Position numbers and translations under genes: made by a program. The notes beneath the pieces are model-generated. The model saw only the letters and a program-made list of their open reading frames with translations, searched no databases and was not told the origin of the DNA. A stretch of 62,202 nt of DNA, the filler included, from Nemertoderma westbladi (taxonomy: Eukaryota > Animalia > Xenacoelomorpha), in the NCBI GenBank assembly GCA_032718475.1. It is 3 parts of 3 records of this genome, joined end to end, with 100 filler letters (N's around TTAATTAATTAA, not from the genome) between each part and the next. Parts side by side here need not be neighbours in the genome. Positions count along the whole stretch, not along the records: positions 1 to 22,551 come from JAUCBJ010005625.1; 2 more parts are not named here. One strand, 5' to 3'. Below, one piece after another: positions 1 through 62,202 of this stretch (positions are counted from its first letter, which is position 1; the number at the start of each line of letters is the position of its first letter).

Positions 1-2919
1 GCGTATCTCTCCAATTTACTAATAAGTCGACACAAGAGTAACGGGAAGCTCTAAGCTTGTATAGGGCGTATAAGGCATATGAGAAAGGCGAGATCGAGGA
101 GTTCGGCGGAAGGCTTGCGAGCCTACCATTCTATTGGAGATCCTTCAATCAAACCGAACCCAAAGAGATGACACCCGAACTCTTCGATAGTATAACCTTG
201 GTTCAGCGTTTGTCACAGAGACTACAGATACCTCTCGTAGAGATGACGTGAGAATCTCAACCCCACCATACCAAAACGGTAGTGCCGGTCGCGAGGGCAA
301 CTAACTTTCCTATTTGCATACTAACCGGAGAGGAACCGACCTACGAGATCCCCATAGAGGAACATCTGGAGATCATTTTGTGTTGCGATGTGTTAGAGGC
401 AGCGGAGTTGCGTAGAACAATTGTTCAGAAAATTGTACACAACGTGCCTCCACATATTACTGACTTTAAGGAAGTTGATCAGCAGAGCCTCACTTCAAAG
501 ACCATACAAATTTGAGCACCGGACGGAGTGCTACACGTCTTCAGCCGACAGAGGTGTGATCGAAAGATGCCGATGCCGGAAGGAACGACGCAAAGACACG
601 CCATGATAAAACGGATAATTAAATCCATGGACCTAGCTTGTAGCATAGAGGCTAGAATGTTGCCAAAGGCCGTGCGCGATGTTGTACTTGATAAGAGTAT
701 CGTCAAGAACAGATCCGGTATATGGGAGGACCTTATTAGTGATTTCGCTGGAATGCCCGAGGAGGAGGATCGATTGACTATACCTTTCGTGGATACTAGA
801 CCATTGTTGCTTTGGGCCATCGAGCAAGGATATTTTCGGGAATATAACACGCTTAAAACTGGAATGGGTTATATCTCATATCTCATGTTTAGTTGGGATT
901 ATAAGGAGAGCAAGAGGAGCAAATACACAGATGTATACCCCCAGGGAGATACCCCCAATGTGAACAAGTTTGAGTCATAGCTAAAGTGGCGAGGATGTGT
1001 ATACTGGGCGATCACCTCACTTCCGTGGATAATCTTGCAATACTATTTGGCGAACGAATCATTGGCAAATGTGTGTTTCATCGCCGATGTAGTGTCTAGG
1101 ACTTTAAAGCGACATCCGTTATGTCTCGGCGAAGGACACACAGTTTACGAGGGAGGAAGGACGCATACTGATGTATTCCGCTGATTTATCCAACCATTTT
1201 ACAACACCAATGCCCACTGTGAAGTTTTCACGCAAGTGGGATTCAGCGTTTTTAGGGACGTTTATCTCACCCAAGCGGGAAGACTCCTCGACAGACCATC
1301 TATGTTGATGTTAGTACCCTACAACGGGGAACGCCACGGGCCTGGAAGGATCTTGGAAGGCGCGCGTGCCTTCCGATCATCATCACAATGAGGATCCGAC
1401 CGAGTCCGCGATATCGACGAACCATTGCGGCAACTCATTAATATAGAGGAGTATCTTCTGAGGAAGATGTGAACCGAGATACGTGAGCTAGATAAGAGCG
1501 ACGCCATGGTTTGTGTGCAACCCACGGAGACGAACATACCGACTGACCACGATGATGAAGATTATCACGTGGACAGTAGCTCTCACCCCATCGGAGATCT
1601 CATCTATGAGCGAGTTTGGTATCCTGCCAACACCATTTGTGGCAGATGCGGGCCTACTGGCCATCACGCAAAGAAATGTGGTGCTAAATATATATCTCTA
1701 CCCGATTTAGTGTGCAACAGGTGTGGGGATCAATGGTCACACACTTTCTATACCTGCTGGCACTTCGTAGCTCAGTGTACGTATTGCAACATCAAAGGAC
1801 ATAGGGCATCTGAGTGCCAACTTAGGGACGTTCCGTATGAGCATATGTCGGTTAAGATCACCCGGCAGCTATTTGACCATTGGGAGAATTTAGCAGACTA
1901 GCATGTGTCGACGCTGCGACGCCGTTTCCCCATGAGAGCACATTTGAAATTTTGGGCCGTAAACCCTCTCATTATGTCGAAGGAAGGATACGTGTCAGCT
2001 ATGTCTCAATATGACGAACTCTTAAAGGTGCTAGACATATTACCATTGGATTGTGGCTTCAAAGTTGTGAGGGATTATTTCCTACAGGTCCACCCGGATA
2101 ATAAGAACACTTACTTGGAACTTTCAAACCGTGGTGAACACAATTAACGCTGGAGAGTTCGATAAATTGCGAGTTGAACAGCAGAATAGGGGAGCCTGGC
2201 ATTCGATAGCTTGGGCTTACAGGAGCGCATTTTATCACAAACGCATGACCTTGTGTATCTTCGACGAGGCAGACGTGAGACTGGCTTCAAAAGCCACGCC
2301 GTTACCCGAAAGGATACGCCACCCTCAGGAAGACCCGCAGTTTCGTATTCTTAGAGCCCAGAAGGCCAGACAGGAGATTAAGAAAGTGGTGAATGTCGCT
2401 GAGAGGACAACGTCAAAGTCACAGATCCGGATGACTCGGGGCACAGTTTCTCTTCCTAGAGAACCGCTTGGGGGGACTGGATTTGGTTTCCCCGAACCTA
2501 TGAGGGTTCAGACAACATCGGAGAGCGAGGTGTCGGCGGACGGAACGGTCCCGCCGATAGACTCCGTCCTAGCATTGCGGAAACTTAGCCCGACCTGACA
2601 AAACGCATGATTGGGATTTGACGAGGATTTAGAGGATTTAGCACCGGAAGGATGTGCGAGACGTCAGTTATTCCCTTTCCTGAGAACCACAGGAAGCTCG
2701 GGCCGAAGCCCGAGCCCGGTTAGATCTCGAGCACCACCCAGTCGTCTTAGAGGGCGGGGACCGACGAGCTCGTTCAACAAAAGATTACAGGAGCGAGGTA
2801 GAGGAAGGAAGGCTTGCGAGCCTACCGTTGAAGTTGGAGTTGGAGTTGGAGAGCGAGATGGAGACAGGAAGGCTTGCGAGCCTACCATTAGCGATTATCA
2901 CTCAGGAGAAGATATCTAG
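1..2919 (+). pseudogene. Decayed long ORF (~970 codons, 5' end outside window) with three CCHC zinc knuckles; probably retroelement-derived
   Basis: ORFs 57, 282, 528, 1506 and 1905 share one frame, and the stretch between them reads through apart from isolated stops; a frameshift near 2130 continues it to 2919. Knuckles CGRCGPTGHHAKKC, CNRCGDQWSHTFYTC and CTYCNIKGHRASEC lie at ~1638-1820. Confidence 0.65.
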
Positions 2920-3482
2920 ACCAGTAGGATGAACTTTTCAGATCGTCAGGCGGTCACTTTGGGACTTATTTGGAACTATTTTAGCGTATTGAGTTTGCTT
3001 ATATTGAACTGATTTAATTTGGTAAATTTATTATGTATATTTGCAATATTATATTCTGGAAATGTTTAGAATTATTTGCCTTAATTTGTTAATTTGTTTT
3101 ATTTTGGATAACCGAAGCCCTTTTTTATATATTATACACTAAATTAGCTAGTAAATTTGTATTTTGCATGTACGTATGTATGAAAGTTTTGTATTTACGC
3201 AGTACTTGCAATATTGAGTATGCAATAGGTAAAGACAGTGAATATTTTTATATTTTAGTCCCTACCCTAGATTTGAGAGATATTTTAGTCAATTATTATG
3301 TGTCTCGATTTGTGAAAACAGTCTTACTTACTGTTTTAATGGAGCAGTGTTGGATTATTTCACTGTTAAGTAGCAATCTACAGTACCACGTAAAAACTTT
3401 CTAAATCCGACGTATTTTGACTTGATTTGTAGTAATGTAATATGCCTACTTCCTATCAGTAGATATAAGTTTACTGGTGATT

Positions 3483-3665
3483 CTATTGGCGCAGTGGTCA
3501 GATGGGTTAAGGCGTTGGTTACATTCTAGGTAGGTCAGGAGTTCGAATCTCGGTCGGGAAATATGCATTTTTTGGGCTATTAAATTTTCGGTTTCATTGA
3601 ATTAGATAAGCCAATGAGGCGCGTACAACACATGGAACGATGGGTTGGGCCAATCATAGGGCATT
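3483..3665 (+). mobile_element. tRNA-derived SINE (family A)
   Basis: Box A-like TGGCGCAGTGG and box B GTTCGAATC; the body matches the reverse complement of 57272-57411 plus 61014-61060. Confidence 0.75.
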
Positions 3666-4135
3666 TAATAACTTATTGCTCCAATGTGCGGCCATGGAAT
3701 GTTGTCGAATGCTCTAGTTAATTCCATGCCTTGGATTTGCCATATAAGGGGCAGTTTGCCCTTCGGTTATCACAATGTCAAAATGTTAACTCCTGTGTAA
3801 CAATCACTTGCTTCAGTTTAGTTGTTATTTGTAAAGTAAATTGATAAGTTTTTGTAATTATGTTAATATACTATATACTCTTGAACATGTATATTTTAAC
3901 GTGTCCACTTTTGGGACAGCCAAACGCTTGGAGAATGGCTGCCTAAACCGTTAGGCCTTCAACAACGCAGGGAAAGGATGTACGCAACACACTAAGCACC
4001 CACATTAGTTTCGCCCACACGCCCATTCGAAGTATGACCTCTTGCCATACAGCGCCCACTTCAGACGTTTGTTTGATGCCCTTGCCTGCAGTAAGACCTT
4101 AGATCAGTGTAAAGCATGACGCCGTCCTGGGACGC

Positions 4136-6305
4136 CGTAAAATTTAGGATTAAATATCTCAGATTCAGACAGAAAACCCCGGATCAATCTGTATCTCCTA
4201 CAGGTGTGAGCTATTGCTGTTCATTAGTACGCCCAAGTACACTTTAGGTGCAGATAGCACATGCTCTATAATTGGGTGATTTGCAGTACTGACAGTACGG
4301 TACCGGTTCACTTTGTAGCCCATATAGTTTGCCCGCCCTGTCTGAGTCCAAAATATTTGATCAGGCGAGAGGTAGCTTTCTGCTACCGGCACATGTTTGG
4401 CCTAGGGAGGTTTACTAACATCCTACCGCGCCCTTGCCACGTACTGATAGGTATTTACTGCTAACCACCGCAGTAACAAAGTTCTAGAATCAAATTTGTA
4501 TACCAGATCAGATAACGTACGGTAGTAATTAACACCTATTCTATTATCTCACAATCAGAATCTGGTATTAGTGCCGATCACGGGTGTAGTTACTAACACC
4601 GTAATTGCCCAGTTGAGTTTTGGATAAGGAGGAGAGAGTTTGACGTCAATTTGTAAGCGATTAGCGATAGTTAGGATTCGCTGCGCGGGGATTGATTTCC
4701 CGTGAGTTTGGTCTGTCTCTGTGAACTGTACATCTGCCTCACCAGTTAGAGGCCGGGTATCCTGTTTTTTCTTGTTCGCCCGGGCATTTATCTCGCCCAC
4801 GTATTAGAATAGACATCAGGACGGAACTGAGAGGTTCATTACTGTAATAATAATAAGAATTGTTGGCTGATTGACTGGCTGGCTGACTGACTGACTGACT
4901 GACTGATCTACAGCCAAAACTACTCTAACGATTTTGATGAAATTTTCACAGCAGCTAGATACCGCGATTCTAAGGTCCCTGGCATGATCGGCTACTCCGT
5001 CCATAGCCTCTGGGCTCGAAAAATAGAGATAAACGAAAAAACGCCATAGGCGCAATGGTAAAATAACACCAATGATAGCTGGTGTCCTGGTGAAAAATGG
5101 TATACTGTTTGTTTAGGCCCTACCAACCACTCACCACTCTCTGGCAAAGCAAACATTAACTGGTTGGTTTAGTTTGAAATCTAGTATCGCCTCAGCTGAA
5201 TAACTCTTCCCAATGCATTCTAGGGGAGTATCCAAGTTTCTCCCTCTGCTAATGTAAGCTGAATGACTGAAGTACACAGTGTGTTGGCTACATTAATGCC
5301 AATATTATTGCAAAATGTTTTAGTGTTGGATTACTCTCTGTCAGTCTCCCCTTCAGAACATTGTATAGGGAATTTACTTTAGTTTACTCTACTGTGCCAT
5401 TCAGCTGAATGGATTTGAGCGATTGCCAAGTTACAGAGTTGGATCATTCTCTGACCATAGGCAAAGACATCAAATCTTTTTAAAAAGATACTTTTTCCAT
5501 GTTTTTTTTTCTGACCATAAATTTCAATAAAAATTTTTTCAATAAAAACGCTTTGTCCAAATTGGATGGGGTTTTTATTTTTCAACTTAATTCGATGTCC
5601 TCTTTCAGCCTATCCATGTTTCGAAACCCCAAACAGCGCCGTTCAAAAATTAATTTTTTCTAGTTTTAGAATTTTAAAAATTTCAAAAAAGTTGCAGTAT
5701 TTTATTTACGCCTTTACGGAATTCGATAGCGTTTTCGATTTTTATATTAAACGCAATATCCTGAATCTCACTAGCCTAGTTTCGCGTCACCAATGCCAAG
5801 ACTTCATACTTTTTGAGCAAAATTTTTCTAGAATAATTTTTATTTAATTACATTTATAGCGATTTCTTATTACTGGTAGCACATGAATTGATGGAGTTTT
5901 CAATTTATCAACTAAACACGATATCACGCATCGCACCAGCGAGGTTTCGAAATTCCAAAACGAGGTCTTCACTAGTTGCAGGTCGATTTTGTTCTAGAAT
6001 TGAGCAACTAATAATAGATCGAATTTATTAATAATTATTGTATGAAATATGATTGTATTTTTACATAATTATTAGTTCTATACTAATTCTCGTTGTCTCT
6101 TTTATTTAAAATAAAAAGTCGGTTCCTTATCGGGCTGCTAGGCCCGTCACCTCCGTTCCTTGCCAGTAGTAGTTTGCATACTTAGTATCTGTTTGTTTAG
6201 ACACCCTGGACTGGGATTTGTTGTCAGATACTGTACGAGCCCGTATACACTGCTGGATTCTACAGTTACTAGGATCCGGTAGGCGGTATACTACTGGACT
6301 TTTCA
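4136..6305 (+). mobile_element. Possible 3' LTR of the element carrying the zinc-knuckle ORF
   Basis: CTGGGACGC|CGTAAAA at the start resembles CTGGGAGCGG|TGTAAAA at the 53928 LTR. AATAAA lies ~190 bp before a TTTTCA end, which abuts a truncated repeat at 6304. No partner LTR is in the window. Confidence 0.3.
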
Positions 6306-6413
6306 AATACACCAAACAATGTACCGGTATAAAGGTATTGTCCAACATAACATATAGGATTACCCCTAAAGTTTTGCAGCTTATTTCCAAGGGGGTCCTT
6401 TATGTTACTTGGT
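6304..6413 (-). repeat. Dispersed repeat, 3' region of a LINE-like family (second copy 22440-22551)
   Basis: Near-identical 110-bp direct match to 22440-22551; that copy ends on the minus strand in AATAAA followed by (TCTA)n. Confidence 0.65.
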
Positions 6414-9400
6414 TACAAATATAATTTTACACTACGCTAACCTAATACGAATATAAAACGTAATTACACTATGTATGTACATGTACAACTTTACCTAGAG
6501 CGTGACAATGTCCGACTCAACGATAAAGATGTAATGTACATAACCATAGCCATGTACCATGGCCATTCTCACACCATTTTAATGGACGCTCAGTGGCCCA
6601 ATAAAGATGAGGATTGTAAACGGATTCAATTCCCTACATTACCCACCCCCAAAATTGGACCAGTGGCATTTTACCAATATACTTGGCGATGCGAGATTAC
6701 CAATAATAATCTCGCCTCATAACAAACTCGGGGGGGGGGGGGGGTGGGGGGCGACACATGCCCTAAACCACAGAGAGAGATAAGAGGTCAAACCACCTCA
6801 GAGGGACAAACCAGCTAGTGAGGCTAGCAGCAGGGGGTAACACCAAGAGGGAGTGGCGAGGCGAGAATTAATAGTTAAGCCAATAGCGGGCAGGGAATCA
6901 AGTGGGAGAGGATAGGAGTGCATCCATTGGGAACCAAAGGCCACACAGTAATGGTTCCAAACTGGTGTTTGTTTCTCGCATGGATCCATTGGTAATCTCA
7001 TCTCCACTTTTGGAGTTTGTTACTACAACATTCTCACTTGCAGGCCCTGGTATTACTTGTGAACGGATTGCTACTCGCTACGACTCGTATAACTCGTTCG
7101 TAATAAAGTGTACTGGTGCTGTGGTGCTGCCATTCTGCTTAAGCCTGATAATGCAGCCCTCTGGCCGGAAGGTGTCATTGCGCACTACTGGGCAGGTCCT
7201 CGTAACCCGCGCCGCCCTCCAGCGAGTCTCCCGTTGATAGACCCGACTCGAGCGGTGGAGTTGTCTAACAGTTCATCTCCTTCGCATTCCCATCCGGGTT
7301 CGCCATCTCATCCTTCGCATTCCCAACCTGGTTCGCCATCTCGTCTTTCGAATTCACATTACCATACTCCGTTACGGCCAATCTCCACTATAATCTCAGA
7401 TGAGCCTGAAATAACAGCTACTGATACATCCGCAGAGGCTTCCAGGGGGATTCTGAGAGATAATTCGTTCTACACCCTGACTAGCCTACAGAACTAATTA
7501 CTAATGTTTTATACACTTCTTTTATACAACATTTCATGTAAATAATATGGTATCTATATCTTCGTACAATGCAAACTCGATTCGTACTCCCTCCAGTCGT
7601 TATGTGGTGGGGGAACTCCTCAAACAAACTGACATCCTACTCCTACAGGAACATATGCTCCTTAAGCAGGATTTGGCGTTCCTACAGACCCTCAGCCCCG
7701 ACTTCTCTCCGGTTGATCTTCGTGATCAACTTGTTTCTGACCGTCTGTATGGTGGACTGGGTTTCCTGTGGCACGAGGACAAATTTAAGGACATGCTGCG
7801 TATCATCGATACTAACGATCCGCGGATGTTATCTGCTCGCCTCTCTCTATCTCCTACGTTTTATGAGCTAATTGTCAATGTATATCTGCCCTACGAATGT
7901 CCCGACAATGTTGATCTCTACTTGGATTATCTTGGTAAGATTGAATCCTTGGTGGCTACTGAGGGCACTAATAACGTAATGTTGTTTGGCGACTTCAATG
8001 TTGACAATTTGTCAAGATTCTGGTATGTATATTCTCGATACAGATACCTTGCCAGATTCTACATTATTACATTTTTCAGTCCATCGTTTAACACCACCTC
8101 TTGGCTGGACCACTGTGTAACTAACTACACATGATTTTAGAAATAATATTTTTATATTAAGGTGGACTATGACCTTACGGTATCTGACCACATTCCATTA
8201 CAATAATTATAGAACCTCCCACTCCACTGTCCACAATGACCAACCACTGCCACCGGGTGTGGATACAATTAATTGTACAAATAATACTAAGGTGAAATGG
8301 AATAAATTTAACACCATTTCAAAAATCCAATTACTCTCATAAATGTGATTCTCTATTATCTAATATTAATATTCCATGGTCTGCCATTAAATGTTCTGAT
8401 ACTAATTGTTTGTTACACAACAATGACATTGAACCATTTTATACAGACATTGTTGACTCATTAAAGGGTGCTGAAATCAATTCTCAGGGTAATAATTCTA
8501 ACCACAATACTAATTATTCTCATATTCCTGGTTGGAATAGTGTTGTTGGTGAAAAACATTCGATTTCTAGGAATTTATTTTTACTCTGGCGTCAGCTTGG
8601 TAGCACTCATGGTACCTCGTTGCACCAACAACTATTGCGTTCTAAAGCGCAGTTTCAGCAAGCTATGCGAAGATGTAAACGCGCGGAGGTACAGCTACGC
8701 TCAGATAGTTTCGCCAAGTCATTGGCTGGTGGTGACAGTAATAAATTTTGGAAAGATGTTAAAAACAAAATTAAATATAACACTAACTCTCATTTGACTG
8801 TTGACAGCGCAAATGGTGCACCTTCTATTTGCGCTCAATGGGCTGATAACTACAAAAAATTGTTTAATTTTAGCCCAACTCGTGTAATTTCAGATGATGT
8901 TGGGAATGCTACGTGCAATATATCATTTAGTTTAGATATGCTTGTCTCTCCTAAAGAAATAAGTAGTGCAATTGGTGAACTTTCGTGCAATAAAGCGGCT
9001 GGCCCTGACCAGGTCTCTGCTGAAAATATTATTTTATTAAGCTTATTATTTTCTTGTATGTTTACTCACGGTTTTATGCCTATGGCTTTATTACAATCTT
9101 TTATATTACCAGTCTTGAAAGATAAGAACGGCTCTCTCACTGATAGTGGCAATTATCGACCTATCGCGCTTTCTACTATAATCGGTAAACTTTTTGAAAT
9201 TATTATTTTACTGCGTATTAAGGACAAACTAAATACATCGTGCAATCAATTTGGTTACAAACATAAACTTGGTACAGAACTATGTATTTATTCAATTAAG
9301 GAATTAATTAACTATTTTCAAAACAATGACTCGAATGTATATATTTGCTTCTTGGATGCGTCCAAAGCCTTTGATACCGTTTCTCATTCCACATTGTTTG

Positions 9401-9595
9401 ATAAACTGTTATGTTACACAGAGGGATTCCTCGATGTCAACGTATTATATATTTTTGGTACGATAATCAATCTTCTCGTGTTGTTTGGGATGGGTATCTC
9501 TCGGGAAGTTTTACTGCGACTAACGGTGTAATACATGGAAGTATTCTTAGCCCCTATTTGTTCAATATTTATACTAATGATCTTAGCATTGAATT

Positions 9596-12056
9596 AGTAG
9601 TAGTAGTAGTTCCGGGAAAGCGGCCCGGCCCTGATTTCGATAAATAATAGTAAAATGCACAATATAATTATGATTACCTACGCTAAAAACTACAATATAC
9701 TGCATTATCTCGCGATAAACGTACAAGAAGAACTTATTTTTCGTCTATCGAGAGAAATTAATTTATAATTTACTATTTAATATTTGTGTGAAAGAAAATA
9801 AATGTACCTGTGAACAGAAATAACTGCCAGATTTATTGAGTTTCAATTAAGTGTTGCTTTAGTGCCTTCTTGAACATTTGGGCAGAGCCATTCAATAAGT
9901 TCATTCCATAAATTAAGACCCCTATATAGTAAGTGTGAGCGAGCAAAATTAGTACGTGGTGATGGTAATCTATAATGGAATTGCTGTCTAGTTTTCCGTC
10001 CGTGAATACTGATATTAGTTACCATTTTTGTCTTAAAATATTTGGGTACAAAACAGTAGTTCATGCGGTAGTTGTACAGTATATCGTTTTCAAACTGAGG
10101 AATTTGTACATTGCATTAATTTTAAGAAATTTATGATTTGAAAAAATTTATTGTGTTGGGTGTCGGTTTTAATGTGTGGTTTTAATTCAACGATGCGGAC
10201 AGCTTTCTTTAGTAGCCGGACTAGAGGATTAAAAGTGCTGTCATTAATATTACAATTACCCCAAACGATATATAAGGTTCTACCAATGTATTACAGTATA
10301 TAGGAGCTTCCTAATCTGTATTGGAACGAAATGCTTGATCTTATTTATTACACCTACGTTTTTTGATACTTTTATGCGAATATTTTGTATATGTAAATGC
10401 CATGAGAAATTTGATTGGAGGTGAATACCAAGAAATTTAATATTTTCAGTATAGTTTATTGTTCGCCCATCGATTTTGACCCCTGTGTTTTGTGGATTAT
10501 ATGGCTTCATTGAGAACACCATATATTTTGTTTTTTCGAGATTTAAAGATAGTTTATTTAAGCAAATCCATTGATATATATCAGATCATGTACGTTTTCG
10601 CCTGAAATAAATGGGTTTGTATCATCAGCGAAGAGTATGAAATTTACGAATTTTGAAGAATTTGAGATGTCATTTATGTAAATTAAAAATAAAATTGGGC
10701 CAAGGACAGACCCCTGCGGAACTCCACATATCACATCAAGTGTATCTGAAATTGTTCCATTTAAATCAACGTATTGGGTTCGATTGTGGAGATAACTGGA
10801 AAACCATGCTAATGGGGTTCCGCATACACCGTAATGCTCCAAGTTTTTTGATTAACGGTATCAAAGGCTTTATTTGCTAAAATCCAAGAAAACACCAAGT
10901 GTAAGATGTTTATTTTCAATAGCATCTGACAAATTATATTGCAGGAGAGTGAGAGCTGTTATAGTTGATTTTTCCGATTGAAATCCGAAATGATTTTCAT
11001 AAATAATATAATTTTTTATCATGAAGTTTACGAATTGTCGAGAAACAGCCTTTTCTAGAATTTTCGCAAAAAATGGGAGTATACTTATAGGACGGTAATT
11101 TCCAAATTGATCGGCGTTACTATGTTTGAAAATAGGTACAATTCTTGCCACTTTCATTAGATCTGGGAATATTCCCAGAGATAATGATTGATTAAGGATG
11201 TGTGTCAATGGATGGGCTATGTAGAGAAAGTTTTGCCGAGCGATTTGAGAATCAACACCGTCCGAACTCAAGGCTTTTGAATTGGTTATTGATGAGGCAA
11301 TATCATATACATCTTTAGTACTTAGTGGTGAAAAGTATAGTGAGGATGCGGTTTGGTTACCTAGGGTATCATATATGGAACCATTAGTATTAGGAATATT
11401 TTTCGCTAAGTTTGGACCTACATTACGATAAAAGTTATTGAATCCATTTGCAATCGCTGTGTTATTCCTAATTGACGAATTGTTTACTGTAAATGTATCA
11501 GGATAGTTTTGAGGCGAGCATGACGCTCGGGGATTTATAAGTGTTTTTATTATTTTCCAGGATTTCATCGTATTATTTCTATGAATATTAAATAATTTCT
11601 CAAAATAAGCTTTTTTTGCATTCCTAATTATTTTAGTAAGTTGGTTTTTATAAGCCGTATATTCGATTTTTTTGCTTAGAGATCTGCTATTAATGTATTT
11701 TGCATATAGTGCATGCTTACGTCTGATTATTTATAAATACTTTCAGATAGCCAAGGTTTATCGCTATTTATTATCTTTATTTTTTTAGTGGGAAAACATT
11801 TGTTATATAGCTTCTGATATATTTCAATAAACGTATTGTAAGCAATATTGGGGTCACTTTCTTGCGTAACTTCTTCCCAGCCTCCATTGTTAAAAGTTTG
11901 TTTAAGGATCTCCACAAATTTTTTACTGTTTGTTTCCGATCTATCCGTAACTAAGATGTAAGATGGTTTACTATGTTTACTGGGAATTGTTATTTCAGAA
12001 TTGACAAATATGGGTAGACGAATGTTTACGAATGTTTGTAATATCGTTTGTTATGA
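9596..12056 (-). mobile_element. 5'-truncated CR1-group (L2/Crack-like) LINE nested in the Proto2-like element
   Basis: YRPISILPFFAKILEK, FLDFSK, GVPQGSVLGPILFLIYINDI and LFADDT in frameshifted ORFs; (ACT)n 3' tail at ~9596-9612; AATTA at both flanks as a possible TSD. Confidence 0.85.
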
Positions 12057-12281
12057 TAATTAACTGTAACTGGTATAGGGTCTAGGCTTGGGCACTCTTG
12101 TGTCAATCATTTTTTATATGCGGACGATTTATGCATTATTTCAACTTCCCCTATAGCCTTGCAACATCTTATTTGTAGTCGTTATGCTGATTATAATTCT
12201 CTAAAGTTTAATATTAAAAAATCTAAGTGCTATTGTATTTACATAGTAGGCTACGTAAGTTTTCTTCAGATTTAGATATAC

Positions 12282-13247
12282 TACTAGGATCGGCATGCTG
12301 CATTGCAGCTGCATTTTTAAGAATGCTGTGCCGGCTTGTCAACAAAATTGCACCGCCACAACTCCCTAATCACCCATGACATTTGCTAGATCATCCGCAT
12401 CTTCAAGGCCAGTGTCCTTTAAGATGCGTCTCAAGAAAGTCATGGGCTGTCCACCATGCTTATTCACTCCATGAGTCTGCCAAAGTACAAGATTATGCAC
12501 TGGCTGGTCCTCACGGCGAAAGCAATGTCCTGCAAAGCTGAGGCGATTTTGTTCTAGTGTCAAGCTTGGGGGAACCAATGAGACACCTCCAATGTTATAT
12601 AGTGTCTGGTTGGAGATGTGTGCATTGTACTTGACACAATGAACCCGACGTAGCATTCTTGTGAATGTGCCATCCAGAGATTTGGTGTCCTCAGCAGTTA
12701 GAGCCCAGCATGGACTCCCATAGAGGAGTACTGGAACTACTGCTGCTCTAAATAATCGGACCTTAAGTTTCCGATTAATTATCGGTGACTTCCAAATCCT
12801 GTGCCATCCAGAGATTTGGTGTCCTCAGCAGTTAGAGCCCAGCATGGACTCCCATAGAGGAGTACTGGAACTACTGCTGCTCTAAATAATCGGACCTTAA
12901 GTTTCCGATTAATTATCGGTGACTTCCAAATCCTGGAAAGCCTATTCAAGGCTGCCCATGCCTTTCCCTTACGTATTCGAAGGTCCTCACCTGACTTCCG
13001 GATCCATGATCCCAGGTAACAGAAGTCGTCCACATGCTCAAGCATACCATCCTTTGAGCTTATGCTCATCCGATCAGAGACTTGCTGAGGACTTTCAAAG
13101 TTAACTGTCAGAATTTTGGTCTTTCTGGAGTTAATAAAAAGACCAACACTAGAAGCAGCATGTTCTAATGAGCTAAGGAGCCGTTGGGCTCCCTCTAATG
13201 ATTCTGAGAGTACTCCTAAGTCATCAGCAAAGTCTAGATCAACAAAG
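12282..13247 (-). mobile_element. 5'-truncated RTE LINE with internal ~130-bp duplication
   Basis: DFCYLGSWI, KAWAALNRLSRIWKS, VLLYGS. Nearly identical to 16925-17751. TSD TTTAGATATAC at 12271-12281 and 13248-13258. Confidence 0.9.
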
Positions 13248-14003
13248 TTTAGATATACATCTTAATGGGGCAATTCTAGAACGCTTTGACAAATATAAAT
13301 ACCTGGGCCATTTTATATGCAGTGATTTCTCTGATGATATTGGTATTCGTAACCAAACTAGAGGTCATTATGCCCGTGCTAATTTATTAATTAGGAAATT
13401 TAGCTCATGTAGTCGGCCTGTTAAGATTCAATTATTTTCTAGTTATTGTTCCAATTTTTAATGTAACTCACTTTGGGCTGATAAATACCTAACCAAATCA
13501 ACACTGGACCGTCTACGTGTAGATTACAATACTAGTGTTAGGAAACTTTTTGGATATAAATTTGATAAGAACTATAGTGCTTCTGGTATGCTTGTTTCAT
13601 TGCGACTGAAATATTTTGTCCATATTCAACGCTTCTCTCTAGCTAGTTGATTTTCTGATAGCTAGCTGTATTTAGTTCAGATACTATTCTGATGTGTATT
13701 CGCAACATTTGTCTTGATAATTCTGTGCTTCAATCTACCCTTTATTGGAAACCGACTCTAGTGTTTTTGTAGTAACTGTATGTATCATTGTACGTAGGAG
13801 GACTTCATTTGTGCTATTATTGTAATTAATATTGTCAATTGTTATAGAACCTGTATTGGATCTGGAATAAAACATGTAATAATAATAATAATACTATATA
13901 ATATGCAACCATAAGATCGCTAAATTCTATATAAAAGTAATATATATTTTGTTTGATCTTTCAAAATGTCTTATGGCTGCAATCATTAGATATATATATA
14001 TAT

Positions 14004-14690
14004 ACAGTGCAGGCGGACCCAGCAACATAGCACTCCCAGATCTCGCAGTCAGCCACACACAGTGCTGGTGGACCCAGCAACATAGCGACCCCTGATCTAA
14101 CAGTCAGCCACACACAGTGCTGGTGGACCCAGCAACATAGCGACCCCTGATCTAACAGTCAGCCACACACAGTGCTGGCGGACCAAGCAACATAGCACTC
14201 CCAGATCTCGCAGTCAGCCACACACAGTGCTGGCGGACCAAGCAACATAGCGACCCCTGATCTCGCAGTCAGCCACACACAGTGCTGGCGGACCAAGCAA
14301 CATAGCACCCCCAGATCTCATAGTCACCCTCCCGCAGTGCCAGCGGACCCAGCAACATGTTGCCCCCAGATCTCGCAGTCAGTCACAAACAGTGCCGGTG
14401 GACCCCATACATAGCACCCCCAGTTCTCACAGTCAGTCAGAGACAGTGCCGGTGGACCCACAACATAGCGCCCCCAGTTCTCACAGTCAGTCACATACAG
14501 TGCCGGTGGACCCACAACATAGCGCCCCCAGTTCTCACAGTCAGTCACATACAGTGCCGGTGGACCCACAACATAGCGCCCCCAGTTCTCACAGTCAGTC
14601 ACATACAGTGCCGGTGGACCCCAAACATAGGGCCCCCAGTTCCACAGTCAGTCACACACAGTGTCGGTGGACCCCCATATCTTGCATTCA
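14004..14690. repeat. Minisatellite, 55-bp units grading into 57-bp units
   Basis: About 12 tandem copies of CACAGTGC(T/C)GG(T/C)GGACCC..CAACATAGC..CCC..TCTC.CAGTCAG. Confidence 0.9.
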
Positions 14691-15138
14691 GCCGCACACA
14701 GTCTCGACAGATATCGCGGGTAGACTTAATTAATACGCAGTAGTTACACTCTAGTGCGGTCGAATATGTGTGTAAATGATTATGCGTCTATGTATGAACA
14801 CTAAGTTATAAACAAACCATTATTTTACCAACTCAATTACATATTATAATCCAATGTTGTCATATTTTTTAAAATTAATTACTTATTTATCCCAATTATT
14901 TTTGATGATTTTAATTACATCATAATTAACAATGATTATCCTCATAGTTTACCTATACAAATAGCATAGATAGAAAGGACTCAAAGTAAATCTGCACAGT
15001 GTCTGCTTGCAGTACAGTCCCGAAAATGAAAAGATAGCAAAATTGTATTGTTGTAAATAATAATAAATAAATAAGAGTTATTGTTCAGCGTGTCGTTGTG
15101 TTTGAATTGTTTGAGTATAATATCTGAGTTCAATCGCT

Positions 15139-15313
15139 TTAATTGCTGCTACCCACGCGTTCGTCGCTACCATTGCTGCCATTGCTTTCATCACTACCAC
15201 TGCTACCATCGCTTTCCTCACTACCACTGCTACCATCGCTTTCCTCACTGGTACCATTTCTTTTTATTTCCCTTTCTTCTTCACTTTCCTTCTCTTTGTC
15301 CTCGTCGTCGCTG
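15139..15313 (-). CDS. Probable terminal exon of a host gene; acidic Ser/Gly/Glu/Asp-rich C-terminus
   Basis: Acceptor TTTTTTTTAG at 15315-15314; encodes SDDEDKEKESEEEREIKRNGTSEESDGSSGSEESDGSSGSDESNGSNGSDERVGSSN*; phase 2 matches the 19050 donor. Confidence 0.65.
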
Positions 15314-15487
15314 CTAAAAAAAATTAACATTTTGTCAAAAATATTTAGTTAGACAAATGATAATATTTGGCTAAGAATCCAGGCGGGATTTTTGTGTTTC
15401 AAAACGATTTTCTGTGTTCTAAAACATTTCATGATTTCCAAATTGCATCCTATTTGAAGGACTTGTCTTCAACTTGTCTTAGGTTCC

Positions 15488-15760
15488 ACCTTGGTGTAGT
15501 GGTCGCATTGAATTAACATCTCCCGCAGGTCGTGGGTTTGATCCTCACATGGGCCAGGGCAGTTTTCATTTCAGCACGAATACTTTAAAGGGACCATCCA
15601 GGGCGCATCTCTGTCTTGCATCCTTAAGTGGTAGCCAGATGAGTACTTTCCTCTGGGGATTAAAGTTCCGGGTGGAACCGCACTGGAAATAAGTCGTCAG
15701 ACTTTGTGCGTAATCCCTGGCCTAGCGGCCAAAGAAAATATACTTTACTTTTTTACTTTG
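15488..15760 (+). mobile_element. tRNA-derived SINE (family B)
   Basis: TGGTGTAGTGG box A, GGTTTGATCC box B and a (CTTTA)-type tail; inverted copy at 19770-19945 and a fragment at ~17781-17830. Confidence 0.75.
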
Positions 15761-15816
15761 TCTCGAATGATACATGAGAGATAAAATTAAGCCAAGGATT
15801 CAAAACTGCTGAATAA

Positions 15817-17751
15817 CTCTTTATCTCCTGACCGGCTGCCTGTCTCAACCCCTACTGGAGAGAGAGCAGCAAACAAAATTCTTTGAGTCCCTTTACTGAT
15901 GATCTTTCTGACCAAACCCTGGGTCACCAGGGAGGCCAGTTTGTGAGGGGGAGAGGGATTCTGGAGTTGGAGCCTACTCTCATGTTCCACCCCAACAAAC
16001 AAAGCCATTGGTGAATCTGAGGCAAGTCACTAGACTAGCCTCAGTAAACACCTTAACACTCGGGTCCCCAATGCGACAAGGTGAGCTGACTGCCTTGGCA
16101 GATAAGCTTTCTCTTGCGCGCAGTGGGTGTTCAAGAGCACTGAATGCAGACTGGACAGACTGATGAGGTTCTGATTAAGGACATGGGGGGCGGTACGCGA
16201 CTCGCCCTCGAGTTAGCAGATGATAGTGGCAATGGTGTCCATCTTCAGGATTTTATCTCTGGAAATGGATTGTTTTCGGCTGGAACCCAGTTCAAGAAGC
16301 GAACTGGAAAGCTATGGACTCATAGTGGACCCAGTGGTCACAAGTCCCAGATAGTCCATATTCTGTTTCGTAGGAAATACAGGAGCTCTATACAAGACTG
16401 TAATGCATTTACACTTCGACCCTTCTCCAGTAATCACCGCCTTATTGTGGTCAAGGTAAGATTTAGTCTGCGTGCTAGCAGAACAACAAAATCTGCCTTG
16501 CTGCGGCATGACTGGTCCTCTCTGTTGCAACAGCCAAGTGTGAGATGCAGCTTCACACTACAACTGAGCAACAGGTATGAGGTTCTTGCCTCTGAGGAGG
16601 CAGATCACTATGAGGGCTATACTGCCTTCACAGAAGCAGTTAAGTTAGCAGCTGCAGAAACAGTTCCTGTATACCCTCGAAACAGGAAAATCACCCCCTG
16701 GACTGACAACAAAATTCAGAAGTGCCGAAATGACGTCTATAAGGCACAGAAAGAGTCCCGACTCAAACAGACTACAGCGGACAAGAATGCAGTTAAGGCT
16801 GCATCTAGGTCCTGAACAGGCAGTACTCTGTTACCGCATGTCCTTAGATCATCATAATGATGATGGGGTGATGATAACTCCACCTACTGGCTCCAGAAGT
16901 CGAGGAAATCCTGCCAAGTACCTAACTGATCTAGACATTGCTGATGACTTAGGAGTACTCACAGAATCACTAAAGGGAGCCCAACGGCTCCTCAGCTCAT
17001 TAGAACATGCTGCTTCTAGTGTTGGTCTTTTTATTAACTCCAGAAAGACCAACATTTTGACAGCTAACTTTGAAAGTCCTCAGCAATTCTCTGATCGGAT
17101 GAGCATAAGCTCAAAGGATGGTATGCTTGAGCATGTGGACGACTTTTGTACCTGGGATCACGGATCCGGAAGTCAGATGAGGACCTTCCAATGCGCAAGG
17201 GAAAGGCATGGGCAGCCTTGAATAGGCTTTCCAGGATTTGGAAGTCACCGAGAAATAATCGGAAACTTAAGGTCCGATTATTTAGAGCAGCAGTAGACCC
17301 AGTACTCCTCTATGGGAGTCCATGCTGGGCTCTAACTCCTGAGGACACCAAATCTCTGGATGGCACATTCACAAGAATGCTACACCGGGTTCATTGTGTC
17401 AAGTACAATGCACACATCTCCAACCAGACACTATATAACATTGGAGGTGTCTCATTGGTTCCCCCAAGCTTGACACTAGAACAAAATCGCCTCCGCTATG
17501 CAGGACATTTCTTTCGCCGTGAGGACCAGCCAGTGCATAATCTTGTACTTTGGCAGCCTCATGGAGTGAATAAGCATGGTGGACAGCCCATGACTTTCTT
17601 GAGACGCATCTTAAAGTACACTGGCCTTGAAGATGCGGATGATCTAGCAAATGTCATGGGTGATAGGGAGTTGTGGCGGCGTAATTTTGTCGACAAGCCG
17701 GCACATCATTCTTAAAAATGCAGCTGCAATGCAGCATGCCGATCCTAGTAG
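15817..17751 (+). mobile_element. RTE LINE with internal deletions and 29-bp TSD
   Basis: APE remnant (WTHSGPSGHKSQI, SSNHRL) jumps at ~16815 to the RT C-terminal part (DLDIADDL); (TAG)n tail; TSD TAAGCCAAGGATTCAAA(A/G)C(T/C)GCTGAATAA at 15788-15816 and 17752-17780. Confidence 0.9.
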
Positions 17752-17829
17752 TAAGCCAAGGATTCAAAGCCGCTGAATAAAGTAAAGTTTTCCATGGCCG
17801 TTAGGCAAGTGATTATGGAAAAGTCAGAC

Positions 17830-18960
17830 GGCCGATATTTTTGACTATTTGGTCATTTTAGAATTTTTTGTAATTCATCTATATTTTTGACTATTTGGTC
17901 ATTTTAAAATTTTTTGTAATTCATCTGTATCTTTGAGTGAGTTTGGTTGGGAAAACCGATATTTCGTGACTTTTCCAAAAACTTAATGGGCTATTCGAGT
18001 TTTTATGGCTCACTAAAATTTATTTATTTGCGGTTGGCCTAATATAGGTTTTTTTAGGTTGGTGATCACGAGTAAAAAACTTAAATTTAATATTCGAGGA
18101 AATATTTGGTAATTTTGAATGTGCCACCTGGGACACATTCAAATCGAGTGCCTTATTCTTAAAATTCACAAAAAAGTTGTGCAAATATGATAATAAAAAT
18201 TCACCACAAAATCAAATTGATTTCACGTACATATGGGTTTATTCTGGGAAGCTGATCACGAAAATGACAGTGAAATATATTCGTACCTTTTTGATTAGGT
18301 CATTTTTGGATATGTGTCAATGGGCGGCACGAAAAATACAAGTAGCACAATTTTGATAATCAAAATCCATCACCAATATAACAAGATGTTAAGACATAAA
18401 GGGTTTTCTTGGAAGCTGGTTACGAATATGACACTCAAAAAATATAGTATTATTCAATCATATTCGATTTTTACCGTGTGAAATTTATGCTACTTGTATT
18501 TTTCGTCCCACTAGACAAGCAAAAAAAATGATAGTTGCGATACCACATATATGATTTTAACGAGTTGTTTCATGATCAGCGACCTTGAAAACCAGCTTCA
18601 GAATTACCAAACCAGAATGCCAAATTTAATAGTTTGTAATACTAAAACTTTTACTATTCGTTCTGTGTTTCCAGAATGGCACCAAAATTTGGCTTACTTA
18701 ACAGAAATATTTATATCTAGTTTCATCGTGATCAACGACCTGGAAAACCCGTATACACCTTCAGAATTATCAAACCAAACATAAAATTTTTTAATTTGAA
18801 ATATTGTCTTTTACTTTTCGTCCTAGGGGACCAACATAGCACCAAAAATGTTGGTTACATTGCCAGAAAATATTATTGATAGTTTTATCGTGACAAACTA
18901 CCTTGAAAACCCTTATACAATCAACATTATAATTTTTGAGCCAATTACATCTAAAAATTT
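17830..18960. mobile_element. Non-autonomous DNA-transposon-like element with mirrored subterminal motifs
   Basis: Motif ~TATGGGTTT..GG..GCTGATCACGA occurs three times at 18040-18430 and inverted three times at 18570-18920; related motifs at 41760-41910. Exact ends not resolved. Confidence 0.45.
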
Positions 18961-19049
18961 CTAAAATATTGAGACCTTCTAACAGTACAGTAGATAGCGT
19001 CAGCTGTCATCAGATGCTTGCTATATATATTTAAACTTTATCTTATAAC

Positions 19050-19167
19050 CTTTTACTTTCACTTTGAGACTGATTGCTTGCACCTTCTGGACCTTCTTCG
19101 CTCGCATTCCCCTCGTCACCAATGCTGGCGTTTTCTCCATCTTCCAAACTTTCTTCTCCACCTTCAT
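19050..19167 (-). CDS. Probable internal exon of the same acidic-protein gene
   Basis: AG acceptor at 19169-19168 and GT donor at 19049-19048; 118 nt open, encoding EGGEESLEDGENASIGDEGNASEEGPEGASNQSQSESK; splices in frame to 15313. Confidence 0.65.
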
Positions 19168-19769
19168 CTAATTAATTAATATATAATAGTTTCAGTTTAG
19201 TATAAAAATATTTCCGCATCGTGGATTAAACCTACATTATAAAAGGTAATATTGTGAGTTGAATTTAATGAACTTCTAGGCTATTTGGGATTAAAACTCT
19301 CTGTCCTGTGATATTATTTGGAATCTGGGTAGACCGCCAAGCATTGCAGAGTGTGTAGTAGAGAGTTAATTAAAAATTAATAAATATAAAAGTTTTTTAC
19401 ATAAATAAATAATAAGGTTTAACTTTCTTTTCTGTAATCGATTTCGATGTACAGTTGATTGGATTTTACGATTTCCCATTTTATCTCGTTAAATATTTAT
19501 ACCCCACTTCAAAATTCAAATCACCTTGAACAACATATATTTTAACAATTTAATTGTGTCTGTAGGATATAAGATATCCCCTCCCCCCCTCCCCGATCCC
19601 AGTACCCCGCATCTCATCAAAGAAACTCACCCCCCCCCCCCCAAATTCCTTATGGTAGAATCCTTTATTGTCGCTAACCTCTTGTGATGTGAAATGAATT
19701 CGCGTCGAAACAGGCGAATGGACATATACTGGACGCTTGTCATGGATCCGCCAGTGAAGTAAAAATACA

Positions 19770-19945
19770 AGTAAATTTTCTTCGGCCGCTAGGCCAGGGA
19801 TTACGCACAAAGTCTGACAATTTATTTCCAGTGCGGTCCCCCCAGAACTTTACTCCCCAGAGGAAACTCCAGTACTCATTTAGCTACCACTTAAGGATGC
19901 AAGGCAGAGATGCGCACTGGCTGGTCCCTTTAAAGCATTCGTGAT
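19770..19945 (-). mobile_element. SINE family B, 5'-truncated copy
   Basis: Reverse-complement match to ~15573-15750. Confidence 0.75.
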
Positions 19946-20805
19946 TTCTCATCATTAATTAATTTCCAAATCTCTGTGCAAATATTCAAGCTAGTTCAAT
20001 TATATATCTCAACGAATATTTTTTAACTTTTATCAAACTTACTTGACAAAAACGTAAGAAGAAAAATTGTTTGATTACTTTTTTTCAAAACCAGTATCAA
20101 ATTTGGTGCCTCTATTCTTGACTTTTAGAGTACAGCTTTCATTAATTGACATTCCTAAATCACATTTTGCTGCTACACGACTTCAGTAACGGTAAAACGT
20201 CGACGCCCATAAATCTACTTCAAGTTAATATAATACACAGTAGTTAGTACATTCCTTGTCTTGGTTGATGATGGATTCCTGTTACTAATATTCTATGGTT
20301 TGTTAAGCAATTCCATCATGGTTGCTCTGATTAAGAAAATAGGTACTTGTTAATTTTGAGGTCCTTTGCTTATATTACATTGAGTTTAATTTATTATGTC
20401 GGCCACACCATCGCCAGATGATGCAGCAATGCCTCCACAGTAGGGTGGGTCATCACGAAAAATAGTGTATGGGTAGCAATAAAGTACTTAGAATGTACTT
20501 TGTACTTTGTACAATGTACTTAGAACAGTTATGATATAAAAAAAATATTCAATAATTAAGTTTATGCCTGCCGCCTTGCAGTCAAAAATATTGCGTTTTG
20601 CCTAATTTTGCCTTAAAAGGGCCTTTGTGAGTTTAGGCAGTTCCAACCAGGTTATGAAGTCTAGTTTGGTCTCTATTGATCCGCAATTGTCGATTTAGGG
20701 TGAATGTGGTTGTCTGGATGTTATATAAATATTTGATTTCTCAATTTTTTAAAATCTATAGGCATTTATATTATCACTAATATATAACATAAATATATTA
20801 AATAT

Positions 20806-21496
20806 TAATAAAAATAAAATAATAGGAAGGCATTTTAAAAAACCATGTTCAGCATGATCCGGTCTCTTAAATATAATTTTGAGTTGAACAAATTATGTTT
20901 TTGACAGACCAATATCAAGCAAGTAAAATTAATTGGAAACATAGAAACAACATGTTCCTATCTGTTCAACCGTAAGTAGTATTTAATTATATAGTAAGTA
21001 TTTAATTATTTAAGCAGGGACATAAAGCGCAACCCTGTTTAAATACTGTAAGTAAAATTATCACATTGGTTACACTTTTGCATATGTGTTTCGCCGGGAT
21101 TTGGCTCATCAGCTACACTAACCCGCCGTGCAGGACACATGTTAATCAAACTAACTACACCAAAAACCAGCTAAACACACACACATACATATAAACAAAT
21201 AGCATTGCATTCCAGATCAAATAAGCAATCATTTCCTTAGCAACACTATATGAGATAATTTGTCTAGTGCATGGTTGCTAATTATAATAACAATATTTTA
21301 TATTTAAGAGACCGGATCATGCTGAACATGGTTGTTTAAAATGCCTTCCTATTATTTTATTTTTATTATAATTAGCAACCATGCACTAGACAAATTATCT
21401 CATATAATGTTGGTTGCTAAGGAAATGATTGCTTATTTGATCTGGAATGCAATGCTATTTGTTTATATGTATGTGTGTGTGTTTAGCTGGTTTTTG
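20806..21496 (-). mobile_element. Ribozyme-bearing non-coding retroelement (retrozyme-like or Penelope pLTR-like): one ~479-nt monomer plus an inverted partial copy
   Basis: 21298-21496 is the reverse complement of 21161-21290 joined directly to 20806-20876; the monomer contains a hammerhead ribozyme and no convincing ORF. Confidence 0.65.
21084..21140 (-). ncRNA. Type III hammerhead ribozyme
   Basis: Minus strand reads AUGUGUC^CUGCAC-GGCGGGUUA-GUGUAG-CUGAUGA-GCC-AAAUCCC-GGC-GAAACACAU. Full catalytic core, GUC cleavage triplet, 6-bp stem I, 3-bp stem II and 6-bp open stem III. Confidence 0.88.
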
Positions 21497-21633
21497 CTAA
21501 CTTCTGCAAACCGAATTTTACGTTTTATGTTGCAACTTTAAATCCATGCTCACAGCTTGTTATATTATGATAATTGATGTTAACGACATACTGACTAACA
21601 GGAGGTTGGTATGTATATATTAAATTAAATTAA

Positions 21634-21770
21634 AGGAAGAACAGGAGTCTTACACCCCCAATAAAAAATATAGAATCAGGACATTTAGCCCAAAATAGAG
21701 GTGTAACATTTTGGGCTAAATGTCCTGATTCTATATTTTTTATTGGGGGTGTAAGACTCCTGTTCTTCCT
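21634..21770. mobile_element. Palindromic MITE, Kolobok-like
   Basis: Perfect ~62-bp inverted arms (AGGAAGAACAGG...CCTGTTCTTCCT) around a ~13-nt spacer, flanked by TTAA at 21630-21633 and 21771-21774. Confidence 0.7.
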
Positions 21771-22395
21771 TTAATTTAGCTTGTTATATTGGCAGAGTAT
21801 GTTGTGAAGGTTTATGCGCCAATGTGGTTCCCTATAAAACTAGAGCCTCAGTGCTATAAGGGTTCTGTGCACTTTTTGTGATCGCTAACCTTAGCTGGTT
21901 TTTGGCACCAGATGAATATTAGGTAGTAAAAACAACACTGAGAAAGAATTATTTTTGTGGACATTCCGAAAATATTTTACTCAGCATGTTAGTTGATGAA
22001 CGTAGCCATATTAGGGTATTAATGCTGGGAGAAGAATCAAGTTAGCAAGATCAAGAGAGCATCAAATTATATTATGGTGTATACGTAACATCAATATATA
22101 TCTTTGTCTACTTTACGAAATAAGTTTAGGAAACTTTTATATCAAGGTTTTAAATTATATTTATAATTATATATTATATTATATTTAAAAAAACTTTTAT
22201 ATTTATATCAATATTTATTACAACTTTTTGCTTTCCGTGCTCTACACTACAATTAGACACAGTAAAACAATGTTGAAAAGGCATTATAAGTGAACATTGG
22301 CAAACATTGTCAAAGATATATAAATATAGCGTCCATATTTATACATGATGTAACTCAAAGTTTTCTGCAATTTTAAAGTGTTCATCCATGTTTTA

Positions 22396-22551
22396 AGATA
22401 GATAGATAGATTTATTTATACATTATGTAAAAACAATATCAAATACACCAAACAATGTACCGGTATAAAGGTATTGTCCAACATAACATATAGGATTACC
22501 CCTAAAAGCTTTGCAGCTTATTTCCAAGGGGGTCCTTTATGTTACTTGGTT
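22396..22551 (-). repeat. LINE-like 3' end running into the gap
   Basis: Minus-strand AATAAA then (TCTA)n; shares 110 bp with 6304-6413. Confidence 0.55.
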
Positions 22552-22651
22552 NNNNNNNNNNNNNNNNNNNNNNNNNNNNNNNNNNNNNNNNNNNNTTAAT
22601 TAATTAANNNNNNNNNNNNNNNNNNNNNNNNNNNNNNNNNNNNNNNNNNNN
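22552..22651. other. Assembly gap with artificial six-frame-stop linker
   Basis: N-run, TTAATTAATTAA, N-run; same layout as 53144-53243. Confidence 0.97.
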
Positions 22652-25600
22652 CGCGTCTCTCTGTTAATGATTTCTTTAGAAATTCATCACACCTATTCAA
22701 ATGGTGGGTCCCGTCGCACAGCGCACATTTCGGTTTGATGTTACTTACCTTATTTTGAGTCACATTGTGTACACTTGCCTTTTCTTCGGGCTTTCTCACC
22801 TGAATTCTCTTGGGAGACGTGGGAGGAGTTTTTCTTACCTGTTCCCTCCTGTCATTTGTTCGAGACTTGAATTTACTTACCTGATCTTTAGGCATTTTAT
22901 TCACGTAATAAGATCTATCCGTGTCCTTCCCGCTATCTTCTCCTTGAGAAGTTTGGCTTTCGCCGTCATCAGTATAACATACTGGTGTTACCTTTCTCCT
23001 AGAGACGGGTTTTTCACTTACCTTGCTTTCCGGTGTCTTCTCTCTGGACAGTTTCAGGAGCTGTAATTTCACTTCTCCATCTAGGAATGACATGAGATCA
23101 GCCATGGTAGGGTCTCGCCGTTGTTGTTCCATCATATATAACACTTTCTTATCCCAGCGTGTACCTACTCCACCTTTAGGTAAAGTAGAAGCCACTGCTC
23201 TAATAACCATAGTGTTCTGATACTCATGAGACTTACCTAGCCAATCTAATTGTCTGCAGATCTCCTGGATCTCATCGGAAAACTCGATAATTCCGCTACT
23301 AATAAACTTTCGGGGCGCTACTAACTTTGCATACAAGTACCCAGCGATATTATTCCTATTACCATACCTGATGTTTAGTGTATCCCAAACTTGTCTTAAT
23401 CCGTCTGGATGTCCAATAAACTTTAACGCCATTAACTTGGGAGATCCTTCCAAGCACTCGATGAGGTATCTAAGTTTTTCTCCATTAGATAGTACAGAGT
23501 TCTGTATGTTATCTTTGTAATATTCATTAAAAGGTAACCATTTCATCTCATCTCCATTGAACTTGACGATCTCTCCCACCTTTACCGCTTGCCGGGCTTC
23601 GGTTCTAGCCATTTGACGCGTAAAACTTTCTTGGGCCATCGTGTTATTTAATATCGAGTTATCGGTATATAAATTTCTCGGATTATGATCCGGTCTATAG
23701 GGAATATCATTATCAACAGGTCTATAATTACCCTTAATAGGGTTCACTATAGGAGTTTCTACTTCGCTAGCAGTATAGATGCGTGTAGGCTCCACACCTT
23801 GCGCATGAGATACTTCAGACCTAACGGGTTGACACATTGTTACAGGGGGTGGTGGTATACCCTTTTGTAAATTTACTAATTTATCGCGTTCTAACGCGAT
23901 ACTTTGCTGCACTTCTTGCAACTCTAACTTACTTTCCCTCACTGTTCCTTTTAAATGTTGGACAGTCCCTTCCAACTCTCGGACCTGTTGGGAAGAGCGT
24001 ATCCGATTCTCCTTCATCTCTCCTAGGAGAATATCCATCCCCCGCCGTCTCTCGTCTACCCAATCAACCGCCGAAACGGGATCCGCCAACGTCGTAGCGG
24101 GCAGACGAGGGACAACGGGCGACAAATTTGGAATATTTCGCTCGGGGTCCAGGACCTGAACTGTCTCCTGGGCAGTTCTACGGGGCACAGGTAGCTTAGT
24201 GCTATGCAGAGGGAATTTATAGGTAGCTTCAGGGAGCACAGGTGTATCTATTACCGAAGGGGTGATTTCAAGAACAGGCCTACTTATTTCAGGCTCATCT
24301 ACTATAGTAGGGAGTCTTTCTATTGTAATTATTTGGTCTGTGGGTTCTGTACTCTCTAAGTTGGTGTTATTTAGTTGCCTTCTAACAGCTGGAGGCAAAT
24401 CAGGCAATTTCTGACGGTGGAATGTTCTTTTACGTCTGCTTAGGCGGGATCGATTTCCTCCGCCTTCAGTGTCGGTGGTATCGCCTTCCTCAGATGATGT
24501 ATAACCTTGTCGTTTGGGAGTAGATCGATTCATCATCTGCATATTACTAGCTGTTAACTGTTTATTAAAGTTATCTTGCCTCTCTTGAAGATTTTCCAAC
24601 TCTAGTTGGGTTGTCTCTTCAGATGCCCTCCGTTCTGCTTCTGCCACTGCTATCTTTCTTTCCGCTTCTGCAGCTGCCGCTTTTGCCTCTGCCGCTGCCG
24701 CTTTCCTTTCCGCTTCTACGGCTGCAGCTGCCGCTTTTGCCTCTGCCGCTGCCGCTTTTATTGCTGCAGCTGCCGCTTTTGCCTCTGCCGCTGCCTCTGC
24801 TGCCTTTCTTTCCGCTTCTGCCGCTGCCACTGCCGCTGCTGCTGTCTTTCTATCTTCTATACGTTTTTTCCTTACTTGTTCTTCCTTTTCTCTAGCGATG
24901 CGGAGTTGTTCATCGAATTTAGCTTGGTTCGCCGCTAACCTATCCACATCAATCGCATCTAACACAAGTTTGGCTCCTTCGCTATTAGGGCTAAGTCCCT
25001 CTAGCCTTCTCCTCAACTCTTCATCTCCCAAAAAACGCTGATAGTCTGACAGATAGATATCAATGGCATCCTTCTTATGCGGTTTCTCTGCCGTCGCTTC
25101 ACTTTCCACTTGGGAAAAAGTAGCGTCCGTCGATTCTCCATGTGTTGAGCGCTCCTCCAACTGAGCTTTCCACTGAGCTGCTCCTTGAACCTGGCGTCTC
25201 ACCCTTTGAAGCCAAGTCTTTACGGCAACTTGCAACGACGTGTCTTGTCTTCTTTTAGAAGCCTCCTCAAAGGCGGATAAGATTAGCCTAATTCGCAGAA
25301 CTCTTTCTCTAACTTGATAAAGCAGCTGTCCCTGCTCTTGAGGTCCTTGAGGTTGTTTAAACAGTTGTCTTTCTACTCGCTCCATAGAGCTGAAGAATCC
25401 CTGTGCGTATCCGGCTGCGGACCTCTTCCATACAGCTGGATCGATGGTTTCCTTGGCTACTCCCATCCGGTGTATGTCTTCCCAGGCAGCTTCTGATAAA
25501 TCAAACGGGAGTCCGGGTCCGGGGAAGTTCCATTGCGACTCGACAATAGACTTCAATTCTTCCCTCGTGTACCCCGCATAACTATCTCTAGTTGATCGTT

Positions 25601-26021
25601 GACTCCTCGCCCAATCGATCTGGTGTTCTTCCACCGCGATCAATAACCTAGTGAGTACGGCTGCAGGAAGGATGAGAAGGGGATCCGTATAAACCGCATC
25701 CGTCATCTCTGCTCCGCGCTCGGGTGTCAGCTCTACAGTATCCTCACTACTGGAGCTGCTGGGCCGATGAGGAATAAGTTCTTGACTCGCGGGTTGTTGC
25801 TGTTCCGCTGCTTCTTGGTCCCGCTTGACCTGAGCTCGAGTGCCTATGATAGACCTACGATGTTGGACTAGCCTAGGTTCTGTTATTACTACTGGAGGGA
25901 TGACCTTCCTCACAGTGGGAGGTGAACTGGACTTACGACTAGAGGGTTCTACACCTCTATCTGAGTTGCAGATAGTTACATCTAATAGACTGTCTGACAG
26001 GTTCTGCTTAGTATCAGACAT
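22652..26021 (-). CDS. gag: BEL/Pao Gag(-Pol) polyprotein, N-terminal >1120 aa, open up to the gap
   Basis: DUF1759-type region KFNGDEMKWLPF...LSNGEKLRYLIECLEG...LNIRYGN; first Cys-His box CALCDGTHHLNRC; long Ala/Glu/Lys coiled-coil segment. Confidence 0.85.
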
Positions 26022-27396
26022 ATTTGTGAGTACAGTTGAATGCCTACTGCTATATTACAGTCTAAGCAAGTCTAGTAATTCAGTATTAACTGCTAGCCTA
26101 GTAATTAATTACCGATACTGCTACTCAGTGTAGCGTGATATATATAATATATTAAATACCGGTATGCTTATAGTATATATAAGTATTATTACAGACTAGG
26201 TTTATCACAGAATACCGGTATAATTTTAGCACAAATGTATATAAATATATAATAGGCCTATCGGGAATACCGGTATACAGCTTACAGTTTTGTAGTATAT
26301 ATAATTATAATTCTGGACTAGAATTAATTATAAAGTACCGGTATAATTTCAGCCTAAATTTATAGAAATAAAGATAATAGGCCTATCGTAAATACCGGTA
26401 TGTCAATTATTTTAAATAATTGAATTTCTGTATTTTAGGGTTACTTGGTTACTTTACTTACTTTACTACCGTTATTTGAGCAGTAATCCAACTGATATTA
26501 AGACCTAATGGTTGTATGGTAGGCCTACTATTTATAAATCGTTAGATTTGATTTATAATATATATATACCCATTTTAATGGGTTTTGTCAATGTTTGAAA
26601 TAAATGTTATTATTTCTGGGGAGTAATCACTACACAAAGCGGTGCGCTTTCAGTGAAGTGTTACTTATAGGACACTAAAACAAATAATACTAATTTACCT
26701 AAGTTACTTAATACTACAAATTACGTACAATTCGGGTGAGATTACAATCTCTAAATAAACACAAAAATTTACAAAAACACAAAATACGAAATTTTTAGGG
26801 TAATTTTACAAGAAGTCTACAAACCAGCCTAACGAAGGGTTAGAAAACTGGTTATTACAACGGACAGGGTACTACGGTATTTGAAATAATAAGTAGTAGT
26901 AAATACACTGCGTTGTCCAGATAGGAAAATACCACCGCCTGACGACCTATAGCCGTATCGCTATAGGTTCTACGTTATGTATCACGGAGTGTTCCTACCT
27001 AGAAGTTAATAGAGCTAATCGAACGTGCCTATTAACCACTTTACACCACAAATGTAATGCCTACAATAATTACTTTCGGAAAGCACTGTACACTAAACCC
27101 TAAATTAGGTACGAGTACTTGTACAACAGATAATCAGTAGTTAAATATACTTGAACAGCTAAAAGAACCACGGCATCTGCTGGAGTGACCGATGCACAAA
27201 ATCACCAGTCTTTACCTACGCCAAGCAGCCCGTGTAGTACCGGGGTTAATTTAACTATAGCGGTATGTATAACAAACACAATTACTGTAGGAACAAACTT
27301 GGGGAATGAATGTTGCGGATAATCGCATAAACTCTGAATAATAAATATTATGCTACGCGTACAAACTACTCAAACAAAATGCAGACCGAACACTGA

Positions 27397-27905
27397 CAGA
27401 CTACTATCAAGCCTAAACAAACTACAGGACATGCAGACTCCGAAATGATTAGGGAGTATGCGCTCTAACCCAGTAGTGCGACTTATTCTTTAGTTGGGGG
27501 TTTACCTTACAGCGTTGGCTGCCCCTACTTCCTAACCGTACTTAATCGGACAAGTGATCTACACACACTGCAATCCGTTCAGACCTAATAACAGCCAGAC
27601 AATTATCCAGCCTACAAATTATCTAAATAAAATTATACGCTACCCGTACAGACTTACACAAACAAAGAACAGACTAAACGATGGCAGACTACTCTCAAGC
27701 CTAAATAAACTACAGGACATGCAGACTCCGAAATGATTAGGGAGTATGCGTTCTAACCCAGTAGTACGACTTATTCTTTAGTTGGGGGTTTACCTTACAG
27801 CATTCGCTGCCCCTACTTCCTAACCGTACTTAATCGGACAGATGATCTACACACACTGCAATTCGTTCAGACTTAACAGCAATCAGACAACAGCTCAGCC
27901 TACAA
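27397..27905. repeat. Tandem duplication (~287-bp period) in the BEL leader
   Basis: 27397-27620 is nearly identical to 27684-27905. Confidence 0.85.
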
Positions 27906-28278
27906 TCGTCTGTACAATCTGATCAGGTTTACACGCCTTCTGTTCAATACTGGCCTACAAATAAATAAAACTTGACAGAAATAAGTAAACCATATAAAGG
28001 AATAAGGGGTGATCAATCCCTAATCCCTTAAACAGCCTACCGGTATACAACAATCAAATCGAATAATACTAATGTACTTATACGGAAGTACCGGTTAGGA
28101 CAGCTAGGCCTACGGACCTACAGAAGTACCGGTTCTGGCAGTTGGACCTACGGACCTACGGCAGTACCGGTTCTGGCAGTTGGGCCTACTGACCTACAGA
28201 TGTACCGGTTCAGGTTTACCGGTTGACCGGTACTTTCAACTTTATTGCTTACTGCAACAAAGAAGCTATATCCTTTAA

Positions 28279-29479
28279 TGTTCGCGCTTTCAGACCTTTG
28301 GCAGTTTAACCCGCCAAATTAAGATGTCTTCTAGATATTAAATCGCTTTTTAGCCTATGACAAGTATTTGATTCACTACACTAGTCGAAACCAATCTGTG
28401 CGCGACCATTCACCCGCTGGATATTCCCGGGAGATTGGGTTCGACGGTTTAATTTTATTGCTATGTAAGCCTAATGTATTATTCGACTGACAGTATTATA
28501 TAATCTCTGACAATATTATTCACCTTCGGGAATATTAACAGTTCCTTTAGGACGTGGCGCTTTATTTATATAAACAGAGTTATGACTTAAACTACTCGCA
28601 ACGATATGGCTTAATTATAATTCACATATATGGCGCATTCTTTAGGAAATGCTTCTTTAACAGACTTACTCATACACAATGCTGCACAATACTGCACACT
28701 AATCTGCCAATCTTCACTGATTTTAGTCACATATAAAAGGAACACAGACTGACTCATGTAGGGTCTATCAAATAACATTAGATTCACTTCAAACCACTTT
28801 AACATAAGTCACAATCGTTATTGGTAACCTTTCTCTCTTACCTTCGGTATATCAAGAATATTGGGTGTCGGGGTTATTTCTCGTTATTCCAATATAATAA
28901 TTCATCAACAAATATAATGAATAACCGACAACAAATAGCAGTATACGGTATTGATTGAGCAGGTAATTTTAGCAGCAGTTATTCAAGTGATTAAAAGCCA
29001 GTTTGTTTGAGTTAAGACAATCAGTCAGTTAAAGGATATATGTCCTTATAATTAAACCTACTAGTGTTGAGCTAAAAAGCAGAAAGCACAAAACACTAAA
29101 AAGCCGTTCTTTCGTGGCTTTGAAAAACTCGTGACTACTGCTCTATACGAGGATACCAACTCCCTTATTCCACGAAGCTCCCGTTCAACACAGAGAAAGA
29201 GCAGTGAGATAGGAAAATTTCAGTTCAGTAGCTCTGTGATAGGTCAAAATCAAGGCTAACTCAAATTCTATTGGGGGATACAAAAACAAGGCTATGACGC
29301 AACCTCCCTAGGCTTGTTGGCCGATTAAACAGAGCCCAGATGCCTGCGTACAGCAAATCAGCCAATAAGCTGGTAACTTGCACTATTTTTAGCTATAGAT
29401 CCCTTTAGAGTATTCTAGCGACCGGGGGGGAACTGGCCAACAAGGCAAACGAATCAGTTATCCCACAAAAGCTTTTACA
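28279..29479 (-). repeat. 5' LTR (1201 bp) of the BEL/Pao element
   Basis: Reverse complement of 53928-55158 with TGT/ACA termini and an internal AATAAA. Confidence 0.92.
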
Positions 29480-31328
29480 GTGAGGGTGAAAGGGAGACCA
29501 TGTTGTAGGTGGATTGACAGAAGCTGGTGAACTGTGAATATGTGGTCTGAGCATGACCGACCTTTGCGGAATCCTGCCTGTGATTCTGATATTCTTCCTC
29601 TGAGTGATGCATTTAGCCTTGATAACAAGATATATGAAAAGATCTTTAAGGGAACGGATAACAAGCTGATGCCACGAATGTTGTTACAGTGACGTGTATC
29701 TCCTTTCTTTGGTAGAGTCACAATATCCCTTTCCCCCCAGTCACCAGGAACTTATCCTGTCTCTAGAATATGGTTATATAGTTTGAGCAGGTGGTGTTTA
29801 GCTTTTCTAGAACAGGCTTTTAGTTCTTCTGGTGTGATGTTATCGGGGCCTGGTGCCTTTCTTCTTTTTAGACGGTTAATTGCTAATTCAAGTTCGCCCA
29901 TGTTCATTGGAGACAAGTCTAATTCTATGTCTTCCTCAGCTGGGGGGATATCTGTCCCTGTTGTTGTTGGTTCCGGTGCATTGAGGAGTTCTTGGAAGTA
30001 TTATTCTAATCGATCAATCTGTTCTTGTTTCATGGCTAACAACCTGCCAGTTTTTGAGAAGACTTCACGTTGCCGAGGTTTAAAATGATTTGTTAGAAAC
30101 GGATGGTCTTAAAGACTTCTCTTGAGTCATTTCGTGTGTAAGCAAGATTACATGCTTCAGTTTGTTGTCGTATATCTTCTCCTTTCTCCTCACGTAGCTT
30201 GCTGTGTGTTTCTTTGCTGAGGAAGTTTAGTTTGGATTTGAGGTCTAGACGAATCTGTTTTCGCTTTTGTATTATATCTGTAGTTTCAACACTTAGCGGA
30301 CGTTTAGTACCACGTGTGGTTAGAGGTAGGGTATCTTTAGCTGAGGTGAACGCGGTTTGTATTTTCTTCCATTGATTGTTTGATTTACGTTGTGGCGAGT
30401 TGGATAAGGATGAACTAGTGGATGGAATGCTATCTAGAGTAGAGTCCAAAGTGTCTTGGTATTCCTTTCTGGTGTCTTCTTGCATGAGTGAGTCCAGTTG
30501 ACGTTTTGGTGGTGTTGGTGGGGCTTCCGACCAACGGCGAATACGGAAATGGATATCAGCAGTGAGGGGGTAGTGATCCGAGAAGTGATTCGTTTTAGGA
30601 ATAGATTCCATAAAAGTTATTAGTTTTCTAAGTGGTTTTGGGCAGATAATGAAGTCCAAGACATACCAAGGGTTTCTGTCAGGGTATGGTACATTTGGTG
30701 AGATAAATGTCGTCATCTTTAGTTTGTTATGGTGGTTCCAGAACGTGTTGTTTATTATTAGCTGATGTTGTCTGCAGAATTCTACGAGCAGATCCCCATT
30801 ATTGTTGCGATTGGGGAAATTTGCAAGACCTATAATATCAGAATCTTGGGGGTTTGATATTCGGTTGCCGACTTGTGAATTGAAATCTCCAAGAATAAAT
30901 ATATTTTGCGGGAATCGGTGGAGTTGTGTGTCAAGTTGTTGTAGGAAATCTTCCATTTGCCCAGCTGGGGATTGGTTGCATGGAGCGTATATCGAGAGGA
31001 AATTGATGGTACGAGACCATGTTCCGATCGTCAGACGGCATAGGCGTGGTGAAATAGTCTCAAAACCTGAAATTGCCTTCGCCAGTTTTGGGTGGACAAT
31101 AAAACCAGTACCCTTTCGGTGTTGGTAATCTGATGGATCTGCAGGTGAAGATATAACGGTAAAACCTTCTGAGTTGTAAGTTCCTCCTTCTGGCCACCAT
31201 GTTTCTTGGATAGCCAGAAGGTGAATCTGATGCTCCCGCATGTCTTGGATTACCAGCCGTAACCGTCCAGTTGCGAATAGTGATTGTACATTCCATGTGG
31301 CGATTTTGGACTTACACAGTTGGGGCAT
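29480..31328 (-). mobile_element. RTE-clade LINE (APE plus start of RT), cut by the BEL insertion
   Basis: IATWNVQSL, IQETWW, IYAP, LGDFN, FSDH, then KAPGPDNI, LPKKGD...RGISLLS and QAGFRKGRSCSDHIF; frameshifted. Confidence 0.88.
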
Positions 31329-33339
31329 TATTTTGATCAAATGCAGAATATGAAATGTGATTATAAAGAAAGTTATCGGTACTAAACAGAACGTCAAAAC
31401 AATAACGAAAATATTTACTATAATACTCCAACAGCTAAAATTGATTACTTTGAAAAATATGGTTGTTACGAAAAATTTATATTGCTGTATTGCGTATTTA
31501 TTGCGAAAAGGTCAAGTTTAAAGCATTATCTCTGGTTCTGTAAGAGTGTGCATCACGCCTTCTTTTTATACACATTTTTGTCTTAGGAAAATTGGACTCA
31601 TCATTTTGCACCACATGGATATCTGCTTAACTCTACTATACAAAATTAAGTAGCCCAGATTCAGAAAGGTCAACTATAGTTAGATTTTGCCCGGATTTGC
31701 AATTTTTAATAGATCTCAATAATATTTCATGAGCAGATATCAATTTAAGTTGTTATTACCCACCCATGCCAAGAAAAACAAGCATAGTCTAGGTGAAATG
31801 TTATTAAACGACGATCAATACACCCTCAGAGACTCGGTATTCAGACTATTTTCATGTACGCACAGAAAAGTCAAGTCAAAGCCTACTGTTAACTTTCTGA
31901 AAAATATTTCTCTCCGCGCCTTCCCCAGATAAGCAGTTATCCAAAATGGACTTAAATTATAACAATTACTAGTTACTTCAAATTTAGATCCATAAAAATA
32001 CATTAATTCAAAGATGAATCCTAATTTGAAAATTTAAGAAACTGATCAAAGATAGGAACTAAAATGGATACACACTTTCTACTTCGTTACCATGTAGCCC
32101 CCAAACGTCTACAAGTAATCTATATAATTGTACTATTTTAACTCGATCAATAAAGTGGTTATGTAGTAACGTGCCAGTTGCCTGTGCCAGCATGCCAGTT
32201 ATATTGGTTGGGTCTGCAATTTTAGGGCAAGGGCGTAGAGTTGAGATGATACAGGAGTAAACATAGGTCCTGGCGGGCTTCTTACATAACCATAACAGCC
32301 AATAGGATGCATGTTTTCTCTGCTCCTATAGTGTTGGTTGTCCACAGTGCTGTCTTTGGGGGAATGCTAGCAGCAGGTGTATCAGGTTAGATGTGTAACA
32401 TCTGCAACACTTCTACTTATCTTCCTATCTTGCGTCATTAATGGTTCATTTAGTATAAGCCAGTGGGATATTGGCTTTTTTGCCTGTAGGGATTGATATT
32501 CTGACGGACTAATATGCTGCCGTGTGGGGGAAGGGGGTTTGGGTATGGAGGCTAATCCTAGAAATATGTTAATATGTCCCTCTCATTAATAATGCTGGGA
32601 TGAGAGCAAGGGTTGGTGGTTGGAAGGTTTGTAATCAGAGAGCATTGGTGTTTGTTTATAGTCAAACCTATAAATCAAATTGACATGTTTATTCGTTTTC
32701 CCATAGATGTTGTCGGTTTGTTCTTTTCAGGTTGTTGCTCGGTGAATATTCAATATAGCAGGGGTATAATATCAATAACAAAGGGGTATCATCATCGGGT
32801 TATTAATATCATGACGCTTGTAATGAAAAGGTAAGTGGATTTTCTATTGGGGTAGTGAGGTGACATTCTTTTATTTTTGGTAGTGATGTTGTCCGTTATC
32901 GTTATAGGATAGAGTTGGAATTAAATAGTAAGTAAGTATTAGTAATTTGTTAGTTGGGTAGTGCGCTATGCTGTATCTTACCCATAGGAGCCCAGCCCAA
33001 CACCTACAGGGGGTATTTAAGGAATACCCTACCCTGGGTTAGATGTCTCTAGTGTTGCCACTAAAAGTTGCGGAACCCTATACCGCATGGAAATTAAAAC
33101 CCCTGAAAGTGAAAATGAAAATGAAAAGTTGGGTAAAATGGGATGTGAAGGGCCTGCACAATTTCGGTTGTTTTTAGCAGCTTTTTCTTTTGAAAGGGTT
33201 TGCGGAAAAAGATCAATTTTCAGGCCATTTTTGGAAATTACTAAAATGTGCCTTAGGGCCACCAGAGGCTTAATCCGGCACTGTAACTTACGGTTGTGAA
33301 ACCTGATACGAGGGATCGTTGGCACCTATGACTAAAATG

Positions 33340-34250
33340 TATACACCATTTCGTTTAATACAACAACCATTCTTAGTTCCCATTCCTATTTTATTCAAAT
33401 TTCAATAAAATGCTGTGAAATTTGGTATGATGATAGATCGACACCTTTTCTTACTGCTGGCCTGGCCGGATTTTTATTTCTCAGTTATTTCCATACAACA
33501 ATCCCTTAAAATCTGGATATCATTCATTAGAACCGCCTTCATCTGCAGATTCCTAATCAGAAAACCGTTTTAAATTTAATCGAAAAGTGGCAAAGATATT
33601 ATCAAAATACTAATGTGCAAATCTTGAGACGTAAATCGCTATAATTCTAATGGATTTTTTGTCTTTATTCTAGAATATTTATTATATTTAATAAATACAT
33701 ATTCTTTTGAATAAATCAAATATTAAATTAAAACACTAAGAAATTTAAATGAAAGTTTAGTTTCTAGAATATTAATTATTATTTAGCTGAGCGTTTAAAA
33801 CTTTACATATTGTTTCTTCATTATGCGTAATTAATATTCTAGAATTGAGTAAAAAAACCGATAGAATTTTCTTGATTTACGTGTCAAAATGTATACCTTT
33901 GAATTTTGATAATATCTCCGGAAGTTATTAGTGAAGTTTAAGATAGTTTTCATATTCTGAATCTGCAGATGAAGGCGGTTCAAATAATATCTAGATTTCA
34001 TTCCAAAGACGAAAAATAAAGCCGACGGAGGTGTCAAATATTGAAAAATAGAGATTTTAACGGCATATTGTTTTATCGAAATAGCTCATAAATTGAATAA
34101 TCCGTCCAGATCTGCAGTAAGAAAAATTGTCGAACTATCATCATATAAAATTTCGTAGCATATGATTGATATTTTAAAAAAATTAGGGGGGGGGGGGGGG
34201 GGCTCCGATCCCTTAAAAATGGTTGTTGTATTAACGGAGATAGTGTATGT
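33340..34250. mobile_element. Foldback/MITE-like element with long imperfect inverted arms
   Basis: 33340-33680 is a diverged inverted match to 33833-34250, e.g. GAACCGCCTTCATCTGCAGATTC / GAATCTGCAGATGAAGGCGGTTC and AATACAACAACCATT / AATGGTTGTTGTATT; related sequence at ~38320-38400. Confidence 0.7.
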
Positions 34251-34371
34251 CAATAGTCAGACTACTATTGGGTGTTGTTAGATCTACCACATTCGGTGAC
34301 ATTTGCCTTATCGAATTGGGACTCCCGGAGTTTGAAACCTTAATCCGTGATAAACAGCGGAAATATCTGAA

Positions 34372-34713
34372 TAGAGTAACAACGAGCAACAACGACTAAC
34401 AACGAGCAAGAACAAGCAACAATGACCAACGATGACCAACAACGAGCAACAATGACCAACAACGAGCAACAATGAGAAACAATGAGCAATAATAAAGTTC
34501 AACAACTAGCAACAATAACCAACAACGAGTAACAACGACCAATAATAAAGTACAACAACGAGCAACCTTGACCAGCAATGAGCAACAACGAGCAACAATA
34601 ACAAACAATGACCAAAAATAAGCAACAACGAGCAACAATGAGCAACAACGAGCTACAATGATCAACAACGAGCAACAATGAGCAACAACGAGCAATATAA
34701 TAAAGTATAACAA
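34372..34713 (-). repeat. 12-bp-unit minisatellite (AACAACGAGCAA type)
   Basis: Degenerate tandem array, inverted relative to 34830-35625. Confidence 0.9.
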
Positions 34714-34829
34714 TGATGAATGTATCTGTGTAATCTGTTTAGTGGTTTACTCTAGTTACTGTATTAGTTACTGTTATTGTAGTTACTGCTACTTATTGTA
34801 GTTACTGTTTATCACTGTTCATTATTATT

Positions 34830-35625
34830 TCTCATTGTTACTCATTGTTGCTTGTTGTTGCTCATTGTTTGTCGTTGTTGCTCATTTGTTGGTAATTTTT
34901 TGCTCGTTTTTGCTCATTGTTGGTCATTGGTGCTCATTGTTGTACATTATTACTGCTCGCTGTTCTGTTGCTCATTGTTGCTCGTTGTTGCTCATTGTTG
35001 TACTTTATTATTGCTCGTTGTTGGTCATTGTTCCTCGTTGTTGCTCATTGTTGTACTTCATTACTGCTCGTTGTTTGTCATTGTTGCTCGTTGTTGGTCA
35101 TTGTTGCTCGTTGTTGCACGTTGTTGGTCATTGTTACTCATTGTTGCTTGTTGTTGCTCATTGTTTGTCGTTGTTGCTCATTTGTTGGTAATTTTTTGCT
35201 CGTTTTTGCTCATTGTTGGTCATTGGTGCTCATTGTTGTACATTATTACTGCTCGCTGTTCTGTTGCTCATTGTTGCTCGTTGTTGCTCATTGTTGTACT
35301 TTATTATTGCTCGTTGTTGGTCATTGTTCCTCGTTGTTGCTCATTGTTGTACTTCATTACTGCTCGTTGTTTGTCATTGTTGCTCGTTGTTGGTCATTGT
35401 TGCTCGTTGTTGCTCATTGTTGGTCATTGTTGCTCGTTTTTGCTCATTGTTGTACTTTATTACTGCTCGTTGTTCTGTCGCTCATTTTTGTTCGTTGTTG
35501 CTCATTGTTGTACCTTATTACTGCTCGTTGTTGGTCATTGTTGCTCGTTGTTGGTCATTGTTGCTCGTTGTTGGTCATTGTTGCTCGTTGTTGGTCATTG
35601 TTGCTCGTTGTTATTCATTGTTTGT
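34830..35625 (+). repeat. 12-bp-unit minisatellite (TTGCTCGTTGTT type) with 296-bp higher-order duplication
   Basis: Tandem array; spurious ORFs starting at 34917 and 35213 begin identically, 296 bp apart. Confidence 0.9.
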
Positions 35626-35902
35626 CTACGAAACTCAATATCCAATATTGGTTTAAGTTGTTAAGCGGCTCTTTAGTTACGTAATAATTTTTCGAGATCA
35701 CTAAATAATTTAACATTTTGTAATACTTCAGTATATCACTCTATCTTATATTAAAGAATTGCGCAACAACAAAAAAATATTTTCAATATTCTCTCGACCC
35801 TTTATTAACCTCACTGACGCTCAGTAAATATAATGCCCGAGAATAGAGAAAAAAAGATCTACTTTTTTCCCTATGTTATAAATAATTATTTATATTCTGC
35901 AG

Positions 35903-36070
35903 GAATTGCGGCGGGACTAGGTTCTAATCCCCCGCATCCAACTAACGACCAACGAATGAGATTTTCCTCTGAAATGGACGAGGCGACAGTTTCCTGTGCG
36001 ACCTGACTTCGCAATGACCATTAATTAATACGAGTCAGGGTCAGACTCTGAAGAAGGTAGGCATATTGGT
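35903..36070 (+). pseudogene. Helitron RepHel Pif1-helicase C-terminal remnant
   Basis: Manual translation gives GTRVLIPRIQLTTNE*DFPLKWTRRQFPVRPDFAMTIN / (frameshift) SQGQTLKKVGI, preceded by a TCTGCAG acceptor. Confidence 0.85.
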
Positions 36071-36543
36071 TATATGGGCCCTGATAACCACCTTCACTAC
36101 GAAGAAACAGCCAATGGAGTCACCCGATTGTAATTGATGTTTCATGAATGAGGAGAGGACTACTAATTATTCCCTAACTGGCGATACTGGAGATTGACTT
36201 TTGAGTCCGGGCCCAGATAAATTATCTACATGGGGGACACGTGTAATCCGATCTAATAATGGAAGAATCTTAATTTTAAAAATTTGAGCCAGGATATTTA
36301 CAACTTTTATTGGTTGAAATTAATTGTTTTGTTCGGAATGATTTGGAAATCCATGTAGTCATGTCAAGGTCATGGGTGATCAATTACATTTGGTAAATTA
36401 TAAATAATAATAATCATTATTATTGTCACAATTATTATTGTCTCATTTAAGCAGAAATACATCCCAAGGCAGTTCAGTTCATGTGACTTATATTCCACTG
36501 ATAACACACTTATTTTCTCACTCTGTGCCAGCTTGCGGCATAA

Positions 36544-36579
36544 CTAGAAAGCCCGTGGCCGTGGGACGAGCTTTCTAGT
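36544..36579 (+). mobile_element. Probable Helitron 3' terminus
   Basis: Hairpin CTAGAAAGCCCGT...ACGAGCTTTCTAG ending CTAG|T, ~500 bp downstream of the helicase remnant. Confidence 0.55.
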
Positions 36580-36800
36580 ACGAGTTGAAATATTATTAAT
36601 TAAAATCGTAGAGAGTAGTTGAATTATGTTTTGGAAACATTAATACTGTGAGGGGAGTTAATCTATTTTTTATTCGAAGAAAATAATAGGGTAATATAAT
36701 TTGACGACTTACTTAACGACTTCTTGACGGCGACTCTAGTTGATACAAACGGGGTGCTCTACAGACACAAATTTAGCCTGCGCTTATTCAAACTTCTTAC

Positions 36801-36955
36801 CTGTAAACCACCAAACAGACAACAGCATTTCCACATGTACCAATCACAACCATGGCAACGATACCAATAGCTAATATAGTTTTTAAACCAACTCCAAGGT
36901 CTTCGCTGGCTGATTTTCCCCATATATTAAAGTTTTGAGATGTAAAGTTATCCAT
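36801..36955 (-). CDS. First coding exon of a rhodopsin-like (class A) GPCR: N-terminus and TM1
   Basis: MDNFTSQNFNIWGKSASEDLGVGLKTILAIGIVAMVVIGTCGNAVVCLVVY(R). N-glycosylation sequon NFT, TM1 motif GxxGNxxV, and a strong AG|GTAAG donor at 36800. Confidence 0.82.
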
Positions 36956-37326
36956 TTATAATAAATGGAAAACACCTAGGATAAAGACTTAAAGAAATGA
37001 ACAAGTTTGTGGGGCGAGCCACTTAGAGAGCGAGGGCTTTATGGATCGAGTATAATTTTAGTCTGCCATCTTTATTTCAGTATAACGTGTTGGCGTCGAT
37101 CTGTCTAATATTAAAATGGTTCCCTTTCTGTATATGGCTTTCTGTGTTTAGGCGTTCCAACTTATTATCATGAATGGCACAAAATAATTTTAAAGTTATG
37201 AAATGGATGACTTTATTGTATCGTAATTACAATTTCCACTTGTGACTTATTTGTTCTCTCATTAAGAGGTTGGCCCATGTGAAGAATACCAGGCTTTCTG
37301 CCGTTATATTTCACTTTGCAGTTACC

Positions 37327-37540
37327 CCCATGTGAAGAATACCAGGTTATCACCAAAACCACAGGTTACAGAAGGGCTGAATCTAACCAAAACAATAAAC
37401 GAATTAGTATATGTACAGGTTATAAGACAGAAATAAGCGCTATAAAATAAAGATAAATTTAAAAAAATAAAAAATCTTCATATATAAAATTCCAATAAAA
37501 AGTCAACCGAAAAGTGAAATCCTGGTATTCTTCACATGGG
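37327..37540. mobile_element. MITE with 20-bp TIRs and CCC...GGG termini (EnSpm-like)
   Basis: CCCATGTGAAGAATACCAGG / CCTGGTATTCTTCACATGGG; extra TIR copies at 37274 and 51801-51820. Confidence 0.7.
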
Positions 37541-39162
37541 CGAAGAGGTTCACCCCACAGCAATAAAATACACTCCTACAATTACTTTTATTTCAAAATT
37601 GAAACTTTGGTTCACTTCAAGATTCCCAATGAAATCATATTTATTTGCAGATTTGAAGACATTGTATTTAATGTAATTAAATATAATAATATTGTTTTAT
37701 TTCAATAAAAAGTTGTTATTTGCGAATGTGATACTGATTTAATATTATAATTACACTTAGCTTTGCTCTATTGACTGTTGTATGCACATAGAAATCTTCC
37801 TGATTTGGGATCTCCAGTTACGCGGCTCTGGGCTGAGCTCAGTGGCTGTGCGTGCAATAAATTGTGTTATCAGCTAGACATAAAGTAAAGGTAAGCGGTA
37901 TTCTATTGGATATCAGGATCTGGTAGGAATATGCCACTGTTGTAGCCTTATAAGCCGATTGCTACCACTACCGGTTCCCTACTACTGTGTAATCACGGTC
38001 AGCTCATCCCCCTGGCTTCTGCATTAATCGTGTAGAGAACAACGAAAACATTCACTATCATAAAAATATCGATTAAAATATTCCAATAGCAGATAATTTT
38101 GTTAAGATACAGTATAAGAATAACTAAAGTAACTTGGGGTAAGTGGACGCAAATCCCTATCATCACTACTGTTGTATCGATTGTGGATCGACTTGTTGTA
38201 GTATAAGATTAGTCGAGTCAATCTAGCAAAAAAAAACCCAATAGATATTCACAATCAAACAAAACCAAATTTTGTGGGTTCTTTATTATCTTGTCTATAA
38301 ATATAAACCATAACACATAATACAACAACCACTTTTAGGGGGTCGGACCCCCCCCCCCCCCCAAATTTTTCTACAAATCTTAACGAGATTGCATGAAATT
38401 TGAAACATAGATAGTTTCACCTCCCTCCTCCTTGCTGGGTGAGCCAGAATTTTTATTTTTGCTTTCAATCTTTAGCTACAAGCGTTCATTTTTACAAGCA
38501 TTCGTTACAAATTTTAACATTTTTCGCTTATGACACATGTCCTGTATCACAATCCCTAATTTTTCACTGATTTGTCTTATTTTTACAAAAATACCCTGGC
38601 ATTTGCCTGGCATTTCAGCGCCCCTGGGTGAGTGCGCCCGGGAGAACATCCCCCCCCCCCCTCGCTACGCTTATGGGGAAAGTAGCAGTGTCCCTATATG
38701 CTTGACTCTGTCCGCTGGCTATACAGTTCATCCCAGGCTTGCCAGGATCGACGGTATACAGTAGTGTTGTGATGGCAAATTAATCATTTTCGTCCAATCC
38801 GGTCCCACCCCTGTTTGGACTCAGACGGTAACCTGGTGTTCTGCACTATCGCCAAGTTCCAATAGCGTGAAGTTGCACCAAGTTTATTGCGACTTTTTTT
38901 CATAACCTGTGACTTTTTCGCTACCTTTTGATTTTCTACAATTTTTCATAACCTTTGATTGTATTTTTTCACAGAGTGTTTTTAGCATAACGAAACAACG
39001 AAAAATACTGTTGTATTTTTCTGTATATTTTGGATTATATTTGATTGTATTATTTTTGAGGCTATACTTTGGATCCTAACGGACCCAAAGCACCCCTCAC
39101 CCGGTTTCTCTTTTTCCTCACCCAGAGGTTTTTCTATGGTGTTACAGTACACTATCATGGGC

Positions 39163-39410
39163 TCAGGTAAAAGATAGACCTGGAAATACTACCTGATACC
39201 TTGTATGTCCGCTTAGCGAGTTTACCTCCTCATGGCCTCCCATCTGTCAATACCATCATCTACTGCCACTGGGCTCAACCCTATTGTACTTGGCCGTCTT
39301 TAACCACTTCCAATCACAACCTTCACAACCGCAAATGAAAGGGTTGTGTATTAACCATGAACCATCACGGCCACAATGATTAATTATACACTCAACTAGG
39401 TACTAATTTA
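39163..39410. repeat. Dispersed repeat (second copy 47626-47832)
   Basis: Both start GGCTCAGGTAAAAGATAGACCTGGAAATACTA and stay alignable for ~200 bp. Confidence 0.8.
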
Positions 39411-39729
39411 GTTTATGTATTATTATTATTTTTATATTTCCATAGCGCCAAATTTACATGAAAACACCCTGTGGTGCTTAGACTTCTTTTCAACTCTTAA
39501 GTTTCTATTTAAAAAGTTCAAAGCTGTCACCGCAGAGGTCGTCTTTGTACCATACCGTCCCTTGCAAGTAAGGGTACATGTCGCGTCTCTCTTATAGACA
39601 ACAAGTTTTGTGTTATTGGTCCTAAATTATTAACACCATCCCAAAACATATAAGATTCTTGACTATACCCCTCTTAAACTCCTGAATACCCCTTTTTGAG
39701 AATAATCTGGTGTAGGTTTGCCCTGTTGG

Positions 39730-41575
39730 GTAACGTTTGGTTTGCCACACTAAGTCATCAGCAAAGTCTAGATCAGTAAAATAATTTGCTGGATTTCCTC
39801 TACTTCTTGTGCCAGTAGGGGGTGTTACCGTAACTCCATATTCATTAGGATAGTCTAAGGACATGCGTAGAAAATAATAAACCACAATTATGAATAATTA
39901 TGGTGCAAGTGTGTCACCCTGTGAAGGATTCCCCATAAGACTTAGAATGGATCTGTGTCACCATCAGCCAGTAGAGACAATTGTGGTGGAACCATCATAC
40001 ACTGATGTGATAACTACAATAAATTCGTCAGCAATCTCATATGCTGCCAATATGCTGAACATGCGTGGTCGGGAGACTGAGTCGAAGGCGTTAATGCAGT
40101 TAACAAAGATAATAGCCAGTTGTCTGTCTTTCTTTATAGATACTACTACTACGTCCAGCGAACTCGGACAGTGGAAAGGAGATCCTTCCAGGCTCCCCGA
40201 TTCTCCAAAGCTTATGCAATCGACTACGCTTTCCATGTGTTGGTTGCCAGAAAAGTAGATCTGGTATGGCCTCGTCTTTACTTCTCAAGCAGTGCCCACT
40301 GAATCTTAATCTGCGTGCACGGAGAGTGGTTGATAGAGGTGGTTATAGTATCATACATCTGTTTAAAATCAATACAAACTATGAATGAAAGATAGCCCAT
40401 TCAATTCTGGACAAAATGAGAACTCAAATTAAACGAAAAGAGTAAACAGATTGGAAGATATGAGCGTATTAGACAAAAGACAAAAACATGCCAAATGTTA
40501 CCCTCCCCTAGTCTTGTCTAGCAACCATCAATTCGTTGTTCAAGTGATTTTGTCAGTGCCCATGTCTCACCCCCATATAAAAATACACTTTCCACTGTGG
40601 CTCGAAAGAACTTAAGTCTTCAGGTGCCTGGAGAGATCTGATTTCCAGATGGTATCCATTTTTTATAGAGCTACCCAAGCCTTTGCTTTCCTAACTTATA
40701 TGTATTTTTTGCTACTCTCTATCCATGACCAAAGGTACTGGAAGTCGTCAACCTAAACGTCATGAATTCGGTCTTGGTAGCATTTATATGCAATACACTT
40801 TATTCAGAAAGCAAGCAAACAGTCGACCAAAGCCTGAGGCGACCCGAAGACTCCTCTTTCGATAGCTGCTGCTCGAGGGTAGGGGTGGGCGCTACTCCTA
40901 TCCCAAGATTTGCTCCCAGTTATTTAACTGGGACTCAATTTATCGACCCCAGTGGATGAAAGGCTGAGTGGACCCGGGCGGGACTGAACCTACAACCAAT
41001 AGATTGCAGGCCCGATTGCAGAACTCATTTTCACAATCTGGTGAGAGTACCTGAGCTTCTGTGTCACAATATAACAATCCAATGCCAGCCACACTTACCT
41101 CTGGTATTCCACAAGCTCTTAAGATTTCCAGCATTTTACCTCTATGGATGGAGTCGAATGCTTTCTTGAAGTCCACAAATGTCGGGACTGCACGGAGATT
41201 CTTTGACTTAATTCCCTCAATCAGTCTCCGTAGCGCAAGTATCTCAGCTATTGTTTATATACTTGGTCGAAGTCCGTTTTGGCTTTTATGCAGCAGATTC
41301 TCTATGGGAGATCTAATTCTATATAGAATCATTTTGTTGTATATTTTGGCCTGCTTCACTGATAAATCTTCGATTATCCTTCTAAGTGCCAGAATAAGCT
41401 TCATGGTCCCACGACCTTTACGGAACCCATTTTGGTTCCCACATAACAGTCTATAAACAGGATCCCTGATGCGATTTAATAGAATTCTTTTGTATAGCTT
41501 TGCAGCAATCGAGATTAACGAGATTCCACGAAAAGATCCACGGGTTGTTAGGTTGCCCTTCTTTGGTGCTGGGAA
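39730..41575 (-). mobile_element. Cluster of rearranged, degenerate RTE LINE fragments
   Basis: TDLDFADDL, AFDSVSR, DFKKAFDSIHR, RGISLISIAAKLY and NQNGFRKGR in non-colinear pieces. Confidence 0.8.
40810..41020 (-). mobile_element. SINE with a conserved central domain (Nin/Meta-type), inserted among RTE fragments
   Basis: Minus strand GGTTGTAGGTTCAGTCCC (box B-like) then ACTCAGCCTTTCATCC..GGGGTCGATAAATTGAGT.CCAG, recalled as a widespread SINE superfamily core. Confidence 0.6.
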
Positions 41576-44407
41576 CAACTTATTTGTTTTTATTTCTTGA
41601 GGGACTCTCTTTGTGCTATACATGGCCACAATAATGAGGTCAGATTTCACTTTTAATGAAATCTAGTTAGTCTGTTAGTCTGTCTGTCTGTCTTTCTGAC
41701 TATTAGACAATATGTCCGTTAAGTATAAGAAAAATGCACACCATGTAGCTAAAAATGTAGTTATATGGGTTTTCATGGTCGCCGAATTCATTTCGAGTGT
41801 TAGATTTAACATTATGACTTCCAAATTGTCTGAAGACAGAAAATACGAGGCTTAATTTGAATACTGATATCAGAAATGAAGTGACGGACCAATAAAACCC
41901 ATATAGGATTTTTTTTAGACAGATATGATGTTTTCTATTGTTTTGGAAACATAATGACGGACAGAATGCTATATCTGGAGAAGTAGGGCAGAATTGGCTA
42001 AACGGTTTTCATATTTGGAATCTATATAAAAATCTGCTCTAGGTGAAATAGAGAAAAAATTTGAAAGCCAGTACAAATTAATTCAATTAAATTAATGGCA
42101 AATTCAGTATTATTATTTGGATAAAATGATCATCTTGTAAACCAATTGTACGTAGGGGCCTATTATGTTAATAATTAAGTAATATTACCCAAGTAATAAT
42201 GGCTAATGTCGATTAGATATATTACTTATTAATCGTTAATGGTAATATTAATAATCGACATTACCCATGTACAGGAAGACAGAAATACTGACTATATAAC
42301 TAATGGAGCGCATACTAAGTGATGTTAATAATGAAAATAAAAAGTTAAGTGTTCAAAAAAACAATAAAGTTGCCCCCAATAAAATAAAGCGTACTACAAA
42401 CGAAAATCAAATTGAACTATGCCAAATACTTAAGATTACTAGATAATAATAGATAGTATAATATATGAATTAAATAAAAGTAATAATACTGACCACATTC
42501 CTCTCACTGATAATCATAACTAAATACAAATTATTAAAATATTAATTCTCGCGGTAGCGAATCAAATAAAGTGGGACAGAAAGAAAGATAAAATAAAATT
42601 ATTTACTCAAAATCTTAGATGAAAAATATGTACACCAAAAATATTCCATATTCATCTAAAGCACATTTAGGCGCGAGCCTCTTTGATTACCAAATCATTT
42701 ATTATAAATTCAATATGATTAATAATTAATATAACTTATTTATAAATAAATTACATACCTAAAATGTACGCATGTCCGCAACACAAATAATTGCACTGCT
42801 AAAAGGACCATTAATAAATACTCAATTATATTATTGTTAATTAATAGCTATTAACAACATTTTACAAGATTAAACAAAGTGCCGGTCCACCCGAAAAGCA
42901 CCAGACTTGCGCCCAACTGCGCACTTATGTGCGCACATTGCGCACATAACGATACAACTCAAGAAAACCTGTGGAAATAAAGCCGTCAAGTTGTTGATTA
43001 AAATTAAATTCGCTTATAAATGTGACTTGAACAACCTTTGCCACAATTACCGCGACAATTTTAAAACGATACTTTTTATGTCTTTACACACTGAAATTTT
43101 TCTAAGTATGTTTTAATTATTTTTATGATAATAAATCAATAAATCAATCAAAACGATATAACATTTATTAGCATTTTGATTGGTTGTTAACCCAAAGATT
43201 GACTAAAAAATTCAAAATCTCTCCAATGAAAATGTCTGAGATATTCCATGGAGAGAGTAAACTCAAATCGATAGGATATTATTGAATGTTTACAAATGAA
43301 AACGCTTTGGATAAAAAGATTTCAGTTCGATATCTACAACTGAACTCTTTGTATTCTAATTTTTATATCAAGCAGTATGATCAAAAGGAACTAAATAATG
43401 AGTTGGTTGCTATGACTCCCTTTTATTCATATCTGCGGCACACTAGCTACATTTCCACCAATATTGAAAAGGAAATAAAACCGTGACAAATAATGATCTA
43501 CTCGATACAAAAACAAACACCGCATTCTAAGTGTCATTAAATATTACAATGAAATATTATAATGTGGATTTAGCAAATTGTTTAAAAATGTTGGCCATAG
43601 AAAAAGTTTAGTTAAGTACTAATTTGTTACGTAAATAATAAAGATACCATGCACTTATACTTCTATAAAACCAGTTCCAATAACAAATATTTCACTACAA
43701 AACATATAAAATAATCAGCTAAGACTAAACAACCCTCTGTGCCATTCGCATCTCAAAAATAGACTTTCATAAAATGTTTAAAAAAAATACTATTAAAAAA
43801 AATTATCAATCATTGTTATGTAATAATTATCAGTGAATTTGTTTGAATAGGCCTAAAACAATTAGAATTATTATTTAATGTTCAAACTAAATACCATTTT
43901 ATAATTAACCTCAACATTATTATAAAAATGTTATAAACTAGTTTATTTGACTCTGTAATCAACAATCAACATAACAATGATACACTGGTAAGCTAGGGGT
44001 TATAGTTTATCGCTATATGATTTTACCAAAAGTTCTTTCATTTATTTATAATATTCACGATTAAATACTCAGCCTTAAATCATTAATAAAGACCTCTGGA
44101 TGGATCGGTTCACATAAAATGAATTTTCAAATCGTATTCTTGACATAATAGTAGTAATTGTTAATAAAGTAAATTTAAAATTGCAAAGGTTTACGGGCTA
44201 AAGTATTATGCTGCAAACTAAAAAACCAGGCCTACCATGTTACTACCGTAGGTTCATCTCATATTAAAAATTCGTAGAACAATATTAAATAAGAGGCACA
44301 TACCATACGATTACATAAAATGCTTCATATTATAGGCGTTTGGAAGTTTATGAAATAATTGAACGAAAAATAGCGATGACATTAACCCCGGCGGACCTAT
44401 CATAAGC

Positions 44408-44443
44408 GATTGGGGATTGGCTACTTCTAGTAACCATAGTAAC
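44408..44443 (-). promoter_or_regulatory. Candidate RFX X-box with two adjacent CCAAT boxes
   Basis: GTAACCATAGTAAC at 44430-44443 fits GTNRCC(N0-3)RGYAAC; GATTGG occurs twice at 44408-44420, in a repeat-free, more GC-rich patch. Confidence 0.35.
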
Positions 44444-47400
44444 AAAGACCATCGCCGAATCCGGCGTGTCATTGGCAGTTTATATTGACTTGAGTTAATA
44501 TGCCGGTCGGTTCACACAGTTGGGGTTGATAAATGTGTCACCGCGATCAATTAAGTGAGAGTGTGATGGTACAAAGGTGACCGCCAGGTTAATTAGATAC
44601 AGCCCAGTCACATCGATGTGGCAATAGAGCACAGACGAGGGGGGGGGGGGGGGGGGGGGGGGTAAATACATCGCCTCACATCCAACCCCCAGTTAGTTTA
44701 TGAAACATTTCCTCATCCAGGGTTTCGTTTTTATCTTTGGACCTCAGCGATAGGAAAATATAGCCGCCAATTAATTCGTGAATGACTTTGATGTTGGCGA
44801 TGGGACTGGCGAAGAACACGTCTTCGTCCTCAAACTGAATGCACATCTCGCGGACCTGGAAGTCAAATTAAGAGCTAAATATTGTACCGGAGAAAGGATT
44901 CCCTTTCCATACCGCTATTGAGAAAATACGAAACGATACAAACAATCCTAGATACCACACAAATTAAAAAATCTATTTTTGTCGGATTACTTTTTAACTT
45001 ATTATACAAAGTTTCTACTATTAAATCAGAAACAATAGCAAATAATATAGTTGAGATACTTAGGGAAGCTGCAGTACTCCAGCTTCCCTAAGTATCTTAA
45101 CTAAACTACTTTATTTATATTATATTTAATTATTGTTAAGCAACGAATAGTCTAGAGTTTTAGATACGTCATGTTGCTTATAAAAATCATTACAGGATGG
45201 ACACATGCTTTAGTTTCCTAATGTTTATACAAAGGCAGTTGCAACATTTCAACAATATATATTATTCTAATTCTTTCCACCAATTCTTTCTGAACGACGT
45301 ATAATTTTACATATTTTGATAAAAAATAAAAAATATATAGACATTATTTTTTGCGAGTTTGGAGTTAAAGAGATACTCAAGCATAAAATACAAAAGTTTA
45401 GTATGCATTCTAACCTCCCAGTTAACATGCCACGCTTTCATACTGCTATATCTCCATGTTTTTAGCGTGCATTCTCCATTCAAGTCAAGACGTATCAAAC
45501 GGTCGTAGGCTATCCCCAATAGTTCTTGCTGCAACAAAAATATAAAAATGTAAGTCCTGTGTTTGTACAGTAAGTATATAAGTATTAGTATAATTGTCTG
45601 CTTATTTATTCGGCCTAGTAGTGCACTGTATGGCACGAACCACAAACTTCGTGTATTGAGTATACGTAATGTATGAATACGAGTTGAACCATTGATATGG
45701 CTGCGTGGAGGACCTTCAGTAGTGTTTTATAAGTTAGTTAAAGCGGACAATTCGTGTGGTTCCAGGTGGTTTTTATGTTGGAATACGCATCTCAACACAT
45801 AAAACCACATAATATCAACGAAAACAACAAACAGACCAACTAACTTATTGATTGTCATGCATGGACTAAAATCGGGGGGGGGGGGGGGGGGGGGGGGTGC
45901 GTTGTCAGGGACAAACATCGATTTCAAGCAAAAAAGCAAGCTCTGCCTAAAATACATTCAAGGATGAAGTGTTAAAGAATTAGACCATAAAAGAAATCAA
46001 TCAGCTAAAATCTTTACCAGATGTACCATATTATGTATAAATGTTCCAAATTATCAGCGATTACTAAATACCAGTTTGAATTTTTTGTTTAAAAATTCAA
46101 GCAAAGTAAGGTTTGTAAACACTATGCTAAAAATCGAAAGCAGACAACCGACAACCGATAACCACAGAGCCGATAACACTAGTAAAAGAAAAGGGAAATG
46201 AGCAGGTTATTCTAACCAAAACAATAAGTGACGGTCTGCTATTGGCGCTGCATTTACACCCTGAAAGTGGTTTTCATATAGTAGTTTTCCTGTTCTGTTG
46301 TAATAAAACAACACAAATTAAATATAGACTAACATAGAACCTACAATTATAACTCTAGGGATACATATAGGTAAGATACAGTGAGGTTGGGAACTCATTC
46401 GCAGTAAAAGACACCATTAACGAAAATAAACAGAGAAACTCCTACGTATAACAAGTTTATCTTGCCACATGCTAATTCTAACAAATAAAATGACTAACCC
46501 GGAAAATATTTGTCCGTCTACGAAACTACAGCAGAGATGCATTAAAAACAATAGATATAATAAATAAAAATAACTCAAAAGTCAAGTTTAAAATATCATT
46601 TTCACTTTACTTATTTTGGTGAGCAGAAATGCTAAAATTTATGTGAAAGCTTTTATCTTACCTCAGAATTATTGCTGCTTTTGTTATGTAACCCGGACTT
46701 ATAATGAAATTCCGATAACAATAATAAAGTTTGGTTGTTATTTTTGAAATTGAAAATAGGAAAAGTCAGCATTTCTGAGGGAAAATAAGGGCTCGCCGCG
46801 AAACGCCAAAGTTAAAGTAAGTAAGTGGAGCAATTGCATGAAAAAGTGTTGGCTGTACACTTTATTACTCATGACGAAATCCATAGATAATTGTATTCCA
46901 TTGGAAGGGGAAACGATTATGCTAGCTAGCGCTCCTACCAGTCATTAAACGAAATGGGGCTATTGCGCAGCACATGCGACTACTTTATGCAAAGTATGAA
47001 CTCAAAATAACTATAAATAATCAAATTATAGGCAGATTTTCTCCGATCTATTATGCCCTCTAGAGGCAAACTGGGTTTCTACAGCCTGGTCAACCTTACG
47101 AACATAGCGTAAGGTCTACAAAAAAAACTACCAGGTATAATAAAAAAGGATTACAAACAATAGGAAATGGCAGAGGGTTTTCATCCGGCGGCAGACAAGA
47201 GTAGTTAGTGTAGAAGGATCAGCGTCATGACAATGACACAGCCAGTGTTCTAGTACACATGGTGTGGACAGTATATATCTGACGAGACGAAGACGGTGAC
47301 GATAATAACGGCGACAACTATATGCAATACATTTATGCTGTGGGCTCGTCCCACATAATGTTAGTTCATGGTATTCAATTGGATTACATCATAAATTTAA

Positions 47401-47526
47401 AAATTTTGAACATCAAATAGGCCTTTATGACAATATTATAATCTCAGGTAGACATTCCGAATAATTTAATTATTTTATTATTGGGGTTATGGGTGAATGA
47501 GTGGTTTAATATTATTAAAACTTAGG

Positions 47527-47627
47527 GTTGGGCACAGCTTTTTGCAAAGTCGGCAATGACGTCCAGGTGGGATCAAACAGGTGACCCCCGGGTTGGAAGT
47601 CTGACGCTCTAACCATTCAGCTAGCGG
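47527..47627 (-). mobile_element. tRNA-derived SINE (family C), partial; inverted fragment at 47853-47899
   Basis: Minus strand TAGCTGAATGGTTAGAGCG (box A) and GTTTGATCC (box B); body CCTGGACGTCATTGCCGACTTTGCAAAA..GCTGTGCCCAAC recurs inverted. Confidence 0.6.
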
Positions 47628-48294
47628 CTCAGGTAAAAGATAGACCTGGAAATACTATCTGATACCTTGTATGTCCGCAATTTATCTCATAATGGCATCC
47701 ATCTGTCAATACCATCATATGCTGCCACTGTTCTCAACTCTACAGTACTTGGCCGTCTTTAACCACTCGCTACAATCAAAGGGTAGAGTATCACGGCTAC
47801 AATTACTAATTACACACTCTAACTACTAATTTAGGTCGATGAACAAACCTCCTGGACGTCATTGCCGACTTTGCAAAACAGCAAAAGCTGTGCCCAACAA
47901 AAAGTTATAATTTAATTAATGGTAGTTAGCTTGAGGAAAACTGGAAGCCAACTTCCATTCCCAACGATACTTTCCATTTTATCATCACGTCAAATCACAT
48001 TAACCAATCAATCAATCAATAACAATTGCGGACGAGCATTGTAAAGCCGCAGTCATATAACTCCAAAAAGTAAATCACAGCACCCGTAATGGTTATTGTG
48101 TCAGCAGGTGAAGGCCAAGTTTGACGTTTGAATGGTAAGAAAACGAGCCGCGACCATGGTATCTGCGGCTTAATCAGAATATTAGGTAACCCTGGGCAAT
48201 GTGGGCATGTAGGGATAAATTAAAATTACAGATTCTCCAAACGTTTAATAAAGCTTACACGGTCGTGGGGTCTTCGCGCAGCACGATCACAAAA

Positions 48295-50700
48295 TCGGTT
48301 ACGGTTACTAATCGTGTACACGTACGGTTACACGGTTACACGGGTACGGTTACTAATCGGTGTACACGGTTACTAATCGGTGTACACGGTTACTAATCGG
48401 TGTACACGGTTACTAATCGGTGTACACGGTTACTAATCGGTGTACACGGTTACTAATCGGTGTACACGGTTACTAATCGGTGTACACGGTTACTAATCGG
48501 TGTACACGGTTACGGTTACTAATCGGTGTACACGGTTACGGTTACTAATCGGTGTACACGGTTACGGTTACTAATCGGTGTACACGGTTACGGTTACTAA
48601 TCGGTGTACACGGTTACTAATAGGTATACACGGTTACTAATCGGTGTACACGGTTACTAATCGGTGTACACGGTTACTAATCGGTGTACACGGTTACTAA
48701 TCGGTGTACACGGTTACTAATAGGTGTACACGGCTACTAATCGCGTCCGTACACGGTTCACGGTTACTAATCGGTGTTCACGGTTACTAATAGGTGTACA
48801 CGGTTACTAATCTGTGTATACGGTTACTAATCGGTGTGCAAGGTTACTAATCGGTGTACTGTACACGGTTACTAATCGGTCTACACGGTTACTAATCGGT
48901 GTACACGGTTACTAATCAGTGTACACGGTTACTAATCGGTGTACACGGTTACTAATCGGTGTACACGGTTACTAATCGGTGTACATGGTTACTAATCGGT
49001 GTCACACGGTTACTAATCGGTGTACACAGTTCCTAATCGGTGTACACGGTTACTAATCGGTGTACACGGTTACTAATCGGTGTACACGGTTACGAATCAG
49101 TGTATACGGTTACTAATCGGTGTACACGGGTACGGTTACTAATCGGTGTACACGGGTACGGTTACTAATCGGTGTATACGGGTACGGTTACTAATCGGTG
49201 TACACGGGTACGGTTACTAATCGGTGTACACGGGTACGGTTACTAATCGGTGTACACGGGTACGGTTACTAATCGGTGTACACGGTTACTAATCGGTGTA
49301 CACGGATACTAATCGGTATACACGGTTACTAATAAGTGTACACGATTACTAATCGGTGTTCACGGTTACTAATCGGTGTACACGGTTACAGTTACTAATC
49401 GGTGTACACGGTTACGGTTACTAATCGGTGTACACGGTTACGGTTACTAATCGGTGTACACGGTTGCTAATCGGTGTACACGGTTACTAATCGGTGTACA
49501 CGGTTACTAATCGGTGTACACGGCTACTAATCGGTGTACACGGTTACGGTTACTAATCGGTGTACACGGTTACGGTTACTAATCGGTGTACACGGTTACT
49601 AATCGGTGTACACGGTTACTAATAGGTGTACACGGCTACTAATCGGTGTACACGGTTACGGTTACTAATCGGTGTTCACGGTTACTAATAGGTGTACACG
49701 GTTACTAATCGGTGTACACGGTTACTAATCGGTGTACACGGTTACTAATCGGTGTACACGGTTACTAATCGGTGTACACGGTTACTAATCGGTGTACACG
49801 GTTACTAATCGGTGTACACGGTTACTAATCGGTGTACACGGTTACTAATCGGTGTACACGGTTACTAATCGGTGTACACGGTTACTAATCGGTGTACACG
49901 GTTACTAATCGGTGTACACAGTTCCTAATCGGTGTACACGGTTACTAATCGGTGTACACGGTTACTAATCGGTGTACACGGTTACTAATCAGTGTATACG
50001 GTTACTAATCTGTGTAGACGGTTACGGTTACTAATCGATGTACACAGTTACTAATCGGTGTACACGGTTACTAATCGGTGTACACGGTTACTAATCGGTA
50101 TACACGGTTACTAATCGAATCGGTATACACGGTTACGGTTACTAATCGGTGTACACGGTTACTAATCGGTGTACACGGTTACTAATCGGTGTACACGGTT
50201 ACTAATCGGTGTACACGGTCGGTTACTAATCGGTGTACACGGTTACGGTTACTAATCGGTGTACACGGTTGCTAATCGGTGTACACGGTTACTAATCGGT
50301 GTACACGGTTACTAATCGGTGTACACGGCTACTAATCGGTGTACACGGTTACGGTTACTAATCGGTGTACTACGGTTACTAATCGGTGTACACGGTTACT
50401 AATCGGTGTACACGGTTTCTAATCGGTGTACACGGCTACTAATCGGTGTACACGGTTACGGTTACTAATCGGTGTTCACGGTTACTAATCGGTGTACACG
50501 GTTACTAATCGGTGTACACGGTTACTAATCGGTGTACACGGTTACTAATCGGTGTACACGGTTACTAATCGGTGTACACGGTTACTAATCGGTGTACACC
50601 GTTACTAATCGGTCTACACGGTTACTAATTGGTGTACACGTTTACTAATCTATGTGCAAGGTTACGAATTGATGTGCACAGTTACAAAATAGGTGCACAG
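48295..50700. repeat. Satellite, 20-bp unit GTTACTAATCGGTGTACACG with 26-bp variants
   Basis: >100 tandem copies, degenerating at the right edge. Confidence 0.97.
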
Positions 50701-50837
50701 TTTTAAACTGTAGCGACTGTTACAAATCAGAGTACTCAGTTATAAATAGCAGTGCCCAGATACGAATCTGAGGTACCCGCTTACGACTGAGTTATCGATG
50801 CGAATATTATTAATCACAGACGTATAGGATGTATGGC

Positions 50838-51366
50838 CATGTCTAGGATCTAAGCACATGTCTAGGATCTAAGTACGTGTCTAAGATCTAAGTACATGTC
50901 TAGGATCTAAGTACGTGTCTAGGATCTAAGTACGTGTCTAAGATCTAAGTACATGTCTAGGATCTAAGTACGTGTCTAGGATCTAAGTACATGTCTAGGA
51001 TCTAAGTACGTGTCTAGGATCTAAGTACGTGTCTAGGATCTAAGTACGTGTCTAGGACCTAAGTACATGTCTAGGATCTAAGTACGTGTCTAAGATCTAA
51101 GTACGTGTCTAAGATCTAAGTACATGTCTAGGATCTAAGTACGTGTCTAGGATCTAAGTACGTGTCTAGGATCTAAGTACGTGTCTAAGATCTAAGTACA
51201 TGTCTAGGATCTAAGTACGTGTCTAGGATCTAAGTACATGTCTAGGATCTAAGTACGTGTCTAAGATCTAAGTACGTGTCTAAGATCTAAGTACATGTCT
51301 AGGATCTAAGTACATGTCTAGGATCTAAGTACGTGTCTAGGATCTAAGTACGTGTCTAGGATCTAA
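50838..51366. repeat. Satellite, 19-bp unit GTCTA(G/A)GATCTAAGTAC(G/A)T
   Basis: About 28 near-perfect tandem copies with two dimorphic sites. Confidence 0.97.
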
Positions 51367-52645
51367 TTTCGCGGTTATAAGTTATTGTGCCTCACAAGGC
51401 TGCTAAAACAGAATATATCCTATTTATTCTCAGGACATAAAAAGTAGGAAATTAGATACACTGCTGGTTATTTGCTCTTCAAAGCTAATAATGTATATAC
51501 CGGTACTCCCAAATCAAATAAATTACAGAAAGGGGTGGCATTGGCAATTCAAACAGTCACATACATTGAACGTTAAAAACGCACCGGGACCCAATGGACT
51601 GGAGCAACTTCTTTCACCCCTCGACCTTTGAGACCTATTTGGCCGGCCCGGTGCAGAGACCTTCTTCCGGGAGATCGGCCTCCGCCCATGTGATGAATAT
51701 CAGCTTTTCACTTTTCGGTCGACTTTTTATTGGAATTTTATACATGAAGTATTTGTATTTTTCCAAATTTATCCCTATTAACCTGTGGTTTTAGTGAAAA
51801 CCTGGTATTCTTCACATGGGGTTAAACTGCAATGCGATACAAAGCGGTCAATAATACATGCTGGGAATTACATTAAAAACACGGTTTTAAATGTCTTATT
51901 TGGAATTGCAGATCCCTGACATACTATATGTGCTCTTCAATGCCGGTCGGTATGGAATATAATATATTTAATAGTGAAAATGAGAAGGTGACTTACTTAT
52001 TTGATAGTAACAATGTGTTGGCAAGCTGTATTTTTCGAGGTGTTTGTTATTATACAATTGCGCCAATAAAAGATAAGTTATTTTCGGTAAAATAAACTTA
52101 TCATTCGAGGTTAAGACCCCTAGATCCCTTCTAAATGTATAATAACTTACTTATTTGGTATTCACCTCAGCGGGGAAGATACCATTGAACTTTACAAGAC
52201 ATAAATGATGAACTCTTGGAATGTGGGCTTACCATCTCTGTCATCAATGGCTACCCACATTTACAAACTAAAACTTTGCACACGCAATTGCACAAACTCC
52301 CACATCTCCTGAACTCCTTGACACCAGAGGAACACTTCTACACCCTTTACTTCCAATCTATATTAAATAATGCTGACGCCTCATATAGTAAAAAAATGGA
52401 TTTGATCCGCGAGTTTACCTCATACTAATATTAATACGCCACGCTACATACACGTTCGTGGGGCGTCGCGCAACACGTGAACTTGAGTAAGTTCGAAACA
52501 AGTTAGATTTGACCTGGAGTGACAAGTTCGAGAGGTATTTGCCCGTAACTTTCAAAAATATTGGAAATTTGTCTTAGTATGCCCGTACAAAATTTGGATG
52601 AAAATTGTTAAAATCTTCAAAAGTTATTTATGAATGAATTTTTTA

Positions 52646-53143
<498 letters not shown>

Positions 53144-53243
53144 NNNNNNNNNNNNNNNNNNNNNNNNNNNNNNNNNNNNNNNNNNNNTTAATTAATTAAN
53201 NNNNNNNNNNNNNNNNNNNNNNNNNNNNNNNNNNNNNNNNNNN
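53144..53243. other. Assembly gap with TTAATTAATTAA linker
   Basis: N-run, linker, N-run. Confidence 0.97.
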
Positions 53244-53927
53244 GATCCTCGCGGACGGTATTCACTGTTCAAGATCTAGTGCTACCCTAACAATTAATCG
53301 GTAACACTCCGACAGTGATTTCTAGCTAGCCGCCCATCTTACCTAGCCGGATTATGACGCAGACACCTAATATCACTATCCAACCGTATGGTCGTCCCGT
53401 TTAACGCGATACAACCCTTCATCAAGGTGAAGGAGAGCGTTGTACGAAACGAGTTAAACGCTATTCTATAAAGATCAAAAAAGAAACCTGCGTTTGTTCA
53501 GATAAACGTAAGTTATAACAGTAAGTCCAATCGATAAACAAATTGGCCTTATCTCAGTTTGATTGGGAAATCTCGAATCTCAAAGAAGATATCAAGCTTA
53601 GAAAACCCTATTCTCTGCGAGAGTTTTGGACGAACGTATCCCATGACAAGCGGAGGAAAATCAGCTCGAGGAGAAGCATATCGAAATGGACGAGACACCG
53701 ACCGTAAACCCAAACCTTCTAATGCAATCATATTGCACCCTTCACCCAGGAGTTATGGCCCTCCTAGTAAAGTGGCTTCCCCCAAAGAGAAAATGACTCT
53801 TGCTAGCTTTAAAAAACTGCGTAAACGCCGTCCGCGCAAGAAAGACTAACTGTTTAGAGTATTTATGTATATTAGAAATTGTGATTTTGTATATTTTATA
53901 GACTTAAATCCCATTTTCTGGGAGCGG

Positions 53928-55158
53928 TGTAAAAGCTTTTGTGGGATAACTGATTCGTTTGCCTTGTTGGCCAGTTCCCCCCCGGTCGCTAGAATACTCT
54001 AAAGGGATCTATAGCTAAAAATAGTGCAAGCTACCAGCTTATTGGCTGATTTGCTGTACGCAGGTATCTGGGCTCTGTTTAATCGGCCAACCAGCCTAGG
54101 GAGGTTGCGTCATAGCCTTGTTTTTGTATCTCCCAATAGAATTTGAGTTAGCCTTGATTTTGACCTATCACAGAGCTACTGAACTGAAATTTTCCTATCT
54201 CACTGCTCTTTCTCTGTGTTGAACGGGAGCTTCGTGGAATAAGGGTAGTTGGTATCCTCGTATAGAGTAGTAGTCACGAGTTTTTCAAAGCCACGAAAGA
54301 ACGGCTTTTTAGTGTTTTGTGCTTTCTGCTTTTTAGCTCAACACTAGTAGGTTTAATTATAAGGACATATATCCTTTAACTGGCGGCTGTGAATATCACT
54401 CTGCAATTTCGTAATCACTGGCGGCTGCAACTGTACACGGCTTTTAATAACTGCTGAAACTGCTAAAAATTACCTGCTCAATCAATACTGTATACTGCTA
54501 TTTGTTGTCGGTTATTCATTATATTTGTTGATGAATTATTATATTGGAATAACGAGAAATAACCCCGAAAACCCAATATTCTTGATATACCGAAGGTAAG
54601 AGAGAAAGGTTACCAATAACGATTGTGACTTATGTTAAAGTGGTTTGAAGTGAATCTAATGTTATTTGATAGACCCTACATGAGTCAGTCTGTGTTCCTT
54701 TTATATGTGACTAAAATCAGTGAAGATTGGCAGATTAGTGTGCAGTATTGTGCAGCATTGTGTATGAGTGAGTCTGTTAAAGAAGCAATTCCTAAAGAAT
54801 GCGCCATATATGTGAATTATAATTAAGCCATATCGTTGTGAGTAGTTTAAGTCATAACTCTGTTTATATAAATAAAGCGCCACGTCCTAAAGGAACTGTT
54901 AATATTCCCGAAGGTGAATAATATTGTCAGAGATTATATAATACTGTCAGTCGAATAATACATTAGGCTTACATAGCAATAAAATTAAACCGTCGAACCC
55001 CATCTCCCAGGAATATCCAGCGGGTGAATGATCGCGCACAGATTGGTTTCGACTAGTGTAGTGAATCAAATACTTGTCATAGGCTAAAAAGCGATTTAAT
55101 ATCTAGAAGACATCTTAATTTGGCGGGTTAAACTGCCAAAGGTCTGAAAGCGTGAACA
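53928..55158 (+). repeat. 3' LTR (1231 bp) of a second copy of the BEL/Pao family
   Basis: TGTAAAAGC...GTGAACA, preceded by purine tract GGGAGCGG; inverted match to 28279-29479. Confidence 0.9.
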
Positions 55159-57260
55159 ACAATCACCTTGTAAAGGAAAAGATACAGCACAACTTACGAC
55201 ATGCTGCAATGAACCATAGACATGACCCACACAAGTTCTGGGACTTCTTCAAGAAGAAAGGGCCGTAAAGAATACCGAGATCCGTACAGGAATCGATGAC
55301 AAACTCACATATCTGTTCGGCTAACATGAACCACAGCACAAATAGTAAAACACAAACGGACACAATTAGAATGGAAGTTCTAAAATTGAGTCAACAGGAG
55401 AGCATTCCTACAGTGTCACCAGACGTAATTAAACTAGCGGTGAGGCACTTGGCCAGGCGAAAGTCTCCAGATATAAACTCTCTGATGGTTGAACACCTGC
55501 TCCATACTGATCCAGACAAAACAACACTTCTACTAAGTAATATACTCAACTGTTGCTTCCGGCTTGGTAAGGTTCCAACGACATTTGGAAAGACAACCAC
55601 AACGTACATCTACAAGGGCAACAAGAGGAATACATTACAACCGAACTCGTATCGACCAATTTCCATTGTCAGCCTACTCGCAAAGGTATATGAGTACACT
55701 GTACTGAATAATTTCCTCACAGAGGTCAACACACAGAGACTCACAAGTAACTACCAATGTGGATACAAAAAAAAGGCTGGGACTGACATGGTGATTGCTT
55801 GTATACTGGAATGTATGGAATATTTCAATCAGAGTGAATCACCGCTTTACATTTGCAAACTCGATATATCATCTGCATTTGACGAAGTAAACCACAACAT
55901 TTTATTCAATAAATTGAAAGGCAAAATTAACTCTCACATACTTCTAACCCTCATTGATTACTACTCTGTCTCCATGATATACCTCAAGTTTAACGGAATC
56001 ATTTATGACGGTCCAATTGAAATTTATAAGGGGGTTAAACAGGGATCACTATTATCACCAACACTTTTTAATATCTACACCTGCAATATTCTCACGAAAA
56101 TAGAGGAGTCTGGACTAGGTTGTTGGATTACATCCACATGGTTAGGAGCACTATGTTACGCTGATGACATAATTTTGTTAACTACCACTCAATCAGACAT
56201 GGAGTCAATGGTTAGCATCGCGATATCGGAAGCAAACACCTTAAACTTGAAAATTGAACCCTCTAAATCCAACTGGATGCACACATCACAAAAATCTCCG
56301 ACAACTTTCATCAAAATTAATGGTGTACTGGTCCCTGAGTCAGACTCAATTAAATTTTTGGGTGTGGAAATAACCAAAAACAAGTTCAATAATCTCTCAA
56401 GCAAATGCATCAGGGTGATATCCGCGATAGCTGGAGCTTTCCATAAAAATGGATGGTCAGTACGAAACCTGGACATCGACACCGTGGCTTACCTCTGGAG
56501 AATGGTTGCCATACCTGCCATCCTATATGGTCTTAAGTTCTACATAGGAGGGATGTCAGACACACAAATACATCATCTGGAGGTGCATTACCGCAAACAA
56601 CTTCGGGGACTTACTATCCCTGGGGACGTACGTAAACAACACAACCATTTACAACCTATTTAACTCCAACTCACTTTCTAACCTGGCCCTAACTCATGCC
56701 ATAGGGACTTTAATCAACATATATAAATGTCCCATTCCACCGGTTCAAACCACCCTACTTATCACCATGCAACTGAATAAACGACGGATATATAAAGGAG
56801 TCGGCAGTGCCTATCACCTAACCAGCAGTAGGTGTGCAATGCCGGCGCTAATGACAATGCTGACATCCAGATTTGATAAAAAAAGAATTGCATCTCGTCT
56901 TGACATGGGAAAATAAACCTGCCTGGAGACAATTAACTTGAATTTCATTAGGAACACTTATAAGATCTCAAACATCACTTTCAACCAAAAACACGACAGG
57001 ATCATACAGTATTTCAGTAAACATAATGAACTTCTGAACGAGGACCCAAATGAAACAAACTCACCGATTTTTAATACCCAATAATGTAAATATAAACCTG
57101 ATTTTAATATGAAATGCCTCTGTGCCTAGCACATTTTAAGATGTTGAATTGTACTTATAATATTATGGGTTTTATGTCTACAATAATTGTTAATATTGTA
57201 ATTTGTAATTTGTCATTTTATATGATCTTATATTATATTGCATATATTATATAATAAATA
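55159..57260 (+). mobile_element. RTEX-like LINE, RT and 3' part, cut at its 5' side by the LTR
   Basis: 455-aa ORF 55296-56663 with YRPISIVSLLAKVYE, LDISSAFDEVNH, GVKQGSLLSP and YADD; degenerate C-terminus and AT-rich 3' UTR. Confidence 0.82.
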
Positions 57261-57271
57261 ATATCCATTAC

Positions 57272-57411
57272 TTGGCCCTATGATTGGCCCAACTCATCGT
57301 TCCATATGTTGCACGCACCTCATTGGCTTATCTAATTTAATCAAAACGAAAATAAATAGCCCAAAAATGCAAATTCTCGACCGGGATTCGAACTCGTAAC
57401 CTACTTATAAT
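57272..57411 (-). mobile_element. 3' part of a SINE family A copy split by a LINE insertion
   Basis: Reverse-complement match to ~3523-3662. Confidence 0.8.
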
Positions 57412-57561
57412 TTTATTTATTTATTTATTTATTTATTCCAGACAATATATTTATATATCAATATAATTATTAATTACATACACGTCATCCATATTCTACA
57501 CTAGGGCCTAAAATATTAATTACTAAAAGGAATGCACAAAAATGGTATTATTAACAAATTA

Positions 57562-60399
57562 TCAGTATAACATTGAGGAATCTAACATCGATCTCATTCT
57601 TGAACAGTGCTGTGTTCCCACGGCAACTGTTGATACTAGATTATTAGTGGTAGCATCAATCCTATTAAATAAATTGACTATGGATTTATGACGCACATGG
57701 ATAAAGCACGGCAAGCTGTGCACACCAAAAAACAGCGACATACTACCGCGTACTGGTAATGAAAATAGCAATCGAGCAGCACTGTTGTAAGCAACTTTGA
57801 TACGATTATGAACAGAGTGCAAGTAATTATTGCGCGACCACAAGGCGTTGCAATATACCGGAGTTATAAACGACCTAAATAATTGTACTTTAACAGAAGT
57901 TGAGCAGGATTTAAATTTACGCATCAACATGTTACCTCGAGCATAGATGCCACGTGTGGCCTTCCTAATATCGAAGTCATCGTCTCTGGTGTCATGTATC
58001 ACGTGACCTAAATAAGTAAATTTAACTGCACGTTCAATCTGTATGCCATATAAGTACATGGGAGGAAACATACAAAATGAGTCCTTAGCTACAAAGTACA
58101 TAACCTTTGTTTTCTTTATATTGAAAATAATATTATGTAATTGTGAATATTTAAAACAATTATCAATCAGCCGTTGTAGGCCAATAGCAGAGTTCGATAT
58201 TAGGCAAATATCATCTGCGTACATTATGTGATTGAGTCTAGTCCCATCTAACATACAGCCAACATTTGTATCAACTAAACTGAAACTAAGGTCATCCATA
58301 TACACATTGAAAAGATATGGTGATAATATTCCACCCTGTTTTACGCCATTTATCACAGTAAAAGATATTGATTTCGTCACGCCCCATTTAACACAAAGCG
58401 TTTGGTTGCGGTACCAAAAAACAATTACTCTTATAATAAACAGGGGTATCTTTCTGTCAATCAATTTGCGAAATAAAATATCGTGGTCTATCCGATCAAA
58501 AGCCTTGCTCGAATCTAGAAAACAGACATATACACTAGAAGAGTTGTGCAAATAAAAATCAATAATTTCCTTTAGTGTATATACACATAAAACAGTACCA
58601 CTGCGGCGTTTAAACGAGAATTGATAGTCACTAGTAATTAAATAGGATTCAATACGAGAAAATATCACATACTCGAATACCTTACTTAGTAAAGTCGCAA
58701 TCGCAACTGGTCTATAATTGGATTTATCACATAGAGGACCATTTTTATCTTTAATAATGGGAATTATAACGCTATGTATTATACTTTCAGGTATGTACCC
58801 ATGAACGTTCATAGAACTTAACAGTATCGATAAAAAAGTATTGAGCCGAATGCTATTGCTGTACACAAAATGCTCAGCAGCAATACCATCTGGTCCAACC
58901 GCCTTTCCTAATTTTAAATTTGAGATTGCACAGCTAATCTCAGATGGGCTGATAATCATATCACTACAATATAATAAATCTTCTACAAACGACCTGTTGG
59001 ATTTACTTTCGTCTGAATTAACATCACAACAATTTAAAAGATTACAATATTCCTGCTTAAACATATTACCAATCAACTTCTCACCAACTGCACCACTAAC
59101 TACATTTGGTAACGGCACCGCACTACTATTTTCTTTTTTAACCGAATTCCAAAAAGTGGAATAATCTTTCTTAATTTCGGCCTCTGCAATTTTATTGCAC
59201 CGAATTACTTTTTCATTTCTTTTACATTGACGCAAACAGCGTTTAAAATCGGCCTTTGAAAATAAATAGCGCCTGTGCAGCTCCCCCTGTCGGGGTGATC
59301 CTGCACCACGCCACATTTTAAAAATACTTCGACATAAATCATATTTTTCTTTTACAATGTCGTTCCATCCTGGAACATTGTGCTTATTAAAACTGTCACC
59401 AGTGAGTTTAACCGGAATAGTTTTAGCGGCACAATCCAACACAACTTCGGAAATTGAGTCCCAAAAGTTAGACATATCTTGATGGTGGTCCTTACAGTTA
59501 GCATTTGCACATTTAACACCACTAGGAATAACAATATTACGTAATGAGGCCTCTACACGATTACTGTAGTTCACCAGATTATCTGGGGTAGCTGACCCCC
59601 ATTGAGGAGAACGCACAGTACTTCGTGACTTGGGTGCCTCCTCACAATGAATATAATCCGCTACAATTACGTCTAATGAAAATGTAAATGGCATATGATC
59701 ATCAATACTTAGATCATAGAGTATATCAATGTCTTGCACCGATAGTTCTATGCTACTTGAACAAATAACATGGTCCAGCCATGAGGTTGAGCCATGAGCT
59801 GGACTAACGAATGTGAAACTATTTGGTGGTAGTCTCATAACATCCGCTATAGAGAGATTTAATTCTTGACACCATTCAGATAAATCCATATAAAAGGACT
59901 TTCCTGGCGATGCGTTAAAATCCCCACAGATGCAGTACTTGCTAGTTGGTGCTGTATCTATTATTGACTGTATTTTACCAAGATATTCACTATATAAATC
60001 ACGATTATCTATATGTTGATACGGCAAATAAATATTCAGCATCAAAACTTTGGAGCCATCATTTAGATTAATGTAAAAACAGATCAATCTATTGTCCTCA
60101 CGTGGTAAAAATTCAATGCTATTAAGAAATTGTTGTCTCACAAGAACAGATAGTCCCCCAAATGGGCGACCTCGGAGGAAACCATTCGTTAGGTCGACTG
60201 GCGAGCTACTATATGACAAGAAATTACAATCAATTGTCGCTAAAAAACCAAGTTCATTCTCAGGAATCATATGTTCCTGCAATAGAACTATATCAGATGA
60301 AGAACATAGTTGTTTAACTGTTGCAAGAGAGTCGGCTGTCCGAACAGAATTGCAGTTATATGAAGAGATTCTCAGTTTATTAATATTGTTTGAAGCCAT
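57562..60399 (-). CDS. LINE ORF2: AP endonuclease plus reverse transcriptase, 945 aa, uninterrupted
   Basis: YNCNS, LLQEH, GRPFGG, GDFN, SWLDH, DH; YRPVAIA, FLDSSKAFD, GVKQGGILSP, YADD, YLG. Confidence 0.95.
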   Translation of the reverse strand: MASNNINKLRISSYNCNSVRTADSLATVKQLCSSSDIVLLQEHMIPENELGFLATIDCNFLSYSSSPVDLTNGFLRGRPFGGLSVLVRQQFLNSIEFLPREDNRLICFYINLNDGSKVLMLNIYLPYQHIDNRDLYSEYLGKIQSIIDTAPTSKYCICGDFNASPGKSFYMDLSEWCQELNLSIADVMRLPPNSFTFVSPAHGSTSWLDHVICSSSIELSVQDIDILYDLSIDDHMPFTFSLDVIVADYIHCEEAPKSRSTVRSPQWGSATPDNLVNYSNRVEASLRNIVIPSGVKCANANCKDHHQDMSNFWDSISEVVLDCAAKTIPVKLTGDSFNKHNVPGWNDIVKEKYDLCRSIFKMWRGAGSPRQGELHRRYLFSKADFKRCLRQCKRNEKVIRCNKIAEAEIKKDYSTFWNSVKKENSSAVPLPNVVSGAVGEKLIGNMFKQEYCNLLNCCDVNSDESKSNRSFVEDLLYCSDMIISPSEISCAISNLKLGKAVGPDGIAAEHFVYSNSIRLNTFLSILLSSMNVHGYIPESIIHSVIIPIIKDKNGPLCDKSNYRPVAIATLLSKVFEYVIFSRIESYLITSDYQFSFKRRSGTVLCVYTLKEIIDFYLHNSSSVYVCFLDSSKAFDRIDHDILFRKLIDRKIPLFIIRVIVFWYRNQTLCVKWGVTKSISFTVINGVKQGGILSPYLFNVYMDDLSFSLVDTNVGCMLDGTRLNHIMYADDICLISNSAIGLQRLIDNCFKYSQLHNIIFNIKKTKVMYFVAKDSFCMFPPMYLYGIQIERAVKFTYLGHVIHDTRDDDFDIRKATRGIYARGNMLMRKFKSCSTSVKVQLFRSFITPVYCNALWSRNNYLHSVHNRIKVAYNSAARLLFSLPVRGSMSLFFGVHSLPCFIHVRHKSIVNLFNRIDATTNNLVSTVAVGTQHCSRMRSMLDSSMLY

Positions 60400-60507
60400 T
60401 TTGAGATATTTAATCGAAAAAATATTAAAAATATAAGTTATAAAATTATAATAAGGATTTATAATAAATATTTATATAAAGGGAGTTATAATAAAAACAA
60501 TTTAACC

Positions 60508-60545
<38 letters not shown>

Positions 60546-60579
60546 TTGATTTATAAATTACCCTGTACTGTTACCACTC

Positions 60580-61013
60580 TCATCTGAATGAGGGATGGAT
60601 GGAACGATAATGGTTGACTTGCTCCGATGCCAGAATTACTGAGACATCCGGAGTGGCCTTTTCTTTATCCCCTGCCTCCACACTTTTCACCGATTTTGAC
60701 GATTTACCCGGTCGAGACCCATACCATTCGAATTCCCGTATATCTGTATCGCTGTATTTCGGCCAACTATTGGGTTGAAGGAGAATTTCCTTATCCGAGT
60801 CTTTGCACCATAACTTGAACGAAGCATGTGTCACAATGTCGTCCTTTGTTAGTTTCTTTCAACCAACCTCTAGGTTATGTTTCTTTTTTACCCAATTCTG
60901 GATTCCGTCCACATTGACACCCGCACTAACCCCTGTTAGGAAGAGGTTGATTTTGGGTTCCACTGTTTCGAAACCGAAATCCTCGGACTGTGACGACCCG
61001 TAAACAAATGGTT
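60580..61013 (-). pseudogene. LINE ORF1 C-terminal remnant
   Basis: NLFLTGV...HASFKLWC...LLQPNSWP with one in-frame stop; same motif layout as 6902-7200. Confidence 0.65.
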
Positions 61014-61060
61014 TTATAATGTAACCAACGCCTTAACCATCTGACCACTGCGCCAATAGA
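61014..61060 (-). mobile_element. 5' part (box A) of the split SINE family A copy
   Basis: GTAACCAACGCCTTAACCATCTGACCACTGCGCCAATAGA is the reverse complement of 3482-3522. Confidence 0.85.
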
Positions 61061-61634
61061 GTTACTTGTTGTTCGCTAACGTCGCAAAGATACGCATTTA
61101 TTTTTCTTTGTTTTTGAATATGATCATGTTTATGTACTATTCCGTCTTTATTTCCTTTTACCCATTTATTATTATTATTACCGCACGTTTATTTGCTAAT
61201 TATCTCTTTCGTATTTATCCCAGTATCACTTTCATTGATCTTTCATTTGTTCTATAATTGTTTACACTACTTTCGTATTACTTTGTTTCCGTTATTTCAC
61301 ATATTTTACCTTTACATAATCACTTTTACATACTTACCCTGACCCGTGCTTGTTCCGTCTCCCAGAAAGTAATTTTGTAAGTAATTCAAATAGTCCCTAA
61401 TTAACAAACATTATAGTGATATTTTTTGATTTGAAAGCTGTCATTGATAAAACTTCAGTCTAGATTTGTTTCTTATTGGAATATTTTACACCTTTGTACT
61501 ATACCTTTCATTCTTGCTGATCTAAATGTTCGAACCTTTATTTGATTCTCGGCCAATTTAATAAATAATAGCGTAGATATCATCCTTTGACCCTGAGACG
61601 CTTGACGACGTCAGGCAGTCTTGTGGTTTTCATA

Positions 61635-61773
61635 AGTAGGCTGCCCGTGATCCTCTTACAAGGCTCTCGGCGGGCTAGCTGACCATTATACAGTATATTA
61701 GTATCTCATCAATCATTTCTCAGTAGGCTGCCTGTGATCCCTTAACAAGGCTCTCGGCGGGTTGGCTGACCAT
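61635..61773 (+). repeat. Two 52-bp GC-rich direct repeats (87-bp period)
   Basis: AGTAGGCTGCC(C/T)GTGATCC...AAGGCTCTCGGCGGG...GCTGACCAT at 61635-61686 and 61722-61773. Confidence 0.8.
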
Positions 61774-62202
61774 ATCACACATCAAATTAATATTTCATTT
61801 GGGCGAGAGTCAGATATTGGTTCGTGTACATTTCTGACAGCGAAGATCACCCCCTCTCTATCCATCCACATTGTAAATTAATTAATACATCACTGCTCTA
61901 ACCAATCAAAATAGAGATTCACTTCACACCTTTTCCAATGATAAACACAATCTAGCTTTCCTGATTGACCTCTCAATTATCCCCATCCCAAGTAATTCAG
62001 CTTTCAATCTCTTTAAATATCAAATTGCTCTTCATTCTATGCCTTTTTATATTTCTGGGTGACGCACAAGATTTTTTACCGCTCTACAACCGTCCATCTC
62101 TTATATGTCGGTTATACATCCGTTCAATTTACCGCTCCACAACTTTTGCTTTATTTCTTTCGAATGTTCTTTATTTTTCCCTATTTTTTATCGTTTCCTT
62201 GA

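Follow-up and report, generated by a model that had tools for sequence, protein, structure and literature searches.

Metazoan non-LTR retrozymes are defined with type I hammerheads in the available portions of PMC7229834 and bioRxiv 10.64898/2026.07.22.740005. The latter, a preprint by Li, Clavereau and Pollet, describes in its accessible sections a search by type I models only, and one of nine predicted frog retrozymes cutting in vitro. As far as the accessible text of PMC7229834 (Cervera and de la Pena 2020) goes, animal ribozymes are mostly free in their circles, some mussel circles excepted, and plant and viroid ones are blocked. In the circles of plant LTR retrozymes an arm blocks the hammerhead (PMC4918200, Cervera, Urbina and de la Pena 2016, partial text). 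Regarding Penelope-like elements, excerpts of two papers describe insertions with an adjacent inverted, truncated 5' copy (PMC8557442) and a protein with AT-rich targets (PMC11167929).

We analysed a 62,202-nt stretch of Nemertoderma westbladi DNA, hereafter the window, for which a preliminary description had proposed a complete type III hammerhead with a kissing-loop contact, of a topology uncommon in animals. The statement that animal hammerheads are mostly of type I agrees with the available portions of PMC7936874 and PMC7761336, but type III animal motifs, isolated and longer-stemmed, have been published from termites and flies (PMC7936874). The motif of the window belongs to a repeat unit that is likely a small jumping RNA circle, combining the layout of an animal retrozyme with the ribozyme design of a plant retrozyme.

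The hammerhead motif and its loops

The elements of the motif, all on the minus strand, are the following; the parts within it were read from the sequence.

21084..21140, minus strand: type III hammerhead motif (sequence and descriptor search; RF00008 at 28 bits, under the gathering score)
21140-21135, minus strand: stem III 5' strand, 6 bp with the 3' strand ending at 21084
21134, minus strand: C17
between 21134 and 21133, minus strand: predicted cut after GUC
21133-21128 with 21118-21113, minus strand: stem I, 6 bp including one G-U
21119..21127, minus strand: loop 1, 9 nt
21112-21106, minus strand: core CUGAUGA
21105-21103 with 21095-21093, minus strand: stem II, 3 bp
21096..21102, minus strand: loop 2, 7 nt, on the 3-bp stem II; possible kissing partner for loop 1
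21092-21089, minus strand: GAAA

Sequence inspection and a descriptor search placed every ribozyme element of the preliminary description at its announced minus-strand position between 21140 and 21084. The same two approaches bore out an intact core (CUGANGA, GAAA, an NUH triplet and three helices) and the topology, which is type III because short loops cap helices I and II, leaving helix III as the open one. Applied to both strands of the whole window, the descriptor search returned 21140-21084 (minus) as its single match, so that a hammerhead on the opposite strand was excluded; no type I hammerhead match was found anywhere in the window. In 150 simulated windows built with the local dinucleotide frequencies, there were 8 looser type III matches and none with stems of at least 6, 3 and 6 bp. 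The motif is thus complete and beyond chance. In the Rfam search that had been suggested as a check, RF00008 (Hammerhead_3) covered its full model at 21083-21141, but the 28 bits obtained are below the gathering score of 48.5; the match had an E-value of 3e-4 in a 231-nt search and was unlisted in a 4-kb search. Rfam microRNA matches near the locus were all below their own gathering scores and were rejected as side effects of inverted repeats.

Folding calculations did not return the hammerhead as the minimum-energy fold, even without any upstream sequence of the kind described below. For the isolated motif, an alternative fold lies 3.3 kcal/mol below the hammerhead, and 4.7 kcal/mol below it in the short-loop variant; nearest-neighbour folding energies leave tertiary contacts uncounted.

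The contact announced between loops 1 and 2 fared less clearly. The 5-bp complement is present, but alone it amounts to no more than chance because random loops of the same lengths reach 5 bp in 8-13% of trials; it was also reached by 5 of 75 distinct type III motifs from our scans of metagenome and viral collections. A 3-nt deletion in loop 1, at 21123, is common in the family, with 6098 of 31092, 10057 of 31057 and 2804 of 6020 units of summed contig depth (20%, 32% and 46%) in the sequencing runs X1, X2 and X3, respectively. One 50-nt X3 contig with the short loop reaches a depth of 2775, against about 20 in flank contigs. The deletion variant keeps the stems and the GGGUU stretch, and its loop complement is still 5 bp. 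Judged from sequence, this is one event consistent with a kissing contact, and such a contact is possible.

The repeat unit and its locus

Around the motif, the following features were delimited.

20806..21290, minus strand: one complete unit of the repeat, 479 bp and an additional 6 nt of terminal redundancy (depth changes stepwise near 20806; joint from 21284 to 20806)
20833..20975, minus strand: predicted hairpins in the remaining unit (circle fold; three short helices, 5 G-U vs 1 A-C)
21291..21298, no strand: 8-nt filler at the inner junction of the inverted and direct copies (sequence)
21299..21496, plus strand: inverted partial copy, in which the final 70 nt of a unit run head-to-tail into the initial 124 nt of a following one

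The unit has a GC content of 32% and is non-coding, the longest ATG-initiated ORF on the circle, junction included, having 35-36 aa. It contains no purine tract of at least 10 nt, no tRNA and no poly(A) tail. Its 3' end is AT-rich and runs into an AT-rich flank; no target-site duplication was seen at its ends and direct terminal repeats are absent.

Of nine sequencing runs, four contain part of the window; contigs of X1 to X3, which represent two samples, and of X4 were compared with positions 20300-22100. Depth over the unit, which is summed contig depth and not copy number, was 3,891-92,050 in X1, 5,386-73,777 in X2 and 1,131-16,067 in X3, against 12-28 in the left flank. With depth rising by two to three orders of magnitude over the unit, the family is very abundant. 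Decayed copies exist, with up to 12 differences in 76 nt. In X1 and X3, three contigs each, behind 21125, appear to depart from the unit one base short of the predicted cut, with mixed consensuses (agreement 0.62); such departures would fit copies from cleaved RNA, as a hint only, and the neighbouring 21122 row is readable as a diverged copy. In the fourth run, X4, only guessed to be RNA, the unit has a depth of 5.6. This run is uninformative on expression because an unrelated neighbouring repeat has the same low depth, and trace DNA explains both equally well. All 9 differences of the X4 contig fall outside the 42 ribozyme bases that it covers, which is not significant.

Head-to-tail joining of units was seen in two independent places, namely in the inverted copy of the window and in the X4 contig, which jumps back 479 bases from 21284 to 20806. 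Arrays with two ribozymes were not directly seen, the evidence being the junction only. The locus itself is not an array: it consists of a dispersed monomer with an inverted head, and its flanks have low depth. The inverted copy differs from the main copy by one substitution and two 2-nt insertions. Among the contigs of the family, three other joints between opposite strands were found, so that fold-back arrangements recur. A head-to-tail junction together with an adjacent inverted partial copy is, by analogy, a Penelope-like arrangement; Penelope-like reverse transcription would explain both the template of more than one unit and the inverted head. The Penelope partner is inferred only, because a scan of 53 of the 80 window ORFs turned up no GIY-YIG domain.

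The same arrangement suits a different origin, in which an autonomous Penelope-like element carrying a type III hammerhead in place of a type I has the unit as its pseudo-LTR, and the locus is a 5'-truncated, inverted insertion of this element's tail. The adjacent copy in inverted orientation and the AT-richness of the 3' end both match Penelope-like insertions, and frog retrozymes are homologous to pLTRs according to the accessible part of bioRxiv 10.64898/2026.07.22.740005. Against it, the units are joined head-to-tail directly in two independent places with no ORF between them, no ORF of more than 99 codons between stops occurs in 18500-22560, and pLTR hammerheads, in the portions of the literature available, are of type I. 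We consider this origin unlikely.

The window consists mostly of repeats. A 1152-codon open frame at 22596-26054 (minus) runs into an N gap and carries a long N-terminal region with alanine-rich repeats and a DUF1759 gag domain at 832-959, which we take to be of BEL/Pao type. LINE-type endonuclease/reverse transcriptase frames lie at 7505-9531, 10558-13261, 29458-31511, 40940-41662, 55269-56663 and 57562-60471; most are broken, and one of 969 codons has both domains. The Atlas clusters nearest to the gag and LINE ORFs are mostly eukaryotic, most commonly Arthropoda, with one row labelled archaeal and one unrecorded; indirectly, these ORFs make an animal host likely. At 21554-21790, two copies of a 13-bp target sequence enclose an insert of 211 bp (21567-21777) that contains a long hairpin; the insert has very high contig depth, is skipped by one X2 contig and is a separate abundant small mobile element. 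A 112-bp repeat is found at 22439-22550, where it ends at the N gap, and at 6303-6413 with 98% identity. The N stretches 22552-22651, the first one, with a 12-base palindromic spacer, and 53144-53243 join separate contigs. Long tandem arrays occupy 48346-50685 (period 20 bp), 50840-51366 (19 bp), 14004-14674 (55 bp) and 34374-35622 (10 bp).

With BEL/Pao-type and LINE ORFs in the window, the unit might be an LTR retrozyme of the plant kind, or might be SINE-like and mobilised by a LINE, with ribozyme and lock inside a terminal repeat. A type III motif with a locking arm is indeed the design of plant LTR retrozymes, and the sense strand has one A-box-like and one B-box-like match. Yet the unit lacks the direct terminal repeats, purine tract, target duplication and poly(A) tail of such elements, its GC content is far from the more than 55% of the plant ones, and its repeated part is inverted. 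The minus-strand matches that we take to be A-box-like (21162-21151) and B-box-like (20889-20881) are separated by 273 nt, and T runs occur both ahead of the two and in the interval. We dismissed a Pol III promoter as unsupported: the spacing of the A-box-like matches at 21162 and 21120 and the B-box-like match at 20889 (expected numbers 0.12, 0.19 and 0.07) is wrong, and the first is preceded by a T5 run. We also rejected any connection with the BEL/Pao-type gag, since the gag lies across an N gap. We regard an LTR or SINE-like nature as quite improbable.

The lock arm and its predicted release

Directly upstream of the motif lies one further element.

21141..21193, minus strand: lock arm, 53 nt, the complement of 21122-21071, which spans the 3' strand of stem I, the core, stem II, GAAA, the 3' strand of stem III and sequence past it

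The alignment of the arm with the ribozyme comprises 33 Watson-Crick pairs, 11 G-U, no A-C, 8 other oppositions and 1 gap, and one of 2000 shuffled arms scored as well as the real one. The duplex is predicted at -46.5 kcal/mol in the sense orientation and -19.6 kcal/mol in antisense; 500 shuffled arms gave a mean of -21.3 and a best value of -34.7 kcal/mol. The excess of G-U over A-C in the arm has a p-value of 0.0005 under a symmetric null and of 0.065 under a null with local base composition; four smaller helices add a further 7 G-U vs 1 A-C. The cost of forcing the hammerhead grows with the length of upstream sequence included, from 3-5 kcal/mol with up to 20 nt to 10-11 kcal/mol with 30 nt and 17-29 kcal/mol with at least 40 nt. 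It amounts to 16-29.5 kcal/mol with the arm, to 17.8 kcal/mol in the circle and to 18.3 kcal/mol in an uncut dimer, which is predicted fully locked. The upstream arm is thus predicted to block the adjacent hammerhead. A transcript of 21060-21170, proposed earlier for a cleavage assay, contains part of the arm, with a predicted 10.1 kcal/mol against the hammerhead fold, and could therefore yield a false negative.

Two configurations lower this cost in our calculations. With the whole inverted copy upstream, as when a transcript reads through from 21496 or higher, pairing of the inverted copy to the arm brings the cost down to 3.3 kcal/mol. In a transcript running from a first cut through the second ribozyme, the arm pairs with the 3' half of the first ribozyme and the second hammerhead costs 4.6-6.2 kcal/mol. 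According to the folding, the motif is freed if coverage by the inverted copy stops between about 21165 and 21141 but not if it stops above 21175, and coverage reaching further would block it. The inverted copy ends at unit position 21161, within the lock arm and within this release span of about 25 nt in a unit of 479 nt: one instance, with a chance of about 5%. A 15-nt exact match to part of the arm also occurs at 21891-21905 (plus), about 400 bp past the inverted copy and in its orientation; it is the only one outside the element.

Taken together, we think it fairly probable that the abundant non-coding 479-bp unit is a non-LTR retrozyme-like, non-autonomous retroelement, whose multimers would be cut, whose monomers would be circularised and locked, and whose reinsertion would be carried out by a Penelope-like reverse transcriptase. 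By analogy with known retrozymes, cleavage behind every GUC would turn multimeric transcripts into unit-length RNAs of 479 nt and a host ligase would close the monomers into circles. In the circle, the arm is modelled to lock the ribozyme and so protect the circle. Along a multimer, a relay may operate: the arm would pair with the 5'-terminal ribozyme half of the same cut monomer and the block would be lifted from one unit to the next. Pairing between the arm and this 5' half may also hold the ends of the monomer together for ligation; in the predicted fold of the cut monomer, the two ends lie side by side at the tip of a rod. At the 21290-20806 locus, the upstream inverted copy is predicted to pair with the arm and lift the block. 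A Penelope-like reverse transcriptase would finally paste copies at AT-rich sites, again as expected from known retrozymes.

Two consequences follow from this scheme. Having a single ribozyme, the locus cannot release a unit on its own, and such a single-ribozyme copy is probably an offspring. As the uncut dimer is predicted to be locked, the relay depends on an initial cut, or on transcription beginning between the arm and the motif, where no promoter was found.

The strength of the lock, which is transcribed first and persists in the uncut dimer, is also what would be expected if the family spread at the DNA level as a satellite, its ribozyme being a relic or permanently locked and never cutting in vivo. 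The misfolding of the isolated motif by 3-5 kcal/mol and the decayed copies point the same way. A satellite is nevertheless difficult to reconcile with a perfect core, with a dispersed monomer and inverted head between low-depth flanks instead of an array, and with a common loop deletion that leaves the stems and the kissing stretch intact. Folding also favours the ribozyme strand: compared with 40 shuffles each, the circle fold has z-scores of -2.35 to -2.88 over four intervals on this strand and of -0.87 to -1.29 on the opposite one. We therefore give the satellite explanation little credence.

Comparison with described systems

Metazoan non-LTR retrozymes are likewise short, abundant, non-coding units joined head-to-tail, with one hammerhead each and low GC (below 45-50%); they also lack LTRs and a purine tract, occur as monomer copies and have been proposed to be mobilised by Penelope-like elements. 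Unlike the unit described here, theirs are of type I and, in the accessible text of PMC7229834, mostly predicted free, whereas ours is of type III and predicted locked. The length of 479 bp exceeds their usual 150-450 bp but falls within the range of 51-972 given in the available part of the preprint. With plant LTR retrozymes, the unit shares a compact type III motif, a 6-bp stem I, a long arm pairing with the motif and the predicted block in the circle. It differs from them by the absence of LTRs, purine tract and 4-bp duplication, by its GC content (32% vs more than 55%), by its size (479 nt vs 600-1000) and by its stem II of 3 bp, its 7-nt loop and its possible Watson-Crick contact between loops, where theirs have a 4-bp stem and a 4-nt loop. 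The element is thus retrozyme-like by inference, yet misses one defining feature of each published class.

[quoted passage not shown] Their helix I is extended and contains an internal loop, and their stem II has 6 bp, unlike the compact motif of the window, and the termite genomic ones are isolated motifs whereas ours is within an abundant repeat unit (PMC7936874). Penelope-like elements, as described in the available portions of PMC8557442 and PMC11167929, share with our locus an inverted 5'-truncated copy by the 5' end, a partial tandem, an AT-rich target and a repeat-borne hammerhead; in contrast, no ORF with reverse transcriptase and GIY-YIG domains is present at our locus, and their hammerheads, in those portions, are of type I and often minimal.

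The literature searched, including the accessible parts of PMC7761336, PMC6155905 and PMC6765202, yielded no head-to-tail animal repeat that carries a type III hammerhead. In our own scans, the type III pattern was detected in 95 stretches (93 distinct loci) of metagenome contigs and in 18 of viral contigs, none of them of the family of the unit, and the hammerhead core pattern was absent from the prokaryotic genome contigs scanned. The genome-wide hammerhead surveys of 2010-2011, and supplements in the literature, may list animal type III repeat motifs. In each of three metagenome contigs (L005, L014 and L076), a type III hammerhead occurs twice in identical form, at distances of 1158, 1191 and 1392 nt, respectively, as expected for assembled circular RNAs or repeats; they are unrelated to the 479-bp unit.

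These scans bear on a possible descent of the unit from an infectious viroid-like circular RNA, captured and amplified in the genome and perhaps still copied from RNA to RNA. Size, a circularly closed unit, a type III motif and a locking arm make up a viroid design, and the HDV-like circles from toad and termite bear type III hammerheads (PMC7936874). Unlike viroid-like replicons, though, the unit has no ribozyme on its opposite strand, and its circle fold is branched and about 60% paired instead of rod-like. BLAST with the unit gave matches in 2 of the 111 metagenome and viral type III loci, each over about 30 nt of core, and none of the 111 shares more than that. Such a descent appears highly improbable to us.

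Going one step beyond the retroelement reading that we favour, the unit could represent a third class of animal retrozyme: viroid-built circles mobilised by Penelope-like elements, with a type III ribozyme held by the arm and released by the relay, and with the inverted head acting as a genomic starting key. This proposal, built on modelled folds, is offered as a rather doubtful one.

In the portions of the literature available, two groups of retrozymes are distinguished: those of plants have LTRs and a type III ribozyme that is locked in the circular form, and those of animals lack LTRs and have a type I ribozyme that is mostly free. A non-LTR unit that is abundant in an animal, contains a type III ribozyme and is predicted to lock it would cut across this division. 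Searches based on type I models, such as the pipeline of bioRxiv 10.64898/2026.07.22.740005, would overlook elements of this kind. The predicted switch of arm and relay bears on how circles avoid re-cutting. If the reading is true, ribozyme topology would not be tied to the mobilising partner, and the unit would offer a possible bridge from genomic retrozymes to the type III viroid-like and HDV-like circles of animals.
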